Assembly: GCA_964402895.1 (NCBI GenBank) | Contig: CAYODR010000002.1 | Location: 41,666 to 105,665 of the forward strand | Length of the DNA: 64,000 nucleotides | From: an uncultured Candidatus Saccharibacteria bacterium | Lineage (GTDB): Bacteria; Patescibacteriota; Minisyncoccia; Phycocordibacterales; UBA9973 | Reading direction: 5' to 3' | In this document: piece by piece, positions 1-64,000 of the stretch | How the letters are laid out: every line of letters begins with the position of its first letter | Position numbering within the stretch: position 1 is the stretch's first letter | Notes under the pieces: model-generated | The model's input: the letters and a program-made list of their open reading frames with translations, nothing else | What the model was told of the DNA's origin: nothing | The model's database searches: none | Program-made: the position numbers and the translations under genes

Positions 1-99
1 CTTGGCCTTATATATTTCTTCTTGATAACCATGCTGAGCACTAGAAATATTCGGAATAAATAATATTAAAAATACTAAAAACAAAAGGTTTTTTCTCAT
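1..99 (-). CDS. partial CDS (N-terminal 33 aa, signal-peptide-like MRKNLLFLVFLILFIPNISSAQHG...), continues off window
   Basis: Manual minus-strand translation from ATG at 99..97; hydrophobic N-terminus; no stop before window edge. Confidence 0.3.
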   Translation of the reverse strand, partial: MRKNLLFLVFLILFIPNISSAQHGYQEEIYKAK

Positions 100-125
100 A
101 AAAGCAGTATACATATAAAACCAAA

Positions 126-158
126 AAACACGAAGCCCCATGGGGCTTCGTGTTTTTA
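126..158 (-). terminator. rho-independent terminator downstream of ftsX
   Basis: GC hairpin cgaagccccatggggcttcg flanked by A/T runs. Confidence 0.6.
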
Positions 159-167
159 TATTAATAT

Positions 168-1136
168 TTATACATTTAAATATCTACGAGTTGCTACTAA
201 ACTTGAAACAATCCCTAAAATAAATCCGATGCCTAGTACTCCGATGATAAGTAATGAGTTTGAAATATAATAATCAAATAAATTCATTCCTAATACCCCG
301 ACAAGCTTTGGTCCTAAGAAATAAACAATTGTACCAAATAAAACTTGTGTAATAAGCCAAGCAAATGCTCCATAAAGCATACCTTCAATCATAAACGGGG
401 CTCTTACATACAATTTACTCGCCCCAACCAATCTCATGATATTGATTTCTTCACGAGAAGAATAAATAGTCAATCTGATAGTTGTATACATAATCACTAT
501 AGAGATGATTGCCAAGATAACACTTGCGACAATTCCTACACGATTGGCTATATCAATAAGATTGTTTAATCTATCAATGATAACTTTATTTTGAGAATAA
601 TTGACTCTTTCTATAATAGTAGCATTGTCTCTAGCTATCTGACTGTCGCCCTCAAGCAACCTTGCAATAGAATCGTAGTGTTTTGAATCTTGAGCCATGA
701 TTCTAAGCATTCCACCAAATGGATTATCTCCCAATTCATCAAGAGCTTGAAGTGTTAGATAGTCATCTGCATGTCTTTCTCTAAAAGCAAGTGCTTGTCC
801 TTCAGAAGAAACATAATCAACTTCTCTTACTTCTGGTAATTTATTTAATTCCTCTTGTAAAATTAAAATCCGATCTTCACTTGATTCTGCTGTAAAATAC
901 ACAGCAATATCAACTTTCTTTTGAACTTCTGAAAGAGTGTTTTGTAAAACTGCACGAGATAAAATAAGTCCAGTAAAAACAGAAAGTGTAATAGTCGTCA
1001 CTAAAATAGCTGCAGATGAAATAAATCCATTTCTTCTAAAATTAATCCATGCACTTTTAAACGTTCTTTGTAATTTAATCCAAAACATAATATTTATTAT
1101 AACTTTATAATTTAGGAGCTCTTTTTTGCTCATCAC
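168..1136 (-). CDS. ftsX: cell division permease FtsX (ABC transporter permease)
   Basis: 322 aa; N-terminal cytoplasmic segment, large periplasmic loop, three C-terminal TM helices typical of FtsX; directly downstream of ftsE (overlap); GTG start. Confidence 0.85.
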   Translation of the reverse strand: MMSKKELLNYKVIINIMFWIKLQRTFKSAWINFRRNGFISSAAILVTTITLSVFTGLILSRAVLQNTLSEVQKKVDIAVYFTAESSEDRILILQEELNKLPEVREVDYVSSEGQALAFRERHADDYLTLQALDELGDNPFGGMLRIMAQDSKHYDSIARLLEGDSQIARDNATIIERVNYSQNKVIIDRLNNLIDIANRVGIVASVILAIISIVIMYTTIRLTIYSSREEINIMRLVGASKLYVRAPFMIEGMLYGAFAWLITQVLFGTIVYFLGPKLVGVLGMNLFDYYISNSLLIIGVLGIGFILGIVSSLVATRRYLNV

Positions 1137-1791
1137 CTACAATGCGACCACGCTCAATTGTGACAATACGATTACCAACTGCTTTGATAAGCTCAGGATC
1201 GTGTGTCGCGAGCACAACTGTAGTACCGAGGTCATTTATTTTCCTTAGAATATGAATAACTTCTTTTGTATTTTTAGCATCAAGATTTCCGGTCGGCTCA
1301 TCAGCAATCAATACTTCTGGTTGATTGATAATAGCACGAGCAATAGAAAGTCTTTGTTTTTCTCCGCCAGAAAGCTGTCTAGGAAAATGAAACATTCTAT
1401 CTTGTAAATCAACAAGCTGCAGTACATGTGGCACATCACTTACGATCTCTTCATCAGTCTTACCCGCAGCTTCCATTGCAAAAGCAATATTTTCATACGC
1501 AGTTTTATTACTTAATAATCTAAAATCTTGAAAAACCACACCCACACGACGACGAAGCTTGGTTAAATCTCTATTAGAAAACATATCTAAATTTGCATTC
1601 TCAAACAACACAGCACCTTCTGTGGGATATTCCTCAGCTAAAATGAGTTTACTTAATGTTGTTTTCCCGGCACCTGATGGCCCGATAATTGTTACAAGGT
1701 CTCCTTTTTCAATTTCTAAGTTTATATCTTCAAGTGCGACTGCACCATTTGGATATATTTTTGAAACATTGATGAATTTTATCATTGTCAT
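1105..1791 (-). CDS. ftsE: cell division ATP-binding protein FtsE (ABC ATPase)
   Basis: Walker A GPSGAGKTT, ABC signature LSGGEKQRLSIARA, Walker B LIADEPTGNLD; ftsEX operon order. Confidence 0.9.
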   Translation of the reverse strand: MTMIKFINVSKIYPNGAVALEDINLEIEKGDLVTIIGPSGAGKTTLSKLILAEEYPTEGAVLFENANLDMFSNRDLTKLRRRVGVVFQDFRLLSNKTAYENIAFAMEAAGKTDEEIVSDVPHVLQLVDLQDRMFHFPRQLSGGEKQRLSIARAIINQPEVLIADEPTGNLDAKNTKEVIHILRKINDLGTTVVLATHDPELIKAVGNRIVTIERGRIVGDEQKRAPKL

Positions 1792-1799
1792 GCTAGGTA

Positions 1800-2684
1800 T
1801 TATAGCATGTGATTCTCATCTAGGAATACTTCAATATCCCCATCTTCAAGTACACCATCAATATTGTGAACTTCTACCCCACTTAAATGATCTTTAATTT
1901 GTTTATATGGATGAAGAACATAACTCCTCATCTGGCTTCCCCACTCTATATCAGTACTTTTTGAAATCTTCATTCCAGATTCTTGAGCAATCCTTTCTTC
2001 TTCTTGAAGTTTAAAAATTTTTCCACGAAGTATCTCTTTTGCTCTTTCTCTATTTTGTTCCTGACTCCTTTCATTTGAAGCATTCACACTTAAACCGGTA
2101 GGTTTATGTACAATACGCACCGCAGTCTCTCTCTTGTTTACATTCTGTCCTCCTGGTCCACCTGCACGCGCAAAAGAAATATCTAAATCATTATCATTTA
2201 AAATCACACTTGTATCTCGACTTTCAAGTTCTGGTACCACCTCAACCAAAACGAAAGATGTTTGCCTTTTGCCACCAGAATTAAATGGTGAAATCCTGAC
2301 AAGTCTATGCACCCCAGATTCACCCTTTAATATTCCATAAGATTTTTTTCCATCTATCGAAAAGGTGATATTTCTATATCCACCAAGAGTATTTGGGGTA
2401 TCATTTAAAATGCTCAGACTCCAACCCTTTTTTTCAATATACTTGCTATACATTCTAAAAAGCATTGATACAAAATCCTCCGCATCATCACCGCCTGCAC
2501 CCGCATAAATAGTAATGATAGCATTTGATTTATCATGTTTATCAACACCCGAAAGTTTATCTTTCAAATCCTGAAGTTCTTTAATCTCTGATTGCGCCGC
2601 ATTTTTATCATTCCAAAAATCCGCCTGCATCATCGCATTTTCTATTTCAGTTATTCTATTTTGAATTTCTTCTTTATTCATCAA
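1800..2684 (-). CDS. prfB: peptide chain release factor 2 (short N-terminus, no programmed frameshift)
   Basis: SPF tripeptide motif (RF2-specific), GGQ motif ([11 protein letters not shown]), 294 aa; single continuous ORF. Confidence 0.85.
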
Positions 2685-2960
2685 TTAAAACAAATCACTG
2701 TGTGAACCAATATCTACTAATATTATTTCTTTTATAGCTTTTTCAACTTTATAAATAAGCAATAAATCTGGTTTTATATGTAATTCTCTATACCCCATAA
2801 AATCACCTAATAATTTATGATCTTTATACCTTTTGGGTAAAACCTCTCCATTACTTAGAAAATCTAAAATATTTATAAAATCTTTTTTGGAAAAATCTCC
2901 AGAATTCTTTATTTTCTTGAAAGATTTTTTGAAACTTTTAGTATGAGTAAAGGTATACAT
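2685..2960 (-). CDS. type II toxin, RelE/YafQ family
   Basis: 91 aa; ...KDHKLLGDFMGYRELHIKPDLLLIYK...IGSHSDLF resembles YafQ/RelE mRNA interferases; immediately downstream of DinJ-like antitoxin. Confidence 0.75.
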   Translation of the reverse strand: MYTFTHTKSFKKSFKKIKNSGDFSKKDFINILDFLSNGEVLPKRYKDHKLLGDFMGYRELHIKPDLLLIYKVEKAIKEIILVDIGSHSDLF

Positions 2961-2963
2961 ATA

Positions 2964-3230
2964 CTACCAACTCTCTATTTCTTTAATAAAATCTTTTTTA
3001 CTTTTAGAATTTTTAGCCTTAGCTAAGAGAACTTCTTTATCCCATTTATCTTTAATGTCTTTAGGGTTTTTTGTAATACTAAAAGGAATAGAATTTTTTT
3101 TGATTACTTGATTTAAAAATATTTTTATACCAGAAGATATATCAATACCTAAATCGTCAAAAACCCTTTTCGCTTGTTTTTTAGTTTTTTGATCAATGCG
3201 TATTTGGATAGTGGTATTTTGTGTATTCAT
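2964..3230 (-). CDS. type II antitoxin, RelB/DinJ family
   Basis: 88 aa; TIQIRIDQKTKKQAKRVFDDLGIDISSGIKIFLNQVI matches DinJ ribbon-helix-helix N-terminus; 3 nt upstream of toxin gene. Confidence 0.7.
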   Translation of the reverse strand: MNTQNTTIQIRIDQKTKKQAKRVFDDLGIDISSGIKIFLNQVIKKNSIPFSITKNPKDIKDKWDKEVLLAKAKNSKSKKDFIKEIESW

Positions 3231-3272
3231 AATTCTATAATAATATTATGTAATGACAATGTCAATACATAA

Positions 3273-3980
3273 TCACTTCTTTTCAAAATAACAAACCACA
3301 CTTCTTCTTTTATTTGGCTTCCCCCTGATGTTGTGCTTGTGAGATGCTTCTTTATGCATAAGCTCAAAATCTTCACTAAAATTATCTTCTAGCGCCTTAT
3401 CTGTCCAGACATATTCATATACTCCAAGCTTTGGATGTATATATGCATTTTCTTCTCCTGCACCTTTGTTTTTTATCAAATCTTTTGCATGCTTATCGCC
3501 TTCTGCATAAAATGATTTAAAAAATAAAACACCCTGTGGTTTTAAAACTCTTTTTACTTCTTGTATATATTTCTCTCTTTCTACTTCTTTTAAGAAATGA
3601 CTTGCCATCATATCAAGTACAATATCTACACTTTCATCTGGAAGTGGAATCTCTTGACCAATAGATCTTACTTCAAAAACAAGTTTACTACCCCATTTTT
3701 GTTCACTTGCCTTCTTTTGAGCCTGAGTTATAGCTTCATTTGAAATGTCATATCCCAGACCTTTTACACGATATATATCATTAAGCCAAAGAAGGTTGCG
3801 ACCATTACCACAACCGGCATCTACCACCATCACATCTGGGCGAAGCACATCTTTGCCGTATTCTTTTTGTAGCCATCTAACAAATTTCTGTAAATCCCCA
3901 CTAACTTCATCGGAAAGCGCAAAAAACATTGGATCCTTATATTCCTTATCCCAAAATTCTTTCAATCGCTTTTCATTCAT
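3273..3980 (-). CDS. class I SAM-dependent methyltransferase
   Basis: Motif I VVDAGCGNGRN, downstream acidic motif II (GYDIS), 235 aa. Confidence 0.7.
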   Translation of the reverse strand: MNEKRLKEFWDKEYKDPMFFALSDEVSGDLQKFVRWLQKEYGKDVLRPDVMVVDAGCGNGRNLLWLNDIYRVKGLGYDISNEAITQAQKKASEQKWGSKLVFEVRSIGQEIPLPDESVDIVLDMMASHFLKEVEREKYIQEVKRVLKPQGVLFFKSFYAEGDKHAKDLIKNKGAGEENAYIHPKLGVYEYVWTDKALEDNFSEDFELMHKEASHKHNIRGKPNKRRSVVCYFEKK

Positions 3981-4030
3981 AGTGCTATACTAGCACACTT
4001 TTATTTTTATCTAAATATTATTAATTAAAA

Positions 4031-4053
4031 AACCGCCGAAGCGGTTTTTTATT
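4031..4053 (-). terminator. rho-independent terminator downstream of typA
   Basis: aaaaaccgccgaagcggtttttt hairpin plus T-run. Confidence 0.65.
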
Positions 4054-5853
4054 TTAAGATTTCCTTTTTGCTTTAGATCTATCTGTTTCTGTAAGATACT
4101 GCTTACGAAGACGCGCTGACTCTGGTGTGATTTCTAAATATTCATCATCACTCATCACCTCAAGACCCCGCTCAATAGTCATGAGAAGTGGCGGGGTAAG
4201 ATTTACTGCTTCATCACTTCCACTTGCGCGCATGTTGGTAAGCTGTTTTCCTTTTGTTGGGTTTACAGTCATCTCTTCTCCTTTAGAAGTATTACCGATA
4301 ACCATACCTGCATATACTTCTGTTTGTGGACCAATATAGAGAGTCCCCCTATCTTGAAGCCCCCAAAGAGCAAAAGCTAGAGCTTTACCTGTCTCCATAG
4401 AAATCATAGAGCCTACACTCTTGCGAGTTATTTCGCCTGCATAAGGTTGGAATCCAAGAACTCTTGAAGACATGATACCTTCACCATGAGTATCTACTGT
4501 AAACTGACTTCTATATCCCAGAAGTCCACGAGTAGGACCAGTAAATATCATACGCACAGTGGCATCATTCATTTGCATATCGCCCATTATGAATCCTCTC
4601 ATACCAAGCTTTTCAATAATCACACCTTGATAATCAATCGGTGAATCAATAGTCACTTCTTCAAAAGGCTCACTCTTAACACCATCAATATCTTTGATGA
4701 TTACTTGTGGTTGAGAGATTTGCATTTCATATCCTTCACGGCGCATAGTTTCAAGAAGTACCGCAATGTGCATTTCTCCACGACCAAATACTTTAAAACC
4801 TTCTGCTAATCTGCTTTCATCTGGAGAAAAATCTACCTTAAGACCTACATTCACCTCAAGCTCTCTTTCAAGTCTTTCTCGAATCTGACGACTTGTTACA
4901 AATTTTCCTTCACGACCAGCGAATGGAGAGTTATTTACCAAAAAATCTAAGACAATAGTTGGTTCATCAATAGTAATGGCAGGAAGAAGTTCTGCTTCTT
5001 TTTCTTTACTAATAGTCTCACCGATAAAAATATCCGGAATACCAGCAATCATCACAATGTCTCCTGCTTGCGCTTCAGAAACTTCTTCACGAGTAAATCC
5101 ACGGAATGTGAAAAGCTTTACTATTTTTGATGCACGCACTTCACTTCCTACGCCTTCTACATATACAGTATCACCTGCTTTAGCCACACCCTCATACACA
5201 CGACCCACAGCAAGACGCCCTAGGAAATTATCATATGCCAAGTTGAAGGCCTGCATACGAAAAGGTTTAGTTGTGTCATTTTGTGCAACCGGAACTTTTT
5301 CTAAAATAGTTTCAAAAAGTGGTTGAAGATCCTTTTTTTCATCTTCAACATTTTTCATGGCTACACCATCACGCCCAATAGCATATACGGTCGTAAAATC
5401 TAATTGCTCATCATTTGCACCAAGCTCCATGAAAAGCTCAAAGACAGCGTCATGAGTTTTTGATACATCACTCCCTGGTTTATCTATTTTATTGATTACA
5501 ACAATAGGCTTAAGCCCAAGCTCAAGAGATTTTTTAAGTACAAAACGAGTTTGAGGCATTGGACCCTCTTGAGCATCAACAATCAAAAGCACAGAGTCTA
5601 TACTACGAAGCACGCGCTCTACTTCACTACCAAAGTCCGCGTGACCCGGAGTGTCTACAATGTTGATTTTTGTGTCTTTATAATAAACTGCAGTATTTTT
5701 TGCGTATATAGTAATACCTCTTTCAGATTCAATTTGGTTTGAATCCATAGAGCTACCCTCTTTCATCTCACCTGAAAAAGCAAGCATCTTGTCTGTAAGT
5801 GTGGTTTTTCCGTGGTCCACATGTGCAATAATTGCAATATTTCTAATTTCCAT
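4054..5853 (-). CDS. typA: translational GTPase TypA/BipA
   Basis: 599 aa; G1 [22 protein letters not shown]; EF-G-like domain order with BipA-specific C-terminus. Confidence 0.9.
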   Translation of the reverse strand: MEIRNIAIIAHVDHGKTTLTDKMLAFSGEMKEGSSMDSNQIESERGITIYAKNTAVYYKDTKINIVDTPGHADFGSEVERVLRSIDSVLLIVDAQEGPMPQTRFVLKKSLELGLKPIVVINKIDKPGSDVSKTHDAVFELFMELGANDEQLDFTTVYAIGRDGVAMKNVEDEKKDLQPLFETILEKVPVAQNDTTKPFRMQAFNLAYDNFLGRLAVGRVYEGVAKAGDTVYVEGVGSEVRASKIVKLFTFRGFTREEVSEAQAGDIVMIAGIPDIFIGETISKEKEAELLPAITIDEPTIVLDFLVNNSPFAGREGKFVTSRQIRERLERELEVNVGLKVDFSPDESRLAEGFKVFGRGEMHIAVLLETMRREGYEMQISQPQVIIKDIDGVKSEPFEEVTIDSPIDYQGVIIEKLGMRGFIMGDMQMNDATVRMIFTGPTRGLLGYRSQFTVDTHGEGIMSSRVLGFQPYAGEITRKSVGSMISMETGKALAFALWGLQDRGTLYIGPQTEVYAGMVIGNTSKGEEMTVNPTKGKQLTNMRASGSDEAVNLTPPLLMTIERGLEVMSDDEYLEITPESARLRKQYLTETDRSKAKRKS

Positions 5854-5945
5854 AATAAAAAGTGATTAAGCTTAAGCCGTGATTATACATCAAAAGCAGC
5901 AAAAATCAAAGATTTTTGCTGCTTTTGTAATTTAAATATAAAACT

Positions 5946-6611
5946 TTATGGCTTAAGAACAATACGCCCCTCAATCTCAAATTCATTTGGAACACCCGCA
6001 ACAAATGGAATACTTGGTATAACCAAATCAAAATCTTTTCTATTTAAATCAGCATCTATCTCAGCCACAAAACTATCAATGCCTTTGTATAAATCTAAAT
6101 CAAAAGAAATTCTTTTTGTTTTTCCATTTAAAAATAAATCACCCATTAAATCCAAATCAAACTTATTTTGATCTTCTCTGTCTTGTTCAAATTTTTGAAC
6201 AGTGATATTTGTAATTTTAGCAAATTCTTGCCCTTCATTCTCGCTTTTAACGATAGACCTGACTATTGCATTATCGCGTTGTGGATTGTCTGTCTTAAAA
6301 GTACGAGCATCTACATAGATGTCGCTAATTACAATACTATCTTTATCAAGATTTCCATTTTTTAAAATAAGACTTCCGTTAATTTCATTTGTTTTACCAA
6401 CAACAGTAAATGGATTACCTCTTAAAATTTCGTCTATTTCAAATCTTATTTCTGAATTTTCTTTATCTACTGAATAAACAATATCACTTTCACTTACATT
6501 CACTGCCGGATCTATCTGAACATCTCTCATCTTGATTGGTCTAGTAAAATACTTATAGAAAGCAAAAGCTAGAACTAACAAAACTAAAATTAAAATAATT
6601 ACTTTTTTCAT
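5946..6611 (-). CDS. YceI-like family protein (secreted)
   Basis: N-terminal TM/signal; EIRFEIDE...ARTFKTDNPQRDNAI resembles YceI polyisoprenoid-binding fold motifs. Confidence 0.45.
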   Translation of the reverse strand: MKKVIILILVLLVLAFAFYKYFTRPIKMRDVQIDPAVNVSESDIVYSVDKENSEIRFEIDEILRGNPFTVVGKTNEINGSLILKNGNLDKDSIVISDIYVDARTFKTDNPQRDNAIVRSIVKSENEGQEFAKITNITVQKFEQDREDQNKFDLDLMGDLFLNGKTKRISFDLDLYKGIDSFVAEIDADLNRKDFDLVIPSIPFVAGVPNEFEIEGRIVLKP

Positions 6612-6683
6612 AAATAAATTATATCATAACAAAATAAAATTTATGAGATGTATTTGACATTTATATAGATATATGTATAATGT

Positions 6684-6908
6684 GTGAAAACAAAACCCTA
6701 TATCTATATGAACTTCAGACAAAAATTTACTGCAATAAATGCTTATGTTTTTATTGTAGTAGCAACTATCATATTGCTCTTGCATCATACAAGAACAATA
6801 AATGAAACAACTATTCCAGTGATAAAAGTACTCGCAGTTATAGTACTTGTGAGCTGGGTTATTTTATTGATAACAATCCCCTTTTTTCATAAAAAGAGGG
6901 AGGGTTAA
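6684..6908 (+). CDS. small hypothetical membrane protein (2 TM)
   Basis: 74 aa ORF with two hydrophobic helices; no homolog recognised. Confidence 0.3.
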   Translation: MKTKPYIYMNFRQKFTAINAYVFIVVATIILLLHHTRTINETTIPVIKVLAVIVLVSWVILLITIPFFHKKREG

Positions 6909-7013
6909 AATATCCTTTTCGATAGCAATATTGAGTTACCACCACATCTCCCTCCTTTTTTAGATAGGGAGATGTTTTTTATTAAATAGAATTCTTAATT
7001 ATTATTTTAAGAT

Positions 7014-7265
7014 CTACCGATGAATACATCCTGGCCAACAACAAGGCCTACGCTTTCCTTCTATAAGTTCTGTGCGAGCCCTATCAATTCTTCGATTCCT
7101 TGTCTCTGTTTTCTTGGCAGACTCAACCCAACAAATCCATTCATTGCGTGCTAGTGGTGTTATATCTTCCCATGCTATCCTTGCTCTTTCAGAAGAAAGA
7201 AGAACTTTTTTTAAGTCTGTTGGTACTTTGTGTACGGTAGCTCTGGAAATTTCTTTCTTACTCAT
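7014..7265 (-). CDS. YdeI/OmpD-associated family protein (short)
   Basis: 83 aa; C-terminal RRPCCWPGCIHR motif characteristic of that family. Confidence 0.5.
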   Translation of the reverse strand: MSKKEISRATVHKVPTDLKKVLLSSERARIAWEDITPLARNEWICWVESAKKTETRNRRIDRARTELIEGKRRPCCWPGCIHR

Positions 7266-7274
7266 ATGATTATT

Positions 7275-7943
7275 TTAACTTAAATATTTGAATCTAGAAA
7301 CAAGTTCTTTTTTAAAAGCATAAAGAGCTATCAACAATCCAGAAATCTCCAAGATTTCTTCAACTGAAGACGCAATAATATAATATAGGTGGGACTGTCC
7401 GAGCGTATCATAAAAATACGAACCAACCATCTCCATACCTACTGCTCCGGATATAAAAACAATCACAGATAAAATTATCATACGCTTATTTCTTAAACGC
7501 ATGATAAATGGTAAATAATATATTGCTAATATCCCAAACAAAATCATATATGGGATAACCCAAGCAAAAGCTAAAAACCCTCCTGTATTCAGAAAAATCT
7601 TAATAGGCTCTGTTAGCTGCTCATGTATTTGTGCTAGCTCATCAAGTCCTAGAAATAAAAAGAGTATCATAGTAAAAATCCAAGGAATTATAGAATTTCC
7701 TTTTTCTCTTTCTAGTGCACCGATAGTCCAAGCAATCACACCCAGTAAAATAAATAGTAAGACAGAGTAATATGTTGGCAGATTTGCTTCAAGTCCAACA
7801 TGAAAAAACTGAAAAATAAACTTATTAACAAAAAGTGGGTATTTTATAGCTACAAGTTGAAATACTATATGTACACCGACAAGAAGTGCTCCAGTCCAAA
7901 TTAGATATTTATAAAACCCTGATAGATATTTCTCCCAATTCAT
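7275..7943 (-). CDS. hypothetical integral membrane protein (6 TM)
   Basis: 222 aa, multiple hydrophobic helices; no family recognised. Confidence 0.5.
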   Translation of the reverse strand: MNWEKYLSGFYKYLIWTGALLVGVHIVFQLVAIKYPLFVNKFIFQFFHVGLEANLPTYYSVLLFILLGVIAWTIGALEREKGNSIIPWIFTMILFLFLGLDELAQIHEQLTEPIKIFLNTGGFLAFAWVIPYMILFGILAIYYLPFIMRLRNKRMIILSVIVFISGAVGMEMVGSYFYDTLGQSHLYYIIASSVEEILEISGLLIALYAFKKELVSRFKYLS

Positions 7944-8024
7944 TATGGTTATTATACAAATATTAGTAAATAATAAAAGCTTCTATACAATCTTTACATC
8001 ATATTTTATGGTATATGTCAATAG

Positions 8025-8111
8025 CGGAGGATAGGAGATTCGAACTCCTGAGGGCATTACTACCCTGCCACCTTTCCAAGATGGTGCACTAGACCGCTAT
8101 GCGAATCCTCC
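8025..8111 (-). tRNA. tRNA-Ser (anticodon GGA)
   Basis: Manual fold: acceptor GGAGGAT/ATCCTCC, 3-bp D-stem, anticodon stem CCATC/GGTGG, loop TTGGAAA, long variable arm, T-arm GGAGTTCGAATCTCC. Confidence 0.8.
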
Positions 8112-8146
8112 ACAACATACATATTATATATGTATGTTGTGATTGT

Positions 8147-8854
8147 CTATTCAAAAGAAATTTCTTTTTCTTCTTCCCCTATTTTATATTTAAGAGTACT
8201 TTGTCCTTCCCAAGAAATGAAAGATGCATTTTGCATGCGGGCATCCAAATATTCTGTATCATTTATTTTTTCTATGATTTCTAAAGTATTTGCATCATAT
8301 ACATAAAGCCCACATTTTGCTTCAAAACAAGAACCTCTATAAACAAAGTATTTTCCATCAGCTGAGAACCCTAAAAATTCATTTCCTAAATAATAGTTAG
8401 TGAGCATTTTCACCCCACCTTCTTGTGTATATACACCTACAACAGTATCCGGTGCCAAAGTGTCGCTTTCAATGGTAAAACCAACAACATCATTTTTAAG
8501 AGATGAAAAAACATTCTTAAAACTAGTCTGTTCTCTAAAGCTCTCTACGCTCATACAAAAAGATTCTCTTCCAAATACACCCATCATGTTAAATTCATCA
8601 CAAAGATCACTATTTTTAAAAAATTCAAAAATTTGCTCATTATCAATAGAAAGATAGACAGAATCACCACTCATGATTTCTTTTTGATTATTAGAGAGAG
8701 TATATAGGTTTAAAATAACCTCTTCTTGCGTCTTCTCTTCTAATGAAGAAGACAATGTCTGCCTATTTGTATCATACGCATACTTAATAAGCCAAACTAA
8801 AAATAATACAACTGCGATACCTGCTATGATTTGGAAAAATTTTTGTTTATTCAT
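8147..8854 (-). CDS. hypothetical secreted/membrane-anchored protein
   Basis: 235 aa; N-terminal TM (IIAGIAVVLFLVWLI); no family recognised. Confidence 0.5.
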   Translation of the reverse strand: MNKQKFFQIIAGIAVVLFLVWLIKYAYDTNRQTLSSSLEEKTQEEVILNLYTLSNNQKEIMSGDSVYLSIDNEQIFEFFKNSDLCDEFNMMGVFGRESFCMSVESFREQTSFKNVFSSLKNDVVGFTIESDTLAPDTVVGVYTQEGGVKMLTNYYLGNEFLGFSADGKYFVYRGSCFEAKCGLYVYDANTLEIIEKINDTEYLDARMQNASFISWEGQSTLKYKIGEEEKEISFE

Positions 8855-8994
8855 ATATATAATTATAGTTTTTTATAAGATAAAAACAAATACTTTAAAA
8901 CCCGACCTTAGTACTCTTTGTGATAAAACATCATAAACACAAATATTATTTTAATAAAAAAACCTTTAAATAAAAGTCGGAGAATTTTAATATA

Positions 8995-9480
8995 CTATTT
9001 TCCCCCAAGATCTTCAGAGTCTCTTATTTTCATCCATATTTTTCCTAAGATATTTTCACCATTTCCATCAGGCCCTGCTCCCCAAAAATTATCTATGGGA
9101 GAATTTTCAATTATTTTTTTATTACCCGTCTCTCTTAAAACCCTTCTCACCTTTTCATGCTGTCTGATTTTAGCTTTTAAAATCTCTTCCATAATTTGAG
9201 TCTTTTTATTATGAAAATCTATAGGCACATGTGTTCTATGCTCATCTGAAATCTTTTTAGCAATACTTGGACTAGGTGCCATTAATATATCATTAGCTAA
9301 TTCAGGCTTTGAATTTTCAAATTTTTTCCACTGATATGCGTGTTCAGCTGTTAAGAATTTATTTCCCCATATATCTACAACATATGCGGAAAAATTATCT
9401 AATGCATAAAATACTGGGGTATAAAAATAAATAGCATCATCAGTTTCTTTGTTAAAATCATTTCCTAAAAATTTATTCAT
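8995..9480 (-). CDS. NADAR family protein (YbiA-like N-glycosidase domain)
   Basis: AEHAYQWKKF...NSPIDNFWGAG..GNGENILGKIWMKIR matches NADAR/DUF1768; start trimmed to ATG 9480 because the longer ORF would run through tRNA-Ser at 9519..9605. Confidence 0.7.
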   Translation of the reverse strand: MNKFLGNDFNKETDDAIYFYTPVFYALDNFSAYVVDIWGNKFLTAEHAYQWKKFENSKPELANDILMAPSPSIAKKISDEHRTHVPIDFHNKKTQIMEEILKAKIRQHEKVRRVLRETGNKKIIENSPIDNFWGAGPDGNGENILGKIWMKIRDSEDLGGK

Positions 9481-9518
9481 ATTCTCTAAATAATTAAACT
9501 TGCACCAAATTCTTTTAG

Positions 9519-9605
9519 CGGAACCGGTGGGATTCGAACCCACGAGGGCTTTTACACCCTGCCTCTTTAGCAAAGAGGTACATTCGACCACTCTGACACG
9601 GCTCC
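9519..9605 (-). tRNA. tRNA-Ser (anticodon GCU)
   Basis: Acceptor GGAGCCG/CGGTTCC, anticodon stem CCTCT/AGAGG, loop TTGCTAA, long variable arm, T-arm GGGTTCGAATCCC. Confidence 0.8.
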
Positions 9606-9682
9606 ATAAAGATACTTTATCATATATAAAAATAAGGACAAAATATATACACGAATATAAATAAGGGGTATAATATTTTTGT

Positions 9683-10114
9683 ATGAAAAATATTATAAAG
9701 AGAAAAGTTTGTACTTCACAATTTATTATCCGATTATTTATTGGGACCATTTTCTTAGCACATGGTATTGCTAAATTCAATATCGGAATGGATGGTGTTT
9801 CAGAATTTTTTGGAAGTGTATCCATTCCCTTCCCAACATTCTTTGCCTGGGTTGTGACATTACTTGAAACATTTGGTGGACTATTTATTATTCTTGGTGT
9901 TTTTGTCAGAAAGTCAGCAACACTTTTGATGTTTACTATGCTTGTGGCTATTTTTACAGCCAAGAAAGGATTACCCTTAGTTGGCGGATATGAATTAGAG
10001 CTCGCACTTATAGCTGGACTTATACCATTATTAGTACATGGCGCAGGAAGATATTCTATAAAGAAATTCTTCAAGAAAAAAGAGGTACAAAATACTCCTA
10101 TCCCTCAATATTAA
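9683..10114 (+). CDS. DoxX family membrane protein
   Basis: 143 aa, 4 TM; FLAHGIAKF...FFAWVVTLLETFGGLFIILG typical of DoxX. Confidence 0.75.
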   Translation: MKNIIKRKVCTSQFIIRLFIGTIFLAHGIAKFNIGMDGVSEFFGSVSIPFPTFFAWVVTLLETFGGLFIILGVFVRKSATLLMFTMLVAIFTAKKGLPLVGGYELELALIAGLIPLLVHGAGRYSIKKFFKKKEVQNTPIPQY

Positions 10115-10117
10115 AAC

Positions 10118-10165
10118 AATAAAGAAAGGCATATCCAAAAAGATATGCCTTTCTTTATTAAAACA
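10118..10165. terminator. bidirectional hairpin terminator
   Basis: aaagaaaggcatatc..gatatgcctttcttt perfect 15-bp stem with A/T flanks. Confidence 0.6.
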
Positions 10166-10204
10166 TTTAATTATGCTAATATCATAAACACAAAGACCAT
10201 TACT

Positions 10205-10294
10205 GGAAGCGTGGATGAGTGGTTGAAATCAACGGTTTACTAAACCGTCAGGCTGTAAAAGGTCTCGTGGGTTCAAATCCCACCGCTTCCGCCA
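10205..10294 (+). tRNA. type II tRNA (Ser-like, encoded CCA), apparent anticodon ACU
   Basis: Acceptor GGAAGCG/CGCTTCC+G+CCA, 3-bp D-stem, anticodon stem ACGGT/ACCGT with loop TTACTAA, long variable arm, T-arm GTGGGTTCAAATCCCAC. Confidence 0.6.
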
Positions 10295-10346
10295 AGGGTT
10301 AGTTTATACACTTTCCCACTAGTTTTTAATAATAACAAATAAAGAT

Positions 10347-10796
10347 ATGGAGTACGAAAATATATGGAATAAAGTTTTAAGAGAAGATGAAAAAATTGAT
10401 TATGAATTCTCTATTGGTAAAAGATACCGAATACTTGGTTTGATAGTATCAGTGTTCACAGGCCTTATTATATCATTAGGATCTTCAACTGTTGGATTAA
10501 TTATCATCGGGCTCGGAGCATTCTATTTTGGATATTACCTAAAAGTAGCGAACGCATATGCTCTTACAGATCGAAGAATACTTGTTCATAGAGGATGGTT
10601 TTCAACAAACACCATAAGTGTTGATTATAAAAATATAACTGATATTACTGTCGATGAGCCATTCCTTGAACGTATCACCACAAAAACTGGTACCCTCTCG
10701 ATCAACACAGCGGGGTCGGGCACAAAGGAAATTGTTCTCAAACATATTAATACACCCTATGAAGTTCGTAAAAGGTTAGATAAAGGGCGAAACTAG
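10347..10796 (+). CDS. bacterial PH domain (bPH_2/YdbS-like) membrane protein
   Basis: Two N-terminal TM helices followed by YALTDRRILVHRGWFSTNTISVDYKNITDITV motif. Confidence 0.65.
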   Translation: MEYENIWNKVLREDEKIDYEFSIGKRYRILGLIVSVFTGLIISLGSSTVGLIIIGLGAFYFGYYLKVANAYALTDRRILVHRGWFSTNTISVDYKNITDITVDEPFLERITTKTGTLSINTAGSGTKEIVLKHINTPYEVRKRLDKGRN

Positions 10797-10841
10797 AATA
10801 ATTAATAATTTACGAAAATATTAAACCCGTTCCACACATTC

Positions 10842-10988
10842 CTAACTAAAAGCTTATGATAACATCATCACACCAACATGTAATCGGCGGTTTTGACCTT
10901 TTCCAAGATTTGCTTTGAATATTGTGAGCATGCTTTGAACTTGCTCAAAATTCATAAAGTCTGTAATGCCAATATACGGGATATACAT
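10842..10988 (-). CDS. small ORF (48 aa) with strong Shine-Dalgarno
   Basis: GGAGGAAATT 6 nt upstream of ATG; MYIPYIGITDFMNFEQVQSML...; not in ORF track (<60 aa). Confidence 0.25.
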
Positions 10989-11066
10989 AATTTCCTCCTT
11001 TTTTAATTTGTGAATATTTTTTATTTACCTAAGATATTACTTATTTAAAGGAAAAAGTCTAGAAAC

Positions 11067-11336
11067 CTAAAAAGATTCATATATATCTTTTCTATGACCC
11101 ACAGCAAATAAAACTGCCTCATCATTTTCTATGTAAAAAATACCACGATAAGATCTATTGATTCTAAAAGAAAAAACATTTCCACTACCAATTCCTTTTA
11201 ATTTTTTAATATGTAATTGTGGATGAAAAATATTCTCCAGTAAAAAATCTTCCTGTTTTTCAAGAAGTACTCTATCTTTATTTTCTAAACGCGCAACCAT
11301 TTTTTTATAATCACTTGTTTTGAAAATTTTTATCAT
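11067..11336 (-). CDS. type II toxin, RelE/ParE family
   Basis: 89 aa; 4-nt overlap (ATGA) with upstream antitoxin; ...IKKLKGIGSGNVFSFRINRSYRGIFYIEN..VLFAVGHRKDIY. Confidence 0.7.
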   Translation of the reverse strand: MIKIFKTSDYKKMVARLENKDRVLLEKQEDFLLENIFHPQLHIKKLKGIGSGNVFSFRINRSYRGIFYIENDEAVLFAVGHRKDIYESF

Positions 11337-11569
11337 TTCTTATTCTTTAAAGATTTTTTATATGCTGATAAGATTTCATTTTTATTAGAATAATTTCCCA
11401 AAGAATCTGTTGGCAACTTTGAAATCGTAATACCCTGATTAATTATAAATTGTCTTAATGAAGCATTTATAATATCTGCTAAAGAAAAGCCCAGCTCTCC
11501 TGCTAATTTTTTAGCTTTATCTTTTAGGTCCTTTTTAGTTCTTATCAAGATAGTTGTATCCATATACAA
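11333..11569 (-). CDS. type II antitoxin (RelB/DinJ-like RHH)
   Basis: 78 aa; TILIRTKKDLKDKAKKLAGELGFSLADIINASLRQFI; upstream 24-bp perfect palindrome atacaaaagtatatacttttgtat (11573..11600) as candidate operator. Confidence 0.6.
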   Translation of the reverse strand: MYMDTTILIRTKKDLKDKAKKLAGELGFSLADIINASLRQFIINQGITISKLPTDSLGNYSNKNEILSAYKKSLKNKK

Positions 11570-11665
11570 AAGTATATACTTTTGTATATTAATGTCAAAT
11601 ATGTTTTATGTCTTTCATATGCATCAAAAATATGCTTTAATACAGAAAACTAAAAAAGGAGACAT

Positions 11666-12245
11666 ATGAAAATTGGATTAGACTTTGACGGTGTAATTGC
11701 TGACTGTGGTCAACTTAAATCACAGGCAGCAAAAGAAATCTATGGTATAGATGTACCAAGAGAACTTTTTAAAAGAGAAATCCTTATTGAGAACGGAATA
11801 ATGTCCGGTAATCAATATAGTGAATTTCAAAAAATAATCTATCACACCATGGAATTTGGGTTAAGAATGGAACCTGTAAAAGATTCATTTGAGTTTATAA
11901 ATAAACTTCTCGATCTTGGATACAGCGTAGAAGTCATAACCTCAAGATCTGACTCATCGCTTGATGTAGCCAAAGAGTGGTGTAAAAAGAATGGCTTGAA
12001 CATTCAAAAATTCACAGGAGTTGGGGGGGGGTAGAAGTAAGGCTCGGGCCTGCCAAGGTTTAGACATCTATATAGATGATGACCTGGACAAGATTATCCC
12101 TCTCGCAGTCATTGTGCCTCATAGATTTTTATTTTCTTGGGGGTATAATGAACAAATTTTAGAACAAAACCATGCAAAAAGAATTCATTCTTGGAAAGAA
12201 TTCTTTTGTGAAATAATGCTTCTCTCAGATATGCGATCTTACTAA
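11666..12245 (+). pseudogene. HAD-family 5'(3')-deoxyribonucleotidase-like gene, split by frameshift at a 9-nt poly-G tract
   Basis: N-terminal ORF (GLDFDGVIAD motif I) stops at 12034; C-terminal ORF (...DIYIDDD motif IV) continues in +1 frame from 12021; deleting one G fuses them. Confidence 0.65.
12023..12031. repeat. homopolymeric G9 tract (candidate slipped-strand site)
   Basis: ttGGGGGGGGGtag in a ~30% GC genome. Confidence 0.8.
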
Positions 12246-12510
12246 AGACCGCATATTTTTATTTAAATTAGAAATGATATTTATCAAAATTATTTTCAGG
12301 TTGTATAAGTGATTCCATACATCACATTATATGATATATAAAGTAAAGCTCCTTAAATATGAGTATTCAAAAACTCTTTAATTTATTGGGTTTTCTAATC
12401 TCTATAACTCCCTATACTAACTGATATATCTGTGCTACAATGTCCCCATTGTAATGTGCTCCTCTCGAAAAAGGTCCGTTGCAAGTAATAATAAGTAAGT
12501 AAAATTAAAA

Positions 12511-12771
12511 ATGAAAAATAAAGTTTTCGTTGGGAGTATTTCTTTTAATACTACTCAAGAAGGATTGTCAGCATACTTTGCACAAGCTGGTACTGTAACT
12601 AGTGCAAACATCATTAATGACAAAATGACTGGTCGCAGTAAAGGTTTCGGATTCGTAGAATTCTCTACAGAAGAAGAAGCTCGTGCAGCAGTTGAAAAAC
12701 TTAACAACACTGAACTTGACGGAAGAACTATCTTTGTAGACCTTGCACAACCTCGTGTTGAAAACAAATAA
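12511..12771 (+). CDS. RRM-type RNA-binding protein
   Basis: 86 aa; RNP-2 VFVGSI and RNP-1 KGFGFVEF motifs. Confidence 0.85.
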   Translation: MKNKVFVGSISFNTTQEGLSAYFAQAGTVTSANIINDKMTGRSKGFGFVEFSTEEEARAAVEKLNNTELDGRTIFVDLAQPRVENK

Positions 12772-12780
12772 TTAATATAA

Positions 12781-12807
12781 ATCACGCCGCCCTTCGGGCG
12801 GCGTGAT
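12781..12807 (+). terminator. rho-independent terminator
   Basis: cacgccgcccttcgggcggcgtg GC hairpin followed by ATTTATATTT. Confidence 0.75.
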
Positions 12808-12814
12808 TTATATT

Positions 12815-12892
12815 TGAAAACAACACAACATGTTTATATTTAGAAACAACATAATATGTTTATATTTAGAAACAACATAATATGTTTATATT
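12815..12892. repeat. 3 x 26-bp tandem direct repeat, each containing palindrome AACATA-A-TATGTT
   Basis: tgaaaacaacacaacatgtttatatt / tagaaacaacataatatgtttatatt x2; upstream of membrane protein-recG unit. Confidence 0.75.
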
Positions 12893-12981
12893 TAAAAACC
12901 TTTTCTAGTGTTTTATATTTTAAAAACTTTTTCACATCTCTTATGTGGCACTTTCAAATTTAAAGATGTATAATATATTTA

Positions 12982-13422
12982 ATGAAAAAAGTTATCGTAA
13001 CTAAAAGAATATTACTTTCTATCGTCATCGCCGTAATGCTTTTAAGTGTCTTTGGAAAATTCATAGGGCGCGAAACTATAAACATGCTATATGGACAAGC
13101 CAATCTCTCTGATCAGATGATTCATATTGCAGCTCTCCAGCTTATCACAGTTATTTGTCTTGTTTATAAACCCCTTCGCAACCTTGGCGTACTTCTAGGA
13201 AGTACTATACTTGGAGGAGTAATATTCCTAATGTGCTCTACTGGCAACAACCCTATTATTGCTATCGCTACACTTATTATCCTTTGGGTTGCTTATAAGC
13301 TAGACCTACTTACATACTGGAAATATCTAACCCGCAAAATAGAGTGGATTCCTAAAAAAGAAACAGAAGAAACATTTAGAACTTGTCAGATAGAAATGAA
13401 AGACGGTGTATATAAGTGCTAA
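12982..13422 (+). CDS. hypothetical membrane protein (4 TM)
   Basis: 146 aa hydrophobic ORF directly upstream of recG. Confidence 0.5.
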   Translation: MKKVIVTKRILLSIVIAVMLLSVFGKFIGRETINMLYGQANLSDQMIHIAALQLITVICLVYKPLRNLGVLLGSTILGGVIFLMCSTGNNPIIAIATLIILWVAYKLDLLTYWKYLTRKIEWIPKKETEETFRTCQIEMKDGVYKC

Positions 13423-13441
13423 TTTGGTACAATAGTACTAT

Positions 13442-15619
13442 ATGGAAAAAATTAACCTAGAAAGCCCGATTTCAGACATCATCCGCTTAAAAGAAAATAT
13501 AAAACTAGGCTTAGACCGTCTTAAAATCCACACAATCAAGGATCTTCTTTACCACTTCCCTACAAGATACGCAGATGCTAGCGTATTTACTTCTATTTCT
13601 GGATTAAAAGATGGAGAGACTGCTACTATCCGTGGTACTGTTCAAAATGTAAATACAAAAAAATCATGGAAGACAAAAGTGCCGATGAGTGAAATGGTGG
13701 TTGAAGATGTAAGTGGTAGTATTAAGGCTATCTGGTTCAATCAAGCATATCTTGCCAAAATGATATCTAAAGGAAATATTGTAGAACTCACAGGAAAAGT
13801 ATCTATGTATAAAGATACTCCGGCATTAGTTAATCCTATTATCCGAGAAGAAAAATCTATGCCTATAGATAATCATGATTCACTTTTTGGTGATGATACA
13901 AAAGACGGCATACTAACACCGATATATCCTGAGACCAAAGGAGTTTCTAGTCTATGGTTTTCCCATACTATATCCAGAGCTCTCTCAAAATTAGAAGACA
14001 TACCAGAACACATTCCGAAAGAAATACTTGAAAAATATTCTCTTCCGAACATAAAGTCGGCTTTAATTTGGATACACAGCCCTAAAAATAAAAATGATGC
14101 AACTATTGCAAGAAAAAGATTTGCTTTTGATGAAATCTTTTCTATCAATGTAGTTCGTCAACAAGAAAAAAATCGTATAAAAAATATTAAAGCTTATAGT
14201 ATAGATATGAGTACTATTGATATGGAGTATTTTATGAAAAGATTTTCTTTTAAGCTCACAGATGCTCAGCAAAAATCAGTCAGCTCTATTTTAAATGATC
14301 TAGAACAAGATGTCCCAATGTCTAGACTACTTGAAGGTGATGTCGGTAGTGGAAAAACAGCCGTAGCAGCAGTGGCAGCATACGCAACTGTCATGAATAG
14401 GCCCAACAATACAAAGGGCGCCAAGCAGACATTTGGAAACCTACAAGTTGCGTACATGGCTCCAACTGAAATCCTAGCTACTCAACACTTTGAATCTTTT
14501 ATAGAGCTTTTTGAAGGTACAGGTATATCTATTGCACTAATTACCGGAAGTGGATGCAGAAAATACCCAAGTAAAGTTGCATCAAATACTAAAAGTTGGA
14601 CAAATATTTCCAAAAGCCAACTTTCTAAATGGATTGAAAATGGAGAAATCCCCATAGTCATCGGTACACATGCACTCATTCAAAAAAGTCTAAACTTCAA
14701 ACACTTAGCCTTAGCCATCATTGATGAGCAACATCGTTTTGGACTTAAACAAAGACAATCTTTAGCAAAAAAAGACACACACTTTCCACATTTATTATCA
14801 ATGACTGCAACACCTATTCCCCGAACTCTTGCGCTCACTATCTATGGTGACCTTGATTTATCTATCTTAGACTCTATGCCAGAAGGCAGAAAACCAGTAA
14901 AGACTATTCTGACTCATCCTGAAAAAAGAGATAATATGTACTCAGAAATTAAAAATCTTCTTAAAGAAGGTCGTCAGCTTTATGTCATCTGCCCCAGAAT
15001 AGATGAACCAGACCCACAAAAACAAAAAGCTCTACAACTAAAATCCGTAAAGTCAGAAGCAGAAAGACTTAAGAAAGATATCTTTCCTGAATACGAAATA
15101 GATATCTTGCATAGTAAAATGAAAAAAGATGAAAAAGAAGAAGTTATGCAAGCTTTCAAAAATAAAGAAATAGATATTTTGGTAGCAACATCAGTTGTTG
15201 AGGTGGGAGTAAATGTACCCAATGCAACAATCATCATCATTGAAGGCGCAGAAAGATTTGGACTTGCCCAGCTCCATCAACTAAGAGGAAGAGTTATCAG
15301 ATCAAGCCATCAAGCATATTGCTACATACTAGCAGATATAAAATCAGAAAAAACTTCTGAGAGAATGAAGTATTTTATAGAAGCAAAAAATGGTTTTGAA
15401 TTAGCTGAATATGATCTTGGTATGCGCGGTAGTGGAGAGCTTATAGGAAAAAGTCAGTGGGGTGTCAGTGACATCGGAATGGAAGCACTGCGTAATCTAA
15501 AATTAGTTGAAGCAGCTAGAGATAGTGCCCAAGAGCTCGTGTCAAAAGACCCAGATCTAAAAAATAATTCTAACCTTTCTAAAATAGTCTCTAAATACGA
15601 AACTATGCACTTTGAGTAA
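13442..15619 (+). CDS. recG: ATP-dependent DNA helicase RecG
   Basis: 725 aa; wedge domain, helicase motif I DVGSGKT, motif II DEQHRFG, motif VI QLRGRVIRS. Confidence 0.9.
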   Translation: MEKINLESPISDIIRLKENIKLGLDRLKIHTIKDLLYHFPTRYADASVFTSISGLKDGETATIRGTVQNVNTKKSWKTKVPMSEMVVEDVSGSIKAIWFNQAYLAKMISKGNIVELTGKVSMYKDTPALVNPIIREEKSMPIDNHDSLFGDDTKDGILTPIYPETKGVSSLWFSHTISRALSKLEDIPEHIPKEILEKYSLPNIKSALIWIHSPKNKNDATIARKRFAFDEIFSINVVRQQEKNRIKNIKAYSIDMSTIDMEYFMKRFSFKLTDAQQKSVSSILNDLEQDVPMSRLLEGDVGSGKTAVAAVAAYATVMNRPNNTKGAKQTFGNLQVAYMAPTEILATQHFESFIELFEGTGISIALITGSGCRKYPSKVASNTKSWTNISKSQLSKWIENGEIPIVIGTHALIQKSLNFKHLALAIIDEQHRFGLKQRQSLAKKDTHFPHLLSMTATPIPRTLALTIYGDLDLSILDSMPEGRKPVKTILTHPEKRDNMYSEIKNLLKEGRQLYVICPRIDEPDPQKQKALQLKSVKSEAERLKKDIFPEYEIDILHSKMKKDEKEEVMQAFKNKEIDILVATSVVEVGVNVPNATIIIIEGAERFGLAQLHQLRGRVIRSSHQAYCYILADIKSEKTSERMKYFIEAKNGFELAEYDLGMRGSGELIGKSQWGVSDIGMEALRNLKLVEAARDSAQELVSKDPDLKNNSNLSKIVSKYETMHFE

Positions 15620-16108
15620 TTAACAATTTATCTCTTGATATTTTTGCTCACTTACAAGTCTATCAAGTTTTGGTACAAGCATTCCTTCTGATTCTTCAAG
15701 CTCATATCTAAGCTTAATTAAACCATCATTTACAATTTTATAAATTTCTCTTTCCGAATTTTGAGAACCTTCTACTGTATATGAAAATACTGCCTCTATC
15801 TTATCCCCCTTCACAAAACCATCAATATCGCCAAAATACCCATTAGACATGGTCGGGCCAAATTGAGTACCAACTTTTTTTCCACTAACAATATTACCAT
15901 CAAAATCTAAACTAATCCTCTCGCTAACACTATAAGGAGCATCTTCTAACGCTCTTTGTTCATACATAAAACACCTAGAAAATTCTTGAAAAGTACCTGT
16001 ACTAATTACACCCACATCTTCTTGATTGTTTTTATTTAACACCAAAAGTACCGTACTAAATACTACTATTGCAATCACACCTAAAATCAAAATTTTTTTA
16101 AAATTCAT
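15620..16108 (-). CDS. hypothetical secreted protein
   Basis: 162 aa; N-terminal TM/signal ILILGVIAIVVFSTVLLV. Confidence 0.45.
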   Translation of the reverse strand: MNFKKILILGVIAIVVFSTVLLVLNKNNQEDVGVISTGTFQEFSRCFMYEQRALEDAPYSVSERISLDFDGNIVSGKKVGTQFGPTMSNGYFGDIDGFVKGDKIEAVFSYTVEGSQNSEREIYKIVNDGLIKLRYELEESEGMLVPKLDRLVSEQKYQEINC

Positions 16109-16175
16109 AAATACATTATCTCATGAAATTAAGATAATCCTAAGTTTTTTGACAATAACACGGGGTTATGATTAT

Positions 16176-16733
16176 ATGTCTCTAAATACTAAATCAATAT
16201 ATATGAAAAAAATCAAAGAAATCTCTGGATACCTGGGCGTAGACCAGAGAGAGCTTGAGCTGAATCTTGGTGTATATAATGCACCGAAAAGTTTTCATGA
16301 AGCTCAAAATATGTATGATATTTTGATAAATTTAAATAATAAAAATCTTCTTGATAAACTTTATCAAGACTGGAACAAACTCTATGTTTTTGCTTTAAAC
16401 AGAAGTAACAACCTAAAGGATCTTAAAAATCTATTTGAGAAAATTCCTATAGTTTTACCCGCCACTGAGAGAGTATTGCATAAATGGAAAATTCGCTCAA
16501 AAATAGATATTAGACTACCTCACAATCTTCGGAGCCTAAAGTATCTGTATGAAAATATTTACTTTAGACCCAATGATTGGGAAATGAAATCTGAAGCATT
16601 TGCAATGTACACGGAAGAAACAGAGGTATTGCTTGAAAATGCTCAAAGCTTAAAAGACCTTAAATATATCTTAATGTATGGCGAGCCGAACATTAAAAAA
16701 AGGGCTTTTGAAAAAGTAAAAAAATTACTTTAA
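16176..16733 (+). CDS. hypothetical protein
   Basis: Start trimmed to ATG 16176 (MSLNTKS...) to avoid overlap with convergent upstream gene; no family recognised. Confidence 0.4.
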   Translation: MSLNTKSIYMKKIKEISGYLGVDQRELELNLGVYNAPKSFHEAQNMYDILINLNNKNLLDKLYQDWNKLYVFALNRSNNLKDLKNLFEKIPIVLPATERVLHKWKIRSKIDIRLPHNLRSLKYLYENIYFRPNDWEMKSEAFAMYTEETEVLLENAQSLKDLKYILMYGEPNIKKRAFEKVKKLL

Positions 16734-16796
16734 AGGTAGTAAACTAATAAAATAAACTCCCTGCGTACACAAGATGTATGCGGGGATTTTTTAATG

Positions 16797-16870
16797 TGGG
16801 AGTAGATGGATTCGAACCATCGACCGCAGAGGTATAAGCTCTGTGCTCTAACCAACTGAGCTATACTCCC
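16797..16870 (-). tRNA. tRNA-Ile (anticodon UAU)
   Basis: GGGAGTATAGCTCAGTTGGTTAGAGC A CAGAG-CTTATAC-CTCTG CGGTC GATGGTTCGAATCCATC TACTCCC A; Ile-like body with TAT anticodon. Confidence 0.75.
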
Positions 16871-16924
16871 CCAATTGATTATTTGATTTTACCAGTATTA
16901 TTCAAAAAAACAACCTATAAAATA

Positions 16925-17950
16925 CTATGGTACAAACTTCTCTTTTATCAGCATATTTTCACTAAATGGGATTTTTTCTTGCGGTACAAATTGCCTAGAC
17001 AATGGGCTGACAAAAATCTCCTTGGTAAAATCTTTAGTTTCTGGATTATATAAAACACTAGCAACCATTCCTCTCATGGTATGCTCTGAAAAATATTGAT
17101 CAAAAATAAAGTTCCCCAATCCATATAAAATTATCTTTCCATTATATTCTTCTATAGACTGCATCACATGTGCGTGGTGCCCTACCACAATATCTGCGCC
17201 ATTATCTACTGTGCTTCTGGCAAGAGTCTCTTGTCTTTTATTGGTAGGAGAATATTCATCCCCAAAGTGAAATGATACAACCAAAACATCAACCTCGGAT
17301 TTTGCATTTGAAATAATCTCGGAAAAGTTTTTATCATTTGCCAAAAGTGTACCTGATGAATTCTCTTTTGCTACAAGCCATGTCGGACCTACATCAGTGA
17401 ACCCTAAATATCCAAATCTCACACCCTCAACCTCTATCACGCTCGGTGTAATAGCTTCTTGATAATTCTTTCCTGCACCAACATATTTTATTCCAACACT
17501 ATCAAGCCTTTCTAGAGTCTCATCAAAAGCTTCTTTTGTATAATCCCCAACATGATTATTGGCAAAAGATACAATGTCAAAACCTGCATCAAAAAGTGCA
17601 TTCAATACTTGAGGCTCCATCCGAAAAGAATAAATACTACCAACATTTCTACCCCCGAGTGCAACGGGTCCTTCTAGATTTCCAAAAGTAACATCAGCAT
17701 CTTTTAAATACGGAGTATTTCTAAAAAGCTTACTATAATCCCCGCCTAGATGCGCATCTACATTTCTTTTCACTCCACGATCAAACATTATATCTCCAAC
17801 AAAAATAAGTTTAATACTACGAGATTCTCTTTTCTCTACTACTTTCGGAATAAATTTTTCAACCGTTATAGAATTTTCATTTTTTTGAACAAATAAAAAA
17901 ACCCCTACAATAAAAAATAAAACTAAAATTACTGTAAGGATTTTTCTCAT
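16925..17950 (-). CDS. CapA family metallophosphatase (poly-gamma-glutamate synthesis-like)
   Basis: N-terminal TM; FVGDIMFDRGV, GNHVGDY, GHHAHV metallophosphatase motifs typical of CapA/PGA_cap. Confidence 0.7.
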   Translation of the reverse strand: MRKILTVILVLFFIVGVFLFVQKNENSITVEKFIPKVVEKRESRSIKLIFVGDIMFDRGVKRNVDAHLGGDYSKLFRNTPYLKDADVTFGNLEGPVALGGRNVGSIYSFRMEPQVLNALFDAGFDIVSFANNHVGDYTKEAFDETLERLDSVGIKYVGAGKNYQEAITPSVIEVEGVRFGYLGFTDVGPTWLVAKENSSGTLLANDKNFSEIISNAKSEVDVLVVSFHFGDEYSPTNKRQETLARSTVDNGADIVVGHHAHVMQSIEEYNGKIILYGLGNFIFDQYFSEHTMRGMVASVLYNPETKDFTKEIFVSPLSRQFVPQEKIPFSENMLIKEKFVP

Positions 17951-17951
17951 A

Positions 17952-19847
17952 TTATTCTTCTAATTTTTTAATTGGAATATTGTATCTACTGATCAGCTCT
18001 TCATACTCTGCCCTTTCAAGAGTTTCTACTTCCATAAGTTTTTGGGTAATTGCTTCAAGTATATCTTTGTGTTTTGTCAGTACATCTCTAGCGCGTCCCA
18101 AGGCTTCTTTCATTATCTTTTCCACCTCTTCATCAATCAGTGCACTAACTCTCTCAGAATATTCTTTACTATTTACACTGTTTCCAAAAAGTGGCTTTCC
18201 TCCATCATTTTCAAGCGCGATAGGTCCTATCTTTTCACTCATTCCCCATCTAGTAACCATAGCGCGAGCAAGACTAGTGGATACTTGTAAGTCATTTGAG
18301 GGTCCAGTACTAACAGTACCAAACATCATTTCTTCGGCTACATACCCACCAAGCGACATTGCAATATCATCTAAGAATTCTTTTTTATTTTGAAGTTTTC
18401 TTTCTTCAAGTGGAAGTTTTAATGTATATCCCCCAGCTCGTCCACGAGCGACAATAGACACTTTATGCACTGGGTCTGCATCTGGAAGTACTGATGCAAT
18501 GAGAGCATGTCCTGCTTCATGATATGCTGTTAAAAGTTTTTCTTTTTTACTTAATAAATGACTCTTTCTTTCAGGTCCAAGCATTACTTTTTCAATAGAA
18601 CGAATCAAATCATATTGAGAAATCTTTTTTCTATTTTCGCGCGCTGCTAATATCGCACCTTCATTCATCAGAGAATAAAGGTCAGCACCAGAGAACCCCG
18701 GTGTTCTCTCTGCGATTACCTTAAGGTCTACATCTTCTGCAAATGGTTTCTTTGTACTATGTACATTTAAAATCTCTTCACGATCTTGTCTATCTGGTAG
18801 ATCCAGCATTACTCTTCTATCAAATCTACCCGGTCTTAAAAGCGCTGGATCGAGCACATCACTTCTATTGGTTGCCGCCATCACTATGACTTTGTCATTT
18901 GGTTCAAAACCATCCATTTCCACAAGAATCTGGTTTAGTGTTTGCTCACGCTCATCATTTCCACCACCATATCCTCCACCACGAACACGACCAACAGCAT
19001 CTATTTCATCAATAAATATAATCGCGGGAGATGCTCTTTTGGCCATTTTAAATAAATCCCTAACCCTTGAAGCACCTACTCCCACAAACATTTCCACAAA
19101 CTCACTACCAGAAAGATGGAAAAAAGGTACTCCTGCTTCCCCAGCTACGGCTCTAGCTAAGAGTGTCTTTCCTGTACCGGGTGCTCCTGCCAAAAGCACT
19201 CCCTTAGGAATACGCGCCCCAATATCTAGAAATTTTTTAGGATTTTTCAAGAAGTCTACAATTTCTCTAAGCTCTTCTTTTGCTTCCTTTGCTCCAGCTA
19301 CATCTTTAAATGTAACTTTATTATTTAAATCATTGGGATCTGTAATACGAGCTTTAGATTGACCGAAAGTAAATGCTTGCATACCAGAACCTTTGGCTTG
19401 TTTAGTTAGTATCCAAAAGAAAAAGATGATAAGCCCAATAGGTAAGATAATAGGAAGAAGATTGAGAAGTATGTATCCAAAACCAGTTTTGTTTTCAATA
19501 CTAATATCTATACTTTTTATATTTTCATCAGACACTCCATACGCCGAAAGAGTTTCAACCAATGAAGTTGCTGATTCTTTTTTTGACTTAAAGATAGTAT
19601 CGTCATTTTTTGTGATTTCCAAATTTTGGTCTTGAACAACAATACTCTTGATTTCTCCGCTGTGTGCAAGTCTTGCTACTTCTGAAAGTGTAATGTCTTC
19701 AGACTTTTTACTGTCTACACTAGAAACAGCTGTATATAGACCAACTATCACCACAAAAATAAAGAAGGTAGATAAAACATAAGAAAGGAACGACCTTTTT
19801 GGCTTTTGTGGGATTTTCTTTTTGGGGTCTAACTGATTCGTATTCAT
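17952..19847 (-). CDS. ftsH: ATP-dependent zinc metalloprotease FtsH
   Basis: 631 aa; 2 TM, AAA Walker [12 protein letters not shown], zinc site HEAGHAL. Confidence 0.95.
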
Positions 19848-19920
19848 AAAGTATATTATACATAAAATCTAAATCTTGGCTTCTTTATTTAAAGAAAAAA
19901 TATTGTGATAATATAAAGAT

Positions 19921-20358
19921 ATGGAATACATCCGCAACAAAAAGGCTTCTTTTGATTATTCTTTTGAAAAAACAATTGAAGCTGGTATAGAACTCTTGGG
20001 TACAGAGGTCAAATCTGTTAAAAATAAGCACGGCGGTCTAAATGGTGCTTATATACAAGTCTTTGGCGGAGAAGTGTTTTTAATGGGCGCTCATATCCCA
20101 GCATTTCAAGAAAAAAATGCACCGTTAGGATTTGACCCTTATAGAAACAAAAAGCTATTATTAAAGAAAAAAGAGATTGAGGAAATATTAAAAGCCCTCT
20201 CAACCAAGGGCTTGACTGTAATCCCTATTTCATTGTATAATAAAGGGAGTATCATTAAGATACAAATAGCCATAGCTAAAGGTAAGAAGAACTTTGATAA
20301 AAGAGAAACTATCAAAGCGCGAGATATCGAAAGAGATTTAGCGCGAGAACTTTCCTAA
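19921..20358 (+). CDS. smpB: SsrA-binding protein SmpB
   Basis: 145 aa; ...FDYSFEKTIEAGIELLGTEVKS... SmpB fold; immediately upstream of tmRNA. Confidence 0.9.
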   Translation: MEYIRNKKASFDYSFEKTIEAGIELLGTEVKSVKNKHGGLNGAYIQVFGGEVFLMGAHIPAFQEKNAPLGFDPYRNKKLLLKKKEIEEILKALSTKGLTVIPISLYNKGSIIKIQIAIAKGKKNFDKRETIKARDIERDLARELS

Positions 20359-20360
20359 AT

Positions 20361-20735
20361 GGGGATGACAGGTTTCGATATATAAATGCTTTAAATATAT
20401 GCATACCGAGCATGAATAAACTCGTTAAATTTATTCAAAACGATTAACTGGCAACAGTATCGCAAAAGTAAAGTCACCTTTTAGTGGCTTTGCTCCGGCA
20501 TTCGCTTAAATAAGCCAATCTGGTGTCGTACGAAGTGAAACTTGATAACTTCATTACGGCAAAATTCATCAAGTTATAGTTTTATACTGTCTTGATATAA
20601 AACTGAAAATAAAAGACTCGAAGAAATATCATTTTGTAAGGTTTATAGATTTTCTTTTAAAAAACAAAACCATACTAAGTATGTAGATTATATTTAATGC
20701 CTTATATACACGGGGTTTCGATACCCCCATCTCCA
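20361..20735 (+). ncRNA. ssrA: transfer-messenger RNA (tmRNA, ssrA)
   Basis: 5' GGGGATGACAGGTTTCGA pairs with 3' ...CATCTCC+A (tRNA-like acceptor); T-arm GGGGTTTCGATACCCCC; internal tag ORF ...AKVKSPFSGFAPAFA-TAA; directly after smpB. Confidence 0.8.
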
Positions 20736-20742
20736 CAAAAAA

Positions 20743-20770
20743 AGCCAGCCCCTTTCGGGGGCTAGTTTTA
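20743..20770 (+). terminator. rho-independent terminator after ssrA
   Basis: gccagcccctttcgggggctag + TTTTATTT. Confidence 0.7.
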
Positions 20771-20918
20771 TTTGTGGAGACGGAATAAGCAAATTTATTT
20801 GCTTATGTGGGTATCGAAATGTCGGAGCTATATTGAGCTTGCGAAATAAGCGAGACGGGCTCGAGAATACTTATCAGAATTTGAGCTTGCGAAAAATTAT
20901 GATTAGTAATTCGTGAGG

Positions 20919-20938
20919 CGATACCCCCATCTCCACAA
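20919..20938 (+). repeat. exact 20-nt duplicate of tmRNA 3' end (cgatacccccatctccacaa), 200 bp downstream of the original
   Basis: Identical to 20719..20738; third partial copy atctccacaata at 21446..21457. Confidence 0.8.
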
Positions 20939-20990
20939 TACAAAATCCCGAAAGGGTTTTTTTGGTGTATGCGTATATTACCAGTATCTA

Positions 20991-21019
20991 TTGACTTTTT
21001 AATAAAGATATATTATAGT
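20991..21019 (+). promoter_or_regulatory. sigma70-like promoter (TTGACT-17-TATAGT) preceded by terminator 20943..20968
   Basis: ttgactttttaataaagatatattatagt upstream of ORF 21063. Confidence 0.5.
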
Positions 21020-21062
21020 ATTAAAAAATTTTCTAACTCAAATTAATAAAAAAATATAGACC

Positions 21063-21434
21063 ATGGTAGAAATAAAAAAGTTTAGACAATTTTTCTTTAG
21101 CTTAGGAGAACTTTGTCAACAAATTAGGTCAGTAGAAAGACCTGAAGATATATCTGATTACACAAAGATAAATATTATTCCAGATGTATTATTGGAAAGA
21201 TTTCCAGAAGTGGTAGCAAGTTTTTATATGTCAATGCATCGAACGCAGGCAGAGAGTATCAAATGCTTTTTGATGAAAGATGGATCAGTTGTAGTTGAAT
21301 TTTATGATTCAAATTATAAAATTGAGAATATGGTGAATTACAAAACCATCACAGAGGTCCGACGAAACCAAATTTCAATTATCCATCATCTTTCAAAAAT
21401 ATCGACAAGAATGGATTTCAATTTATTTTTTTAA
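21063..21434 (+). CDS. hypothetical protein (cassette ORF 1 downstream of tmRNA)
   Basis: 123 aa; no family recognised; flanked by tmRNA-end repeats. Confidence 0.45.
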   Translation: MVEIKKFRQFFFSLGELCQQIRSVERPEDISDYTKINIIPDVLLERFPEVVASFYMSMHRTQAESIKCFLMKDGSVVVEFYDSNYKIENMVNYKTITEVRRNQISIIHHLSKISTRMDFNLFF

Positions 21435-21483
21435 GAAAAAAAATTATCTCCACAATAAAAAAGTCCCGAAAGGGATTTTTTGT

Positions 21484-21511
21484 TTGACTTTTTATATTTT
21501 ATATATAGAAT
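21484..21511 (+). promoter_or_regulatory. sigma70-like promoter (TTGACT-16-TAGAAT) preceded by terminator 21459..21480
   Basis: Second copy of the repeat-terminator-promoter module. Confidence 0.45.
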
Positions 21512-21536
21512 AAAATCAGAACTAAAAAATAAAGAT

Positions 21537-21839
21537 ATGGCTAATCAAAAATCTAGAAATCAATCTAACTTGATTGACGAAAGCTGGTTGGGATTAAAAA
21601 ATTTCAACAAAGCATCAGGACTAACCCACCGAGAAGCATTGGATAAGGGTATAGATTACCTCGCAAGAAATAAAGATCTAATAGGTATTGTTGTTACCTA
21701 TAAAGGAGAATATTCCTTTCGACTAATCAACCTGAGTCGTTTTAGGCTTCCGCCTAATCACCCGCAACTTTGTTGCAACATAACCTACAAAAGAAGTGGC
21801 CAAGAATTTTGTAAGTTCTTGGGCATAAATGCTGTATAG
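21537..21839 (+). CDS. hypothetical protein (cassette ORF 2)
   Basis: Start trimmed to ATG 21537 (MANQKSRNQ...) downstream of the promoter; 100 aa. Confidence 0.4.
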   Translation: MANQKSRNQSNLIDESWLGLKNFNKASGLTHREALDKGIDYLARNKDLIGIVVTYKGEYSFRLINLSRFRLPPNHPQLCCNITYKRSGQEFCKFLGINAV

Positions 21840-21851
21840 CATCGCAAGAGA

Positions 21852-21880
21852 TTTTTAAAACCCCGCCTTAAAAAGCGGGG
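21852..21880. terminator. bidirectional terminator
   Basis: aaaaccccgccttaaaaagcggggtttg. Confidence 0.6.
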
Positions 21881-21885
21881 TTTGT

Positions 21886-22650
21886 TTATTTTTTTATATC
21901 CACCCTCTTTATTCTATAAGCCAGCGCGGGTACTCTTAATTTTTCACCTATGTATTCAGCTAATGATCTCATATAAGTACCGCTAGAAACTTCAGCTTCA
22001 AAACTAACAATTATGACTTCTTGATCTTTGTTTTTCACTAAAAACTTTCTCCAGCCATTAGCAATCTCATCTTGCCGAAAATCGCCCTCTACACTTTCTA
22101 TGATAGGCAGTGTCTCATATACACAATCACTTACTTTTTTTCTTTCTATACCCAAGAGTTTAATATCTCTGATATATACATTCTTTACTGGTACATCTAC
22201 AATATTTCCTTCCCGTGCATGCATAAAAAGAGGTTTTCCTTCTACCGGCCTTGAAGAGTACATTGGATAAGAAAGCTCTCTAATATAAGAAATAGATTCT
22301 ACCGCCTGCCTTACAACTTCATCAGTATAGAAAGACACCCCCGCACTTGAAGTCACCAGCCCAAGCATATCAAGCGTATCAGTTTTTACCCCCAACAAGA
22401 CTTGTACTTCATAAGTCTTGTCTTTATTTGAATATTTCTCTTTCTTAAAACGAGCCATACCCTCAAGGATTGGAACTATTCCTGAGGCCATTGGGTCAAG
22501 TCTCCCGGCATAAGTGAGTTTAGATTTCTCTGATAATCCATACTCCTTTTTAAATCTTTCAAGCATAATAGCCAAAGTCTCACCTTCTTTTTTCCAAAAG
22601 TAATAAATTCCTTGACTATTTAACTTATTTTGTGTATTATCTAAAGACAT
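21886..22650 (-). CDS. truB: tRNA pseudouridine synthase (TruB-like)
   Basis: AGRLDPMASG catalytic-Asp motif region; 254 aa. Confidence 0.65.
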   Translation of the reverse strand: MSLDNTQNKLNSQGIYYFWKKEGETLAIMLERFKKEYGLSEKSKLTYAGRLDPMASGIVPILEGMARFKKEKYSNKDKTYEVQVLLGVKTDTLDMLGLVTSSAGVSFYTDEVVRQAVESISYIRELSYPMYSSRPVEGKPLFMHAREGNIVDVPVKNVYIRDIKLLGIERKKVSDCVYETLPIIESVEGDFRQDEIANGWRKFLVKNKDQEVIIVSFEAEVSSGTYMRSLAEYIGEKLRVPALAYRIKRVDIKK

Positions 22651-22669
22651 TTATTGTACTACTATAGCT

Positions 22670-23185
22670 TTGAAAGAGAAAATCAACAAGCAAATAAGAG
22701 CAACGGAACTCCGCGTTATAGACGAATCAGGAGACAACAGAGGAGTGATGACACTTTCTGAAGCTCTTAACCTTGCTGAGGAAATGGGTGTAGACTTGAT
22801 TGAAGTAAATTCAAAGACAAATCCCCCACTCGTGAAGCTTATGGAGTATGGTAAGTACCAATACGAACAAAAGAAAAAGGCTCAAAAAGCAAGAACAAGC
22901 TCAAAAACCACAGAGACCAAGTCTATTCAGATCAAAATAGGTACAGGCGACCATGACCTTGAATTAAAGGCAAAAACCGCCTCAAAATGGCTCAGAGAGG
23001 GTCACCGTATAAAAGTTGAGCTTTTCCTAAGAGGTCGTTCAAAAGGTATGGAAGAAGCATTCCTTAGAGAAAGACTAGACAGGGTCTTGCATTTTATCAC
23101 AGAACACTATAAGATTGCAGAGTCCCACAAGCGTTCACCAAAAGGACTCAGTATTGTCATTGAAAAAGACAAAAACGCAAAATAG
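22670..23185 (+). CDS. infC: translation initiation factor IF-3 (TTG start)
   Basis: 171 aa; IRATELRVIDESG...; infC-rpmI-rplT operon; non-AUG start typical for infC autoregulation. Confidence 0.85.
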   Translation: MKEKINKQIRATELRVIDESGDNRGVMTLSEALNLAEEMGVDLIEVNSKTNPPLVKLMEYGKYQYEQKKKAQKARTSSKTTETKSIQIKIGTGDHDLELKAKTASKWLREGHRIKVELFLRGRSKGMEEAFLRERLDRVLHFITEHYKIAESHKRSPKGLSIVIEKDKNAK

Positions 23186-23211
23186 AACGCAAATAACTTT
23201 TTAAATAGCTT

Positions 23212-23403
23212 ATGGCAACAAAAACCAACAAATCATATACAAAACGCCTTAAAATGACTAAAACAGGCAAATTGATTGCACGTAAGCCAGGTTTCAACCA
23301 CTTCAACGCAAAGCAATCTCGTACACACCAATTAAATGGTAAGAAAGGTCAAGAAATCAACCTCTCTCCAAAAGAAAAGGGTATGTTTATTCCACATAAT
23401 TAG
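23212..23403 (+). CDS. rpmI: 50S ribosomal protein L35
   Basis: 63 aa basic protein; operon position. Confidence 0.85.
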   Translation: MATKTNKSYTKRLKMTKTGKLIARKPGFNHFNAKQSRTHQLNGKKGQEINLSPKEKGMFIPHN

Positions 23404-23412
23404 TATAAAAAT

Positions 23413-23760
23413 ATGACAAGAGTAAAAAGAGGAACAACCGCAAATAAACGCAGAAAAAATATTTTATCCCAAGTAAAAGGATATAGATTTGGACGCAGCA
23501 CAAAAGAAAAGATGGCAAAAGAAGCTATTGCTCATGCTGGATCTTATGCTTTTGCACACCGTCGCGACAAAAAGAGTGATAAGCGTCGCCTATGGCAAAC
23601 TCAAATCAATGCCGCAGTTCGTAGTTTAGGTCTTACATACTCAGTTTTCATTGATAAACTAAAGAAATCAAGTGTGGAAGTAGATAGAAAAATCCTTTCT
23701 ACTCTCTCAAGAGAAAACCCTGAGACATTTAAAAAGATTGTTGAAACTGTAAACAAATAA
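23413..23760 (+). CDS. rplT: 50S ribosomal protein L20
   Basis: MTRVKRGTTANKRRKNIL... ; 115 aa. Confidence 0.9.
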   Translation: MTRVKRGTTANKRRKNILSQVKGYRFGRSTKEKMAKEAIAHAGSYAFAHRRDKKSDKRRLWQTQINAAVRSLGLTYSVFIDKLKKSSVEVDRKILSTLSRENPETFKKIVETVNK

Positions 23761-23764
23761 TTAA

Positions 23765-23800
23765 AGCCGGAGACATAGTCTCCGGCTTTAATTATAAAAA
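23765..23800 (+). terminator. rho-independent terminator after rplT
   Basis: aaagccggagacatagtctccggcttta. Confidence 0.7.
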
Positions 23801-23971
23801 GCGCTGAAGTCTACTGACTCCAACGCTTTTTGTGAATGCTTGCTAAGGGGAAAGATTAAATTCCTAATTTAAATCCTTACCTCAGTTAAACTGAGGATTT
23901 TTCTGACTTTTTTTAACCATAGGCAATATTATATTTGGTTTAAGTAAACTATAGCACATATCTGAAAATAA

Positions 23972-24511
23972 TTAACTATTTTTAATTTTCTTAAGCAAAT
24001 TAAAGCTATTAGCATGAATACAATGCCCTAGATAAGAACTTACCTTAGGAATATCTTTGATTTGGATAAAACCATCTTTTTTATTCAAAATTTCATTATA
24101 AAAACTTTTAATATCCATTTTTAAATAAAAAAGTCTTTGCCTATTTACACCCCCGCGAGTAATAAAAAATCGCGCCCTCTTAAAAGCACGGTGTGTCCCC
24201 CTACCAATCCTATTGGCAAAAGAGCTATCCAAAAATTGTTTCTCAAAAATCTCTTCTATTTCATTACACAAAAGATGTTGAACTATCCTGTCCCTAAAAT
24301 CACTAGCAAAAACTTCCCTTGGTGCAGGATTTTTTACTACAAAACATATATGTCTAGATATTTTGTATTCCCCACTCTTTAATTCATTCAACAATTCTAA
24401 CAAATTAGCCTCACGATTTAATTCAAATTTTAAAGCATTTGTAGTATTTTTTTTATTTCTTATACATTGCTTATAAGCCATGTATAAATTTTTCATTGTA
24501 AAAATCGTCAT
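23972..24511 (-). CDS. DGR-type reverse transcriptase, C-terminally truncated (domains 1-3 only, no YxDD)
   Basis: 179 aa; NPAPREVFASDFRDRIVQHLLCNEIEEIFEKQFLDSSFANRIGRGTHRAFKRA matches the conserved DGR RT N-terminal block (FRDRVVHHALCN..E.IFE..F...SYA.R.GKGTH.AL.R); motif 3 YLKMDIKSFYNEI; ORF ends ~50 aa later. Confidence 0.75.
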   Translation of the reverse strand: MTIFTMKNLYMAYKQCIRNKKNTTNALKFELNREANLLELLNELKSGEYKISRHICFVVKNPAPREVFASDFRDRIVQHLLCNEIEEIFEKQFLDSSFANRIGRGTHRAFKRARFFITRGGVNRQRLFYLKMDIKSFYNEILNKKDGFIQIKDIPKVSSYLGHCIHANSFNLLKKIKNS

Positions 24512-24546
24512 ATAATAAATATATTAGACCAAGCAAAAAAAGAATA

Positions 24547-25338
24547 CTAGGCGGCACAGCGGACATACCTCCCATTAGTAACGCTATGCCTATTCACACT
24601 ACCATTATTGAAATTCTGGGGGTAAGCATAGGAACTAGAAGAAGAAGTAGAAGACCAGTAAGCGCCCGAAACAAAGGAAAGGTTCCCACTTTGTGCTCCA
24701 TAGTCATTGATAGCTTTTAGGATTTCAACAGATGGAAGTCTTTTACCAAGTGAAGCACAGGTATTGTTGGCATTAGCCCAATTTAAAAGTGTGGTACTAT
24801 CATTTATATCATTTGCATCTAATGTGATAACTCCTGTTGTGTCTACTCCGTAGTGTCTATTGTTGTAGTATACTGCCACACCGAAGTTTCTAGTCTCTAG
24901 GGAGTCTTCTGGGACATAGTGAGTATTTAATGTGGTATCTGGAACATTTGAAGTTCTAACAACACATCTGATATTTCCTGCTCCTGCAATACTTACGAGT
25001 GCATCTATCATGGGCTGTATTGATGAGTGTGGTGATATACCTGTTTTGTTGTATGCACAAAGTCCTGCAAATGTACCATTGTCTAGGTGGTATAGTTGTG
25101 CTTGAGTTTGAAGATTCTTTAGATTTGATTTGATTGAAGCTACTCTACCACTTGTGCGAGCTGAGTTTAGTGATGCGATAACTACACCTGCGAGGATTCC
25201 GATGATTGCAATCACTACTAAAAGTTCAATGAGCGTGAAGGCTTTATTTTTATTATTAAAAATTTTTAGCGCAGAGAAACTCTTTTTAGAATAGCGCCCC
25301 TTCATTTGTATTTTTGGATGAAAGGTTAATTTTTTCAT
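24547..25338 (-). CDS. type IV pilin-like protein with C-terminal FGE/C-type-lectin-fold domain carrying a DGR variable-region scaffold
   Basis: Start at MKKLTFHPK (25338). Prepilin N-terminus NNKNKAFTLIELLVVIAIIGILAGVVIASLNSA. C-terminal C..LGKRLPSVEIL...GAYWSSTSSSSSYAYPQNFNNGSVNRHSVTNGRYVRCAA ends the ORF. Stop is 35 nt upstream of the DGR RT ORF. Confidence 0.75.
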   Translation of the reverse strand: MKKLTFHPKIQMKGRYSKKSFSALKIFNNKNKAFTLIELLVVIAIIGILAGVVIASLNSARTSGRVASIKSNLKNLQTQAQLYHLDNGTFAGLCAYNKTGISPHSSIQPMIDALVSIAGAGNIRCVVRTSNVPDTTLNTHYVPEDSLETRNFGVAVYYNNRHYGVDTTGVITLDANDINDSTTLLNWANANNTCASLGKRLPSVEILKAINDYGAQSGNLSFVSGAYWSSTSSSSSYAYPQNFNNGSVNRHSVTNGRYVRCAA

Positions 25339-25549
25339 GTTTTTATTATAACATAGATATTTTATAAAAAGTACAATATACTTACCTTGATAAAAACAAC
25401 AAAATTCCAGTATTAGGTTTATTTTTTCCATAATCCTATCATTTTAGCTATTTAATCCTATCATAATGATAGGATTAGTAAAAAAATTTTAAGCTTTATA
25501 TTTATTAAATAAACTTGCATATGATAATATCATATGATAATATCATACT

Positions 25550-25759
25550 ATGACCACACTTTCAGTCCCCCTTACAGCAGAATTAGCTAATCATGTAGAA
25601 AAGTTAGTAGAACTTGGTTATGGCTCAAATAAAGCTGATGCTGTCCGCAAAGCAATACAGGCTGCAGCTGAAGATCAGGCTGTCCAGGCAATACTAAAAG
25701 CTGCGAAAGAAACTCCACTTAGAGGGAATATTCGTGATTTAGCAAATAAAATAATTTAG
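25550..25759 (+). CDS. type II antitoxin (ParD-like RHH)
   Basis: 69 aa; LTAELANHVEKLVELGYGSNKADAVRKAIQ resembles ParD; 2 nt before toxin gene; upstream 24-bp palindrome taatcctatcataatgataggatta and 13-nt direct repeat. Confidence 0.55.
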   Translation: MTTLSVPLTAELANHVEKLVELGYGSNKADAVRKAIQAAAEDQAVQAILKAAKETPLRGNIRDLANKII

Positions 25760-25760
25760 A

Positions 25761-26033
25761 ATGAAATCTATTATTTATGAGATAGAATATACACCTAGTT
25801 TTCTTAGAACATTTAAAAGACTTAACCCTCGTCTCCAAGAGGAAATAGAGGATACTTTAGAAAAACTTAAATATTCAACTAACCATGAAAAATTAAAAGT
25901 TTATAAACTAAATGGTAGATTAAAAAGTTTCTATAGTTGTTCAGTAAATTATAAATATAGAATTATTTTTGAATTTAAAAAAAATAAAATTCTACTTATT
26001 ATAAATTCTGGTGATCATAGTATATATAACTAG
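25761..26033 (+). CDS. type II toxin, RelE/ParE family
   Basis: 90 aa; ...KLNGRLKSFYSCSVNYKYRIIFEF... conserved RelE/ParE core. Confidence 0.7.
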   Translation: MKSIIYEIEYTPSFLRTFKRLNPRLQEEIEDTLEKLKYSTNHEKLKVYKLNGRLKSFYSCSVNYKYRIIFEFKKNKILLIINSGDHSIYN

Positions 26034-26035
26034 AA

Positions 26036-27145
26036 TTATAATTTAGTTTTCAAAGAAACTATCTTTTCGTATGTTTGATTTATCCTATCTATAGATATTT
26101 CTCCATTTTGAACTGCATCATATATCATTTTTCTAGCTTCAAAGTATGAATCTGGATTGTACTCCGAAATATTATTTGAAAGTACGATTATATCTACTCC
26201 GGCATTGATAGCAAGTACTAATGCATTTTTTCTGCCGAAATTATCAGTGATAGCTTTCATATCCATATCATCACTTATTACAAGTACATCATCACAGCCA
26301 ATATTTTTAAGTACATCTAGATGTTTTTTAGAAAGAGTTGCTGGATAAACATCATCTACCTTACGATTAAATACATGTCCTACCATGATAGCTGAAAGCC
26401 CTGCCTTACAAGCTCTTTCAAATGGAACAAGCTCGTACTGCTTATAAGTATTCGTAATATCTGTAAAACCTTTATGGCTATCGGATAGCGCGCTCCCATG
26501 CCCAGGAAAATGTTTACCGACTGGCATAATGCCAGCATCAGAAAGCCCGTTTGCAAAATTTATTCCTTTTATAGATACAACACTTTGAAGGTGTGAAAAT
26601 GCGCGCCCTACAGCTCCGATAGCAGGACTTTTAGGATTTACTCTTACATCTAAACTTGGAGCAAAATTCATATTAAATCCTAAATATTTTAAGGTGGTGC
26701 CTAAATTATAAGCTATATTTTTTACAGCTAAATCCGTAAAAGATCCGAGTACAAAAGCTGAGGGCGTTGTGTAGTATCCTGGAATAGTTTTTAATCTACT
26801 CACACGCCCGCCCTCTTCATCTATACTAATGAATGGCTTGGTCTTAGATAGGGAAATTATATCTGCATTTAACTTTCTTACTTGTTCATAGTCTTTGATA
26901 TTGCGAATGTACTTTTTAGTTGGAGTATCATAATCAAAAAGTATTACTCCTCCAAGATTTGTTTCTGTGAGTGCGCGTTTTAAATCAGGAGCACTATCAA
27001 TATCAAAACCTCGAAATCCAACAATAAACATCTGGTCTATCCTATCTTGAATAGAGACTTCGCTTGAAGCAAATGAAACACTAAAATGAAAACTAAATAC
27101 AAATAAAGAAACAAGTAGTGACTTAATAAAATTCATACCTTTCAT
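26036..27145 (-). CDS. glycoside hydrolase family 3 (NagZ-like beta-N-acetylhexosaminidase), secreted
   Basis: Signal peptide; GVILFDYD, KHFPGHGSALSDSH catalytic region of GH3 N-terminal domain. Confidence 0.8.
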   Translation of the reverse strand: MKGMNFIKSLLVSLFVFSFHFSVSFASSEVSIQDRIDQMFIVGFRGFDIDSAPDLKRALTETNLGGVILFDYDTPTKKYIRNIKDYEQVRKLNADIISLSKTKPFISIDEEGGRVSRLKTIPGYYTTPSAFVLGSFTDLAVKNIAYNLGTTLKYLGFNMNFAPSLDVRVNPKSPAIGAVGRAFSHLQSVVSIKGINFANGLSDAGIMPVGKHFPGHGSALSDSHKGFTDITNTYKQYELVPFERACKAGLSAIMVGHVFNRKVDDVYPATLSKKHLDVLKNIGCDDVLVISDDMDMKAITDNFGRKNALVLAINAGVDIIVLSNNISEYNPDSYFEARKMIYDAVQNGEISIDRINQTYEKIVSLKTKL

Positions 27146-27158
27146 TATAGTATGAATC

Positions 27159-27779
27159 TTACTTAATCTCCAAAACTTTCTTTCTTAGAGAAGATTTTAT
27201 CTCTTCAAAACTTATCTGCATTTGATTTTTATAAATAATCTCTTCCTTTTCTATATCATCAAAATATACTAACGACTTTAAGATAAGATTAGTATCAAGA
27301 GTAGGTAGTTTTTCTTTTGAATACTTTAAAACATCTGAAAGAGTAAAATCTTTCAAAATAAAATACATATCTACATAATCCTTCATCGCACTACGACTAG
27401 AGATGGCGGAGCATTTCATACAAGCAATATCTAAAATAGAAGCCATTTTAAAATAATCTGTGTTAACAAATGGCTTAATCATCTTGTATTTATAAGACAT
27501 AAAACTTATTTTAATCTCATTGTCTACAATAATTCCTAAAGTATTTTTTTCTTCTTGTACCTTTACTATTCTATCTAACCCAAAAAGTTCTGATATATGA
27601 TCAAACAATTTTTCAGTATCTATGTCTACTTCAGTAAAAAAATCAAAATCAATACTATCTCTATGTCCTATCTGTAAAGCCAATGCTGTGCCCCCAGCTA
27701 AATAAAAATTATATACAGTAATACCTCCAAGTATTGGCAGTATATCTTTTCTCTTCTGATCTAAAATATCCCAATGCAT
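27159..27779 (-). CDS. nucleotidyltransferase AbiEii/AbiGii toxin family protein
   Basis: 206 aa; YLAGGTALALQIGHRDSIDFDFF motif typical of AbiEii (DUF1814). Confidence 0.7.
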   Translation of the reverse strand: MHWDILDQKRKDILPILGGITVYNFYLAGGTALALQIGHRDSIDFDFFTEVDIDTEKLFDHISELFGLDRIVKVQEEKNTLGIIVDNEIKISFMSYKYKMIKPFVNTDYFKMASILDIACMKCSAISSRSAMKDYVDMYFILKDFTLSDVLKYSKEKLPTLDTNLILKSLVYFDDIEKEEIIYKNQMQISFEEIKSSLRKKVLEIK

Positions 27780-27783
27780 AAAA

Positions 27784-28050
27784 TTAAAATCTACTTTTTA
27801 TTGCTGAATCAATACCGTATTTCATTGACCAGTAATTTAAAGATTTTTTATTTAATTCATAAGATTTTTTATTAAATACCTTTTTAATATCATCTTTTGA
27901 GTAGACATCTTGTAATTTATCAGTAGCCTTTTTGGTGCCCAAATTAAGCACATTTAATATAATGCGCTCTTTATCTTTCTCTAAATCCATTTTGGATATA
28001 TCATAAGACCATAAAAACGGCTTAAATTCTACTGGAACAGATCTCTTCAT
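27784..28050 (-). CDS. hypothetical protein, putative AbiEii partner (antitoxin candidate)
   Basis: 88 aa, 4 nt upstream of AbiEii gene; no clear AbiEi wHTH recognised. Confidence 0.3.
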   Translation of the reverse strand: MKRSVPVEFKPFLWSYDISKMDLEKDKERIILNVLNLGTKKATDKLQDVYSKDDIKKVFNKKSYELNKKSLNYWSMKYGIDSAIKSRF

Positions 28051-28153
28051 AATTACATTATACCATAAAATAGCTGTATTTTCTAATGAAAAACCAATTA
28101 ACCAAATGAAATTAACTAGAAATATACTTGATATTTTATGGGGTATTAAAGTG

Positions 28154-28192
28154 TAATACTAAATGTGAGTATTATACTCACATTTAGTATTA
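28154..28192. promoter_or_regulatory. 39-bp perfect palindrome (19+1+19) in promoter region of AbiE-like operon
   Basis: taatactaaatgtgagtat t atactcacatttagtatta. Confidence 0.55.
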
Positions 28193-28278
28193 TGAGAAAA
28201 GATACAATATTAAAAAATACTTATGTCTAAAAACACTAGTTTTGAATTTTAAAATTCATTTTTTATAAAAAGGGTAGG

Positions 28279-28388
28279 TCCTCCGCAAACTCTCTTCTGT
28301 GCAGACTTGCGGAGCACGACTGGTGCGAGCACAGGAATTTTTTAGCAAAAAAATATCCGTGTCTGTACAGAAGAGAGTTTGCGGAGGA
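28279..28388. repeat. 28-bp inverted repeat (1 mismatch) flanking 54-nt spacer
   Basis: tcctccgcaaactctcttctgtgcagac ... gtctgtacagaagagagtttgcggagga; GC-richer than surroundings. Confidence 0.7.
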
Positions 28389-28415
28389 ATTCTTTCTAAT
28401 TTTAATTATTTAAAA

Positions 28416-28440
28416 AACCGCTCCAGCGGTTTTTTAAATA
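28416..28440 (-). terminator. terminator downstream of map
   Basis: aaaaaaccgctccagcggttttttaaa. Confidence 0.6.
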
Positions 28441-29201
28441 ATAGTGAGTACTTCAGGATATCCATCTTCTTTAATGAGAACAGTATGTTCAAAATGAGCA
28501 CTTTTTGAATTATCTGTTGTTTTAAGAGTATATCCATCATCAAGCATGATGAAGTCTTCGCTACCACGAGAAAGCATTGGCTCTATTGCTATAGCCATCC
28601 CCGGTCGAAGTTTATCACCTCGTCCCTTCTTACCATAATTCGGCACATACGGATCTTCGTGTATCTCTCTACCTACTCCATGCCCCGAAAGCCCGCGCAT
28701 AATACCAAGTCTATGTGGCTTTACATATTGCTCCACTGCATATCCAATATCTCCAATAGTTGCTCCTGGTACAATAGCTGAAATAGCTTCATCAAGCGCA
28801 CCCTTAGTGATAGAGATGAGATGTTTATCTTTACTACTTATTTCTCCTACTCCAACTGTGATTGCATGATCTAAAAATACATTTTTATATTTTAATCCCA
28901 AATCAAGAGCAATAACATCTCCTTCTTTAAGAGCATAATCAGATGGAATACCGTGCACCACCTCACTATTTACTGAAGTAATGAGTGTAGCAGGATATGG
29001 CCTATCTGCCCCATCGGGTTTGTAATTTAAAAATGCCGGAGTACAATCAGCTTCATTGATAAGTTTGAAAGCAATATCATCAAGTTCTTTTGTAGTAATC
29101 CCCACCCTTACATGTGTTGCCACATCAGACAAAATACGCGCAAGGACTTTACCTCCTTCACGCATTTTTTCTATTTCTTCTTTTGTTTTAATTATAATCA
29201 T
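28434..29201 (-). CDS. map: type I methionine aminopeptidase
   Basis: 255 aa; metal ligands in DLG..Y, HG.GH, EPM motifs; follows adk as in spc operon. Confidence 0.9.
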   Translation of the reverse strand: MIIIKTKEEIEKMREGGKVLARILSDVATHVRVGITTKELDDIAFKLINEADCTPAFLNYKPDGADRPYPATLITSVNSEVVHGIPSDYALKEGDVIALDLGLKYKNVFLDHAITVGVGEISSKDKHLISITKGALDEAISAIVPGATIGDIGYAVEQYVKPHRLGIMRGLSGHGVGREIHEDPYVPNYGKKGRGDKLRPGMAIAIEPMLSRGSEDFIMLDDGYTLKTTDNSKSAHFEHTVLIKEDGYPEVLTII

Positions 29202-29839
29202 AAAATATCTTTAAAACTTTTTCTTTGTTCTACTTCTTCTTTCCATTTGTTTAGTCCGATAGAATAAGCTATATCATTGTGTACCTCTTCTATAGTTTGC
29301 TCTCCGTATATATCATGTGTAGTTATAAGCGGACTCTCTCTAAGCATATCTATTGCAGGTTGTACGCTAGTATGAAACCACCTAATACGAGACCATATAT
29401 CTTCATCTGGAGCCTTATCATCTACTCTACCGCGAATCTTGATATGATCATATGCCCACTCATCACTTACAGATAAATTGATAACATGTGCTTTCCAACC
29501 ATAAAATTTGATAGCTGAAAGTAAAAGTGGTACTTCTGTAGTCTTTCTGGGTGTACCGTCCATAAAGACAAGACCAGTGCCAGTGTATCCTTCTATGAGA
29601 CTAGATGCCCACATATGAACACCCAGAAAAGATGGTGATAATTTACCTGTATTTACGATATCACGAAGTCTTCTCCCCGTATATGAATCTGTATCTACAA
29701 GTGCACGAAACTTTTTTCCAGTCTCAGCAATAAATACAGCCTTTGTAGGATCTATTTCTTTTATTTTCTTTTCAAGCAAGGCAACCTGAGTTCCTTTTCC
29801 TGCTCCACTTCTTCCTACAAAAATATATACACCATCCAT
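29198..29839 (-). CDS. adk: adenylate kinase-like protein
   Basis: P-loop GRSGAGKGTQ; between secY and map (conserved position). Confidence 0.7.
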   Translation of the reverse strand: MDGVYIFVGRSGAGKGTQVALLEKKIKEIDPTKAVFIAETGKKFRALVDTDSYTGRRLRDIVNTGKLSPSFLGVHMWASSLIEGYTGTGLVFMDGTPRKTTEVPLLLSAIKFYGWKAHVINLSVSDEWAYDHIKIRGRVDDKAPDEDIWSRIRWFHTSVQPAIDMLRESPLITTHDIYGEQTIEEVHNDIAYSIGLNKWKEEVEQRKSFKDIL

Positions 29840-29862
29840 GGTGTATATATTATAACAATATT

Positions 29863-31134
29863 TTAGTATTCTTGCATTGAGACCTGAGCGTCTATTCTGC
29901 GGATAAGATCAATCACTACAGATACTGTAATAAGTAGTGATGTACCTCCGACAGCAAAGGCTGTAATACCTGTCATATTTTGAACTATGATAGGCAGTAC
30001 CGCCACAATACCTAGAAAGATTGAACCGACAAGTGTAATGCGAGTCACTACATTTGCTAAGAACAATCTAGTAGGGTCTCCTGGTCTAACACCCGGGACA
30101 AATGCGCCATTCTTTTGAAGATTTGTTGCGATTTGTTTTGGATCAAAAGTTATTGCTGTATAGAAGTATGTAAAGAATACAACTAAAGCAAAGTAAACGA
30201 TTCCATAAGACCATTGATTTTGTAGGAAAGACCCCACAGCCTGAGCAATATTTAATATCACTGGTGAAGAAGAGTTTTGTAGAATCGTCACCAAAAATTG
30301 AGGAAATACGAGCATAGAAGATGCGAAGATGATAGGCATCACACCTGCTTGAGTAAGTCTAAGTGGAATATATGTATCACTGCCACCAAGCTGACGAATA
30401 CCACGAACCTGTCTTGCGTAAGTTACCCCTACCGGTCTTTCTGCTTCATAAATATATACTACTCCTGCGATAACTATCAGACCAATAGCAAAGTATGCAA
30501 GTGCCATCGGAATCTGATCTACTGTGAAAGTAAATAAGAATTGTGAAATACTAGTTGGAAGAGATGCAATAATTCCTCCCATAATAAGAAGTGAAACACC
30601 ATTACCAATACCATATTCATTGATAAGCTCACCGAGCCACATCAAAAGCACAGATCCAGCTGTAATGATTAAGATATTTACAATCATAGCGCTCATAGAC
30701 AGCGCGCCAATTGCACCTTGAGTTTGAAGAAACTTCAAAAATGCAAAAGATTGAACTAGTGAGATAGGGACTGAAAGAAGTCTAGTATACTGACCGAATT
30801 TCTTTCTACCAATTTCTCCACTTTCTTGCATAAGCTCTTTTAGAGATGGAGTCATCATACCCATCACCTGCATTATGATAGATGCAGTAATGTAAGGACT
30901 CACACCAAGCATTACGATAGAGAAAGAAGAAAGTCCTCCCCCGGTTAAAGTACTAAACAAACTTAGAAGTTGGTTATTCGCCAAAAATTCTGAAAGCTGT
31001 GTAGTGTTTACTCCAGGTACAGGAATTGTTCCAAGAAATCGAAAAATAACCAGTATAAAAACTACAAACAATACGCGATTGCGAAGTGATTTATCTGTAA
31101 ATACTGTTTTAATTTTTCTAAAAAAACTGTTCAT
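29863..31134 (-). CDS. secY: preprotein translocase subunit SecY
   Basis: 423 aa, 10 TM, follows rplO. Confidence 0.9.
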   Translation of the reverse strand: MNSFFRKIKTVFTDKSLRNRVLFVVFILVIFRFLGTIPVPGVNTTQLSEFLANNQLLSLFSTLTGGGLSSFSIVMLGVSPYITASIIMQVMGMMTPSLKELMQESGEIGRKKFGQYTRLLSVPISLVQSFAFLKFLQTQGAIGALSMSAMIVNILIITAGSVLLMWLGELINEYGIGNGVSLLIMGGIIASLPTSISQFLFTFTVDQIPMALAYFAIGLIVIAGVVYIYEAERPVGVTYARQVRGIRQLGGSDTYIPLRLTQAGVMPIIFASSMLVFPQFLVTILQNSSSPVILNIAQAVGSFLQNQWSYGIVYFALVVFFTYFYTAITFDPKQIATNLQKNGAFVPGVRPGDPTRLFLANVVTRITLVGSIFLGIVAVLPIIVQNMTGITAFAVGGTSLLITVSVVIDLIRRIDAQVSMQEY

Positions 31135-31138
31135 ATTA

Positions 31139-31579
31139 TTAACCCAATACCTTTCCTCCAGCAGCTTCTACTTTTGCTTTTGCTTTATCAGTGATTTGAC
31201 AATCTCTAATGATTACAGAAGTGTTGATTTCTCCATTTGATAGAATCTTAACTTGAGGATAGTGTCCTTTTACTCTTTTTACAAGACCCGCTTCGAAAAG
31301 AGTCTTTGGAGATACCACTTGATTCTTTTCAAATTTTGCTTCAATTTGACTCACATTCACAGGTGATGGTTTGATAGCAAAGGCTTTGTTGATATTTTTA
31401 CCACGACCGCGAAGCTTTGGAAGCTTTTTGATCATATCTCTAATCTCTGGACGAATCTTATGTCCAGCACGAGCTCTTTGACCTTTTGTACCACGACCAC
31501 TAGTTTTACCTCTAGTTCCGCCACGGCCAACTATTTTTCCTTTTTTATTTGCGTTTGTGCGTTTAATAGTGTGTAACAT
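31139..31579 (-). CDS. rplO: 50S ribosomal protein L15
   Basis: 146 aa; GRGGTRGKTSGRGTKGQ glycine-rich N-terminus. Confidence 0.9.
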   Translation of the reverse strand: MLHTIKRTNANKKGKIVGRGGTRGKTSGRGTKGQRARAGHKIRPEIRDMIKKLPKLRGRGKNINKAFAIKPSPVNVSQIEAKFEKNQVVSPKTLFEAGLVKRVKGHYPQVKILSNGEINTSVIIRDCQITDKAKAKVEAAGGKVLG

Positions 31580-31590
31580 AATTCTACTCC

Positions 31591-32235
31591 TTATTTTTTA
31601 GCTTCAAAATTTTCTGCGGGCTTAGGTGCAGAAAAAATATATTTAGTTGAAATTGGCTCCAGTGCTTTCATTACTGCTCTTGCTGTATTTAACTTGTTTT
31701 TACTTCCAGAAATAACTTTACCAGTTACATCTTTAAGTCCTGCCATAAGAGTGATTTCTCTGATAGCCGCACCTGTTACAAGTCCTTTACCTTTGTTTGG
31801 GAAAAGAATTACTTTACTTGCACAGTATTTTGCACTGATATCATGAGGGATTGAAAAAGCTTCTGTTCTGTTTATTTTGATAGCATTTTTCTTTGCATCT
31901 TTAAGAGCTTTTTGAATAGCAAGTGCTGTATCGTTTCCTTTACCAGTACCTACTCCAACTACTCCAAGGTTTTTGTCTCCAATAACCATTGAAACAGCAA
32001 AACTCATACGACGACCTCCAGCAACCACACGAGTTACTCTACGGATGTCTAAGATTTTATTATCAACTTCTTTTGGACGTTCTTGAAAACGGTTGTCTCC
32101 TCTTTGTGGGCGACCACCTCTTCTGTCTCCTCCCTGACCTTGTCCAGGACCTCTAGAAGAATTGAAGTTTCTTCTAAAACCTGTATTTGCACCTGCTGGT
32201 GCTGTTTTTGTATTTGTATCTGTTGTTGTAGTCAT
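31591..32235 (-). CDS. rpsE: 30S ribosomal protein S5 with ~55-aa RG-rich N-terminal extension
   Basis: Core ...DIRRVTRVVAGGRRMSFAVSMVIGD...GTGKG; L30 gene absent between rpsE and rplO. Confidence 0.9.
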   Translation of the reverse strand: MTTTTDTNTKTAPAGANTGFRRNFNSSRGPGQGQGGDRRGGRPQRGDNRFQERPKEVDNKILDIRRVTRVVAGGRRMSFAVSMVIGDKNLGVVGVGTGKGNDTALAIQKALKDAKKNAIKINRTEAFSIPHDISAKYCASKVILFPNKGKGLVTGAAIREITLMAGLKDVTGKVISGSKNKLNTARAVMKALEPISTKYIFSAPKPAENFEAKK

Positions 32236-32238
32236 ATC

Positions 32239-32586
32239 TTAAAAATTTAATCCTGCTTCTCTTGCAGCATCAGCCAATACTTTGATTCGACCTGTATACT
32301 TGAAACCATTACGATCAAATACTACTGATTTGATACCTTTTTGAGTTGCAAGCTTTGCAATTTCTTTTCCTACTGTTTCAGCATTTTCGATATTTGTACC
32401 TTTTTTACTTTTAATATCACTTGCTGAAGCAAGGGTCATACTGCGAGTATCATCAATCAACTGCACATAAATATGAGCACTTGATCTAAATACAGTCATG
32501 CGTGGACGCTCTTCTGTACCAGAAATTTTAGCACGGATTTTGCGCTTGATACGAAGTTTTTTATCTTGTGTACTTTGTCGTGACAT
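32239..32586 (-). CDS. rplR: 50S ribosomal protein L18
   Basis: 115 aa; operon position; conserved C-terminal region. Confidence 0.9.
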
Positions 32587-32599
32587 ATATTTATTTTAA

Positions 32600-33133
32600 T
32601 TAAGCGGTTTTCTTACCAGCTTTGCGGCGGATAACCTCGTTATCATATCTAAAACCCTTACCTTTATAAGGTTCTGGTTTTTTGAGTGCGCGCGTTGAAG
32701 CTGCGAATTCTCCGACCTTTTCTTTATCAATACCAGAAATGGTAATATTATTTTTCTCAGCAGTAACTTCTAAACCTTCTGGTATAGATACTACCACAGG
32801 ATGAGAAAAACCAAGAGCAAGATGTAATTCTGTACCCTTAACTTCACTTTTAAAACCTACCCCTTCAAGAATAAGCTTCTTAACATATTTCTGATTTACA
32901 CCAGCAATCATGTTTTTAACATGTGAAGCATAAGTTCCCCAGATTGCACGAGCAAATGGGTCATCACCTTTTTGTGAGAAAGAAATCATTCCTTCTTCTA
33001 TATTGATATTAACTGCATCTCTGAAAGATTTTTCTAGAGTACCAAGAGGTCCTTTAGCACGAAAAATACCATTTTCGTATGAAACTTCTGTTCCTGCTGG
33101 TATTACTATTTGTTGTTTTCCTATTCTACTCAT
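32600..33133 (-). CDS. rplF: 50S ribosomal protein L6
   Basis: Start trimmed to MSRIGKQQIVIP (33133), 5 nt after rpsH stop; longer ORF would overlap rpsH. Confidence 0.85.
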   Translation of the reverse strand: MSRIGKQQIVIPAGTEVSYENGIFRAKGPLGTLEKSFRDAVNINIEEGMISFSQKGDDPFARAIWGTYASHVKNMIAGVNQKYVKKLILEGVGFKSEVKGTELHLALGFSHPVVVSIPEGLEVTAEKNNITISGIDKEKVGEFAASTRALKKPEPYKGKGFRYDNEVIRRKAGKKTA

Positions 33134-33137
33134 AAGC

Positions 33138-33527
33138 CTACCAAATTTTAAATAATACCTCTCCTCCGACCTGTTCTTTCTTTGCTTGCTTATCACTCAA
33201 AATTCCTTTTGGAGTTGATAATACAGTCAAACCATATCCATTTTTAACTGGACGAATTTCTTTTACGCCAGCATAGATACGACGAGAAGGTTTTGAAACA
33301 CGAGCTACGTCGTGAATTTTTGCGCCTTTTTCGTTGTACGCTAGTGCGATTTCAATAACGGGAACGTTATTTTTTTCTGTCTTTTTTGAAACGTTCTCTA
33401 CGAAGCCATGCTCTTTCAAGCATTCTGCAATAGAAAACTTCATCTTTGAAAAAGGTACAACAACACGGTCTTTTGACACCATTGATGCATTTTTCATTGA
33501 TACTAACATGTTTGCGATTGGATCCAT
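33138..33527 (-). CDS. rpsH: 30S ribosomal protein S8
   Basis: 129 aa; MDPIANMLVSMKNA N-terminus typical of S8. Confidence 0.9.
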   Translation of the reverse strand: MDPIANMLVSMKNASMVSKDRVVVPFSKMKFSIAECLKEHGFVENVSKKTEKNNVPVIEIALAYNEKGAKIHDVARVSKPSRRIYAGVKEIRPVKNGYGLTVLSTPKGILSDKQAKKEQVGGEVLFKIW

Positions 33528-33541
33528 ATATTTTTACTTTT

Positions 33542-33727
33542 TTACCAAGAAGACTTGCGAATGCCCGGAATCATGCCCTCATTAGCAAGTTCACGGAAGC
33601 AAATACGACATAGTCCAAAATCACGCATAAAGCCATGTCGACGACCACAGCGGAAGCAGCGATTCACAGCGCGAGTACTATATTTTGGTGCCTTTTGGGC
33701 ACGAGCTATAACTGATTTCTTTGCCAT
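33542..33727 (-). CDS. rpsZ: 30S ribosomal protein S14 type Z (zinc-binding)
   Basis: 61 aa; CxxC...CxxC zinc ribbon (CFRCGR...CRIC). Confidence 0.9.
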
Positions 33728-33978
33728 AATTCTTTTAATTTAAATAATTCTCAATGCAATATCTCACACCCCCTTCTTAGACATCATTAAAAATGAAGAG
33801 AAAGAAAGAAATATGGATTACAAAGAGTGCTAAAATACTAACAAAATAAAGCCTTTTTGTCAATTTGAGAACCTTAAATTATTTTATAAAACAAGAAAAA
33901 TCTATTTTTATTCCAAATGCTCCGTATCTTGCCTATGTATTTGGAAGAGAATGTATTATGTCTTATGTATAAAGAATG

Positions 33979-34797
33979 CTAGGCGGCACAGCGTACATGG
34001 CCGGAACTGGTAGTAGCGCCCCTGTACACACCACCATCAGGGAAATACTGGTTGTAAGCGTAGGAGCTTGCTGACAGAGTAGACGACCAATAACCGTCTG
34101 CAAGGAACCCAAGGTTTGTCGTCTCAGATTCACCTTGCGCTCCATAGTCATTGATAGCTTTTAGTATTTCTATTGATGGAAGTCTCTTGCCTGCTGTAGC
34201 GCATCTGTCCATAGCTACTTGCCAATTAGTAGCACCACCATTATCTGCAGAATCAAGAGTGACAACTCCTGTAGTGTCAACTGCGTAGTGTGTTTCGTTA
34301 AAATATACAGCTACACCGAAGTTCTTAGTCTCAAGAGAATCTGCTGGTATAAAATGTGTAGCTCCAGTACTTGGTACAGAAGCAGTACGTACAATACATC
34401 TAACATTGTTTGCTCCTGCAATACTTGTAAGTGCATCTATCATAGGCTGGATTGACGAATGGTATCCTTGAGGAGTACCTAGGGCTGCATAATTATTTAG
34501 ATTTGAAACTTGTCCGCATAATCCTGCAAAAGTACCATTGTCTAGGTGGTATAGTTGTGCTTGAGTTTGAAAGTTTTTAAGATTTGATTTGATTGCTGCT
34601 ACTCTTCCACTTGTTCTGGCTGAGTTTAAAGATGCGATGACGACTCCTGCAAGGATACCTATGATTGCTATTACTACTAGAAGCTCAATGAGCGTGAAGG
34701 CTTTATTTTTATTATTAAAAATTTTTAGCGCAGAGAAGCTCTTTTTAAAATAGCACCCCCCTATTTGTATTTTTGGATGGAAGGTTAATTTTTTCAT
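33979..34797 (-). CDS. type IV pilin-like protein with C-terminal FGE/CLec-fold DGR variable-region scaffold (paralog of 24547..25338)
   Basis: N-terminal ~115 aa nearly identical to the other copy (MKKLTFHPKIQIGGCYFKKSF...KAFTLIELLVVIAIIGILAGVV). C-terminal ...GKRLPSIEIL...DGYWSSTLSASSYAYNQYFPDGGVYRGATTSSGHVRCAA. Inserted between rpsZ and rplE. Confidence 0.75.
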   Translation of the reverse strand: MKKLTFHPKIQIGGCYFKKSFSALKIFNNKNKAFTLIELLVVIAIIGILAGVVIASLNSARTSGRVAAIKSNLKNFQTQAQLYHLDNGTFAGLCGQVSNLNNYAALGTPQGYHSSIQPMIDALTSIAGANNVRCIVRTASVPSTGATHFIPADSLETKNFGVAVYFNETHYAVDTTGVVTLDSADNGGATNWQVAMDRCATAGKRLPSIEILKAINDYGAQGESETTNLGFLADGYWSSTLSASSYAYNQYFPDGGVYRGATTSSGHVRCAA

Positions 34798-34851
34798 GTT
34801 TTTATTATAACATTTATATTTTTTTCAACAAAGACAAAATGTAAAAAACAA

Positions 34852-34876
34852 AAAACCGCTTGATGCGGTTTTTTGT
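34852..34876 (-). terminator. terminator downstream of rplE
   Basis: aaaaaaccgcttgatgcggttttttg. Confidence 0.6.
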
Positions 34877-35410
34877 TTAAGCCTCTTTCTTAAAAGGCAT
34901 TCCTAGATATTCAAAGAATTTTGTTGCTTCTGATTTATCTTTTGCACTTGTTACAAGTGTGATAGATAGACCAAATACATCTCTTAAATCTTCATCAGAA
35001 GTTTCTGGGAAGATAGTGTTTTCTTTAATACCCAAAGTCATGTTTCCAATACTGTCTACTGACTTTTTATCAATTCCTCTAAAGTCTTTTGTACGAGGAA
35101 GCGCTATATGAATAAGCTTATCAAGGAAATGAAGCATTCTTGCTCCGCGTAGTGTTACAGTTAGACCGATTGGATCACCCTCACGAATCTTAAAACTTGC
35201 AACTGATTGTTTTGCTACACGAAGAGATGGTTTTTGTCCTGTGATTTTTGCTAGACGGTCAGCGATAAGATTATTTCTTTCTCTGTCCTTTTTCATACCA
35301 CTACCAGTACCACTTGAAACTACGATCTTTAGAAGTTTTGGAGCAGAAAGTTTGTTTTTATAACCGAAAACTGAATTTGTGTTTTCTTGTTTTGTTTTAG
35401 TAATTTGCAT
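34877..35410 (-). CDS. rplE: 50S ribosomal protein L5
   Basis: 177 aa; operon position after rplX. Confidence 0.9.
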   Translation of the reverse strand: MQITKTKQENTNSVFGYKNKLSAPKLLKIVVSSGTGSGMKKDRERNNLIADRLAKITGQKPSLRVAKQSVASFKIREGDPIGLTVTLRGARMLHFLDKLIHIALPRTKDFRGIDKKSVDSIGNMTLGIKENTIFPETSDEDLRDVFGLSITLVTSAKDKSEATKFFEYLGMPFKKEA

Positions 35411-35414
35411 AAGC

Positions 35415-35723
35415 CTATTTTATAGTTTGATTACTTTTCTTTGCAAAACGAACGACCTTTCCGTCTTCAACTCTTTTTCCAATACGTGTTCCTGAGCCTG
35501 ACTTACTATCTACAAGCATTACGTTTGATGCATGGATTGGAGCTTCTACCTCTACAATAGAACCTTGTTGTCCACGAGTACGAGCTTTCATATGTCTTTT
35601 AGTTTTGTTTACTCCATCGATAATAACACGATCTGTATCTCTAAAAACTTTTGCTACTGTACCTTTCTCGCCCTTATTTTTACCTGCGATAACTATTACA
35701 TTGTCTCCTTTCTTGATTTTCAT
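35415..35723 (-). CDS. rplX: 50S ribosomal protein L24
   Basis: MKIKKGDNVIVIAGKNKGEKG KOW motif. Confidence 0.9.
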   Translation of the reverse strand: MKIKKGDNVIVIAGKNKGEKGTVAKVFRDTDRVIIDGVNKTKRHMKARTRGQQGSIVEVEAPIHASNVMLVDSKSGSGTRIGKRVEDGKVVRFAKKSNQTIK

Positions 35724-35734
35724 ATAAAAACTCC

Positions 35735-36106
35735 TTATAGCACTTCTGGTGCAAGTGATGCTATTTTCTGATAACCAAGCTCACCTATTTCTCTAGGTAT
35801 TGGCCCGAATATACGACCTGCTTTTGGTTCTTTCTTAACTTTATCAACTAGAACCACAGCGTTATCATCAAAACGAATGTATGATCCATCTTTTCTTCTA
35901 AATGCTTTCTTTTGGCGCACAACTATACCATATACGATATCTTTTTTCTTTACTGGTTTTCTAGGTTCTGCCACCTTTACTGATAGTACAACCTTATCAC
36001 CAATCTGTGCATAACGACGCTTTGATCCACCTAGAACCTTAAAAATCTTGCCGATTTTACCGCCACCGTTGTCTGTTATTTTTACTACTGTTCCTGCTTG
36101 TAACAT
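35735..36106 (-). CDS. rplN: 50S ribosomal protein L14
   Basis: 123 aa; MLQAGTVVKITDNGG... ; operon position. Confidence 0.9.
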   Translation of the reverse strand: MLQAGTVVKITDNGGGKIGKIFKVLGGSKRRYAQIGDKVVLSVKVAEPRKPVKKKDIVYGIVVRQKKAFRRKDGSYIRFDDNAVVLVDKVKKEPKAGRIFGPIPREIGELGYQKIASLAPEVL

Positions 36107-36112
36107 AATCCT

Positions 36113-36355
36113 TTATTTAATGATAGTAAATCTTTTATCTTTTGAGATAGGACGACCTTCTTGAATAGACACCTTATCACCAATCTTAGAAGCATTATCT
36201 TCGTTATGTGCTTTATATTTTTTAGTTATTTTAAAATACTTTTGGTATTTTGGGTGCTTCACAAAACGAGTTACTGCAACAACAGCTGTTTTATCCATTT
36301 TATCTGAAACAACTGTTCCATTTAGTATTCTTTTGTTATTTCTATTTGTAGTCAT
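36113..36355 (-). CDS. rpsQ: 30S ribosomal protein S17
   Basis: 80 aa; GTVVSDKMDKTAVVAV...; 44-nt gap to rplP leaves no room for rpmC (L29). Confidence 0.9.
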   Translation of the reverse strand: MTTNRNNKRILNGTVVSDKMDKTAVVAVTRFVKHPKYQKYFKITKKYKAHNEDNASKIGDKVSIQEGRPISKDKRFTIIK

Positions 36356-36399
36356 AATTAAGTATTTTTATAGTACTTGTTTTTTGTATTTTGGCAAGC

Positions 36400-36816
36400 C
36401 TAAACACGAGAAACAACGCGTGTTTTGATTGGTAATTTTGTGCCAGCTTTTCTCAAAGCTTCTCTTGCAACAGCCTCATCGACACCATCAACTTCAAAGA
36501 TAATACGACCAGGAAGAACTTCTACATGGTAGCCTTCCAAATCACCCTTACCTTTACCCATCGGTTGTTCAGCTGGTTTTGTTGTAAATGGTCTATCAGG
36601 AAAAATCCTGATCCACATCTTACCTATTTTTGTAAGATGACGATTTGCCGCCTTACGAGCTGCCTCTATTTGGTTTGATGTCACACGTCCTAGTGTTTCG
36701 GCTTTTAAACCAAATGAACCAAAGTTTATTTCAGTCCCACGAGCAGCCACACGATTAGTCATATCGGTGCGCTTCTTTTGCCATTTTCTGAATTTTACTT
36801 TCTTTGGAAATAACAT
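36400..36816 (-). CDS. rplP: 50S ribosomal protein L16
   Basis: 138 aa; [16 protein letters not shown]. Confidence 0.9.
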
Positions 36817-36826
36817 AAATTAACTC

Positions 36827-37504
36827 TTACTTTTTAGCTTCTTTGCTATCATTAAATACTTGACCTTTATAAATCCAAACCTTGATACCGATACCTCCGT
36901 ATGCAAGTCTTGCTGTCTCTCTTGCATAATCAATATCTGCACGAATTGTCTGAAGTGGAATAGAACCACGCTTTAGCTCTTCTGAACGAGCAATTTCTGC
37001 TCCTCCAAGACGACCTCCAACATAGAATTTTACTCCTTGAACACCACGAACAGCCATAACTTTTTCAATGATAGTTTTCATGACTCTTCTATAAGGCATT
37101 CTTTTTTCTAGTCCTTCTGCAATCATATACGCTACGATTTTTGCATCAGCATCTGGATTTGCTACTTCTACTATTTCAAGTTTGAGTTCATCCGCTGATA
37201 CATTTAAGTCTGCGCGCTTTAAAATTTTAAGAAGATCTGTTTTAAGTTTTGTCGCTCCTTCACCAGATCTACCAATAACCATTCCTGGTCTTGATGTTCT
37301 GATAATAACACGAATAGACTTTTGATCGCGTTCTATTTCTACGCTTGAAACATAAAAACCACGAAGCTTCTTGTCTAAATACTCTCTGATAGTTACATCT
37401 ACTGAGAGATTGTTTACATAATTTTTATCGGTAGCAAACCAGCGAGACTTCCAGTCACGGAGGATTACTAAACGATGTGAATAAGGGTGTACTACTTTTG
37501 TCAT
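36827..37504 (-). CDS. rpsC: 30S ribosomal protein S3
   Basis: 225 aa; KH domain GRSGEGATKLK. Confidence 0.9.
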   Translation of the reverse strand: MTKVVHPYSHRLVILRDWKSRWFATDKNYVNNLSVDVTIREYLDKKLRGFYVSSVEIERDQKSIRVIIRTSRPGMVIGRSGEGATKLKTDLLKILKRADLNVSADELKLEIVEVANPDADAKIVAYMIAEGLEKRMPYRRVMKTIIEKVMAVRGVQGVKFYVGGRLGGAEIARSEELKRGSIPLQTIRADIDYARETARLAYGGIGIKVWIYKGQVFNDSKEAKK

Positions 37505-37515
37505 ACTTCTTTAAA

Positions 37516-37854
37516 TTATTTCTTCTTAGCTGGAGCTTCACCTAGAGTAACCTCTACATGACTTGTGCGTTTATTGATACGCTTTGCGACTCCCATAGCG
37601 CGGGGCATTATACGCTTAAGCACAATACCTTTGTTAACCTCTATATTTTTGACAACTAGAGATTCTGGATTTACTCCGAGAATTTGTGCATTAGCAACAG
37701 CACTCTTAATGAGTTTTTGAATTGGTTCCGCTGCACGCTTTGGCATATAAGACAAAACAGTGTCAGCAGTTTCTATATTTTTGCCCTTTACAGCATCCGC
37801 TACTAAGCGAACCTTTCTTGGACTTTGGCGATAATTAGGAAGTGAAGCTTTCAT
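37516..37854 (-). CDS. rplV: 50S ribosomal protein L22
   Basis: 112 aa; operon position; SPRKVRLVAD. Confidence 0.9.
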   Translation of the reverse strand: MKASLPNYRQSPRKVRLVADAVKGKNIETADTVLSYMPKRAAEPIQKLIKSAVANAQILGVNPESLVVKNIEVNKGIVLKRIMPRAMGVAKRINKRTSHVEVTLGEAPAKKK

Positions 37855-37863
37855 ATATTAAAA

Positions 37864-38208
37864 TTATTTTTTCTTATCAGAAGTAGATGCCTTCGCTGCT
37901 CTTGCTGCTGCTATTTCTGATTCTTTCTTTTTCTGATCAAGCTCTTTTTGCATCTTACCTCCATGGCGTGTGAACTTACGAGTAGGTGAAAATTCACCCA
38001 GCCTGTGTCCGACCATATCTTCAGTAACAAGAACTTCTATGTGTTGACGACCGTTGTGTACTCCGAAAGTAAAACCAACCATTTCTGGAGCTATCTGACT
38101 GTCTCTTGACCATGTCTTAATAACACCAGCTGAAAGTGGCTGTTTTCCTTCGATTTTTTTAATTAGCTTTGGGTCAACATATGGACCCTTGTGTAGTGAT
38201 CTTGTCAT
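37864..38208 (-). CDS. rpsS: 30S ribosomal protein S19 (with lysine-rich C-terminal extension)
   Basis: Start trimmed to [12 protein letters not shown]; ORF-track N-terminal 22 aa are hydrophobic junk. Confidence 0.85.
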
Positions 38209-38289
38209 GATTTTAATAAAAAGAGGCTCTTTCTGAGCTGATGCATATATTAGCAAATTATAGATTAATGTCAAATATTTCCTCTATAT

Positions 38290-38685
38290 TTAAAAGATTA
38301 GCACCCAAATCTTAGGAAGAAAAATTATAAGTCCAATAATAAGCGCCCCAATTCCTGCTATGAGCACAGCTCCTGCTGCAACATCTTTTGAGTCTTTTGC
38401 ATATGGATGATATTCTGGACTACTTAAATCTACATCAAACTCTATTGCCGTATTAACAGCTTCAGTCACAAGTACACCCGATATAGCCAAAACAACCATA
38501 CACCACTCTACAGGGCTTATCTGGAGCCAAAAACCCATACATATGACTAGAATACCCACAGACAAATGTATCCATGAATTATGTTGAGTCAAAACTATAA
38601 CTCTTAAACCACGAAAGGCGTATTTAAAACTTCTTGCCCTTGCAATAATAGAGAATCTCTTTTTTTCTGGGATTAGATTGTTCAT
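38290..38685 (-). CDS. dgkA: diacylglycerol/undecaprenol kinase (DgkA family)
   Basis: 131 aa; RARSFKYAFRGLRVIVLTQHNSWIHL...EAVNTAIEFDVDLSSPEYHPYAKDSKDVAAGAVL matches prokaryotic DAGK; inserted between rpsS and rplB. Confidence 0.8.
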   Translation of the reverse strand: MNNLIPEKKRFSIIARARSFKYAFRGLRVIVLTQHNSWIHLSVGILVICMGFWLQISPVEWCMVVLAISGVLVTEAVNTAIEFDVDLSSPEYHPYAKDSKDVAAGAVLIAGIGALIIGLIIFLPKIWVLIF

Positions 38686-38768
38686 CTAAATATTATAACA
38701 CTATTTATTTTAAAGGTTCATAATGGTAACTAATTTTAATATTGTATTTTTGTATCTATAATAAAAAA

Positions 38769-39282
38769 CTAATTTGCTATTTTTACATAGTTTCCAGGAA
38801 TACTATTATTTAAAGAGGATTTTCTACAATTAAGATAGGTATCATATGACATATCTTCGCCAGATCCAGATTCTAGTCTAACAAAAATTATATATCTATC
38901 TACAGAACCAACGGGCGTACACCCCGTATAATCTCTTCTGTAATAAGCATACTCATGTGAATTTGGTAAACTTGAAATATATGGAGATAAAGAGTTAACT
39001 AGATTAGTTCTACCTGAATTACTTAAAAATCCTAAAGTTTCAGGGTAAATACCATTTTCAGCAAAATGCATTTCAAGTGCTGTTTGAATATTTTTAGCAG
39101 TAGCAAGCCTTGCGGCATCTCTCGCTTTACCTCTCGCACTATTTAAGCTTGCTATCACAACTGTTGCGAGTATTCCAATAATTGCTATCACTACTAATAG
39201 TTCTATCAGAGTGAAGGCTCTACTTTTTAGTGTATACCCCCCCCCCTATTTGTCTTTTAGAGTTTGCTGGTAAAATTTTCAT
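38769..39282 (-). pseudogene. type IV pilin-like gene, leader-peptide region frameshifted by a 10-nt poly-G tract (phase-OFF)
   Basis: ATG 39282 encodes MKILPANSKRQIGGG then the 10-G run (39237..39246) puts the pilin body (AFTLIELLVVIAIIGILATVV... from 39191) in another frame; removing one G gives MKILPANSKRQIGGGYTLKSRAFTLIELL. Confidence 0.65.
39237..39246. repeat. homopolymeric C10/G10 tract
   Basis: tataCCCCCCCCCCtattt. Confidence 0.85.
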
Positions 39283-39319
39283 GATTTTATTGTATCATAT
39301 TTTAATTTTACCCCACAAA

Positions 39320-39970
39320 TCAAATAGGTCCATTAGACATCCTATAATGAATAGCACCTGTAGATGTATAAGTTATTTTCCCACATCTTCTTTTTGTATT
39401 ATTATCCTCTGAAGATTCGTGCGGATCAAAAATATCATTAAGTTTATTAAAAATATCTAATAAAGAACTCTCTCCTGATGAAATAAAAAGATTAACTCCA
39501 TTAGTGGGAGCATTTGAAGTTGAGGCACAGGTTGAAACCTCATGGAAATTACCATCATTATCATACGCATAATTATTCCCATTATGAGGAAATGGAAACA
39601 CGGGCGCAGAAGAAAGATAATTTGAAAAATTAGTAGTATTTGAAGATATTGCTTGAGCTATAGATGGATTCGATGTACTTGAAGTTAAAGCATAAGTACA
39701 ATAAGTAGAAGCATGGCTATTTCTCTCTTTAGGCCAACAACCTGTTTCTAACAAAAGCATATTAAATGCCAATTCTATACTTCTTAGATCTGATGCAACT
39801 TTTGAAATTCTAGATTTCTCTCTTGCACTATTTAGACTTGCAATTACAACTGCAGCTAAGATTCCTATAATAGCTATCACTACTAGTAGCTCTATGAGGG
39901 TGAAAGCTTTTCTATAGGATGAATACCTAAATCTTATTTGCCTTTTAGAATCCGCCTGCAAATTTTTCAT
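39320..39970 (-). CDS. type IV pilin-like protein
   Basis: Start MKNLQADSKRQIRFRYSSYRKAFTLIELLVVIAIIGILAAVVIASLNSA; 216 aa; conserved upstream motif gtttttattataacat. Confidence 0.75.
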   Translation of the reverse strand: MKNLQADSKRQIRFRYSSYRKAFTLIELLVVIAIIGILAAVVIASLNSAREKSRISKVASDLRSIELAFNMLLLETGCWPKERNSHASTYCTYALTSSTSNPSIAQAISSNTTNFSNYLSSAPVFPFPHNGNNYAYDNDGNFHEVSTCASTSNAPTNGVNLFISSGESSLLDIFNKLNDIFDPHESSEDNNTKRRCGKITYTSTGAIHYRMSNGPI

Positions 39971-40133
39971 GTTTTTATTATAACATATAAAATACAAAGG
40001 TCCTTCGGGATCCATCTCCTAAAATGGAGATAGAAAAAGCTAGAGCATCAATGCTCTAATTTTTGTTTTTATATCTAAAAAATCTATTTATTGATATATT
40101 GATCTTTGGAATTTCTAACAAATACTAAAGCTT

Positions 40134-40238
40134 CGAAATACATTCCTATTTTTAGACACGGATAAATTTCTGCTGAAATTTTCCTGTTCTCGCGCCAGTA
40201 GCGCTGCGAAAGTCTAAAAATAGGAATGTATTTTTTCG
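40134..40238. repeat. large hairpin element: 22-bp perfect inverted repeat flanking ~58-nt loop with inner GC hairpin
   Basis: aaatacattcctatttttagac ... gtctaaaaataggaatgtattt; inner cgcgccagtagcgctgcg. Confidence 0.7.
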
Positions 40239-40259
40239 CTTTATTTCTTATACAAAACA

Positions 40260-40290
40260 AAAAAACCGCTGATGCGGTTTTTTGTTTAAT
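40260..40290 (-). terminator. terminator downstream of rplB
   Basis: aaaaaaccgctgatgcggttttttgtt. Confidence 0.6.
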
Positions 40291-40291
40291 A

Positions 40292-41137
40292 TTATCTCTT
40301 TCCGTTTTTGCGGCGAGCAACAATATTTTTGTTTGAGTACTTCTTCGGAGTTCTTGTACGCACACCGTAAGCTTGCTTACCGTGACGAGTCTTAGGGCCA
40401 CGACGAAGACCAATACCTTGTTTTTGTTCACCTCCACCATGTGGGTGATCTACCGGGTTCATGGCAGTACCACGAACTGTAGGACGGATACCTTTCCATC
40501 TTGAACGACCCGCTTTACCGAGTTTTACAAGTTTGTGTTCACTGTTTGATACTTCACCAACAGATGCCCATGCTGTGTTTTGAACACGGCGGATTTCTGT
40601 TGAAGGCATCTTAAGCTGAGTATATCCATCTTGTTGAGCTACAACTTGAGCATAACTTCCTGCACTTCTTACAAGTTTTGCACCTGCTCCTGGTTTGATT
40701 TCTATATTGTATACAAATGTACCAGAAGGAATATTTTTAAGCGGAAGACGATTGCCTGTTTCAACAGGAGCGTTTTCAGATACGATAAATGTATCTCCCA
40801 CCTTTACAGATCCTGGAAGTACCACATATCTTTTTTCACCATCAGCATATACAGCTACTCCAATAAATGCACTTCTGTTTGGATCGTATTCTACTGTAGA
40901 GATTTTTGCAGGAATATCGTGTTTGTTGTAGAAAAAGTCTACAAGACGATAAAGTCTTTTATTTCCTGATCCTTTATGAGGAACAGTAATTCTACCCATA
41001 TTATTGCGGCCAACATGACGCTTACGCCCTAATGTCAAAGACTTTAGAGGTGTATCTGTAGTAAGTACTTTACGATAATCAATCGTAACTGTATTACGGC
41101 GAGATTTTGTAGTTGGTTTATATGTTTTCATTGCCAT
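40292..41137 (-). CDS. rplB: 50S ribosomal protein L2
   Basis: 281 aa; GRNNMGRITV..HKGSG, HPHGGGE motifs. Confidence 0.95.
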   Translation of the reverse strand: MAMKTYKPTTKSRRNTVTIDYRKVLTTDTPLKSLTLGRKRHVGRNNMGRITVPHKGSGNKRLYRLVDFFYNKHDIPAKISTVEYDPNRSAFIGVAVYADGEKRYVVLPGSVKVGDTFIVSENAPVETGNRLPLKNIPSGTFVYNIEIKPGAGAKLVRSAGSYAQVVAQQDGYTQLKMPSTEIRRVQNTAWASVGEVSNSEHKLVKLGKAGRSRWKGIRPTVRGTAMNPVDHPHGGGEQKQGIGLRRGPKTRHGKQAYGVRTRTPKKYSNKNIVARRKNGKR

Positions 41138-41141
41138 AAAA

Positions 41142-41447
41142 TTATGCGATATCTACTGTTACTCCTTTTGGAAGGAATACATATGCTTTCTTACCAAAAG
41201 TACCTTTTCCTAACTGACCACGACGGAAATAAGTCTTTGGGATTGAATTTACTGTGTTAACCTTAACTGGTTTTTTGTTGTATTTTGCTTGAAAAGCTTT
41301 TGCGATTTCACTTTTAGTTGCACCTACTGCCACATTAAAAGTGTAGATACTATACTGAGAGTTATTTGCGGCCTTTTCAGTAATGCGAGCATCTTTAAGA
41401 ATCACATTTTTTACAACTTCTTCTTTTTTTGTTTCTTTTTTTGCCAT
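41142..41447 (-). CDS. rplW: 50S ribosomal protein L23
   Basis: 101 aa; operon position. Confidence 0.9.
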   Translation of the reverse strand: MAKKETKKEEVVKNVILKDARITEKAANNSQYSIYTFNVAVGATKSEIAKAFQAKYNKKPVKVNTVNSIPKTYFRRGQLGKGTFGKKAYVFLPKGVTVDIA

Positions 41448-41464
41448 ACCTTAACTCTTTATAA

Positions 41465-42172
41465 TTATTTAATCTTAGCCTCTAAAGACTTAATTGATTC
41501 TTCTGGATTAACCACAACAATCGTATTGAAAGTTGAAGCATTTAGTGCGTTTAATTCTGATGCCGTAATCACAGTAACACCTGGAAGGTTAGCAAAACTC
41601 TTTACAAGAATTTCTTCCTTTTCTGGTACTACCATAAGAACTCCTGTTTTCTTTTTTGTATCAACTCTTTCAAAACCTTCAATTTTAGCAAGAGTACTCA
41701 TAACTGATGAAGCATCTTTTGTTTTGATTTCACCAAATAGAATATTGTCTACAAATAATATTTGACTATCAACGAATCTTTTTGAAAGTACTGTAAATAG
41801 AGCTTTCACTCTCATTTTTTTGTTGATTTTCTTTGAATAGTCTTTTTCATTTCTAGGGCCGAAAGTTGTTCCTCCGCCTACCCAGATAGGAGATCTATTT
41901 GATCCATGACGAGCACGTCCTGTACCTTTTTGTTTCCATGGTTTTTTACCACCACCTGAAACCTCACCTCTATCTTTTGTGTGAGCAGTACCAGCACGCA
42001 TGTTTGATTGCATTCCTACAATCACTTGGTGTACCAAGTCTCCATTCCAAGCAAGACCGAAAATATTTCCTGGAATACTGATTTTACCAGCATCTTTTCC
42101 TTTTTGGTTATAGAGTGTTGCAGATAGTTCTACATTTTCTACCTTTTTTGATTTTGTTGTTTCTTTTTTCAT
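41465..42172 (-). CDS. rplD: 50S ribosomal protein L4
   Basis: 235 aa; operon position; GTGRARHGS motif. Confidence 0.9.
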   Translation of the reverse strand: MKKETTKSKKVENVELSATLYNQKGKDAGKISIPGNIFGLAWNGDLVHQVIVGMQSNMRAGTAHTKDRGEVSGGGKKPWKQKGTGRARHGSNRSPIWVGGGTTFGPRNEKDYSKKINKKMRVKALFTVLSKRFVDSQILFVDNILFGEIKTKDASSVMSTLAKIEGFERVDTKKKTGVLMVVPEKEEILVKSFANLPGVTVITASELNALNASTFNTIVVVNPEESIKSLEAKIK

Positions 42173-42182
42173 ATTTCAACTC

Positions 42183-42794
42183 TTAACCAATTATTTGTAC
42201 AACTGTTCCACGACGACCAGCAATAGCACCACTTATAGCGATGATATTTTTTTCTGTATCAACAGAAACAACCTTCAGACCTTTTACAGTCACAGTGTCG
42301 CCCCCTGTTCTACCCGCCATGCGCATACCTTTTACAACACGACCTCCAGCTCTTCCTGGACCTCCACCAATAGAACCCGGTTCTCTTTCTGAGTGTTTTT
42401 GACCGTGTGATCTAGGACCTCCAGCGAAATTGTGTCTTTTAACAACACCTTGAAAACCTTTTGCTTTTGATGTACTTGTCACAGTTACAGCATCACCTGG
42501 TGTAAAAGCATCTACAGAAACAACATCACCGATATTTTTATCAATGTTTGCATCTTTAAATTCTTTTATAGTCTTATAGCCTTTTCCGCCAAAAGCACCT
42601 AGCTGAGCTTTATTCACGCGACTTTCTTTTTGTTCTTCAAAACCAAGAACAACAGCACTATAGCCATCTCTTTCAAGAGTTTTGATACCTGCAACTACGT
42701 TTGGAGTCGCTTCCACAAGCGTAACAGGTGTAACACGACCGTTTTCATCGAAACGTTGTGTCATTTCTATCTTTTTTCCTAATATATATTTCAT
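42183..42794 (-). CDS. rplC: 50S ribosomal protein L3
   Basis: 203 aa; FQGVVKRHNFAGGPRSHG motif. Confidence 0.9.
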   Translation of the reverse strand: MKYILGKKIEMTQRFDENGRVTPVTLVEATPNVVAGIKTLERDGYSAVVLGFEEQKESRVNKAQLGAFGGKGYKTIKEFKDANIDKNIGDVVSVDAFTPGDAVTVTSTSKAKGFQGVVKRHNFAGGPRSHGQKHSEREPGSIGGGPGRAGGRVVKGMRMAGRTGGDTVTVKGLKVVSVDTEKNIIAISGAIAGRRGTVVQIIG

Positions 42795-42929
42795 AATTTA
42801 TGTTCATGCCCCTTGCTGATTATGATAATTTAGCAAGTTTTGGGTATTGGACCATTGCAAATAGTATTAAATGCAAGTGGGTATGATTATACACATTTTT
42901 TTTTAAATCGCAATATCTAAATCATTAGC

Positions 42930-43640
42930 CTATTTACCACATAAAACTCTTCGAATTAGCGTTTTATCCTCAAGAACAGTTGATCCATTATCAAGCCTAA
43001 TCCTAAAAGCTGTATCAGCACTAACAGAAGTCCCTGACCAATATTGAACACTTGATGCATAATTTGCATTGTGAATATCAAATAAAGCTTTCATAGAAGA
43101 TACTCCTGGAACCCTTTTGCTAAGTGACGCACAATAAGCCAATGCCCCATCAAAAGTATAACTGGAAACAGAGCTTGCACTATCTAACTCTAAAATCCCA
43201 TGAGGGTCAGCAGTATAATTAATATCTCTATATAGCACGCCTATACCGAAATCTATTGAATTTAGAGTAGCGCTCCCGATATAACAATTTGCATTTGATA
43301 TAACATTTAGAGAATCTAAAATTGAAACAATTTTTTGATCATTACACAAACCAGCATAAGAACCATTATTATCTAAATAATACACATGTGCTTGAGACAC
43401 CGCATTTCTTAAATTAGATTTAATCGCTGCTATTCTCCCTCTATCTCTTGCACTGTTTAATGACGCTATCACTACCCCCGCAAGTATTCCTATAATTGAG
43501 ATGACGACTAAGAGTTCAATGAGAGTGAAAGCTTTACTTTTTATTGTATACCTCCCCATAGAATTTTTGAAAAATTGATTAACTTTTTCATTGGTTTTAT
43601 TATAACATTTAATAATTTCAAAAAGAAACCTTATCTTCAC
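42930..43640 (-). CDS. type IV pilin-like protein (start uncertain: 43640 or internal MGRYTIKSK at 43559)
   Basis: KAFTLIELLVVISIIGILAGVVIASLNSARDRG...; conserved MKKL-type leader ATG (43591) is out of frame at the GGGGAGG tract. Confidence 0.7.
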   Translation of the reverse strand: MKIRFLFEIIKCYNKTNEKVNQFFKNSMGRYTIKSKAFTLIELLVVISIIGILAGVVIASLNSARDRGRIAAIKSNLRNAVSQAHVYYLDNNGSYAGLCNDQKIVSILDSLNVISNANCYIGSATLNSIDFGIGVLYRDINYTADPHGILELDSASSVSSYTFDGALAYCASLSKRVPGVSSMKALFDIHNANYASSVQYWSGTSVSADTAFRIRLDNGSTVLEDKTLIRRVLCGK

Positions 43641-43792
43641 TCTGTGTTTAGAAAAAAAATAATAACGACAAAGAAAAATTTGTCTCTATTTTATCAAATT
43701 ATTGACCTTTTTAGATATATATGATATAATTAGATATGAAATAGGTGATTTCTCATACCTGTAAGTTGAGATAAATTTTAACAACCAAATAA

Positions 43793-44404
43793 ATGAAAAA
43801 GATTTTATTCTTAGTTTTCGGCGTGCTGGGAATGTTTTTGATTACAACCCTCGGGAGTTGTGAAGGACAGAAACAAAAAGGTTCAAATACCTTTGAAGTT
43901 GAAGTATCTCTTGATACTACAGTGTTTTTCCAAACACCGGTTACAGCCCCTCGCTGGGACTGCAACGGTAACTTACTCCCCGAGCCAAAACTTATTGGAA
44001 GCGAAATCCGTGAAGAAAATATTCAACTCACACGGACTGTTACGATAAACGAAGATGGACAATTAATCTCCAGCGGAGATTATGTATACCCGGTAAAGGT
44101 ATACTCGCCTGATGTCCAGCCCAATATTTGGAGGATGGCTGAAAATCCAATTCTTGGAGTACTGTATTTTTTGGTTCTTCTTACGCTCGTGGCTTTATTA
44201 TTTTTATTTTTCATCTGGCTAATAAAACAAATTATCCAAATGTTGAATAATGATTCTAATCGGTCTCAAGCAGTACCCGAAACGAAGACGGTAGTCCAAG
44301 AAATCACTAAGGAAAAACCGAATTCAGAACCTGAACAACCCGAAAAAAGTGTAGAAATAAAATTCTACAAAAACGGGAAAATCAAAACCCTGAGAATAAC
44401 ATAA
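43793..44404 (+). CDS. hypothetical lipoprotein/membrane protein
   Basis: Signal peptide with LGSC lipobox-like motif, internal TM helix; 203 aa. Confidence 0.45.
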   Translation: MKKILFLVFGVLGMFLITTLGSCEGQKQKGSNTFEVEVSLDTTVFFQTPVTAPRWDCNGNLLPEPKLIGSEIREENIQLTRTVTINEDGQLISSGDYVYPVKVYSPDVQPNIWRMAENPILGVLYFLVLLTLVALLFLFFIWLIKQIIQMLNNDSNRSQAVPETKTVVQEITKEKPNSEPEQPEKSVEIKFYKNGKIKTLRIT

Positions 44405-44538
44405 ATATTCAAAGTTTTGACCCAAAAAGTCTTGTGTAGTATGCACAAGACTTTTTTTCTTGCCTATTATTTTTGTTTTTTAAATAAAAATAGATTTTAT
44501 ATAAAATCTTCAATATTTAAGTTAGCGTCTTTTATTAT

Positions 44539-44710
44539 CCTAATTATAAAGTCCTTTCTTAATTTCTCTATTATGAATAGGAACTATGATTAAGGGGTGA
44601 CCACTTTTTTTAAATATTTTATGACTTCCTTTTTGTCTGATAAATACAAAACCTGATTTTTCTAAAATCTTTACTAAATCCTTATCTAAAATCGGATGAA
44701 ACTTAGGCAT
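44539..44710 (-). pseudogene. hicA: HicA family toxin gene with +1 frameshift
   Basis: MPKFHPILDKDLVKILEKSGFVF then frame shifts; HicA core RQKGSHKIFKKSGHPLIIVPIHNREIKKGLYN continues in next frame; overlaps hicB stop. Confidence 0.6.
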
Positions 44711-44927
44711 TTACAAGTACATTACCAATAATAGGCATAGAGGTATTGTAGTTTTCTCCTAATTCTTCAAGATAAAGCTCTATAGCTTCAATTATATTTT
44801 TTTGAGCTTCTTCAAAAGTTTCTCCTTGACTATAGCACCCTGGTAATCCAGCTACAGACACAACAAATCCTCCTTCTTCAGATGGTTCATATAACACAGT
44901 AAAAAGTTTTTCCTTTTTAATTTCCAT
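44703..44927 (-). CDS. hicB: HicB family antitoxin (UPF0150)
   Basis: 74 aa; FVVSVAGLPGCYSQGETFEEAQKNIIEAIELYLE hallmark motif. Confidence 0.8.
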   Translation of the reverse strand: MEIKKEKLFTVLYEPSEEGGFVVSVAGLPGCYSQGETFEEAQKNIIEAIELYLEELGENYNTSMPIIGNVLVNA

Positions 44928-45009
44928 ATTAAAATACTGACATATTTAAAAGAAAAACTCAACTAAAAAACAAGAATCCCCCGAACGACATGTTCGGGGG
45001 GAGTATTCC

Positions 45010-45294
45010 CTAAAATCTTCTATGGCATGGTTCCCATTTCCACTTACCATTATTTTTTATAAAAAAGAACGAAGTATTTTTAAACCAAATACGAACTTTC
45101 TTATAATCGCCAGAAAACATTTCATAAACACCGACTGGTTCACCCAATACGATCCTAAGAATTTCATAAAGATTTTCTTCATCTTTTTTTTGTAAAATTC
45201 CTAAAATTTTTTTAGCCCTGTGTTGTTTAAGAAAAAACTTTACTAACAGCAGTAAAACTATTACTGCTGTTAGTAGGAGTAAAACTATTTCCAT
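45010..45294 (-). CDS. hypothetical membrane protein
   Basis: 94 aa; single N-terminal TM. Confidence 0.4.
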   Translation of the reverse strand: MEIVLLLLTAVIVLLLLVKFFLKQHRAKKILGILQKKDEENLYEILRIVLGEPVGVYEMFSGDYKKVRIWFKNTSFFFIKNNGKWKWEPCHRRF

Positions 45295-45411
45295 TTTGTT
45301 TGGGGTTAAAATTAAACTTTAATTTAATGATATCATATAAATTCTAATCTGTCAATAGTATAGATATATACTCAAAGACAAAAATCCCCTTTCGGGGATT
45401 TTTGTTTTTGA

Positions 45412-45819
45412 CTACATCATCTTTACATCGATATCAACACCAGATGGCATTGAAAGATTGGTCAGAGCTTCAATCACTTTTGGTGATGGGTTCTCAATAT
45501 CAATCAATCTCTTATGAACTCTCATTTCAAATTGTTCACGAGAATCTTTATAAATAAATGTAGAACGGTTTACAGTATACTTCTTGATTTCAGTTGGCAA
45601 AGGAATCGGTCCACGAACTACTGCATCATAGCGTGTAGCTGTATCTATTATTTGTTTTACTGAAGAATCAAGAATTTTATTTTCATAAGCGCGTACTCTA
45701 ATGCGAAGCATTGATTGTACTGCGTCTTTTGAAGCTTTAGTTTTTGCTGTTTTTGCTACCATTTTATAAGGAACTCGGTAAGAATTCTTTGGAATATATG
45801 TGAGTTCTAATGTTTTCAC
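45412..45819 (-). CDS. rpsJ: 30S ribosomal protein S10 (N-terminal extension or alternative start at 45762/45708)
   Basis: Core LRIRVRAYENKILDSSVKQIIDTATRYDAVVRGPIPLPT...HKRLIDI. Confidence 0.85.
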   Translation of the reverse strand: MKTLELTYIPKNSYRVPYKMVAKTAKTKASKDAVQSMLRIRVRAYENKILDSSVKQIIDTATRYDAVVRGPIPLPTEIKKYTVNRSTFIYKDSREQFEMRVHKRLIDIENPSPKVIEALTNLSMPSGVDIDVKMM

Positions 45820-45860
45820 CTATATCTTATCACTTCAAACCATTAAACTATTTTATAGGC

Positions 45861-47051
45861 TTAAGCAACAACTTTCGTTACCACTCCGGCACCTACAGTA
45901 CGACCTCCTTCACGGATAGCGAAGCGCATTTGATCTTCAACTGCTACAGGTACAACAAGCTTAACCTTGATTTTCACAGTATCACCTGGCATAACAAGAT
46001 CTACTCCTTCTGGAAGAGACACTTCACCAGTAACATCTGTTGTACGGATGTAGAATTGAGGTTTGTAACCATTGATGAAAGGAGTGTGTCTACCACCTTC
46101 TTCTTTCTTCAAAACATAGATTTCACCTTCAAATTCTGTGTGAGGAGTAACTGAACCTGGTTTCGCAAGAACTTGTCCACGAGTTAGGTCTTCTTTCTTC
46201 ACACCGCGAAGCAAGATACCTGCGTTGTCACCTGCTTGACCTTGATCAAGAGATTTGTTGAACATTTCAATACCAGTAACAGTTGTTTTTGCAGTATCTT
46301 TAATACCAACAATTTCAATTTCTTCACCAACTTTTACGATACCTCTTTCAACACGACCTGTTACCACAGTACCTCTTCCTTCAATAGAGAAGATATCTTC
46401 GATAGGCATAAGAAATGGCTTATCTGTATCTCTTTCTGGAAGTGGGAAATAGTTATCAAGTGCATCTGCTAATTCAGAAATCTTTTGTGCCCATGGGTCA
46501 TCCATAGATGTTGCTTCAAGACCTTTAAGAGCTGAACCGCGGATGATAGGACAATCCTTATCAAAACCTTGTTTCTCTAGGATTTCACGGATTTCTTCTT
46601 CTACAAGTTCGATCATATCTTGATCTTCTACAAGATCACATTTGTTTAGGAATACGATCATCTTTGGAACACCAACTTGTTTTGCAAGAAGGATGTGCTC
46701 ACGAGTTTGTGGCATTGCACCATCTGTCGCTGCCACCACAAGGATAGCACCGTCCATCTGAGCAGCACCAGTAATCATGTTCTTGATGTAGTCCGCGTGA
46801 CCAGGAGCATCAATGTGCGCATAGTGACGAGTAGGTGTTGAGTACTCGTTGTGAGAAATGTTGATAGTAATACCACGAGCTTTTTCCTCAGGTGCACCAT
46901 CAATTTCATCAACCTTTTTCATTTTTACATCTTCACCTCTTAGGTTAAGGACGTGAAGGATAGCCGCACTTAAAGTTGTTTTACCGTGGTCAACGTGACC
47001 AAGTGTACCAACGTTTACGTGTGGCTTTGAACGATCAAAAGCTTCAGCCAT
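45861..47051 (-). CDS. tuf: elongation factor Tu
   Basis: 396 aa; [21 protein letters not shown]. Confidence 0.95.
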
Positions 47052-47206
47052 AATAATAAACTTAAATTAATTCTAATATTTTCTAACAAAAACAATCAGT
47101 TTATTTGAGCAGAAATGCAAAAATAAACGCAAAAATGATTGTGTGATTATGTTACTATGAAATGACTTATAAAGCAAATAAAAACACCATTACTGGTGTT
47201 TTTATT

Positions 47207-47452
47207 TTATGCAACGGATTTGATTCCTAAAGCTGTTTCTGCTCTGTCTATCTTACCCAATAGCTCTGAAAGATTTAATTCATCAAAATCTTTATGGATT
47301 TCGGGTGTGACAGTAGTAGCCACGCCATCAAAACTACCCACCTCATTAAGAATAGTAATGACTTCATTTCTAAGTTCTGAGTTTTTTTCAATTAGAGACT
47401 CTTTACTCTCAGCTTTAATCTCTTGATTGTTTAAAAAATTTTCTTTTTCCAT
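47207..47452 (-). CDS. hypothetical small acidic protein
   Basis: 81 aa ORF between fusA and tuf. Confidence 0.35.
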   Translation of the reverse strand: MEKENFLNNQEIKAESKESLIEKNSELRNEVITILNEVGSFDGVATTVTPEIHKDFDELNLSELLGKIDRAETALGIKSVA

Positions 47453-47456
47453 AATT

Positions 47457-47627
47457 TTAACTTTTTTCTTCTTGAGCTTTTAAAAATTCTTCTTTGATGC
47501 GATTTAGATATTTTTTCATCACATTATAAGAAAAGGCTATTTCTTGTAAGAGTTCTACTTCTTCTGCTTCCGTAGCTTCTCCATATTGAACTTTTTCTAT
47601 AAGCTCATCCATTTTCGCTTGATCCAT
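47457..47627 (-). CDS. hypothetical small protein (56 aa)
   Basis: Manual translation MDQAKMDELIEKVQYGEATEAEEVELLQEIAFSYNVMKKYLNRIKEEFLKAQEEKS; 4 nt upstream of previous ORF. Confidence 0.3.
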   Translation of the reverse strand: MDQAKMDELIEKVQYGEATEAEEVELLQEIAFSYNVMKKYLNRIKEEFLKAQEEKS

Positions 47628-47686
47628 ACAATACGGATTATATCACATAATATAAAAACCTAAAGAAATCTTTAGGTTTTTATAAA

Positions 47687-49828
47687 CTACTTACGAGATT
47701 CTATGATTGTTGCTGCCACATTTTGTGGAACAATATCATAACGCAAGAATTCCATAGTGAAACCTGCGCGGCCTTCTGTCATAGAGCGAAGTGTCGTCAT
47801 GTATCCAAACATTTCTGACAATGGTACTACCGCATTTACCACTTGGTTCATACCGCGAGTTTCCATTCCTTCAATAAGTCCACGACGAGAAGAAAGTGAT
47901 CCAGTAACATCTCCCATGAATTTATCAGGAGTCACAACTTCAACCTTCATCATCGGCTCAAGGATTACAGGCTTAGCTGCTTGAGCTGCTTCTTGAAGCG
48001 CCATAGATGCTGCGATTTTGAAAGCCATTTCGTTTGAGTCCACATCATGGTAAGAACCATCGTAAAGATCAACTGAAACATTTTCCATTTTAAATCCTGC
48101 AACCACACCTCTATCAAGACCTTCTTTTAGACCTTTTTCAATAGCTGGAATAAATTCTCCTGGAATAACACCTCCTTTAATATTGTTAATAAATTCAAAT
48201 CCTTCAGTACGCTTAACATTCTTAGGAAGATTCTCAACATCAACATTCATATCCATAGGTTTGATTTTGATTCTTACATGACCGTAGTTACCCTTACCTC
48301 CAGATTGTTTGATGTACTTACCTTCTGCTTGAGATTCTGTAGTGATAGTTTCTCTATATGCAACTTGTGGCTTACCAACATTAGTTTCAACAGCGAACTC
48401 TCTTTTTAGACGCTCAACAATAACATCAAGGTGAAGCTCTCCCATACCCGCGATGATGGTTTCTTCTGTTTCAGGATCAGTAGATACTTGAAGTGTTGGG
48501 TCTTCACTTACAAGACGAGAAAGTGCAAGTCCCATTTTTTCTTGGTCTGACTTTGTTTTAGGCTCAATACGCAAGTTAATAACTGGTGCTGGGAATGTGA
48601 TTCTATCTAAAATAATAGGATCATTTTCATTACACAAAGTATCAGATGTATTTGTATCTTTTAATCCAACAGCAGCAGCAATTTCTCCAGCAAATACTTT
48701 TTTGATTTCTTCACGGTCATTTGCCTGCATACGCACGATACGACTGATTCTTTCTTTGTTACCAGTTCTTGGATTGTATACATAAGACCCCGCTTCTACT
48801 GTACCTGAATACACGCGGAAGAATACAAGCTGTCCCACAAATGGATCTACCATGGACTTGAAAGCAAGGGCTGCAAGCGGAGCATCGTCTTTTGTTGGCG
48901 CTGTGATTTCTTCATCTGTATCTGGGTGGTGACCAACAACATCCGGAATATCAGTTGGAGCTGGTAGATAATCTACAACAGCGTCAAGTACAAGCTGAAC
49001 ACCTTTATTTTTAAGAGCAGTACCACACATTACTGGGAATATCTCATTTGCAATCACAGCTTTGCGTAGAAGTTTTTTAAGATCTTCGAGTGCTGGCTCA
49101 TTACCTTCTAGATAAGCATTCATCATATCCTCGTCGTTTTCAACGATTTTTTCAATGAGTTCAGCACGAAGTGTTTGTGCTTCTGCTTTGAGATTTTCTG
49201 GGACATCTTTTCTTACGATTTCTGTGCCCATATTTCCTTCAAAATATACTGCTTGCATTGTAAGCAAATCAATCACGCCTTCAAAATTTTCTTCTGAACC
49301 AATTGGTAATTGTAATTTTACAGCTTTCTTTGAAAGACGCTCAAGAATAGTACCAAACGAACGCTCAAAAGATGCGCCTGTACGGTCTAGTTTATTAATA
49401 AAACAAATACGAGGAACATTGGCTTCATCAGCATAACGCCAGTTAGTTTCTGATTGAGGTTCAACACCCGCAACACCATCAAATACTACTACCGCACCAT
49501 CAAGTACACGAAGAGATCTCTTCACCTCTACAGTAAAATCAATGTGACCAGGAGTATCAATCACATTAAAACGATATTTATTTTTTGTATCACCATTTGC
49601 ATAAGTCGGGACCCAGTTACATGTCACAGCAGCTGCTGTAATAGTAATACCTCTTTCACGCTCTTGATCCATCCAGTCTGTCACAGCCTCACCTTCATGA
49701 GTCTCACCTAGCTTATGTGTCATACCTGTATAGAAAAGTACACGCTCTGAAGTCGTTGTCTTACCAGCATCAATGTGCGCAATGATACCGAAGTTTCTTG
49801 TTTTTTCTAGAGAAAATTCTCGTTCCAT
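47687..49828 (-). CDS. fusA: elongation factor G
   Basis: 713 aa; AHIDAGKTT, DTPGHIDF, NKLDR. Confidence 0.95.
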   Translation of the reverse strand: MEREFSLEKTRNFGIIAHIDAGKTTTSERVLFYTGMTHKLGETHEGEAVTDWMDQERERGITITAAAVTCNWVPTYANGDTKNKYRFNVIDTPGHIDFTVEVKRSLRVLDGAVVVFDGVAGVEPQSETNWRYADEANVPRICFINKLDRTGASFERSFGTILERLSKKAVKLQLPIGSEENFEGVIDLLTMQAVYFEGNMGTEIVRKDVPENLKAEAQTLRAELIEKIVENDEDMMNAYLEGNEPALEDLKKLLRKAVIANEIFPVMCGTALKNKGVQLVLDAVVDYLPAPTDIPDVVGHHPDTDEEITAPTKDDAPLAALAFKSMVDPFVGQLVFFRVYSGTVEAGSYVYNPRTGNKERISRIVRMQANDREEIKKVFAGEIAAAVGLKDTNTSDTLCNENDPIILDRITFPAPVINLRIEPKTKSDQEKMGLALSRLVSEDPTLQVSTDPETEETIIAGMGELHLDVIVERLKREFAVETNVGKPQVAYRETITTESQAEGKYIKQSGGKGNYGHVRIKIKPMDMNVDVENLPKNVKRTEGFEFINNIKGGVIPGEFIPAIEKGLKEGLDRGVVAGFKMENVSVDLYDGSYHDVDSNEMAFKIAASMALQEAAQAAKPVILEPMMKVEVVTPDKFMGDVTGSLSSRRGLIEGMETRGMNQVVNAVVPLSEMFGYMTTLRSMTEGRAGFTMEFLRYDIVPQNVAATIIESRK

Positions 49829-50017
49829 AATATTTTGTATTTGTTTTGTTTATTAACCTTTAATAAGTGAGAATACTATACAAAGATATTACTTTTTTAG
49901 CAATAGCAAAACACGCTTTACCACAAAAAATAAAAAAGAGTATACAGGGCCTTGCGGCCCATGTATACTCTATGAAGTGATTATCCCTATCTCAATATTA
50001 TCAATTCTAAAAGAGAA

Positions 50018-50040
50018 AAACACCCTTTTCAGGGTGTTTT
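50018..50040 (-). terminator. terminator downstream of rnpB
   Basis: aaaaacaccctgaaaagggtgttttt. Confidence 0.6.
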
Positions 50041-50045
50041 TCATG

Positions 50046-50363
50046 TGTTGTACTAGTAAGCCGAATTCTGTTTAAATGATTATTTATCTAGGATGTAAAT
50101 TACTCTACACCTCAAGCGACACTCCAGAATAAATCTGGCACGGCCTTGCACACAAGTAAGGATTTAGCCGTTTCAATTTTATAGTTACCTATAAAGCTTA
50201 TCCCAAATGGGATACCTCTACCTTTCGGTTTTGGCGTCTCTGTTCGCACCTCGCACCTTGCGATGGATGGGTATTACCCACTACTCTGCTCCTTGATAAA
50301 TCAAGGGTGTGTTCGGACTTTCCTCACATAACCTAAAGCTATGCGCAATCAAACAGTACAACC
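50046..50363 (-). ncRNA. rnpB: RNase P RNA (bacterial type A-like, reduced)
   Basis: On minus strand: P4 strands GAGGAAAGTCCGAACAC (50325..50309) and ACAGAATTCGGCTTAC (50072..50057); GGTGCGAGGTGCGAAC P10/11-like block; P1 pairing TTGTACT/AGTACAA at ends; GC content well above flanks. Confidence 0.8.
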
Positions 50364-50399
50364 ATTATTACTTTACTTGAAATGAGTTAAAAGTAAAGA

Positions 50400-50672
50400 T
50401 TAAGCTCTTTTATCTGCTTCCATATAAACCATTTTTCTATGAGCAATCACAAGTACATATACAATATTTTTTTGTATTTTAAATACAATCCTATAATCCC
50501 CAACACGAAGCTTTCTGTATCCTACCAAACTATGATGAAGCGGTAATCCAAAAATCTCTGGTCTAGTCATGAGTTTATTCTCAATAGCCAAACGAATTCT
50601 TTGTTTGTCTTTAGTATTTATACTAGACAAATCCTGTTCAAGAACTTTGGTATGATATAAAACCTCATACAT
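50400..50672 (-). CDS. type II toxin, RelE/ParE family
   Basis: 90 aa; ...LVGYRKLRVGDYRIVFKIQKNIVYVLVIAHRK conserved core. Confidence 0.7.
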   Translation of the reverse strand: MYEVLYHTKVLEQDLSSINTKDKQRIRLAIENKLMTRPEIFGLPLHHSLVGYRKLRVGDYRIVFKIQKNIVYVLVIAHRKMVYMEADKRA

Positions 50673-50673
50673 A

Positions 50674-50895
50674 TTATCCCCAAACTTGTTTATGAGTTAT
50701 AAACTTTTCTTTTTTAGAATCTCTAGTCTTTGCCATAGACTCAAGTACAAAATCTTCTTCAATAGAAAGTGCAAACGCTAAAAGCTCAGCTGCTTTTGTT
50801 GCTTCTGGTACATTATCTCTCTTTGCGCTCATCTCAAGTGCTTTTTCTAATTTTGGTTCAAGTGTGATATTTACTCTTTTCTTTAGTGTAGCCAT
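50674..50895 (-). CDS. type II antitoxin (RHH/ParD-like)
   Basis: 73 aa; 2 nt upstream of toxin; KRVNITLEPKLEKALE RHH-like N-terminus. Confidence 0.55.
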   Translation of the reverse strand: MATLKKRVNITLEPKLEKALEMSAKRDNVPEATKAAELLAFALSIEEDFVLESMAKTRDSKKEKFITHKQVWG

Positions 50896-50992
50896 ATTTT
50901 AAGTGTATCAAAAGTGTATCACTTGTGTCAAATAAATACTTAAATACTTTATATAACAACAAAACCCCCTTTCGGGGGTTTTATCGTTGAGA

Positions 50993-51466
50993 TTAAAAGT
51001 TTCCAAGGTGAGCAAAAGCTTTGTTTGATTCTGCCATCTTGTGAGTGTCTTTCTTTTTCTTTACAGCATTTCCTTCTCCTTTTGAAGCAAGAGAAAGTTC
51101 TTCTGCTAGAGCAATGTGAGTTTTAACTCCTTTTCTTGAACGAGACGCATCAATAATCCATCTCATAGCAAGTGCAGTTCTTCTCTCAGTACGAACTTCA
51201 CGAGGGACTTGATAGTTTGCACCACCAACTCGACGAGAACGAACTTCTACAAGTGGTCCCGCATTTTTCATTGCTGATTCAAAGACCTCTAATGCATTTT
51301 CAACACCTTCTTGTTCTTTAATGATATCAAGAGCACCATAAACTATAGATCTTGCAGTGTTCTTCTTACCATCAAGCATGATGTAGTTGATAAACTTTTC
51401 TAGTTTGTCTGATCCGTATTTGATATCAGGTTTTACGATATTACGATTTGTTACTTTTCTACGCAT
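50993..51466 (-). CDS. rpsG: 30S ribosomal protein S7
   Basis: 157 aa; str operon order after rpsL. Confidence 0.9.
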   Translation of the reverse strand: MRRKVTNRNIVKPDIKYGSDKLEKFINYIMLDGKKNTARSIVYGALDIIKEQEGVENALEVFESAMKNAGPLVEVRSRRVGGANYQVPREVRTERRTALAMRWIIDASRSRKGVKTHIALAEELSLASKGEGNAVKKKKDTHKMAESNKAFAHLGNF

Positions 51467-51474
51467 GTTGATTA

Positions 51475-51894
51475 TTATTTAGCTGCTTTCGGACGCTTTG
51501 TACCGTAAAGTGAACGACTCTTGCGACGCTTCTCGATACCTTGAGTATCAAGTACACCACGCACAATGTGATACCTTACTCCAATCAAGTCTTTCACACG
51601 ACCACCACGAATCATTACCACTGAGTGTTCTTGTAGGTTGTGACCCATACCTGGAATATAAGCTGTAACTTCTTGACCATTTGTAAGTCTTACACGAGCG
51701 ATTTTACGAACCGCTGAGTTAGGTTTCTTAGGAGTAGTAGTTGTAACCTTTGTACAAACACCACGCTTAAAAGGAGATGAATAAAATACCGGTTTGTTTT
51801 TAATGTGGTTCATACCACGAGAAAGAGCGATCGCCTTTGACTTGCGAACTACATTTGTTCTTGGTTTCTTTATAAGTTGACTAATTCTTGCCAT
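51475..51894 (-). CDS. rpsL: 30S ribosomal protein S12
   Basis: 139 aa; [45 protein letters not shown]. Confidence 0.95.
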
Positions 51895-52032
51895 GTCCCG
51901 CTATGCTACTATATTTAAAAAAATAAATCAAGTACCCTTTATAAAATAAACTCCGTTTAAGACTGAGTGAGAGCATTATTTAACTCTTTTAAGATATTTT
52001 CTTTATCCATATTGAACTAATTAAAATTGCAT

Positions 52033-52656
52033 TTATATATTGATGCCGGAAAGAAGTGAAAAGGCACCAAAAGCAATTGGAGCAACATATTTCCACCCAA
52101 AAATAATAAAGGCAATCAATAATGGAATAGAAAATTGCTCAATCTGTCTCATAAATGGCCTCGTTGAATATGGCAAAACTGCCGATAAAAATCTAAAGCC
52201 ATCAAGCGGAGCAAGAGGGATACTATTAAATAGTGCTAAAACTATATTAAGCAAAATAACAATACTAGCAATATCTATAATAGGTGCATATACATACCCA
52301 AAATAAATCATAGCTCTAATCAAAATCCCGAAAAAAATAGCAATGCAAAGATTTACTACAATACCGGCAATTGCAACTTTTGCCTCACTCCATCTGCCAT
52401 TTTTAAGATTCCTTGGATCATAAGGTACTGGTTTTGCCCAACCAACAACAATTCCTGAGCTTGAGATTATAAGTATTGCTGGCAATATAATAGAACCAAA
52501 AATGTCTATATGTTTGATAGGATTAAGCGTAATCCTACCCAACATGCGGGCGGTAGGGTCTCCTTCTCTTTCTGCCATCATCCCATGTGCAACTTCGTGC
52601 ACAATAATACTGGCGATTAAAATTAAAAAATAGAAAATAGAAATTGACCCCTCCAT
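52033..52656 (-). CDS. site-2 protease family (M50) zinc metalloprotease
   Basis: 207 aa polytopic membrane protein with HEVAHG zinc motif. Confidence 0.7.
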   Translation of the reverse strand: MEGSISIFYFLILIASIIVHEVAHGMMAEREGDPTARMLGRITLNPIKHIDIFGSIILPAILIISSSGIVVGWAKPVPYDPRNLKNGRWSEAKVAIAGIVVNLCIAIFFGILIRAMIYFGYVYAPIIDIASIVILLNIVLALFNSIPLAPLDGFRFLSAVLPYSTRPFMRQIEQFSIPLLIAFIIFGWKYVAPIAFGAFSLLSGINI

Positions 52657-52738
52657 AAGATATTTAGAATATTATCATGATATGATTATATAAGCCAAAC
52701 TTGCAAATAATATTTTCACATGCTAATATCCGTCTACT

Positions 52739-52984
52739 ATGGCTAAAGAATGTGCTATCACAAAAAAATCATCTCTTGTCGGAGGAAAGTATGCGAACCG
52801 CACTCGTGCGACTATCTTTACCCCTACTGGCAATCACCGCAAGTACGCAAACCTTCAAAAAAAGCGTATCTATGTTCCAGAAATTGATAAAACCCTAACT
52901 CTAACAGTTTCAACAAAAGGACTTCGTACAATTCAAAAGAATGGTGCATACAATACTCTAAGAGAAGCAGGAATCATTAAATAA
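52739..52984 (+). CDS. rpmB: 50S ribosomal protein L28
   Basis: 81 aa; MAKECAITKKSSLVGGKYANRTRA...; terminator hairpin 52988..53016. Confidence 0.8.
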   Translation: MAKECAITKKSSLVGGKYANRTRATIFTPTGNHRKYANLQKKRIYVPEIDKTLTLTVSTKGLRTIQKNGAYNTLREAGIIK

Positions 52985-53113
52985 TAAAATCCCCTTACTG
53001 AATAAGGGGATTTTATTATTTTAAATCAACACTATATTGACTTTATAGTGATTTTATGATATAATATATAATGTAGTAAACAAATTGTTCAACCTTTTAA
53101 AATAAATAAAAAT

Positions 53114-53323
53114 ATGGAAAGATATTCTTTATTACTTGTCTTGATACAAGTAATAGTATTTTTTTGGTTATTTGGATTGGGTCTAGCTTTTTTAACAAAA
53201 AGCCAAAAGAGCTACATAGCAAATAGCCAAAAACAGGTAGCTCTATTATTTCAATATCAATGGAAGTTGATATTGGGAATAGGTATAGGATATTTACTAT
53301 CCTGCGCTACTATAAATTTTTAA
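53114..53323 (+). CDS. hypothetical small membrane protein
   Basis: 69 aa, 2 TM. Confidence 0.3.
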   Translation: MERYSLLLVLIQVIVFFWLFGLGLAFLTKSQKSYIANSQKQVALLFQYQWKLILGIGIGYLLSCATINF

Positions 53324-53620
53324 TATCTATACTCATAGATTTTTACACCTTCGTGAGAAGGTGTATTTCTTTACATAAAAATAAATATGTGTTATTTTAA
53401 ATAAAAATAAATAATATGAGAAAAATGGATACACTCGGAATCTTGGGGATTGGATTAGTCACGCTCGGCATTACCCTGATAGCGATCAGGGGGAATAAAA
53501 AAAGAAAGTTTAAAAAATCTTGTAAGTTCTCTGGAGAATATACCGGAGAACAAACAAACGAACTCGGCGCTGCTTAAAGCATTAATCTCCTACAAACAAA
53601 AAGACGGACAGGGTCCGTTT

Positions 53621-54481
53621 TTAATTTTGCCATTTTTTACCATCAGTTCTTAAATGAATTCTTCCATTTTGGGTATTTAAAATATCTATTTTATTTTTTA
53701 TCAATCTCTCAACAACTTCTGGATGTGGGTGTCCATAAGTATTTGAGATACCCGATGAAACAATCCCTATCACTGGTTTAACTTTTGAAAGAAAGATGTC
53801 TCCAGTAGAAGTTTTTGATCCGTGATGCCCAAGCTTTAAAATATCAGACTCTAACTTTTGAGATAAATTACTTTTAACTAAAAAGTTTTCTATTGATAAA
53901 GTACTATCTCCAGCAAGTAGCATACTCCTAGCATCAACAGTAAACTTGCCTATGACAGATGACTGATTGGTCTTCCAGCCAGCAGTATTTCTATCTGGAA
54001 AAAATATTTCAAAATTAGTTTGAGCAAAATCATCATCTTGAAAAATCAAATTCATTCCCCGCCGAACATAAAAACTAGGAATTTTCTTCTTTTCTAGAAT
54101 ACTAAATATTTCTAAAATATTTTTGTTTTCACTTAGTGCTTCTGTAGTTAAAAACAATCCCACATCATATCTAGAAAGTATATGATGAAGTCCGCCAATA
54201 TGATCGGCATCAAAATGCGTGGCAATAATCACATCTATTCTCCTATCTCCAATAGGTAAAACTCTAGAAAGCTCATTCAAAACCTTACTATCTCGTCCTG
54301 TATCTACCAACAACCTTCTACCGTTTTGTGTTTCAAGTAAAATAGAATCTGCTTGCCCAACATTTAAAACATAAACTTCTGAAAAAATATCTTTTTTATT
54401 AACCCTAAAAATTAAAATAAAAATTCCACAAAAAAATATTAGGATACAAAAAATCAAAATTGTGCTTATTTTTCTTTCCAT
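53621..54481 (-). CDS. MBL-fold metallo-hydrolase (ComEC C-terminal-like beta-lactamase domain)
   Basis: N-terminal TM; LNVGQADSILLETQNGRRLLVDTG, HFDADHIGGL, LGHHGSKTS. Confidence 0.75.
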   Translation of the reverse strand: MERKISTILIFCILIFFCGIFILIFRVNKKDIFSEVYVLNVGQADSILLETQNGRRLLVDTGRDSKVLNELSRVLPIGDRRIDVIIATHFDADHIGGLHHILSRYDVGLFLTTEALSENKNILEIFSILEKKKIPSFYVRRGMNLIFQDDDFAQTNFEIFFPDRNTAGWKTNQSSVIGKFTVDARSMLLAGDSTLSIENFLVKSNLSQKLESDILKLGHHGSKTSTGDIFLSKVKPVIGIVSSGISNTYGHPHPEVVERLIKNKIDILNTQNGRIHLRTDGKKWQN

Positions 54482-54526
54482 GTAGTATACTTAAGTATAA
54501 CTCCTTTATTAGTAAGTTAAAATATT

Positions 54527-55108
54527 ATGTATACAGAAAAAACTTTTAATACTCCAAGTCTTGTGGGTATCTCAGAAAAAAATATAGAAGAACACAAAAA
54601 GCTATATAGTGGATATGTAAAAAATGCAAATCTAGTGCTTGAAAAAATTTCATTATATAAGGGTGACGAAACTAAAGTTTATGAACTAGCAGAACTATAT
54701 AGACAATTTTCTTTTGAATTCAATGGCATGCGTAATCACGAAGCATACTTTGAGCTACTATCTGGAGCAAAAGATTTAAGTTCAGAAAGTATACTATCTA
54801 TTGCTATCAATAAAAAATTTGGTAATTTAGAAAATTTCAAAACAGCTTTGGCAGAACTTGCGCTTACACGCGGTATTGGCTGGGCAATGCTTTCAGTTGA
54901 TCTTGAGACAAGAGACTTAATAATGCATTGGATAGATGAACAACACCTCGGACAACTACAAAACACATCACCGGTAATAGCATTAGACATGTGGGAACAC
55001 TCCTATGTTGCCGACTATCAACCCTCTGGTAAAAAACAATACATTCTAGATTTTATTGAAAATATCAATTGGGAGGTCGCTGAAAAAAGATTTGAGAATT
55101 ACAAATAA
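54527..55108 (+). CDS. Fe/Mn superoxide dismutase family protein (possibly degenerate N-terminal metal site)
   Basis: 193 aa; C-terminal DMWEHSYVADY signature; N-terminal HH..H partly replaced. Confidence 0.55.
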   Translation: MYTEKTFNTPSLVGISEKNIEEHKKLYSGYVKNANLVLEKISLYKGDETKVYELAELYRQFSFEFNGMRNHEAYFELLSGAKDLSSESILSIAINKKFGNLENFKTALAELALTRGIGWAMLSVDLETRDLIMHWIDEQHLGQLQNTSPVIALDMWEHSYVADYQPSGKKQYILDFIENINWEVAEKRFENYK

Positions 55109-56507
55109 AATTCCATAAATCTTTTCTAAACAAAAACAAATTTAATAAAATATAAATACCTATTACACCCCACCCAGAAAATGGTGGGGTGTAATATATT
55201 GGCATCAGAGATAATACTTCAAGTATATAAAAAACAAAGTCTAATAAATAAGAGAGTGCATTCCCCAATATTGTAGACAAAATACTAAATGGTGAAAAAA
55301 CTAAAATACCAACCCCAAAAATCATTAAAATAGGTATGACTAGAGACAATAAAATATTGGCCAAGAAAAATGAAAGTGAAAAGTTACCAGAAAAAAATAA
55401 AATATAAGGCAACATATAAAATGAAGCTATTAACGAAACAGATATTGCTCCCCTTATATCAAAATATTTATTTTCTGGAATAAATTGAAAATACTTTTCA
55501 AACTTAGGCACTATTAAAATCATGCAGAGTGTCGCTAAAAATGACAAATGTAAACCCGGATCAACAAAGACACTCATGGGTGACCAAAAAAATAATATTA
55601 AATAAGCCAAAGTTAAAGCTCTAGCTGGATTATATTTTTCAATAAAAAACTTTGAGGATAGCGCAATTATCCCCATGATTCCAGCGCGCATAGCCGCAAT
55701 ACCTGCACCACTAATAAATACTAATAGAATTATAGAAATTGAAGTGAAAGATATCTGGAAAATTCTAGGAAATCTAGAAAATAAAAATACACAAAATCCA
55801 GCTAATAGCATAATATTGTACCCAGATAAAACTAAGACATGTATAGTCCCCGTCTTGAAAAAAACATCTTCTACTTCACTAGATAGTCCACCACGATAAC
55901 CAAGTATCATTCCAGAAATAATTCCATCATAAGGATAATGGACATACTTTGAAATCCTCTTCGCCAAATCAAAACGAATAATATCTGAAAATCTACGCAA
56001 ACTAAGCTCACCGTCCACAATATTTTTTATATCTGGATCATACATCACCCCAGAAATCCCCTTAGACTGCAAATACTTTTCATATGGAAATATTCTATTT
56101 GTTTCAGTCAAAAAATCCTCTACTGGTAAAGTATTTCCTGATATATAAATAACATCTCCTGAAAGAAAACCACTATTTTTAGTATGAATACGAATCTTTT
56201 CTTGATACTGATTGTCTAAAACTGTTAGATTTGTTCCTTCTATTTTTTTATCAACTGAGACAATCTTTGCTTGAAAATCTCTTTTACCAAAAAAGCTTAA
56301 ATCTACATCTCTTTGTTTGATTGAAAAATAAAATGCCCCAACAAAACAAAGTAAACCTAAAATTATTCCAAATATTAAAAATCTTTTATTAAACAAAGTA
56401 GGAAATAAAAGCAAAAAGCTAACCAACAAAACATCAGTTAATTTAAAATACTCTGTATATAAAAGTCCTGCGCCGACTGTAAGTAATAAACTTCCAATCG
56501 CTATCAT
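55065..56507 (-). CDS. comEC: ComEC/Rec2 family competence membrane protein (membrane channel domain only)
   Basis: 480 aa polytopic; competence-domain motif GYRGGLSSEVEDVFFKTGTIHVLVLSGYNI. Confidence 0.7.
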   Translation of the reverse strand: MIAIGSLLLTVGAGLLYTEYFKLTDVLLVSFLLLFPTLFNKRFLIFGIILGLLCFVGAFYFSIKQRDVDLSFFGKRDFQAKIVSVDKKIEGTNLTVLDNQYQEKIRIHTKNSGFLSGDVIYISGNTLPVEDFLTETNRIFPYEKYLQSKGISGVMYDPDIKNIVDGELSLRRFSDIIRFDLAKRISKYVHYPYDGIISGMILGYRGGLSSEVEDVFFKTGTIHVLVLSGYNIMLLAGFCVFLFSRFPRIFQISFTSISIILLVFISGAGIAAMRAGIMGIIALSSKFFIEKYNPARALTLAYLILFFWSPMSVFVDPGLHLSFLATLCMILIVPKFEKYFQFIPENKYFDIRGAISVSLIASFYMLPYILFFSGNFSLSFFLANILLSLVIPILMIFGVGILVFSPFSILSTILGNALSYLLDFVFYILEVLSLMPIYYTPPFSGWGVIGIYILLNLFLFRKDLWNFICNSQIFFQRPPN

Positions 56508-56515
56508 TTAAAAAA

Positions 56516-57238
56516 TTAAAATAAACTATCTAATGTAAAATCTTGAATCACCTGAGTCTCCTCTTCTTTTGAAAAGACTTTTTTATATTTAGCCCCACTT
56601 CTACCTTTAACTCTTTTCTCACAAGCTTCCCAAGTCTTATCACTATGAGCAACACCATCTATAAAAGATACATAGGCATAAGCTTTTTTATTACTTGAGG
56701 AAGATTTCTTTGGAGTAGAAGTCTTCACTTCTAATACAGCTAGGGTCTCTTCATATGCATTATACTTTCCATCATATAAAACCAAGTCTTTACCAAGCGC
56801 AGCGTTTACTGCAAGCTCATCACATCTTTCATTGTATATATGCCCACTATGCCCCGCTACTTTTACAAATTCAAGCCTGTCTTTAAAAAATATTTTAAGC
56901 TTTATCAATTCTTGCCAATAAGATTTATTTTCAACTGGTTTTTTGGTGGAGGTTATCCAATTGTTTTTTTGCCATCCATAAATCCAAGATGTGATGCCAT
57001 TTATCACATAAGCAGAATCACTATGAACAATTATATTGTATTTAGGAAAATGCTCCCGTGCGTACTCTAGTGCTCTCTGCACAGCCAGTAGCTCCATTTG
57101 ATTGTTCGTAGCATTCTTTGATGCTCCTGCAAGCTCTACAACCCTCTTATCTGACATAAGGATACATCCCCATCCTGCCTTTCCAGGATTTCCACGAGAT
57201 GCACCATCAGTATAGATTAATAAATCATTTTTATTCAT
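56516..57238 (-). CDS. rnhA: ribonuclease HI with C-terminal extension
   Basis: YTDGASRGNPGKAGWG, HSDSAYVI, GHSGHIYNERCDELA catalytic residues. Confidence 0.8.
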   Translation of the reverse strand: MNKNDLLIYTDGASRGNPGKAGWGCILMSDKRVVELAGASKNATNNQMELLAVQRALEYAREHFPKYNIIVHSDSAYVINGITSWIYGWQKNNWITSTKKPVENKSYWQELIKLKIFFKDRLEFVKVAGHSGHIYNERCDELAVNAALGKDLVLYDGKYNAYEETLAVLEVKTSTPKKSSSSNKKAYAYVSFIDGVAHSDKTWEACEKRVKGRSGAKYKKVFSKEEETQVIQDFTLDSLF

Positions 57239-57245
57239 GCCGATA

Positions 57246-58889
57246 TTATATCAAATCTAAACTCCGTATACGAATCCTTACCCCACCCCGAAAACCGGAC
57301 TCAATCACCCCTACTATATCCATGAACCTATCTGCTTTTACATTCTTAATCATTTCTTCTTCTGCAAAAAAAGTATAAGCTGTCACCGTACTTGCTCCAT
57401 CAGACAGTATACATTCTAAATGCTCACCATTTTTACCAAACATTTTTGAACTCTTGACTTGTACTCCTTTAAATAAAAACTCAAATTCTGGATTCCCCAC
57501 TCCAAAGGGTGCAAATTTTCTAACAGTCAGAAGTGATCTAGTATTTACATCATTTAATCCAATTTCTACATAATTTAAATCTAATAAATCCTCTTTTTCT
57601 TCTTCCAGAGAACCTAGAGTTTTATTTAATTTTTCTTCTAAAAAATGAATTTGTTCTTTGGTGGTAGAAAATCCCCCCGCAGCTTTATGCCCTCCTGCAT
57701 GAAGAATACTATCTTCTGGTAATGCTTGAAATATTTTTGCAGCATTATGAATACTACACATCCGACACGATCCTTTTATACTTCCATCCCCTGCCAAACC
57801 CCAAACGAAAAAACTCTTATTGAATTTTTCTTGAAGTTTATTTGCTACAAGTCCAAGCACTGCTGGTCTCCACTCTGGATTCCCTACCACAACAATCTCC
57901 GGCATACTTCTATCTTCTACACTTTGATAAGCTTCTTTAGTAATCCTAGCAACTAAAGATTTTCTTTGAGTATTTATTTTTTCAAGTTCTCTGGATATGG
58001 TTTCTGCTTCAGATAAATCATCAGTTGATAGAAGTCTAAAGGCTAAATCTGGAGTAGACATACGAGAAGCAGCATTAAGCCTGGGAGCAACTGTAAAAGT
58101 CAGGTCTGTTTCTGTTAGTGAATTCAAGTAAATTCTATTTTTTAAAAACAAAGTTTTAAGTCCTAGTCTTCTAGTTTTTTTCATTACAATCATACCGTAA
58201 TGTACGAGCGCTCTATTTTCTCCTATAAGTGGGACCATATCTGATAGAGTCGCAAAAGCAACTAAATCAAGTAGCCACTTTTCTGCCCCCTCTTTAATAC
58301 CAAAATCATTTCCATATTTTTGAATAAAAGCACGAACTAGCATAAACGCCACACCTGCCCCACAAAGATTTTTGTTTGGATAATCTCCATTTTCAGGATG
58401 GATAACTGCATAAGCATCGGGATATGTATCAAGTGGTGCGTGATGGTCTGTGATAACCACATCTAATCCTTCTTTATTTGCAAAAAATGTACCTTCTATA
58501 GCAGTAATACCTAAATCAACAGTAATGATCAGACTTACTCCTTTTTCTTTTAAATTTAAAATACCTCTTTCACTTAATCCATACCCTTCATCATGGCGAT
58601 CTGGAATATATACATGCACACTATCTTGTGCTTTTAACATCTTAAACAAATCAAACAAAACAACTGCTCCAGGTATACCATCACAATCATAGTCAGCAAA
58701 AATCCCGATCTTTTCTTTATTGTCTATTGCCTGCTTTATTCTTTGAACAGCCTTATCTATACCATTAAAAGTAAAAACATCTCCTAATTCATATTTAGGA
58801 TTTAAGAATTTATCTTTCTCTAAATTATCACTGATACCAAGTCTATCAAATAATACATCCTCTAAACTTGATCCATTAGTAAAACTCAT
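57246..58889 (-). CDS. recJ: single-stranded-DNA-specific exonuclease RecJ
   Basis: 547 aa; DHH motifs DYDCDGIPG, ITDHH, DHHA phosphoesterase signatures. Confidence 0.85.
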   Translation of the reverse strand: MSFTNGSSLEDVLFDRLGISDNLEKDKFLNPKYELGDVFTFNGIDKAVQRIKQAIDNKEKIGIFADYDCDGIPGAVVLFDLFKMLKAQDSVHVYIPDRHDEGYGLSERGILNLKEKGVSLIITVDLGITAIEGTFFANKEGLDVVITDHHAPLDTYPDAYAVIHPENGDYPNKNLCGAGVAFMLVRAFIQKYGNDFGIKEGAEKWLLDLVAFATLSDMVPLIGENRALVHYGMIVMKKTRRLGLKTLFLKNRIYLNSLTETDLTFTVAPRLNAASRMSTPDLAFRLLSTDDLSEAETISRELEKINTQRKSLVARITKEAYQSVEDRSMPEIVVVGNPEWRPAVLGLVANKLQEKFNKSFFVWGLAGDGSIKGSCRMCSIHNAAKIFQALPEDSILHAGGHKAAGGFSTTKEQIHFLEEKLNKTLGSLEEEKEDLLDLNYVEIGLNDVNTRSLLTVRKFAPFGVGNPEFEFLFKGVQVKSSKMFGKNGEHLECILSDGASTVTAYTFFAEEEMIKNVKADRFMDIVGVIESGFRGGVRIRIRSLDLI

Positions 58890-58950
58890 AAATATGATTA
58901 TAGCATGCAGATAAAGAGCTTTTTTATAATATTATTGTATAATTCACAAT

Positions 58951-59346
58951 ATGAATACAACAGTTTTTGGCAAAATTATTAGAGGAGAATTACCTTCTAC
59001 GAAGGTGTATGAAGATGAAGAATTTTTAGCCTTTTTTACTATAGATCCTGAAACAAAAGGTCATACCCTTCTAATCCCTAAAGAACATATAGTCTGGATA
59101 CATGAGGCAAGTGATGAAATGCTATCAAAAATAATGATTAAAGCTAAAGAAATAATCAAAGCTCAAATAAAAGGATTAAATTGTGATTATGTAAAACTAA
59201 TAGTTGTAGGTGATGAAGTACCGCATTTACATATACATCTTGTGCCTAGATATAGAGATAGTGAAAGACTTGAAATAGAAAAATTGATGTACAAAAATGA
59301 CGAAGAAAAAAATAAATACGCAGAGAAAATAATTTCTGGATTATAA
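58951..59346 (+). CDS. HIT family hydrolase
   Basis: 131 aa; histidine triad HLHIHLVPR. Confidence 0.85.
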   Translation: MNTTVFGKIIRGELPSTKVYEDEEFLAFFTIDPETKGHTLLIPKEHIVWIHEASDEMLSKIMIKAKEIIKAQIKGLNCDYVKLIVVGDEVPHLHIHLVPRYRDSERLEIEKLMYKNDEEKNKYAEKIISGL

Positions 59347-59359
59347 AAAATATCCCAAA

Positions 59360-60190
59360 CTAATACAACTCATATTTTTCCACCAATTCTCTTGGTACAA
59401 AAAATTCTTTTGAAAGCTTCTTGCGAAGCTTTTTTGCTTTTTCTTTATCTCTTTCAATTATGAGTTTCACCTTTTTCTTTTCAATACCCATTTTTTGTAA
59501 ACGAGATTCAAGCTCGGCAGTATCTATACTTGTCTGATAGATATGTTCTATTTCTTCTGCTAATTTTGAAGAGAGTTTTGTAGTGACTATATAATCAGCG
59601 AAAATTGTGGGGTATTCATTTTTTGAAAAATATTCTATACCTAAAGCAATTTGTAAATAATCACTTTGTAATTCTTTTTTTATTTTAATATCATGTATTG
59701 TTTTCCCTCCAAATAAAGCAAATCCATAATTTTTATTTTTTAAAAAAGAATCATAGTACTCATACTCACTCTTCTTTCTACTATCACCTAAATGTATCCA
59801 TGTCTCATGGGGATTATAAAAAAATATTGGCATATCTGGATACCTATCGTGAAGTGGTAAAATTATATTTTTCCATTGCTGATCCAAATGAGCAAGTGAA
59901 TTAAAATCAAAAACAATTTTTTCCCCCTCAGAGAGTTTGAGGCTTCTTGATTTTTTATTCAATAAATCAATAACACCATTACGCCACTCCTCAGATAAAG
60001 AGTAGATATTTCCTTGTTTTATAACTACTTCTTTTTGTATCAATAAACGCAATATCTTATATATACCTTGGATGGTTATATTTTCTTCATCTTTAGCTAA
60101 AAGAATTTTTAACCCTTTTACCGAAAGACTTTTATCAGAAAGAATTCTTACAACCATATCTTCAATTGATTCTTTTTTTGAGGAAATCAT
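59360..60190 (-). CDS. hypothetical protein
   Basis: 276 aa; no family recognised. Confidence 0.4.
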   Translation of the reverse strand: MISSKKESIEDMVVRILSDKSLSVKGLKILLAKDEENITIQGIYKILRLLIQKEVVIKQGNIYSLSEEWRNGVIDLLNKKSRSLKLSEGEKIVFDFNSLAHLDQQWKNIILPLHDRYPDMPIFFYNPHETWIHLGDSRKKSEYEYYDSFLKNKNYGFALFGGKTIHDIKIKKELQSDYLQIALGIEYFSKNEYPTIFADYIVTTKLSSKLAEEIEHIYQTSIDTAELESRLQKMGIEKKKVKLIIERDKEKAKKLRKKLSKEFFVPRELVEKYELY

Positions 60191-60288
60191 TACATAAGCA
60201 TATCATTTTTTAAACTTTTTGTTTAAAATTATATATAAATACAATATATTTTTGATATGTCAATTAAATACTGTTATTATCCTTTTAT

Positions 60289-60975
60289 ATGAAAAAAGAA
60301 GTGATCAAAAAACAATATGATAAATTTCACAAAACTTATAGCCACAACATTATAGACCAAGATAAGGTAGGCAACTTTATGTTTCATAAATTAATAAACT
60401 TTAATCTAAAGAATAAAAAAGTGCTTGATGTTGGATGCGGAGATGGCGTAGATTTGGCAATCTTAACTAAAAAGGGAGCAAGGGTTTTTGGTATTGATCC
60501 AAGTATAGAATTTATTAAAAAAGCACAAATAAACAACCCTACAGGTATTTTCAAAGAAGGTGTTGGTGAAAATATTCCAGCTGATGACAATTCTTTTGAT
60601 ATCGTCATATCTAAATATGCGATACAGACTTCTACTAATGTACCTGGTGTATTATCTGAAATAGCAAGAGTTATAAAAAAGAACGGTATGATCGTACTTT
60701 TATCAAAACACCCCTTAAGACAATATCTTGAAAAAATACAAAGTTATGGACACGGAGCAGATTATTATAAACAAAAAATAGTCACATCAAATATTTACAA
60801 TGGCGAGATTGTTTTGAAAGAACCAAGTCATACTATCGGTGAATACTTTAATTCAGAATTTTTAAAAAACTTTGAATTATTAGAATACCAAGAAGGTACA
60901 GACTTTCCTGCTTCAGAACAAATCAATGGTGATATTTATCCCACTTTCTTTATTATAAAAGCAAGAAGAAAATAA
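60289..60975 (+). CDS. class I SAM-dependent methyltransferase
   Basis: VLDVGCGDGVD motif I; 228 aa. Confidence 0.7.
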   Translation: MKKEVIKKQYDKFHKTYSHNIIDQDKVGNFMFHKLINFNLKNKKVLDVGCGDGVDLAILTKKGARVFGIDPSIEFIKKAQINNPTGIFKEGVGENIPADDNSFDIVISKYAIQTSTNVPGVLSEIARVIKKNGMIVLLSKHPLRQYLEKIQSYGHGADYYKQKIVTSNIYNGEIVLKEPSHTIGEYFNSEFLKNFELLEYQEGTDFPASEQINGDIYPTFFIIKARRK

Positions 60976-60985
60976 AGAGTTTAGT

Positions 60986-61540
60986 ATGAAAATTGCAATT
61001 TTTAGTTCTTGGTTACCTGAAGTCTCTGAAAAAAATAAAGTTTTAGCAGAAAAAATAGGTGTGTATCTATCTCAAAAAAATATAACCGCTGTAACAGGAG
61101 GTTGTAGTGGTATACCAGCACTATGTATAGAATCCGTATACAAAAATAATAGAAAAACAATTGGCTATTTCCCCCACAAAGATAAAATAGACTACTTTGA
61201 TCGCCAACATGAAATAAATACTCATGACATAAAATACTACAATAGCGCACACTTCATCTCAGGCTTCACTGCTAGAAGTTTAGAAATGATTAAAAGTGTA
61301 GATGCAGCTATTGTACTAAATGGAAGAATCGGGACACTTTCTGAATTTGGTATTGCTGTTGAAGAGGGTCTCCCTGTAGCTGTAATAGAAAATACTGGCG
61401 GGATTGCAGACGAGTTAAAAAATATAATTAAAATAGCAAAAAAAGAATTTCCAAATAATGAAGTTATATTTGAATCTGATTATAAAAAAGCGATAGATAC
61501 ACTTATACAAAACCATATAGAAAACAAAAAATGCACATAG
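60986..61540 (+). CDS. LOG family / TIGR00725 Rossmann-fold protein
   Basis: 184 aa; VTGGCSGIPA... and GG.GTL.E motifs of LOG-like proteins; terminator 61530..61556. Confidence 0.5.
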   Translation: MKIAIFSSWLPEVSEKNKVLAEKIGVYLSQKNITAVTGGCSGIPALCIESVYKNNRKTIGYFPHKDKIDYFDRQHEINTHDIKYYNSAHFISGFTARSLEMIKSVDAAIVLNGRIGTLSEFGIAVEEGLPVAVIENTGGIADELKNIIKIAKKEFPNNEVIFESDYKKAIDTLIQNHIENKKCT

Positions 61541-61571
61541 TGCATTTTTTGTTTTCAAGAACTATATAGTT

Positions 61572-62696
61572 TTATTTTATTACTTTTATACCAGGCAATG
61601 TCCCCGTTGAAAGATAGTCTAGTGTCGCACCGCCACCTGTTGAGATAAACAATCTCTTTTGATCAAAATCTTTTCCAAATACACCGCGAACCATAGCCCC
61701 TGTATCTCCTCCACCTATTATGGTTTTAGCTTTAGACTCTTTAATAGTTTTTGCAATAGACTTTGTTGCTCCACCAAAACCTTTTTCATACCACCCTGTT
61801 GGACCATTCCAGAGAAGTGTTTTTGATTTTAATACCTTATCATTTATCAAGTCTACACTCTGCTTTCCAATATCTACGATAACATCTCCATTCTCAATTT
61901 CATTTGGTAAGATATTTAATTTCTTATCTCCCCTCAAGACCAATACATCTATTGGTAAAAGAAGTTTTGGGTTTTTGGAAAGTTTTAATATATCTCTTTT
62001 AAAACCTTCTTCGTATTTTGATTTACCAATATTAAAACCTAATTCTTTGTAAAAAGTATTTAAAAGCACTCCAGCAATAATCACATTATCAGCTTTTTCT
62101 ATTATTTTTTTAAGTAGTGGAATTTTAGTAGAAAGTTTAGCTCCTCCTAAAATAAATAAAAATGGAGATTTTGGTGAAACTAAAGTATCTAATCTATTTA
62201 TCTCACCTATAAAAGAAATTCCAAAAAAAGAATCTAAATACTTAGGAATACCCACTACAGAAGCATGCTTTCTATGCGATACAGAAAATGCGTCATTTAT
62301 ATATATGTCGCCTAAAGATGCAATTCTTTTAGCAAACTTCATATCATTAGTTTCTTCTTCTGGGTAATTTCTAATATTATCCAGCAAAACTATTTCACCT
62401 TTTTGAGTATTTTCAATATCTTTTAAAATATTTTCTTCAAAAATATTTGTTTTTATAAAATTAGTTTTATATTTTTTATTTAAAAATTTATAAACTAAAT
62501 CTAAACTTTTTAACTCTCCATGATGAGTTATGATTATAGGTAGACCACCTTTTTTTAAAATAAAATCTATAGTATTAAAACTATTTTCTATTCTACTTGG
62601 ATCTATTATCTTTCCATTTTTAATAGGTACATTAAAATCTGTACGGATAATAACTTTTTTACCTTTTAAATTCTTTAAGTCTTTTACACTTTTCAT
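61572..62696 (-). CDS. pgk: phosphoglycerate kinase
   Basis: 374 aa; VIIRTDFNVP N-terminus, GGGA.L.YL C-terminal motif. Confidence 0.9.
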   Translation of the reverse strand: MKSVKDLKNLKGKKVIIRTDFNVPIKNGKIIDPSRIENSFNTIDFILKKGGLPIIITHHGELKSLDLVYKFLNKKYKTNFIKTNIFEENILKDIENTQKGEIVLLDNIRNYPEEETNDMKFAKRIASLGDIYINDAFSVSHRKHASVVGIPKYLDSFFGISFIGEINRLDTLVSPKSPFLFILGGAKLSTKIPLLKKIIEKADNVIIAGVLLNTFYKELGFNIGKSKYEEGFKRDILKLSKNPKLLLPIDVLVLRGDKKLNILPNEIENGDVIVDIGKQSVDLINDKVLKSKTLLWNGPTGWYEKGFGGATKSIAKTIKESKAKTIIGGGDTGAMVRGVFGKDFDQKRLFISTGGGATLDYLSTGTLPGIKVIK

Positions 62697-62697
62697 A

Positions 62698-63447
62698 TTA
62701 AATCAAACTCTTCATTAGCCCTCCAAATCTTTTTGCATCAAGACTAACTCTGCCTACAAGAAGTCCATCTACATCTCCTTCATCTACAAATCTTCTAGCA
62801 TTATTTTCATTTACAGAACCTCCGTATAATATCTTCACGCTTTGAGCAAATTTTGCTCCATAGATATCATTTATCATCTTTCTAATATAGATAACCATTT
62901 CTCTACATTCAAGAGGAGTAGCCTCTCTTTCAGCTGATTCTCCTATTGCCCATACTGGCTCATAAGCAAGAATAACTTTTTTAAAACTATTCTTTGTTAA
63001 ATTAGACAAAAGAATATCTATTTGATCTTTGATTTCACTTAAATACCAACCCTGCGCATCTCTTTGTTTTTCACCAATACACACTATTGGAATCATTTTT
63101 TTCTCTAAAACCTTTTGTGTTTTTAAGATAATATTTTCATTAGTATCTCCCCTGAGTCTTACTTCTGAATGCCCTACGATGACATAAGATACTTCCATAC
63201 TAGCAAGTTGCCCAGCACTCACAAGCCCTGTATTTGAAATGATTTCAGCTTCTGATACATTTTGAGCGCCTAGATAAAGTGGTTCTTTTACATATTTTTG
63301 TATAATTCCTAAGTGTACAAATGAGGGGCAAATTATGGTTTGTATATCATTCTTATATTTACGCGCAAAAGTTAAAGTATCTTTTGCTAAAGAAAGTGCC
63401 TGCTCTTTTTTTTCTGGAGCCATTTTCCAATTTCCAACTAAAATCAT
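62698..63447 (-). CDS. tpiA: triosephosphate isomerase
   Basis: 249 aa; GNWKM, AYEPVWAIG, GGS motifs. Confidence 0.9.
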   Translation of the reverse strand: MILVGNWKMAPEKKEQALSLAKDTLTFARKYKNDIQTIICPSFVHLGIIQKYVKEPLYLGAQNVSEAEIISNTGLVSAGQLASMEVSYVIVGHSEVRLRGDTNENIILKTQKVLEKKMIPIVCIGEKQRDAQGWYLSEIKDQIDILLSNLTKNSFKKVILAYEPVWAIGESAEREATPLECREMVIYIRKMINDIYGAKFAQSVKILYGGSVNENNARRFVDEGDVDGLLVGRVSLDAKRFGGLMKSLI

Positions 63448-63469
63448 TTTATAATTATATCATAAATAA

Positions 63470-63498
63470 AAAACAGCACAGAATGTGCTGTTTTTTAT
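63470..63498 (-). terminator. terminator downstream of partial upstream gene
   Basis: aaaaacagcacagaatgtgctgtttttt. Confidence 0.6.
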
Positions 63499-63508
63499 TT
63501 TAATATTT

Positions 63509-64000
63509 CTAGAACTCAATGATAGTAATATCTTTTTGTGGTGAACATTCAAGAGTAGTAGAATCTTGTCTCATACCCTCAGGAACAGTTTCTTGTGTAC
63601 CTTCTATATTTATACACATATCACCATTTACATAACAATTATCTCCCATTCTAAAGTGTCCGGCAGGAACAGTAGCTTGCATACCTGATATATTTAAACA
63701 CATATCGGTTGGACACGCTACGGGTAATGTAACATTGACATATTCTGTTATAGATCCAGAAGTTAGTGTGTAATTATAGCTAGCCCCCGGTGTTAACCCA
63801 GAATCAATCACAGAATATCCTATACCATTATATAATGGTATACCTGGTGCTCTTTCAATGTAAACATCTTGACTAGAATCCCATGAAAGAGTTATTGATG
63901 TTACTCCACACGAACCACCTACAGATGCTGAAAAGTCAAAACCTTGTTGAGCACAATTATTATCTACGAATGTTCCTGTAGCACTTACCTGTCCAGAAGA
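63509..64000 (-). CDS. partial CDS (C-terminal part of a Cys-rich surface protein; 5' end off window)
   Basis: Open frame continues to window edge; C-terminus ...GDNCYVNGDMCINIEG... Confidence 0.35.
   Translation of the reverse strand, partial: SSGQVSATGTFVDNNCAQQGFDFSASVGGSCGVTSITLSWDSSQDVYIERAPGIPLYNGIGYSVIDSGLTPGASYNYTLTSGSITEYVNVTLPVACPTDMCLNISGMQATVPAGHFRMGDNCYVNGDMCINIEGTQETVPEGMRQDSTTLECSPQKDITIIEF

Follow-up and report, generated by a model that had tools for sequence, protein, structure and literature searches.

Written variable regions of pilin-lectin genes and the wreck of a CPR-type DGR in a Candidatus Saccharibacteria contig

Closest described systems and the two pilin-lectin genes

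In the DGR of Bordetella phage BPP-1, which is built of Mtd, TR, Avd and bRT, an IMH and a hairpin are situated 3′ of the variable region (VR). The system described here follows the same logic, with an AAY-rich template and a VR at the 3′ end of a gene for a lectin-fold receptor-binding protein, and the relatives of this locus share with BPP-1 a conserved 3′ element and a hairpin following the VR. The target family and the host are different, however, a weak hairpin follows one of the two genes investigated (gene B), and the cassette no longer works. Patescibacteria, which are ultrasmall bacteria, are rich in DGRs, and these make up a clade of their own (PMC8144416, PMC11661182), DGR clade 2 in the study of Roux et al., 2021 (PMC8144416). 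These CPR/Patescibacteria systems, found in MAGs of Paceibacterota and Saccharibacteria, are small chromosomal cassettes with an Avd-TR-RT layout and adenine-specific changes between the template repeat (TR) and the VR. The present locus carries a remnant of a reverse transcriptase (RT) of that same RT family, but this RT is without its catalytic core and both avd and TR are absent, whereas the VRs and their flanks remain. VRs overlapping DUF1566 are likewise a recognised target category ('d' / CLec2), with Legionella LdtA as an example (Wu et al., 2018, PMC5758913). LdtA has a C-terminal DUF1566/Lcl_C domain of C-type-lectin fold, in which the VR lies at the extreme C-terminus and ends in ..VRC.., as in the proteins studied here. 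LdtA, however, is a surface lipoprotein (PMC5758913), while the present proteins carry this domain behind a type IV pilin N-terminus. A 'G-type pilin' appears as a rare VR-holding domain in a 2024 survey (PMC11661182), and a literature search for DGR-targeted type IV pilins of CPR bacteria returned no detailed description. The core finding is ordinary, since DGRs of Patescibacteria and targets of the DUF1566/C-type-lectin type are already known. The locus preserves VRs that have been written in pilin-lectin targets, together with the wreck of a DGR of the CPR type, and represents a known system in fossil form. It provides an example of cassette decay, with an internally deleted RT and with avd and TR lost, links DGR targets to type IV pilins, and places pilin targets within a conserved ribosomal-protein operon. 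The reading preferred here, which is held to be very probable, is that the tips of both proteins are DGR variable regions, that the cassette at the first gene (gene A) collapsed and left its tip frozen, and that gene B is a remote target.

The window, i.e., the whole stretch of 64,000 nucleotides that was analysed (GC content 34%), contains both open reading frames on the minus strand, where the sequence-only reading had placed them. Gene A (24547..25338) encodes a protein of 263 aa, and gene B (33979..34797), identified as an open reading frame with Pfam matches, a protein of 272 aa. The two proteins are 70% identical, and both genes have the start context ATGAAAAAATTAACCTT. The Pfam family N_methyl was found in A and B with E ~2e-9, above the gathering score. 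The match to Lcl_C at the C-terminus of both proteins is weak (E ~6e-7, below the gathering score); in A it reached E 6.9e-7 and 30 bits against a gathering score of 34.9. PF07603 is present in the precomputed Pfam annotation. The AlphaFold model of A, calculated with 24 homologs as input, had a pLDDT of 83.8 and consists of a long pilin helix (residues 36-87) followed by a globular domain. The top PDB match of this C-terminal domain was the C-terminal domain of Lcl of Legionella (8q4e; E 1.1e-4, TMt 0.57), and the other matches were the C-terminal domain of Bdellovibrio Bd2740 (8oks) and classical C-type lectin domains. The likeness to 8q4e and 8oks is one of structure (TMt 0.57-0.64, rmsd ~2.5 Å), in contrast to a sequence identity of 16-19%. 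The N-terminal part of the family profile matches solved type IV pilins (PilA, geopilin) with E values down to 5.5e-14. The prepilin cleavage/methylation motif and the long hydrophobic alpha-helix by which type IV pilins are recognised were both found, and the residue preceding FTLIELL, as read from the sequence, is Ala in place of the usual Gly. Both profile and fold assign the C-terminal part to Lcl_C/DUF1566 (PF07603). A and B are thus type IV pilin-like proteins with a C-type-lectin-fold (Lcl_C/DUF1566) end.

The family is large, with thousands of pilin homologs, many of which have N_methyl together with Lcl_C, and its most variable stretch, among the 24 homologs, is formed by the C-terminal ~30 residues. 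The protein clusters of A, B and a third paralog (P0039) have one member each. For the pilin tip, the role of an adhesin can be inferred, and type IV pili of cultivated Saccharibacteria are implicated in episymbiosis and host binding (PMC11623550). Synteny with the related contig L087 had suggested that the ORF at 16026..16733 might be a further pilin; when checked, it proved to be no pilin.

The cassette at gene A and its intact relatives

A scan of species-representative genomes with the RT family yielded 80 loci, of which the closest belong to MAGs of Paceibacterota, Parcubacteria and Saccharibacteria. Among the 17 closest loci (L006-L022), a TR/VR pair was found in 15, with repeats of 128-169 nt. 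In these 15 loci, 70-100% (mostly 85-100%) of the mismatches between TR and VR fall on TR adenines, and the TR copy ends ~35 nt ahead of the RT start. A bAvd gene lies just upstream of the TR in L001, and ORFs of ~120 aa that are similar to it are located between VR and TR in L006-L018. In L011-L014 the target, too, combines the N-terminus of a type IV pilin with an Lcl_C domain. The layout of these relatives (L011-L014 and L001) leads to a predicted ancestral order of pilin-Lcl_C(VR), avd, TR, a gap of ~35 nt, and RT.

Downstream of gene A, at 23972..24511 (minus strand), a DGR-type RT remnant of 179 aa is encoded; its own match to RVT_1 is weak, and its homologs are full-length. These homologs have ~357 aa and contain LPIGNLTSQ and YVDD. 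The remnant corresponds to their N-terminal ~140 aa joined to their C-terminal ~38 aa (..SYLGHCIHANSFNL), i.e., ~180 residues are missing in frame, with the junction near 24100, and motifs 4-7, among them LPIGNLTSQ and YVDD, are absent. When all six frames of the window were searched for Y[AVMILCT]DD, no match was found in an open frame, and the single match present lies between stop codons. The RT beside A is incapable of polymerising. Full-length RT from the source contig was found neither among the homologs of the remnant nor among those of a full-length relative. The MAG assembly could in principle have produced the RT deletion as an artefact. The other parts of the cassette were searched for in the same 64-kb window. 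A sliding comparison tolerating mismatches at candidate-TR adenines, together with repeat finding, revealed no third copy that could be the TR, and no avd match better than E = 0.05 was obtained when 11 Avd proteins from relatives were used as tblastn queries. All three marks of a complete functional DGR, namely the catalytic RT motifs ([I/L]GxxxSQ and YxDD), a paired TR and avd, are thus lacking in the window. At A, the cassette has collapsed and is dead. A TR with AAT/AAC at the variable positions, which the sequence-only reading had suggested looking for, does exist in the relatives but is absent from the window; a working DGR in the window has to be abandoned, and without TR, avd and complete RT the local cassette is excluded from present-day mutagenesis. 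Two scans of metagenomes were also made: a 23-mer common to A and B gave no match, and the TR-RT spacer one chance match on an unrelated contig (L091).

The 35 nt between the stop codon of A and the RT start codon (24512..24546, minus strand) are a spacer of the TR-to-RT type, as indicated by its likeness to those of the relatives. Its sequence, TATTCTTTTTTTGCTTGGTCTAATATATTTATTAT, is almost identical to the stretch from the repeat end to the RT ATG in L087, L095 and L094, the closest relatives with intact RTs, and it also resembles the corresponding spacers in L012 and L014. Gene A has this TR-type flank and is without a VR-type flank. Since the 3′ flank of A is a TR-RT spacer, the VR of A occupies the position of the TR, and avd and a separate TR are gone. 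A marker for VR and TR based on the T/C in TAG.A[T/C]TC, along with a 10-nt deletion after A, was also considered and rejected, as L087, L095 and L094 share TATTC/GATTC and the spacing.

The layout at A suggests how this state may have arisen. In the relatives, the RT makes errors at adenines as it copies the TR RNA, and the resulting cDNA overwrites the VR, so that template AAY (Asn) codons can turn into a wide variety of codons in the pilin tip. VR and TR have their longest unbroken identity at the invariant 3′ end. Recombination of the two repeats at these identical 3′ ends is the most likely cause of the deletion of avd and TR, as far as the layout indicates; a crossover there would place a complete VR directly before the TR-RT spacer, as is the case at A. 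The contigs of the closest relatives (L087, L094, L095) begin inside the repeat, and the upstream arrangement in this sub-clade is therefore unseen. The in-frame internal deletion removed the catalytic core of the RT, and with this core lost and avd and TR gone, the tip of A would be frozen.

Variable regions compared with real templates

The VR of A extends from YWSST to the stop codon (24547..24660, minus strand), with a core of 27 codons (24547..24627). The VR of B, recognised by the substitution pattern between B and its ortholog on contig L086, is located at 33979..34092 (minus strand), with a core of 27 codons at 33979..34059. According to the sequence-only reading, the two 3′ ends differ mainly at adenines of AAT/AAC codons. 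The codon pairs on which this was based (CCC/AAC, AAT/TAT, AAT/CCT, AAT/GAT, AGT/GGT, AAT/TAC) are exact in the codon table, and so are the framework codons common to both copies (TAC TGG TC. TCT ACT ... TAC GCT TAC ... CAG ... TTC ... GGT ... GTG ... AGG ... CGC TGT GCC GCC TAG). It was also right that A cannot have been the template of B, nor B that of A. The preference for adenines, however, applies to about ten codons and is not maintained over the 37 codons from YWSST to the stop, where 16 of the 36 nucleotide differences have A in either copy. Differences at codon positions 1+2 and at position 3 occur in a ratio of 22:14 in the 3′ region and 75:80 upstream (Fisher p = 0.20). Taken alone, the A/B pair has no significant adenine or codon-position bias, and its pattern is suggestive but not significant. 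The near-identity claimed for the upstream ~115 codons holds for the first ~95, with 82-97% nucleotide identity in blocks of 20 codons, but not for the rest, with 51-80%. At 60-73% identity, the 3′ ends are as diverged as the remaining gene beyond ~95 codons.

The picture is changed when the TRs of relatives are used as the reference, and the enrichment of A/B substitutions at template adenines, which was expected if a TR was found, is then present. With the L094 TR, codons 1-14 of the last 27 contain 12 A/B differences, of which 10 coincide with TR adenines (OR 20, p = 2.5e-4); in codons 15-27 the corresponding count is 4 of 14, which is not significant. With the TRs of five other relatives, the odds ratio over all 27 codons is 3-9, with p values from 0.026 to 4e-5. 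The variable positions coincide with AAY codons in the TRs of L094, L012, L013, L014, L011 and L006. A VR at the C-terminus of a C-type-lectin fold, with variable positions equal to the AAY codons of a template, defines a DGR target, and this was found here. The proposal that the two pilin-CLec genes end in DGR variable regions is supported, and the 'DGR signature' was right in kind and is real where it was first described. VR-like signatures of this sort can outlast the active mutator, which calls for caution when DGR activity is deduced from comparisons of paralogs.

The position of the VR of A raises the question of whether it might be the template repeat itself, lying in frame at the pilin end and serving as donor for B and other paralogs. 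It has exactly the position of a TR relative to the RT, and five AAT codons are kept in it, with more adenines than in B. The repeat of L094, however, which is SATSSSFAYNQNFNNGNVNRNDVTNARYVRCAS up to the stop, is AAC/AAT-rich and visibly a template, and it shares its framework with A (..YAYPQNFNNGSVNRHSVTNGRYVRCAA up to the stop; AYNQNFNNGNVNRNDVTNARYVRCAS in A versus AYPQNFNNGSVNRHSVTNGRYVRCAA in the L094 TR). Relative to this TR, five expected AAY or A-containing codons are substituted in A (CCC, AGT, CAT, AGC and GGG). The many non-adenine differences between B and A indicate that B was not copied from A. The adenine retention of A is also within the range of ordinary VRs, as A keeps 59-69% of the adenines of the TRs of the five other relatives, and genuine VRs of relatives keep 50-76%. 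A donor role of A is thus highly improbable. The 3′ end of A is a frozen VR at the site of the relatives' TR and not a pristine template. The L012 TR was also tried as a framework for the last third of A; the counts of mismatches outside adenines left the matter undecided, until it was resolved by the L094 TR. The GC content is 46% in the VR of A, 38% in its gene body and 56% in the VR of B; VRs that are GC-rich relative to the gene bodies are characteristic of A and B and likewise of the relatives.

Gene B in the ribosomal-protein operon

Gene B is inserted between rplE (34877..35410) and rpsN (33542..33727), within a ribosomal-protein operon. On the Logan contig L086, which shares synteny with this region over 8.4 kb (ribosomal genes 75-90% identical), a pilin-Lcl_C gene occupies the corresponding position. 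Over the last 27 codons, B and this ortholog have 15 differences, which all (15/15) affect codon positions 1-2, every third position being the same; they are spread over eleven codons that end in C or T. Outside these 11 variable codons, B and L086 are equal at every site. In the flanking genes of the two contigs, by comparison, the ratio of differences at positions 1-2 to those at position 3 is 360:845 (Fisher p = 1.7e-8); about one-third of the third positions differ there, and the neighbouring genes are ~15% diverged. Such a pattern is what repeated overwriting from a conserved AAY-rich template would be expected to produce.

The template for B was inferred from B, L086 and the third paralog P0039, the last available as protein only. 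The codons obtained are TAC GCT TAC AAC CAG AAT TTC AAT AAT GGT AAT GTG AAC AGG, continued by AAC GCT ACT ACC AAT AAC AAC AAT GTA CGC TGT GCC GCC TAG, and the predicted template is TACGCTTACAACCAGAATTTCAATAATGGTAATGTGAACAGGAACGCTACTACCAATAACAACAATGTACGCTGTGCCGCCTAG. The number of non-adenine mismatches to it is 0 in B, 0 in L086 and 10 in A. In the last third, the framework of A is of the L094 TR type (..VNRxxVTNxRYVRCA), whereas B, L086 and P0039 have ..VxRxATTxxxxVRCAA. The different frameworks and the 10 non-adenine mismatches indicate either that the most recent templates (or template versions) of A and B were not the same, or that A has drifted. Separate templates (or versions) and drift of A since the death of its cassette are inseparable here. 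The common template, with ordinary divergence added in the 3′ part, that had been envisaged for the pair is therefore acceptable for the first two thirds of the region but not for the last third, and 'ordinary divergence' is not the best label for the 3′ part of A and B.

The 3′ flank of B is of the VR type (33890..33981, minus strand), as indicated by its homology to the VR flanks of L011 and L016. In B it consists of TAGCATTCTTTATACAT followed by CATTCTCTTCCAAAT...ATTTGGAA, and in L011 and L016 of TAGCATTCTT.ATACAT ... CATTCTCTT.GAAA, the latter forming a hairpin. The hairpin of B (TTCCAAAT..ATTTGGAA, 33911..33946) has an 8-bp stem and is weakened, with an energy of -5.5 kcal/mol (z -0.9), compared with -14 to -24 kcal/mol (z about -6) in the relatives. 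The first 100 nt of the B flank are 97% identical to those of L086.

The features of B bear also on the view that no DGR was involved at all, and that A and B are paralogs of the ordinary kind, with ligand-binding loops that became different through diversifying selection and gene conversion between paralogs. The lack of significance in the pairwise A/B statistics and the divergence of A and B along the whole gene length would be in line with it, and the paralog bodies look mosaic, that of L086 being closer to P0039 than to B. Nevertheless, such a history does not account for the remnant of a DGR-clade RT 35 nt from A, for flanks with homology to those of the TR and the VR in intact DGRs, for the enrichment of A/B differences on template adenines, or for zero third-position differences between B and L086 in the VR next to genes that are ~15% diverged. 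This explanation is extremely unlikely. In the preferred reading, B is a second, remote target that keeps its VR-type 3′ recognition flank and that was overwritten, with an AAY-rich template as the source, later than its ortholog in the other species or separately from it.

Any present diversification of B depends on a DGR outside the window. The system could still be active if an intact DGR located elsewhere, e.g., beside P0039, which lies on the same contig outside the window, diversified B, and possibly A, in trans. B, P0039 and the L086 protein (P0042) share one framework and differ at AAY-type positions only, and the conservation of the VR-type flank of B between species points in the same direction. 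Service in trans would also suit the finding that pilin-Lcl_C paralogs occur at loci without an adjacent RT, so that unlinked copies are common in these genomes. Among such paralogs, L092 and L093 of related genomes have AT-rich ends, TAA stops and no VR-type flank, which indicates that targeted and non-targeted copies coexist. Against this activity stand the absence of a full-length RT of the source contig among the RT homologs, the degenerate hairpin after B, and gene A, with its missing VR-type flank and its mismatches to the B template. Continued activity in trans is doubtful, although it is the most credible of the alternatives considered. A broader and rather speculative view, to which still less weight is given, would see in these proteins DGR-diversified pilus-tip adhesins with which ultrasmall episymbiotic bacteria recognise their hosts. 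Several unlinked copies, one of them forming a leaderless transcription unit of its own within the ribosomal-protein operon, would then depend on one template, VR-TR recombination would recurrently lock the specificity and discard the mutator, and B would be live in trans.

As regards the expression context of B, a search of the conserved intergenic regions against Rfam found no known RNA. Among the elements upstream of B, which include members of repeat families D3 and D6, an intrinsic terminator is situated after rplE (34846..34878, minus strand). It is followed by an extended -10 box, TGTTATAAT, at 34804..34812 (minus strand), 6 nt ahead of the start codon of B, and the identical box also precedes A, at 25345..25353.

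Short reverse transcriptase forms and the surroundings of the intact gene

The remnant of the DGR-type reverse transcriptase (RT) in the window (23972..24511, minus strand) is not the only short protein of its kind. Its closest homolog (84%), P0002, is a protein of 217 aa encoded on a 236-kb contig, and it ends immediately past the LPIGNITS motif. A second RT-like protein, P0035 (227 aa), was found in four sources on contigs of up to 82.8 kb. In P0035 the RT N-terminus is fused to a C-terminal segment containing SYYGHF, as in the window remnant, with which it shares 38% identity over 97% of the remnant. Judged from these protein sequences, decay of the DGR RT, or else a recurrent short form of it, may be common.

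Short-read contigs were available from six related populations (L087-L090, L094 and L095); they are independent of each other, and all start inside the repeat located directly 5' of the RT. Assemblies thus break at this point, as would be expected of repeated or hypervariable sequence. Therefore, the closest relatives are visible only from the repeat onward. On the other side, the intact RT is followed after about 25-30 nt by the start of a pilin gene in both L087 (region 56..1873) and L095 (region 55..1340). The order in the window is different, as the RT remnant is followed by a convergent rplT instead. In L087 this pilin gene (P0047) ends with a TAA stop, lacks the TAG.ATTC flank, and has a different hairpin after it.

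Pilin-like genes within the ribosomal-protein operon

Four pilin-like genes with an N_methyl motif (33979..34797, 38769..39281, 39320..40015 and 42930..43640) are scattered through the conserved ribosomal-protein operon. The first of them, the pilin-Lcl_C paralog B, is flanked by rplE and rpsN; two follow one another in the gap that separates rplB from the next ribosomal genes, and the fourth precedes the genes for L3 and L4. For B at least, both a terminator and a promoter of its own are located upstream. The insertion site of B is kept in another species, represented by the syntenic contig L086. Sequence comparison with this contig showed 92-97.5% identity in the intergenic regions flanking B (33728..33978 and 34798..34876) and 75-90% in the adjacent ribosomal-protein genes, and thus conservation around B is higher in non-coding than in coding DNA. 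Neither intergenic region matched an Rfam family.

An extended -10 box, TGTTATAAT, is found without any change at six minus-strand sites: 25345..25353, 29849..29857, 34804..34812, 38692..38700, 39977..39985 and 43599..43607. It lies 6 nt upstream of the ATG both for B and for the paralog A (24547..25338), a spacing which suggests leaderless or nearly leaderless mRNAs. In two further pilin-like ORFs, 39320..40015 and 42930..43640, the box falls inside the listed reading frame; therefore, their true ATG is probably located just downstream of it. The remaining two sites lie upstream of adk and of another gene.

A run of ten G (39237..39246, minus strand) occupies the leader-peptide region of the pilin gene with its ATG at 39281, and as a result this ATG is not in frame with ORF 38769..39191, which encodes the pilin body (RAFTLIELLVV). 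Nine G would give MKILPANSKRQIGGGYTLKSRAFTLIELL, which resembles the paralogs. The run is either a switch for phase variation by strand slippage or an error of homopolymer sequencing.

Other features in the window

The DNA that separates A from the end of the ribosomal operon carries toxin-antitoxin-type genes at 25761..26033, 27159..27779 and 27784..28050; they encode a toxin resembling HigB/RelE, a nucleotidyltransferase toxin of the AbiEii type and a protein with DUF6922. At 26036..27145 there is a gene for a glycosyl hydrolase of family 3, and a tmRNA gene is located at 20361..20738 on the plus strand (Rfam RF00023, 99 bits). Moreover, the 26-nt unit TTTATATTTAGAAACAACATAATATG occurs in three tandem copies in an intergenic region (12807..12899).

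What the first reader, a model, noticed from the sequence alone, without database searches (positions are those of the whole stretch)
33979..34100. Second DGR-target-like VR located inside the ribosomal protein superoperon, 9.5 kb from the RT
The rpsZ-rplE junction normally has no insert, yet here it holds a full pilin-CLec gene ending in ...GYWSSTLSASSYAYNQYFPDGGVYRGATTSSGHVRCAA with the same GC-rich 3' end (cgctgtgccgcctag, a plausible IMH) as the RT-adjacent copy. A remote second target implies trans-acting DGR diversification of multiple pilin tip domains.
Basis: partly seen in the sequence, partly recalled or inferred. Interest (0 to 1): 0.7.

Follow-up and report, generated by a model that had tools for sequence, protein, structure and literature searches.

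The report
Remote hypervariable pilin-lectin gene; dead RT nearby
A pilus-subunit gene wedged between two ribosomal-protein genes of an ultra-small (CPR-type) bacterium ends in a 120-base stretch with the clear footprint of retroelement-driven hypermutation, but the reverse transcriptase 9.5 kb away is a gutted remnant, so the diversifying machinery must lie elsewhere or be recently lost.

Summary
Window 33979-34797 (- strand) encodes a 272-aa prepilin with a C-type-lectin (Lcl_C/DUF1566) C-terminus. It lies between rplE and rpsZ and shares a 23-nt 3' end with the RT-adjacent paralog P1.

The last 40 codons (33982-34101) behave as a DGR variable region. Three natural alleles of this locus differ at 29 sites, 27 of them at codon positions 1-2. 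Neighbouring housekeeping genes diverge mainly at position 3 (P down to 5e-15). VR divergence does not track genome divergence. Codon usage is atypical and adenine is depleted. A paralog on the same contig varies at the same codons.

The 'trans-acting RT 9.5 kb away' part fails. That ORF (23972-24511) lacks about 170 residues, including the YVDD catalytic core. The window holds no template repeat and no Avd. P1's 3' end occupies the slot where relatives carry the template repeat, which suggests a VR/TR recombination collapse.

P2 is therefore a remote or orphan target. Its template lies outside the window or is extinct. This is a new member of the known family of CPR multi-target DGRs with DUF1566 targets. 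The ribosomal-operon location and the cassette fossil are the unusual points.

The parts
33979..34797 (-). P2: prepilin-type protein with a C-terminal C-type-lectin (Lcl_C/DUF1566) domain, 272 aa
   Evidence: ORF. Pfam N_methyl E=2.2e-9 (above cutoff) and Lcl_C E=6e-7 (30.2 bits, below the 34.9 cutoff). TIGR02532. AF2 model pLDDT 84 with a long N-terminal helix. Best PDB match is 8q4e, the Lcl C-terminal domain (E=5.9e-5), followed by LOX-1 CTLDs.
33982..34101 (-). Variable region (VR2), last 40 codons of P2
   Evidence: Three alleles of this locus (window, L092, L001) differ at 29 sites: 27 at codon positions 1-2 and 2 at A-containing third positions. GC 56% and A 17%, against 39% and 34% in the gene body. 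Rare codons GCC, TCC, TCG, AGC and AGG are used.
33968..33993 (-). IMH-like invariant 3' block: CGCTGTGCCGCC-TAG-C-ATTCTTTATA (spans the stop codon)
   Evidence: Identical in window, L092, L093 and L094. L001 has T in place of the C after TAG. TGTGCCGCCTAGCATTCTTTATA also ends the VR of a paralog beside GAPDH in another genome (L090). 23 nt are shared with the P1 end.
34639..34713 (-). Prepilin N-terminal cleavage/methylation motif (KA|FTLIELLVVIAIIGILAGVV...)
   Evidence: Pfam PF07963 covers residues 29-53. Part of a 137-nt repeat shared by five pilin genes in the window (family D1).
34846..34878 (-). Intrinsic-terminator-like hairpin directly after rplE, upstream of P2
   Evidence: 14 pairs followed by a T run. 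A near-identical copy lies at 40253-40287 ahead of pilin P4 (family D3).
33835..33863 (-). Promoter-like site (TTGACA-17-TAGTAT with TG) between the P2 stop and rpsZ
   Evidence: The region is 95-98% identical to L001.
24547..25431 (-). P1: paralogous pilin-Lcl_C gene. Its 3' end (24550-24669) is VR-like but its 3' flank is of the TR-to-RT spacer type.
   Evidence: The P1 stop-to-RT spacer TAGTATTCTTTTTTTGCTTGGTCTAATATATTTATTATATG aligns with the TR-to-RT spacers of L085 and L002.
23972..24511 (-). Internally deleted DGR-clade reverse transcriptase remnant (179 aa)
   Evidence: It aligns to P0154 residues 1-65 and 234-279 only and to the L085 RT at residues 1-141 (81% identity) and 315-357. 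At DNA level about 600 nt of L085 (471-1068) is replaced by about 58 nt. No YxDD motif occurs in RT context anywhere in the window.

Best explanation
P2 is a genuine DGR variable-protein gene. It encodes a type IV pilin-like subunit whose C-terminal C-type-lectin (Lcl_C/DUF1566) domain ends in a 120-nt variable region. That region has been repeatedly rewritten by adenine-directed mutagenic retrohoming from a template repeat rich in AAY codons, and homing is anchored by the GC-rich invariant block CGCTGTGCCGCC-TAG-YATTCTTT.

P2 is a remote target, one of several dispersed pilin-lectin paralogs in this CPR lineage. The gene sits stably between rplE and rpsZ, with a terminator upstream and a promoter downstream.

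The RT-like ORF 9.5 kb away cannot drive the process. It is the fossil of a separate, collapsed cassette: the P1 VR is fused to the TR-RT spacer, probably by recombination between the VR and TR ends that removed avd and the TR, and the RT then lost its catalytic core.

Diversification of P2 in this genome therefore depends on a TR/RT outside the 64-kb window, possibly beside paralog P0002 on the same 106-kb contig. Otherwise it stopped only recently.

Shown: gene identity and fold, the allele pattern, the conserved 3' block, the RT deletion, and the absence of TR and Avd in the window. Inferred: the TR sequence, the IMH function of the 3' block, the collapse mechanism, and current activity.
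For: (1) Domain and fold.

(2) Allelic series at the same locus. L092 is 92.4% identical to the window over 5.7 kb and L001 is 82% identical.
- VR against L092: differences by codon position 13/13/2, with 17 nonsynonymous and 2 synonymous codons. Nine housekeeping genes give 57/24/317, with 54 nonsynonymous and 299 synonymous. Fisher P = 5e-15 and 1e-11.
- VR against L001: 12/10/2 in the VR, 157/85/583 in housekeeping genes, P = 5e-10. Third positions changed in 2/40 VR codons against 583/1527 housekeeping codons, P = 3e-6.
- VR identity (77% and 80%) is unrelated to genome distance.

(3) Putting A at every variable site gives ANNYWSTTQSTSSYAYNQNFNNGNVNRNATTNNNNVRCAA, with 12 AAY codons.

(4) Paralog P0002, on the same contig but not in the window, differs from P2 in the VR at 14 residues. 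All 14 fall in the same variable codons.

(5) Sister pilins P0006 and P0008 are identical over a run of 158 residues (61-218). They differ at about 15 of the last 43.

(6) The VR is adenine-depleted and GC-rich, and it uses codons that make up 1-3% of their families in this genome.

(7) The 3' block TGTGCCGCCTAGCATTCTTTATA recurs at a VR in a different genomic context (L090).

(8) Contigs of the same strain from two other assemblies start at 33997 and 33993. That is exactly the last variable/invariant boundary of the VR.

(9) Relatives of the RT clade carry canonical VR-Avd-TR-RT cassettes with YWSST-type DUF1566 VRs (L003, L084).

(10) RT remnant and cassette collapse.
Against: - No TR for VR2 was found. 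It is absent from the window and from JGI metagenomes and IMG/VR. The rest of the source genome could not be retrieved.
- No intact RT from the 106-kb contig appeared in the top 120 RT hits. This is uninformative beyond rank 120.
- L092 and L001 share non-A bases at many variable sites, including TAC TAT near the 3' end. Not every allele is therefore an independent full homing product, and the inferred all-A TR may be wrong at a few sites. If the TR has TAC TAT there, the window allele carries 2 non-A changes.
- Thirteen adenines in the VR are invariant in all three alleles. This requires purifying selection on scaffold residues.
- The transition/transversion ratio does not differ from background.
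- No hairpin lies downstream of the VR.
- The contig breaks could reflect a 30-nt repeat shared with a paralog rather than population heterogeneity.
Confidence: 0.8

Rival explanations
1. One reading: P1 and P2 are two targets of the one DGR whose RT lies at 23972-24511, and that RT acts in trans over 9.5 kb.
For: The RT-like ORF is adjacent to P1. A 23-nt 3' block is shared by P1 and P2. Multi-target DGRs are known (PMC6642488).
Against: The RT lacks residues equivalent to 142-314 of the closest full-length RT, including YVDD. The window has no TR and no Avd. P1 and P2 VRs differ at many non-adenine and synonymous sites: 80/120 identical, and only 10 of 40 mismatches fall on A, so they do not derive from one current TR.
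Confidence: 0.03
2. VR2 is a frozen relic. The lineage's DGR(s) are extinct in this genome, and the VR merely preserves the footprint of past homing.
For: The only RT in 64 kb is dead. Many RTs of this clade carry in-frame stops or truncations. No TR was found anywhere searchable.
Against: VR2 shows no synonymous decay against L001 or L092, although third-position divergence elsewhere is 18-38%. Assemblies of the same strain break at the VR edge. The conspecific pair P0006/P0008 differs only in the VR, which argues for recent activity in the clade. 42 kb of the contig and the remaining contigs are unseen.
Confidence: 0.35
3. There is no retroelement involved. The pattern comes from positive selection on binding-site residues, together with gene conversion among pilin paralogs (pilE/pilS-like antigenic variation).
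For: The pilin bodies are mosaic. L001's gene at this locus has a P0002-like centre. At least three close paralogs exist in the genome.
Against: Selection or conversion does not explain near-zero third-position change in 40 codons alongside 32% change at positions 1-2. It does not explain the NNY periodicity, the adenine depletion and rare codons, the conserved post-stop block, or the RT-clade cassettes with the same VR type in relatives.
Confidence: 0.05

Closest known systems
Cell-encoded DGRs of Patescibacteria/CPR (DGR clade 2 of Roux et al. 2021, PMC8144416; Paul et al. 2017, cited from PMC10221324) with DUF1566/CLec targets
   Same: The RT remnant and its full-length relatives are named Paceibacterota, Pacebacteria or Nomurabacteria by their sources. 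The target VR is at the C-terminus of a DUF1566-type CLec domain. AAY-type variation is seen. Relatives have the Avd-TR-RT order.
   Different: The local cassette has lost avd, the TR and the RT core. The target studied here is 9.5 kb away, inside the spc ribosomal operon, and does not match the local VR-like copy.
Multi-target DGRs with remote VRs (e.g. Stenotrophomonas sp. SKA14, two TRs and six VRs, mostly DUF1566 proteins; PMC6642488)
   Same: Several dispersed paralogous DUF1566 targets occur per genome. P2, P0002 and P1 are on one contig. L089, L090 and L092 come from one sample, beside clpB, GAPDH and rpsZ respectively.
   Different: The TR-VR pairing could not be demonstrated here. The targets are prepilins.
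Pilus-associated DGR targets. Bacteroides type V pilus adhesins (bioRxiv 10.1101/2024.11.15.621889). 'G-type pilin' domains and putative pilin structures linked to DUF1566 are listed among DGR targets (PMC11661182, PMC6642488).
   Same: A retroelement diversifies the ligand-binding module of a pilus subunit.
   Different: This is a type IV (class III signal peptide) pilin fused to Lcl_C, not a type V pilus tip protein. Whether it is a major or a tip subunit is unknown.
Legionella pneumophila Lcl C-terminal domain (PDB 8q4e; PMC11162425)
   Same: It is the best structural match to the P2 C-terminal domain (E=5.9e-5) and corresponds to Pfam Lcl_C.
   Different: 20% identity. Lcl is a collagen-like adhesin, not a pilin, and is not reported there as DGR-diversified.
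Bordetella phage BPP-1 DGR (Mtd; IMH/IMH*, VR-proximal hairpin); from general knowledge
   Same: The VR is at the 3' end of a CLec-fold gene. A GC-rich invariant element lies at the VR end. VR-type and TR-slot-type flanks diverge just after it (TAG-Y-ATTCTTTATA against TAG-T-ATTCTTTTT).
   Different: No hairpin or cruciform lies downstream. No cis TR or RT is present. The host is cellular, not a phage.

Membership tests
DGR variable region / target gene | VR at the 3' end of an ORF, within a C-type-lectin-fold (or Ig-fold) ligand-binding domain | tested here: met
   Lcl_C covers residues 186-270. The AF2 model gives 8q4e and LOX-1 CTLDs as best matches. The VR is residues 233-272.
DGR variable region / target gene | Allelic variation confined to sites that correspond to template adenines (NNY codons), with invariant scaffold positions | tested here: met
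   Three alleles give 29 variable sites, 27 at codon positions 1-2. P = 5e-15 and 5e-10 against housekeeping genes. Paralog P0002 varies at the same codons.
DGR variable region / target gene | A cognate template repeat (TR) whose mismatches to the VR fall almost only on TR adenines | tested here: not met
   No TR in the 64-kb window by an ungapped A-tolerant scan or by blastn with the inferred TR. None in JGI or IMG/VR.
DGR variable region / target gene | A DGR-clade reverse transcriptase with intact catalytic motifs in the same genome | tested here: not met
   The only RT in the window is a 179-aa remnant lacking motifs 4-7 and YVDD. The rest of the genome is not testable.
DGR variable region / target gene | IMH: a GC-rich element at the VR 3' end, shared with the TR end (IMH*) | tested here: inconclusive
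   CGCTGTGCCGCCTAGYATTCTTT is invariant across alleles. It is shared with the P1/TR-slot copy and with another VR locus, L090. Without the TR its IMH role is inferred.
DGR variable region / target gene | Accessory Avd and a VR-proximal hairpin (present in many DGRs, not all) | tested here: not met
   tblastn with two clade Avd proteins gave no hit in the window. There is no stable hairpin downstream of VR2.
Type IV pilin / pseudopilin (class III signal peptide) | N-terminal cleavage/methylation motif followed by a hydrophobic alpha-1 helix with Glu5 | tested here: met
   PF07963 scores 36.9 bits against a 21.2 cutoff. TIGR02532 scores 30.8 against 16.3. Sequence is KA|FTLIELLVVIAIIG. The model has a helix at 36-87. 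Residue -1 is Ala rather than the usual Gly, read from the sequence.
Lcl_C / DUF1566 domain | Match to PF07603 at the gathering threshold | tested here: inconclusive
   30.2 bits against a 34.9 cutoff (E=6e-7). The database's precomputed Pfam lists PF07603 for this protein. The structural match to 8q4e supports membership.

The most novel reading that the evidence does not exclude
A DGR-diversified type IV pilin-lectin gene is stably embedded in the spc ribosomal operon across species. It keeps being rewritten even though the only nearby cassette has collapsed. This would mean that RT and TR are supplied in trans from a distant or mobile cassette. It would also mean that DGR cassettes in CPR turn over by VR/TR (IMH/IMH*) recombination, leaving orphan VRs that can be re-adopted.
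Probability: 0.3. Interest if true: 0.55.

Novelty: new member of a known kind. Interest (0 to 1): 0.4.

Why it matters
CPR bacteria are thought to depend on attachment to host cells. Type IV pili are their main appendages, and DGRs are unusually common in them. This locus gives a concrete, testable case: a pilin whose lectin tip is hypervariable between closely related natural populations. It also documents how a DGR cassette decays, through fusion of the VR to the TR flank and deletion of the RT core, while remote targets keep a fresh hypermutation footprint. That matters for DGR surveys, which call targets only next to intact RTs and would miss both features. The position inside the ribosomal superoperon, conserved across populations down to about 82% nucleotide identity, is an oddity worth noting. 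It is not a new mechanism.

Tried and rejected
- **TR search in the window.** An ungapped A-tolerant scan for VR1, VR2 and VR3 and blastn with the inferred TR returned only the VRs themselves.
- **Recovering the rest of the source contig or genome.** Exact-protein look-ups of P2, P0002 and P0006 were not on record. The genome-contig scan with P0002 found nothing. The scan with a family alignment returned only generic pilins from Planctomycetota and similar phyla. Cluster look-up gave no accessions.
- **Collection scans with DNA patterns.** CGCTGTGCCGCCTAGYATTC gave no hits in JGI or IMG/VR. The relaxed TGTGCCNCCTAGNATTCTTT gave four chance hits in unrelated GC-rich or non-pilin contexts. The scaffold pattern and the L085 RT found nothing in IMG/VR. 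The RT alignment was too diverse to scan.
- **RT profile search.** No full-length RT from a 106,003-bp contig appeared in the top 120. This is not informative beyond that rank.
- **Hairpin downstream of the VR.** Not present.
- **Rfam.** Nothing relevant in 23600-35500.
- **Transition/transversion ratio and tri-allelic sites.** Not different from background, so these were dropped as evidence.
- **P1's end as the working TR for P2.** Rejected: 30 of 40 mismatches are not on A, and P1's end has only 19% A.
- **P3, P4 and P5 pilins as DGR targets.** Rejected: ordinary GC content (32-37% for P3 and P4) and no IMH-like end.

Full report
**1. Observation**

The window is AT-rich (34% GC). It carries the S10-spc ribosomal gene cluster on the minus strand. 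ORF 33979-34797 (-) encodes a 272-aa protein ending ...DGYWSSTLSASSYAYNQYFPDGGVYRGATTSSGHVRCAA.

This gene lies between rplE (34877-35410) and rpsZ (33542-33727). The identity of those neighbours follows from the colinear locus L001, whose genes carry Pfam L5 and S14 labels.

A paralog, P1 (24547-25431), sits 36 nt upstream of an RT-like ORF (23972-24511), 9,468 nt from P2. Both pilin genes end CGCTGTGCCGCCTAG. The shared block is actually 23 nt, CGCTGTGCCGCCTAG[C/T]ATTCTTT, and it occurs only at these two places (0.00 expected by chance).

**2. What the gene is**

- Sequence: P2 has a prepilin cleavage/methylation motif (PF07963, 36.9 bits; TIGR02532) and a C-terminal Lcl_C/DUF1566 match. The Lcl_C match has E=6e-7 but falls just below Pfam's cutoff.
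- Structure: an AlphaFold model built on 80 homologs (pLDDT 84) shows the long pilin alpha-1 helix and a C-terminal alpha/beta domain. The best PDB match for that domain is the Legionella Lcl C-terminal domain (8q4e, E=5.9e-5), followed by LOX-1 and NK-receptor C-type-lectin domains.

'Pilin-CLec' is therefore correct. The window holds five prepilin genes. Only P1 and P2 have the GC-rich 3' end.

**3. The 3' 120 nt is a DGR-type variable region**

Three natural alleles of this same locus could be compared:
- the window;
- L092, from SRR23593165, 92.4% identical over 5.7 kb;
- L001, from SRR21722026, 82% identical over 8.4 kb.

| Comparison | Region | Differences by codon position (1/2/3) | Nonsynonymous / synonymous codons | Fisher P |
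|---|---|---|---|---|
| Window vs L092 | last 40 codons | 13/13/2 | 17 / 2 | 5e-15 (positions), 1e-11 (codons) |
| Window vs L092 | nine housekeeping genes | 57/24/317 | 54 / 299 | |
| Window vs L001 | last 40 codons | 12/10/2 | 16 / 2 | 5e-10 (positions) |
| Window vs L001 | housekeeping genes | 157/85/583 | 185 / 493 | |

For window vs L001, third positions changed in 2/40 VR codons against 583/1527 housekeeping codons (P = 3e-6). The two third-position differences in the VR are GCA/GCG and TCA/TCT/TCC, so both are adenine-containing.

VR identity (77% and 80%) does not scale with genome distance.

The switch in pattern occurs at codon 233.

Writing A at every variable site gives a template-like sequence encoding ANNYWSTTQSTSSYAYNQNFNNGNVNRNATTNNNNVRCAA, with 12 AAY codons. 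This is the classic DGR template design.

Supporting observations:
- The VR has 17% A and 56% GC, against 34% and 39% in the gene body.
- It uses GCC, TCC, TCG, AGC and AGG, each 1-3% of its codon family in the window's housekeeping genes.
- Paralog P0002 is on the same 106,003-bp contig but outside the window. It differs from P2 in this region at 14 residues, all within the same variable codons.
- In the sister subfamily, P0006 and P0008 are identical over a run of 158 residues. They differ at about 15 of the last 43.

**4. IMH-like end**

The block CGCTGTGCCGCC-TAG-C-ATTCTTTATA is invariant in the window, L092, L093 and L094. L001 has a T after the TAG. TGTGCCGCCTAGCATTCTTTATA also terminates the VR of a paralog that lies beside GAPDH in another genome (L090). 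The post-stop bases therefore travel with the VR rather than with the rpsZ leader.

Copies that sit in the TR slot read TAG-T-ATTCTTTTT... instead: the P1 end here and the start of L085. This resembles an IMH/IMH* pair, but the role is inferred. No stable hairpin follows the VR.

**5. The RT 9.5 kb away is a fossil**

- The 179-aa ORF aligns with full-length clade RTs (357-390 aa) only at its two ends: P0154 residues 1-65 and 234-279, and the L085 RT at residues 1-141 (81% identity) and 315-357.
- At DNA level, about 600 nt of the L085 RT is replaced by about 58 nt. The LPIGN, SQFF and YVDD motifs are gone.
- No other RT, no Avd and no TR exist in the 64 kb.

Relatives show the canonical order VR-Avd-TR-RT, with the TR ending 32-43 nt (L002, L084) to about 200 nt (L003) before the RT start codon. 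In the window that TR slot is occupied by the 3' end of the intact P1 gene. P1's post-stop spacer aligns with the TR-RT spacers of L085 (78% identity over 470 nt) and L002. P1's end has VR-like composition (19% A).

The simplest reading is a deletion by recombination between the identical VR and TR ends. That would remove avd and the TR and fuse the P1 VR to the TR flank. A separate internal RT deletion followed. An assembly collapse of the VR/TR repeat cannot be excluded for the first event, but it would not explain the RT deletion.

P1 cannot be the template for P2. They are 80/120 identical, only 10 of the 40 mismatches fall on P1 adenines, and many synonymous non-A differences exist.

**6. 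Where is the template?**

It was not found. The source genome is not in the retrievable collections, and pattern scans of JGI metagenomes and IMG/VR gave nothing relevant.

Two Logan assemblies hold this strain. SRR16797981 is 100% identical over L091 and L093. SRR23005863 is 99.7% identical. Their contigs start at 33997 and 33993, immediately 3' of adenines at the VR/invariant-block boundary. This fits either within-population VR heterogeneity or a 30-nt repeat shared with a paralogous VR. Both are expected for a DGR target family. Read mapping would distinguish them.

Caveats on the inferred template:
- L092 and L001 share non-A bases at several variable sites, including TAC TAT at codons 265-266. 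The all-A template inference may therefore be wrong at a few sites, and not all alleles are independent full homing products.
- Thirteen scaffold adenines never vary, which implies selection.
- The transition/transversion ratio is uninformative.

**7. Context**

The pilin insert at rplE-rpsZ is conserved in at least three lineages (L001, L092, and the window strain with L093 and L094). It is bracketed by a terminator-like hairpin after rplE (34846-34878) and a promoter-like site before rpsZ (33835-33863). The flanking intergenic DNA is 95-98% identical to L001, while coding DNA is about 82% identical.

Related pilin-Lcl_C paralogs sit beside clpB, GAPDH or an RT in other contigs. Dispersed remote targets are therefore the rule in this lineage.

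**8. Comparison and novelty**

Several elements are already described:
- cell-encoded DGRs restricted to Patescibacteria (PMC8144416);
- DUF1566 as the commonest DGR target domain, and multi-VR systems (PMC6642488, PMC11661182);
- pilin-type target domains (PMC11661182);
- DGR diversification of pilus adhesins in Bacteroides (bioRxiv 10.1101/2024.11.15.621889).

P2 is therefore a new member of a known kind.

Less ordinary are three points: its fixed position inside the spc operon, the clean natural allelic series, and the neighbouring cassette caught in collapse. That collapse makes P2 a remote or orphan VR whose template is unseen. Whether diversification is still running in this genome is roughly even odds.

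Noticed in passing
window 38769-39230, 39320-40015, 42930-43640 (plus 24547-25431, 33979-34797): Five prepilin-type genes are in the window, four of them interspersed in the S10-spc ribosomal cluster. All share a 137-nt N-terminal repeat and an upstream box TGTTATAATAAAAAC-ATG. That box is an extended -10 only 6 nt before the start codon, which suggests leaderless transcripts.
   Followed up: partly
window 34844-34878 and 40253-40287: Near-identical terminator-like hairpins (AAAAAACCGC...GCGGTTTTTT) lie just upstream of pilin inserts P2 and P4. The ribosomal superoperon is apparently cut into separate units at each insert.
   Followed up: partly
window 44540-44927 (-): A HicA/HicB toxin-antitoxin pair and other small ORFs are inserted between rpsJ and rplC. 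The Pfam labels come from the 100%-identical contig L091.
   Followed up: no
L002 620-622; L003 1770-1772; L084 10001-11601: RT genes of this DGR clade repeatedly carry in-frame stop codons or are split into several ORFs, while otherwise aligning full-length. Many closest homologs in the protein database are 130-230 aa fragments. This could be pseudogenisation, recoding or assembly error; it is unresolved.
   Followed up: no
L002 4-27; L084 7441-7467: A conserved motif GTGTCT[TG]AA[AT]TTTGGGGTACCTG is associated with two DGR loci. It lies directly 5' of the visible TR in L002 and upstream of the target gene in L084. It is absent from the window.
   Followed up: partly
window 33860-33979 and 34811-34960 vs L001: The intergenic DNA flanking the pilin insert is 95-98% identical between two lineages whose coding DNA is about 82% identical. 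This implies strong constraint (promoter, terminator or leader) or recent exchange of the segment.
   Followed up: no
L001 2069-2839 vs window 34190-34780: The pilin at the rplE-rpsZ junction in L001 has a central body nearly identical to paralog P0002, not to P2. Identity to P2 dips to 30-50% in three segments. This points to mosaicism or gene conversion among pilin paralogs.
   Followed up: partly
L085 1-1873 (also L086-L088): Contigs from five samples all start at the same base, 55 nt before an intact RT, within a ...CATGTTCGTTGTGCCTCCTAG end. The RT is followed by another pilin-Lcl_C-like gene (P0013) that lacks the IMH-like end.
   Followed up: partly

Follow-up and report, generated by a model that had tools for sequence, protein, structure and literature searches.

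Neisseria varies its pili by pilE/pilS antigenic variation and by poly-G phase variation of pilC. The pilins described here resemble that system in being multi-copy, in pairing a conserved N-terminus with a variable C-terminus, in exchanging coding segments between paralogs, and in a frame-shifting G-run in the signal-peptide coding region, which here may be a sequencing artefact. Unlike in Neisseria, silent promoterless copies are absent, each copy having a promoter, and no G4/recombination-initiation element was identified. The genomic setting also has a precedent: a published study of translation-cluster invasion describes a few genes between neighbouring operons, with occupancy varying among descendants, as is the case here. 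Those invasions, however, lie between classical operons, rpoBC/str and str/S10, whereas the open sites rplB/rpsS and rplE/rpsZ fall inside what are the S10 and spc operons in model bacteria, recur class-wide and have terminators, promoters and leaders of their own at their borders.

With the C-type-lectin/DUF1566-fold variable proteins of DGRs and the CPR-specific DGR clade (PMC8144416; PMC11661182), the pilins share a C-type-lectin-fold C-terminus, about 20 scattered hypervariable codons and a fixed scaffold, as well as a CPR host and an adjacent reverse transcriptase (RT), which here has decayed. CPR DGR targets are typically without recognisable transmembrane or other domains (Roux 2021, PMC8144416); in contrast, a prepilin signal and a pilin helix are fused to the target here, and the window (the whole 64-kb stretch of DNA that was analysed) holds neither a template repeat (TR) nor an intact RT. 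Legionella Lcl, a glycosaminoglycan-binding, collagen-like trimeric adhesin (PDB 8q4e; PMC11162425), is of the same Pfam family, Lcl_C, as the pilin tip and is its best structural match; unlike in that collagen-like trimer, the domain here is fused to a pilin helix. In Bacteroides, DGRs are reported to diversify the tip adhesins of type V pili (bioRxiv 10.1101/2024.11.15.621889). Retroelement-driven diversification of an adhesive pilus component is common to both cases, but the Bacteroides pilus is type V rather than type IV-like, the phylum is another and the DGR is intact.

We propose, with a probability of roughly 70% for the whole, that the str-S10-spc cluster in this Paceibacteria lineage is a chain of autonomous transcription units rather than one superoperon, that accessory genes have come to gather, lineage-wide, in the spacers between units and turn over between relatives, and that the cargo of the studied genome consists mostly of a type IV pilin family that has expanded locally and whose Lcl_C-tipped members would be current or recent DGR targets, with about 20 C-terminal codons rewritten. 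An ultra-small CPR bacterium would thus have a usually continuous ribosomal cluster split, with gaps that gather genes differing from one relative to another, in the studied genome mainly fast-evolving adhesive pilus subunits.

Predicted operon boundaries in the ribosomal cluster

The ribosomal genes of the window all lie on the minus strand. A first-pass annotation had placed pilins, dgkA, hicB with a frameshifted hicA, a lipoprotein, a membrane ORF and a hairpin at three junctions of this cluster, and that content was recovered in full (Table 1). The list of sites was incomplete: the rpsG/fusA junction (ParE-like toxin, antitoxin ORF and RNase P RNA) and the fusA/tuf junction (two small ORFs) are also open, as is the region after map, where accessory genes replace the infA-rpoA block. 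Among the cargo genes, that of the lipobox protein alone lies on the plus strand. The hicA match covers positions 2-48 of the 58 in the HicA_toxin profile, and three-frame translation finds the C-terminal '...IIRIIKDANLNIEDFI' in another frame. The 94-aa membrane ORF has its own promoter (TTGACA-17-TATCAT, 45355-45327) and its own terminator (45000-44978).

Table 1. Junctions, cargo genes and regulatory features of the window.
Feature	Position	Strand	Remarks
RT remnant, DGR-type	23972..24511	-	35 nt downstream of pilin 5
Pilin 5 cassette	24547..25354	-	outside the three junctions; close paralog of pilin 1, identical motif
Second hairpin copy	28279..28388	+	just 3' of map terminator, opposite orientation
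rplE/rpsZ junction	rplE 35410-34877, rpsZ 33727-33542	-	cargo: one pilin (pilin 1)
rpsZ promoter and conserved structured 5' leader	33728..33863	-	TTGACA-17-TAGTAT
Pilin 1 cassette	33979..34813	-	motif 34813-34798, ATG 34797, 272 aa, ORF 34797-33979
rplE terminator	34846..34878	-	directly 3' of rplE; 98% identical in L169
rplB/rpsS junction	rplB ..40292, rpsS 38208-37864	-	cargo: hairpin, pilin 2, pilin 3, dgkA
rpsS promoter and leader	38209..38274	-	TTGACA-16-TAATAT; short conserved leader hairpin, then U-run
dgkA	38290..38700 (ORF 38685-38290)	-	DAGK_prokar 119 bits
Pilin 3 cassette	38769..39298	-	TGATACAAT-N6-ATG at 39282; 170 aa if G9
Pilin 2 cassette	39320..39986	-	motif 39986-39971, ATG 39970, 216 aa
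Junction hairpin element	40126..40243	-	32-bp closing stem and 54-nt conserved three-way-junction core
rplB terminator	40255..40287	-	directly 3' of rplB; repeats D2, I4
rpsJ/rplC junction	rpsJ 45762-45412, rplC 42794..	-	cargo: membrane ORF, hicB, hicA, lipobox protein, pilin 4
rplC promoter and structured 5' leader	42795..42913	-	promoter TGTGTATAAT; kept in 6/7 relatives
Pilin 4 cassette	42930..43608	-	extended -10 box 43608-43593; N_methyl 29.8 bits
Lipobox (LGSC) protein, 203 aa, C-terminal TM helix	43793..44404	+	lipobox read directly from sequence; no Pfam family matched
hicA toxin, frameshifted near codon 52	44488..44710 (first frame 44710-44540)	-	HicA_toxin 57.3 bits
hicB antitoxin	44703..44927	-	HicB_lk_antitox 42.6 bits
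Small membrane ORF, 94 aa	45010..45294	-	no Pfam family
rpsJ terminator	45380..45412	-	inverted repeat I12; fold -28.5 kcal/mol and U-tract; closes tuf-rpsJ unit

The three junctions had been described as normally tight. In a synteny set of 169 loci, with a gap of >300 nt defining an open junction, this holds for other bacteria and fails in the Paceibacteria lineage. The rplB/rpsS junction is open in 18 of 28 Paceibacteria-like loci and in 0 of 116 loci of other bacteria; the figures are 12/18 against 1/83 for rplE/rpsZ and 10/12 against 2/25 for fusA/tuf, and the remaining junctions are essentially closed by the same comparison. Thus, rplB/rpsS and rplE/rpsZ are closed outside Paceibacteria and open across Paceibacteria.

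Intrinsic terminators would end the units after rpsJ, rplB, rplE and map, and the next unit would restart from its own sigma-70-type promoter and conserved structured leader before rplC, rpsS and rpsZ. The rplB, rplE and map terminators are near-identical (AAAAAACCGC-loop-GCGGTTTTTT), and efficient termination at the terminator hairpins is a prediction from sequence. Relatives without cargo nonetheless have the terminator, the promoter and the conserved leader; a terminator at the position matching the one after rpsJ, for example, occurs in L162 and L163, both devoid of cargo there. The boundaries are therefore older than the cargo, and the junctions are pre-existing operon boundaries, not invaded interiors of tight operons.

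Each pilin had also been credited with its own terminator. In fact, the strong hairpins follow rplE, rplB and rpsJ and so lie upstream of the cargo, with a second terminator (40059-40040) preceding the pilin 2 cassette, and no terminator-like hairpin was found 3' of pilins 1, 2, 3 or 4 or of dgkA. Genes inserted between terminator and promoter would not be polar. With no terminator in between, any read-through would carry transcripts started at pilin promoters into the ribosomal block that follows, rather than transcripts from ribosomal promoters into the pilins.

Turnover of junction cargo among relatives

Comparison with genus-level relatives (rplB 83-95% identical) revealed variability rather than one fixed arrangement. 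L162 has pilins at both rplB/rpsS and rplE/rpsZ, but they are shorter and different, and L169 has a pilin-Lcl_C gene at rplE/rpsZ. Pilins are absent from L161, L163, L164 and L166, in L163 and L164 at both junctions. In the nearest relative, L161 (95%), rplB/rpsS holds dgkA only, lacking pilins 2 and 3 and the hairpin, and the 2.6-kb rpsJ/rplC insert is unique to the studied genome, the junction being empty in all close relatives. These observations make it very unlikely that the inserts as a set are old, vertically inherited and without ongoing dynamics. That account does fit dgkA, a fixed ancient resident of rplB/rpsS found there in each of the nine close loci and also in L001 and L012, which are more distant; it also draws on the conservation of the first small fusA/tuf ORF in the close relatives' loci and on the presence of a pilin-Lcl_C gene at rplE/rpsZ in both the studied genome and L169. 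The latter positional ortholog, however, is only 66% identical, as against 82-96% for neighbouring ribosomal proteins. Synteny refutes a fixed arrangement for the pilins and the rpsJ/rplC insert. As the nearest relatives are about 10% diverged in protein sequence, single gain and loss events are not polarisable with certainty.

At rplE/rpsZ, the flanks are 95-98% identical between L169 and the window, the ribosomal genes 78-90%, and the pilin is a mosaic of 37-92%. Paralog P0002 matches the L169 pilin better (88% in the body) than pilin 1 does (72%). We suggest that pilin copies arise by duplication and that their coding parts are swapped by paralog recombination inside a fixed regulatory frame; recent recombination between lineages could also leave flanks more conserved than coding DNA.

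The cluster had been called a landing site for the pilin family. Pilins do come and go there, but the sites are not pilin-specific: across Paceibacteria, cargo at these junctions includes toxins, pyrimidine-synthesis genes, a PilB-type ATPase, rplJ-rplL, a sortase and a complete DGR, with pilins making up only 1 of 85 cargo ORFs. It nonetheless bears asking whether pilins are selected for this position rather than passively tolerated, the proposed gain being pilus output tied to growth rate or ribosome synthesis, or a highly transcribed, leading-strand, origin-proximal site; the pilin promoters may even feed transcription to the downstream ribosomal block. We regard such recruitment as rather unlikely. 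All four junction pilins of the window are co-oriented with the ribosomal genes, as the first-pass annotation had stated, and with the relatives' loci the count is 9/9; between each pilin and the ribosomal block that follows there is no terminator; and in about 0.6 Mb of Paceibacteria loci all pilin matches fall in two junctions, none in the flanks, although the relatives' loci hold five pilin genes, too few to prove a preference for the spacers over the rest of the genome. Most relatives, on the other hand, carry different or no cargo at the junctions, each downstream ribosomal block has its own strong promoter, and both pilin 5 and paralog P0002 sit away from the three junctions.

Pilin cassettes and junction hairpins

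The motif GTTTTTATTATAACAT is exact at 34798, 39971 and 25339, the last belonging to the fifth pilin, beyond the three junctions; it recurs with one mismatch at 43593 and three at 39283, and at up to three mismatches there are 16 matches against 5.3 expected. A conserved motif upstream of each pilin had been noted earlier, and exact or near-exact copies are indeed present. Its sequence reads as an extended -10 promoter placed 6 nt before the ATG, in leaderless-mRNA geometry. TAnAAT-N5-8-ATG starts ORFs of at least 60 aa at 25 sites against 0.42 expected, a geometry that is genome-wide, and the motif also precedes unrelated genes such as adk and dgkA (own TGTTATAAT-N6-ATG, leaderless-type). The motif thus appears to be a promoter/start signal common to about 25 genes of the window, not an insertion signature, and the pilin cassettes are probably expressed as leaderless mRNA. 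Homology between paralogs runs from the -10 box to the stop codon, and neither repeats nor target duplications flank it; the duplicated unit is a minimal cassette of promoter plus gene.

The hairpin at rplB/rpsS folds strongly (z=-9.3) and, together with its second copy, belongs to a new covarying family of structured elements at operon ends. Like integron attC sites and palindrome-targeting insertion elements, it combines conserved structure with varying stem sequence, sits at cassette boundaries and occurs in both orientations; in reverse of attC, its apical core is conserved and its stem ends are variable, and no integrase is present. A dedicated recombinase recognising the motif or the hairpins, in the manner of integron attC or hairpin-targeting insertion sequences, would account for the 16-30-nt repeat that opens each pilin cassette, for palindromic elements with variable stems in the same spacers and for the likeness of the rplE, rplB and map terminators. 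We consider such capture highly improbable: the window has no integrase or transposase, promoter and start codon fully explain the motif, the paralog boundaries are as given above, and hairpins also occur at pilin-free junctions (L006, L166, L167). The elements coincide with transcription-unit ends and resemble terminators with an elaborated loop.

Two of the junction pilins have broken frames. In pilin 3 the break is a G10 run (39237-39246), where G9 would restore the frame; in pilin 4 it is an internal ATG (43559), not the leaderless one (43591), that is in frame. Pilin 4 corresponds to database protein P0041 (209 aa), and its C-terminal domain resembles Lcl_C by eye only. Slipped-strand switching at a G-run in the leader peptide, such that a subset of pilins is expressed at once, is possible but doubtful. 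The two breaks are at homologous positions, where pilin 1 has G6, and the window contains just two G/C runs of at least 7 nt. The other run, G9 at 12023-12031, also breaks an apparently ordinary ORF, which points to homopolymer sequencing or assembly error, and the pilin 4 shift is not in a long homopolymer.

DGR-type pilin tips

Pilin 1 (N_methyl 36.9 bits; Lcl_C E=6e-7 in Pfam) joins an N-terminal pilin helix to an Lcl_C/C-type-lectin-like tip, and among PDB entries its AlphaFold model best matches 8q4e, the C-terminal domain of Legionella Lcl (Foldseek E=3.7e-4, target TM 0.59, rmsd 2.8 A). Its hypervariable stretch is the C-terminal ~41 codons, about 34101-33982. P0006 and P0008 are 98% identical in the body and 63% in the C-terminus. 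K, E, Q, M and W are scarce in the hypervariable C-terminal columns, at 3.5% of residues compared with 13.6% for the body (p=8e-8). The differences between pilin 1 and L169 split over the codon positions as 12/10/2 for the C-terminal 41 codons but as 36/30/79 for the body (p=1.4e-5). The pilin-Lcl_C genes therefore appear to carry a DGR-type hypervariable C-terminus, a tip that would fit a role as variable adhesin for host attachment. Since neither TR nor intact RT lies in the window and the 106-kb contig shows none either, the case for DGR action on pilin 1 is indirect; strong positive selection after recent gene conversion could mimic its codon-position pattern.

The RT remnant beside pilin 5 is homologous to a DGR RT (E=1e-25) and retains ~141 aa of the N-terminus and a short stretch of the C-terminus, the catalytic region being deleted. 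An Asn-saturated copy of the same C-terminal pilin scaffold precedes the RT homolog P0269. The rplE/rpsZ junction of L011 holds a complete DGR, comprising VR, TR and RT, in which 11 of 11 mismatches fall at TR adenines.

Open junctions in the ribosomal gene cluster

The window is low in GC (~34%) and belongs to a Patescibacteria (CPR) genome of the Paceibacteria/'Nomurabacteria' type. Its str-S10-spc genes lie on the minus strand in canonical order (rpsL, rpsG, fusA, tuf, rpsJ, rplC-D-W-B, rpsS, rplV, rpsC, rplP, rpsQ, rplN-X-E, rpsZ, rpsH, rplF-R, rpsE, rplO, secY, adk, map). The genes for L30 and L29 (rpmC) are missing from the window cluster; the gap between rplP and rpsQ is 45 nt, and it is similarly short in nine genus-level relatives (loci L161-L169) and in loci L001, L010 and L012. 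Loss of uL29 in some CPR lineages has already been published (PMC9297842).

The accessory genes annotated in a first pass at three junctions of this cluster are real, as judged by family matches, open reading frames and the fold of the hairpin. The rplE/rpsZ junction holds a 272-aa prepilin (pilin 1) with a probable Lcl_C/DUF1566 domain at its C-terminus; rplB/rpsS holds a very stable hairpin (z=-9.3), two pilin genes (pilins 2 and 3) and dgkA; and the cargo of rpsJ/rplC comprises a small membrane ORF, the hicB and hicA genes, a lipobox protein encoded divergently and a further pilin (pilin 4). DgkA matches PF01219 over its full length (119.4 bits, profile positions 1-102 of 102), and the HicA and HicB families both match (57.3 and 42.6 bits, respectively). 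The reported frameshift in hicA was borne out: the reading frame breaks before the C-terminus, so that the pair lacks the two intact genes of a HicAB type II toxin-antitoxin system. The frame of pilin 3 is broken at a G10 run, and the promoter-proximal ATG of pilin 4 is out of frame at the homologous spot, an internal ATG yielding MGRYTIKSKA/FTLIELL.

All three junctions are indeed open, but the list was incomplete: rpsG/fusA, fusA/tuf and the region past map are open as well. RNase P RNA (105.5 bits), a ParE-like toxin and, upstream, an antitoxin-like ORF occupy rpsG/fusA, a gap of 49-389 nt in relatives. Two small acidic ORFs (56 and 81 aa) without a Pfam family lie at fusA/tuf. Since the first of them is kept at the same place in L162, L163 and L165 (63-73% identity), it is probably a real, uncharacterised gene. 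Past map, the infA-rpoA block is replaced by accessory genes. In the degenerate tail there, further toxin-antitoxin-type genes encode an AbiEii nucleotidyltransferase toxin, its DUF6922 partner and a toxin resembling HigB/RelE.

Coordinates of features in the window and in the loci compared
Feature	Location	Position (strand)
tRNA-Ser, anticodon ACT	window	10205-10294 (+)
G9 run	window	12023-12031 (+)
tRNA-Ile, anticodon TAT	window	16796-16870 (-)
RT remnant, 179-aa ORF	window	23972-24511 (-)
Pilin 5 (start at 25338)	window	24547-25354 (-)
HigB/RelE-like toxin	window, post-map	25761-26033 (+)
AbiEii toxin and DUF6922 partner	window, post-map	27159-28050 (-)
Hairpin, second copy	window, post-map	28279-28388 (+)
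map terminator	window	~28410-28440
rpsZ leader	window	33728-33840 (-)
Pilin-flanking non-coding DNA	window, rplE/rpsZ	33847-33978, 34798-34917
rplE terminator	window	34846-34878
rplP-rpsQ gap	window	36356-36399
rpsS leader	window	38209-38250 (-)
Hairpin	window, rplB/rpsS	40126-40243 (-)
rplB terminator	window	40255-40287
rplC leader	window	42795-42913 (-)
Two small acidic ORFs	window, fusA/tuf	47207-47627 (-)
RNase P RNA	window, rpsG/fusA	50041-50364 (-)
ParE-like toxin	window, rpsG/fusA	50400-50672 (-)
Antitoxin-like ORF	window, rpsG/fusA	~50670-50890 (-)
Hairpin	L162	11795-11873
Hairpin	L166	3324-3402
Hairpin	L167	4115-4189
Hairpins	L006	5270-5339, 10854-10934, 19738-19811
rplJ-rplL	L008, rplB/rpsS	11644-12523
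Complete DGR	L011, rplE/rpsZ	14816-17429
VR, at target ORF 3' end	L011	15373-15497
TR, upstream of RT	L011	15882-16006
RT	L011	16455-17429

We placed 24 cluster genes by tblastn in 160 loci (122 non-Paceibacteria and 38 Paceibacteria-like) and measured every junction. Outside the Paceibacteria the gap has a median of 15 nt at rplB/rpsS and of 9 nt at rplE/rpsZ, and it exceeds 300 nt in 0 of 116 and 1 of 83 loci, respectively. Among the Paceibacteria-like loci these two junctions are open (>300 nt) in 18 of 28 and 12 of 18 cases and reach up to 4.4 kb; fusA/tuf is open in 10 of 12 and rpsJ/rplC in 5 of 22, with nearly all other junctions closed. The cargo is mixed and includes metabolic genes (dgkA, dihydroorotate dehydrogenase, OMP decarboxylase and a deaminase), toxins (MazF/HicA/YafQ), a PilB-type ATPase (in the rplX/rplE junction of L010), a response regulator, a sortase, an L,D-transpeptidase and a reverse transcriptase; pilins account for 1 of 85 ORFs. 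Cargo of another kind is rplJ-rplL (L10, L7/L12), found inside the rplB/rpsS junction of L008, so that even ribosomal operons can relocate into the spacers.

The first-pass annotation was largely correct in its observation and half right in reading the operon as a landing site for the pilin family: the junctions are hot spots with turnover, but they are pre-existing inter-operon spacers, found class-wide and open to any cargo. We rejected an assembly chimera, since the junction architecture is repeated in independent assemblies (L162 and L169).

The best species-representative match to the window rplB is 75% identical, and scans for strain-level relatives reached 75% among genome contigs and 72% among metagenome contigs. 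Closer relatives (83-95% by rplB) were obtained through a large protein database and contig look-ups, and the nine loci L161-L169 were compared at genus level. An ancient fixed arrangement, the finding that would count against a landing site, holds for dgkA, present at rplB/rpsS in 9 of 9 loci, but not for the pilins, which vary, or for the rpsJ/rplC insert. Conservation in place marks both dgkA and the first fusA/tuf ORF as old residents. In all nine relatives rpsJ/rplC measures 170-350 nt and contains no gene, which leaves the 2.6-kb insert of five genes as a feature of this genome alone. At rplB/rpsS, L161 (the 95% relative) has dgkA alone, which makes pilins 2 and 3 and the hairpin specific to the window lineage. 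One pilin lies at rplB/rpsS and two short pilins at rplE/rpsZ in L162 (rplB 88%). A pilin-Lcl_C gene occupies rplE/rpsZ in L169, which shares its sample with L161. Unrelated ORFs lie at the junctions in L165, L167 and L168, and pilins are absent from the junctions of L163, L164 and L166. Only in this genome and those closest to it have the junctions been colonised by a family of recombining pilins with marks of the kind left by a diversity-generating retroelement (DGR).

Operon boundaries and a family of junction hairpins

A terminator had been assigned to each pilin, wrongly: none lies 3' of any pilin gene or of dgkA. Strong hairpins with U-tracts are found directly 3' of rplE, rplB and rpsJ, that is, upstream of the cargo. 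In cargo-less relatives a predicted terminator is still present 3' of the rplE, rplB or rpsJ stop codon, and a predicted promoter and a conserved 5' leader precede rpsZ, rpsS or rplC. The operon breaks therefore predate the cargo. The cluster thus appears to be a chain of separate operons, with the cargo placed after the terminator of one operon and before the promoter of the next, so that no polar effect is expected of it. The terminators of rplE, rplB and map hardly differ in sequence (AAAAAACCGC-loop-GCGGTTTTTT). They are symmetric, an A-tract flanking one side and a T-tract the opposite one, and could be bidirectional.

Within this genus-level clade, the leaders of rplC and rpsZ show sequence conservation in six or seven relatives, with variable, covarying inner hairpins. 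The leader of rpsS consists of a small hairpin and, after it, a U-run. All three are candidate ribosomal-protein autoregulatory leaders. Neither they nor the junction hairpin matched Rfam at the gathering threshold over the window or at E<=1 over 33500-46000, chance-level matches aside. An invasion-separation model has been described for Gammaproteobacteria and Bacilli (PMC8046335). The window junctions resemble its 'invasion' stage, but the positions concerned in the window and in Paceibacteria are operon interiors in Gammaproteobacteria and Bacilli.

A second copy of the rplB/rpsS hairpin lies in the window directly past the map terminator, with its orientation reversed. Over their 54-nt apical cores the two are ~80% identical; their closing stems, of 32 and 28 bp, are unrelated, and both pair. 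With a third copy from the rplB/rpsS junction of L162, the consensus is a long stem opening into a three-way junction. A search with a covariance model of the three copies turned up five more strong members (E<=3e-9), all in Paceibacteria loci, and no credible match in 1.39 Mb of ribosomal loci from other bacteria. Within Paceibacteria ribosomal clusters the copies lie where transcription units end, in either orientation: between dgkA and the rpsS promoter in L166 and L167, and in L006 at distances of 14, 19 and 7 nt past rplB, fusA and secY, respectively. In an alignment fitted to the model, 25 of 29 pairs have double-sided changes and 97.9% of cells are paired; none of 500 shuffles reached the observed level, and slid-register controls collapsed.

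These hairpins would constitute a previously undescribed structured family, with a free-sequence stem of 22-32 bp and a conserved three-way-junction core of ~54 nt. We considered and rejected a MITE, as the arms are repeated nowhere and differ wholly between copies, with the core conserved. The closing stems in L006 are A-tract/T-tract palindromes, which give the element the look of an intrinsic terminator with an elaborated loop. The role of the family could be that of a terminator or insulator, an RNase III-type processing site (given the 22-32-bp stems), a small RNA, or a small element lodging in palindromes.

Pilin cassettes and DGR-type variation

The 16-nt motif said to be conserved upstream of the pilins is exact at pilins 1, 2 and 5 (the last a pilin 1 paralog outside the three junctions), but pilin 4 departs from it at one position and pilin 3 at three. 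On the coding strand it reads ATG-TTATAAT-AAAAAC-ATG, i.e., an extended -10 box (TGnTATAAT) 6 nt 5' of the start, with no room for a Shine-Dalgarno sequence in between. The arrangement TGTTATAAT-N6-ATG, within the 5-8 nt spacing of leaderless genes, occurs at pilins 1, 2 and 5 and at dgkA (TGTTATAAT-ATTTAG-ATG), and the geometry recurs at adk, tpiA, recJ, rnhA, ftsH and others. Indeed, 25 ORFs of at least 60 aa start with TAnAAT-N5-8-ATG (0.42 expected), and the extended -10 form stands at 11 ORF starts (0.03 expected). The junction pilins and dgkA of relatives have the same geometry (TGTTATACT-N6-7-ATG). Because the motif is common to many unrelated genes, it is, on sequence grounds, the general promoter and leaderless-start architecture of the organism, unchanged among recent pilin paralogs, and not an insertion signature. 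We infer leaderless transcription of the genes that bear it.

The pilins have the prepilin motif [KR]-[GA]-F-T-L-I-E-L with Glu5 and a hydrophobic helix, the -1 residue being Ala, not Gly; in pilin 3 the motif is present once the frame is repaired. Pfam N_methyl scores 29.6-37.1 bits (cutoff, 21.2) in pilins 1, 2, 4 and 5. No genes for type IV pilus machinery (PilD-type peptidase, PilB/PilC) were found within the window. An AlphaFold pilin model (pLDDT 78.5) has a helix at residues 36-87 and then an alpha/beta head. Lcl_C (PF07603) scores were 30.2 and 30.0 bits (gathering score, 34.9), and the precomputed Pfam assignment in the database gives PF07603 to the pilin 1 protein. The predicted fold is C-type-lectin-like, with 8q4e (Lcl CTD), 8oks, LOX-1 and CD94 as top structural matches; the Legionella Lcl C-terminal domain is the best match of the pilin 1 model, followed by classical C-type lectin-like domains. 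In viral contigs searched with the pilins, matches were limited to the generic pilin helix.

Homology between pilins 1 and 5 begins ~25 nt 5' of the start codon and ends ~10 nt beyond the stop codon; the first 250 nt are near-identical and the rest has diverged. The duplicated unit is a promoter plus gene, without terminal repeats. Capture by a transposon or integron was rejected: no recombinase was found in the window, and paralog homology stops at the promoter and the stop codon. The window has no integrase gene, and whereas integron attC sites have conserved R/L boxes, the junction hairpins conserve the apical core and not the stem ends. At rplE/rpsZ, the non-coding DNA flanking the pilin is 95-98% identical to that of L169, compared with 78-90% for the ribosomal genes. 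Strong constraint on regulatory sequence, or a recent exchange of DNA between lineages by recombination, could account for this. The pilin ORF itself is a mosaic, with patches of 37-60% identity and indels between blocks of 80-92%. The L169 pilin has a leader of the pilin 2/3 type and a body 88% identical to P0002, a paralog located at another place on the 106-kb contig of the window, versus 72% to pilin 1; this combination indicates that paralogous loci have exchanged stretches of coding sequence while the regulatory frame stayed fixed.

DUF1566/Lcl_C, a domain with the C-type-lectin fold, is among the known targets of DGRs (PMC11661182). A reverse transcriptase (RT) remnant lies 35 nt downstream of pilin 5 and corresponds to the N-terminal ~141 aa of a DGR-type RT, being 33% identical (E=1e-25) to the RT of L011, a Zambryskiibacteria-type genome. 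It aligns to residues 9-148 and weakly to 301-322 of the L011 RT, the central catalytic part being deleted, so the window lacks the intact RT of an active DGR. No intact RT of this family and no second copy were detected on the source contig. The closest homolog of the remnant is likewise short (217 aa) and lies on another genome's 236-kb contig, which also carries pilin-Lcl_C paralogs. No template repeat (TR) was found in the window; sensitive blastn with the 3' ends of pilins 1, 4 and 5 matched only the pilin 1/pilin 5 pair.

A complete DGR is present in L011 inside the rplE/rpsZ junction: the variable region (VR) and TR form a 125-nt repeat in which 11 of 11 mismatches fall at adenines of the RT-proximal copy, the TR. 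Ahead of one homolog of the window RT, P0269, stands 'YWSSTENNTNNAWNQNFSNGTQNNNNKTNTNYVRCVR', a form of the pilin C-terminal scaffold saturated with Asn, as would be expected of a translated TR. Pilins of the Lcl_C type have scattered C-terminal variation at codon positions 1 and 2, toward residues reachable from AAY codons, as in DGR target proteins. The database proteins P0006 and P0008 are 98% identical in the body and 63% in the last 43 residues, and residues unreachable from AAY codons (K/E/Q/M/W) make up 3.5% at hypervariable C-terminal columns versus 13.6% at hypervariable body columns (p=8e-8). Between pilin 1 and its L169 ortholog, differences at codon positions 1/2/3 number 36/30/79 in the body and 12/10/2 over the last 41 codons (odds ratio 13, p=1.4e-5), a pattern of frozen synonymous sites and scrambled positions 1-2. 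By resemblance, the GC-rich invariant 3' end (CGCTGTGCCGCC-TAG) may correspond to a conserved VR end. The pilin-Lcl_C genes are best described as putative DGR-type targets whose local DGR has decayed, rather than as parts of an active system, because there is no TR in the window and no intact RT detectable on the contig.

Host attachment, ribosome synthesis and other observations

CPR/Patescibacteria are thought to be attached to host cells by type IV pili, and how they vary host recognition is, to our knowledge, poorly understood. This locus joins three usually separate themes: a supposedly immutable gene cluster carries fixed 'soft spots' across a whole bacterial class, the lectin-like tips of a pilin family bear a retroelement-hypermutation signature, and a new structured element marks operon ends. 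A speculative reading, to which we assign a probability of roughly 0.2, is that Paceibacteria ribosomal spacers act as dedicated, insulated expression bays bounded by the undescribed terminator/insulator element. Retroelement-diversified pilin adhesins and whole DGRs would be repeatedly recruited to these bays and swapped between them by recombination; such recruitment would couple the host-attachment pilus repertoire transcriptionally to ribosome synthesis while the binding tips hypermutate. The prepilin-CLec fusions would then be the missing 'recognisable' class of CPR DGR targets.

Ribosomal-protein blocks are routine phylogenetic markers and synteny anchors for metagenome bins, and variable, recombining cargo in those of these lineages can break assemblies or mislead binning.

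The window has two G/C runs of at least 7 nt, the G10 of pilin 3 and a G9 run, and both interrupt genes; the latter coincides with an ORF frameshift ('...NIQKFTGVGGG' / 'RSKARACQGLDIYIDDDLDKIIPL...'). Either homopolymer sequencing error or contingency loci would account for them. Because the only other long G-run also breaks an ORF, phase variation and homopolymer error are indistinguishable at pilin 3. ARAGORN also predicts a tRNA-Ser (ACT) and a tRNA-Ile (TAT), with anticodons unusual for bacteria; both score as tRNA in Rfam.
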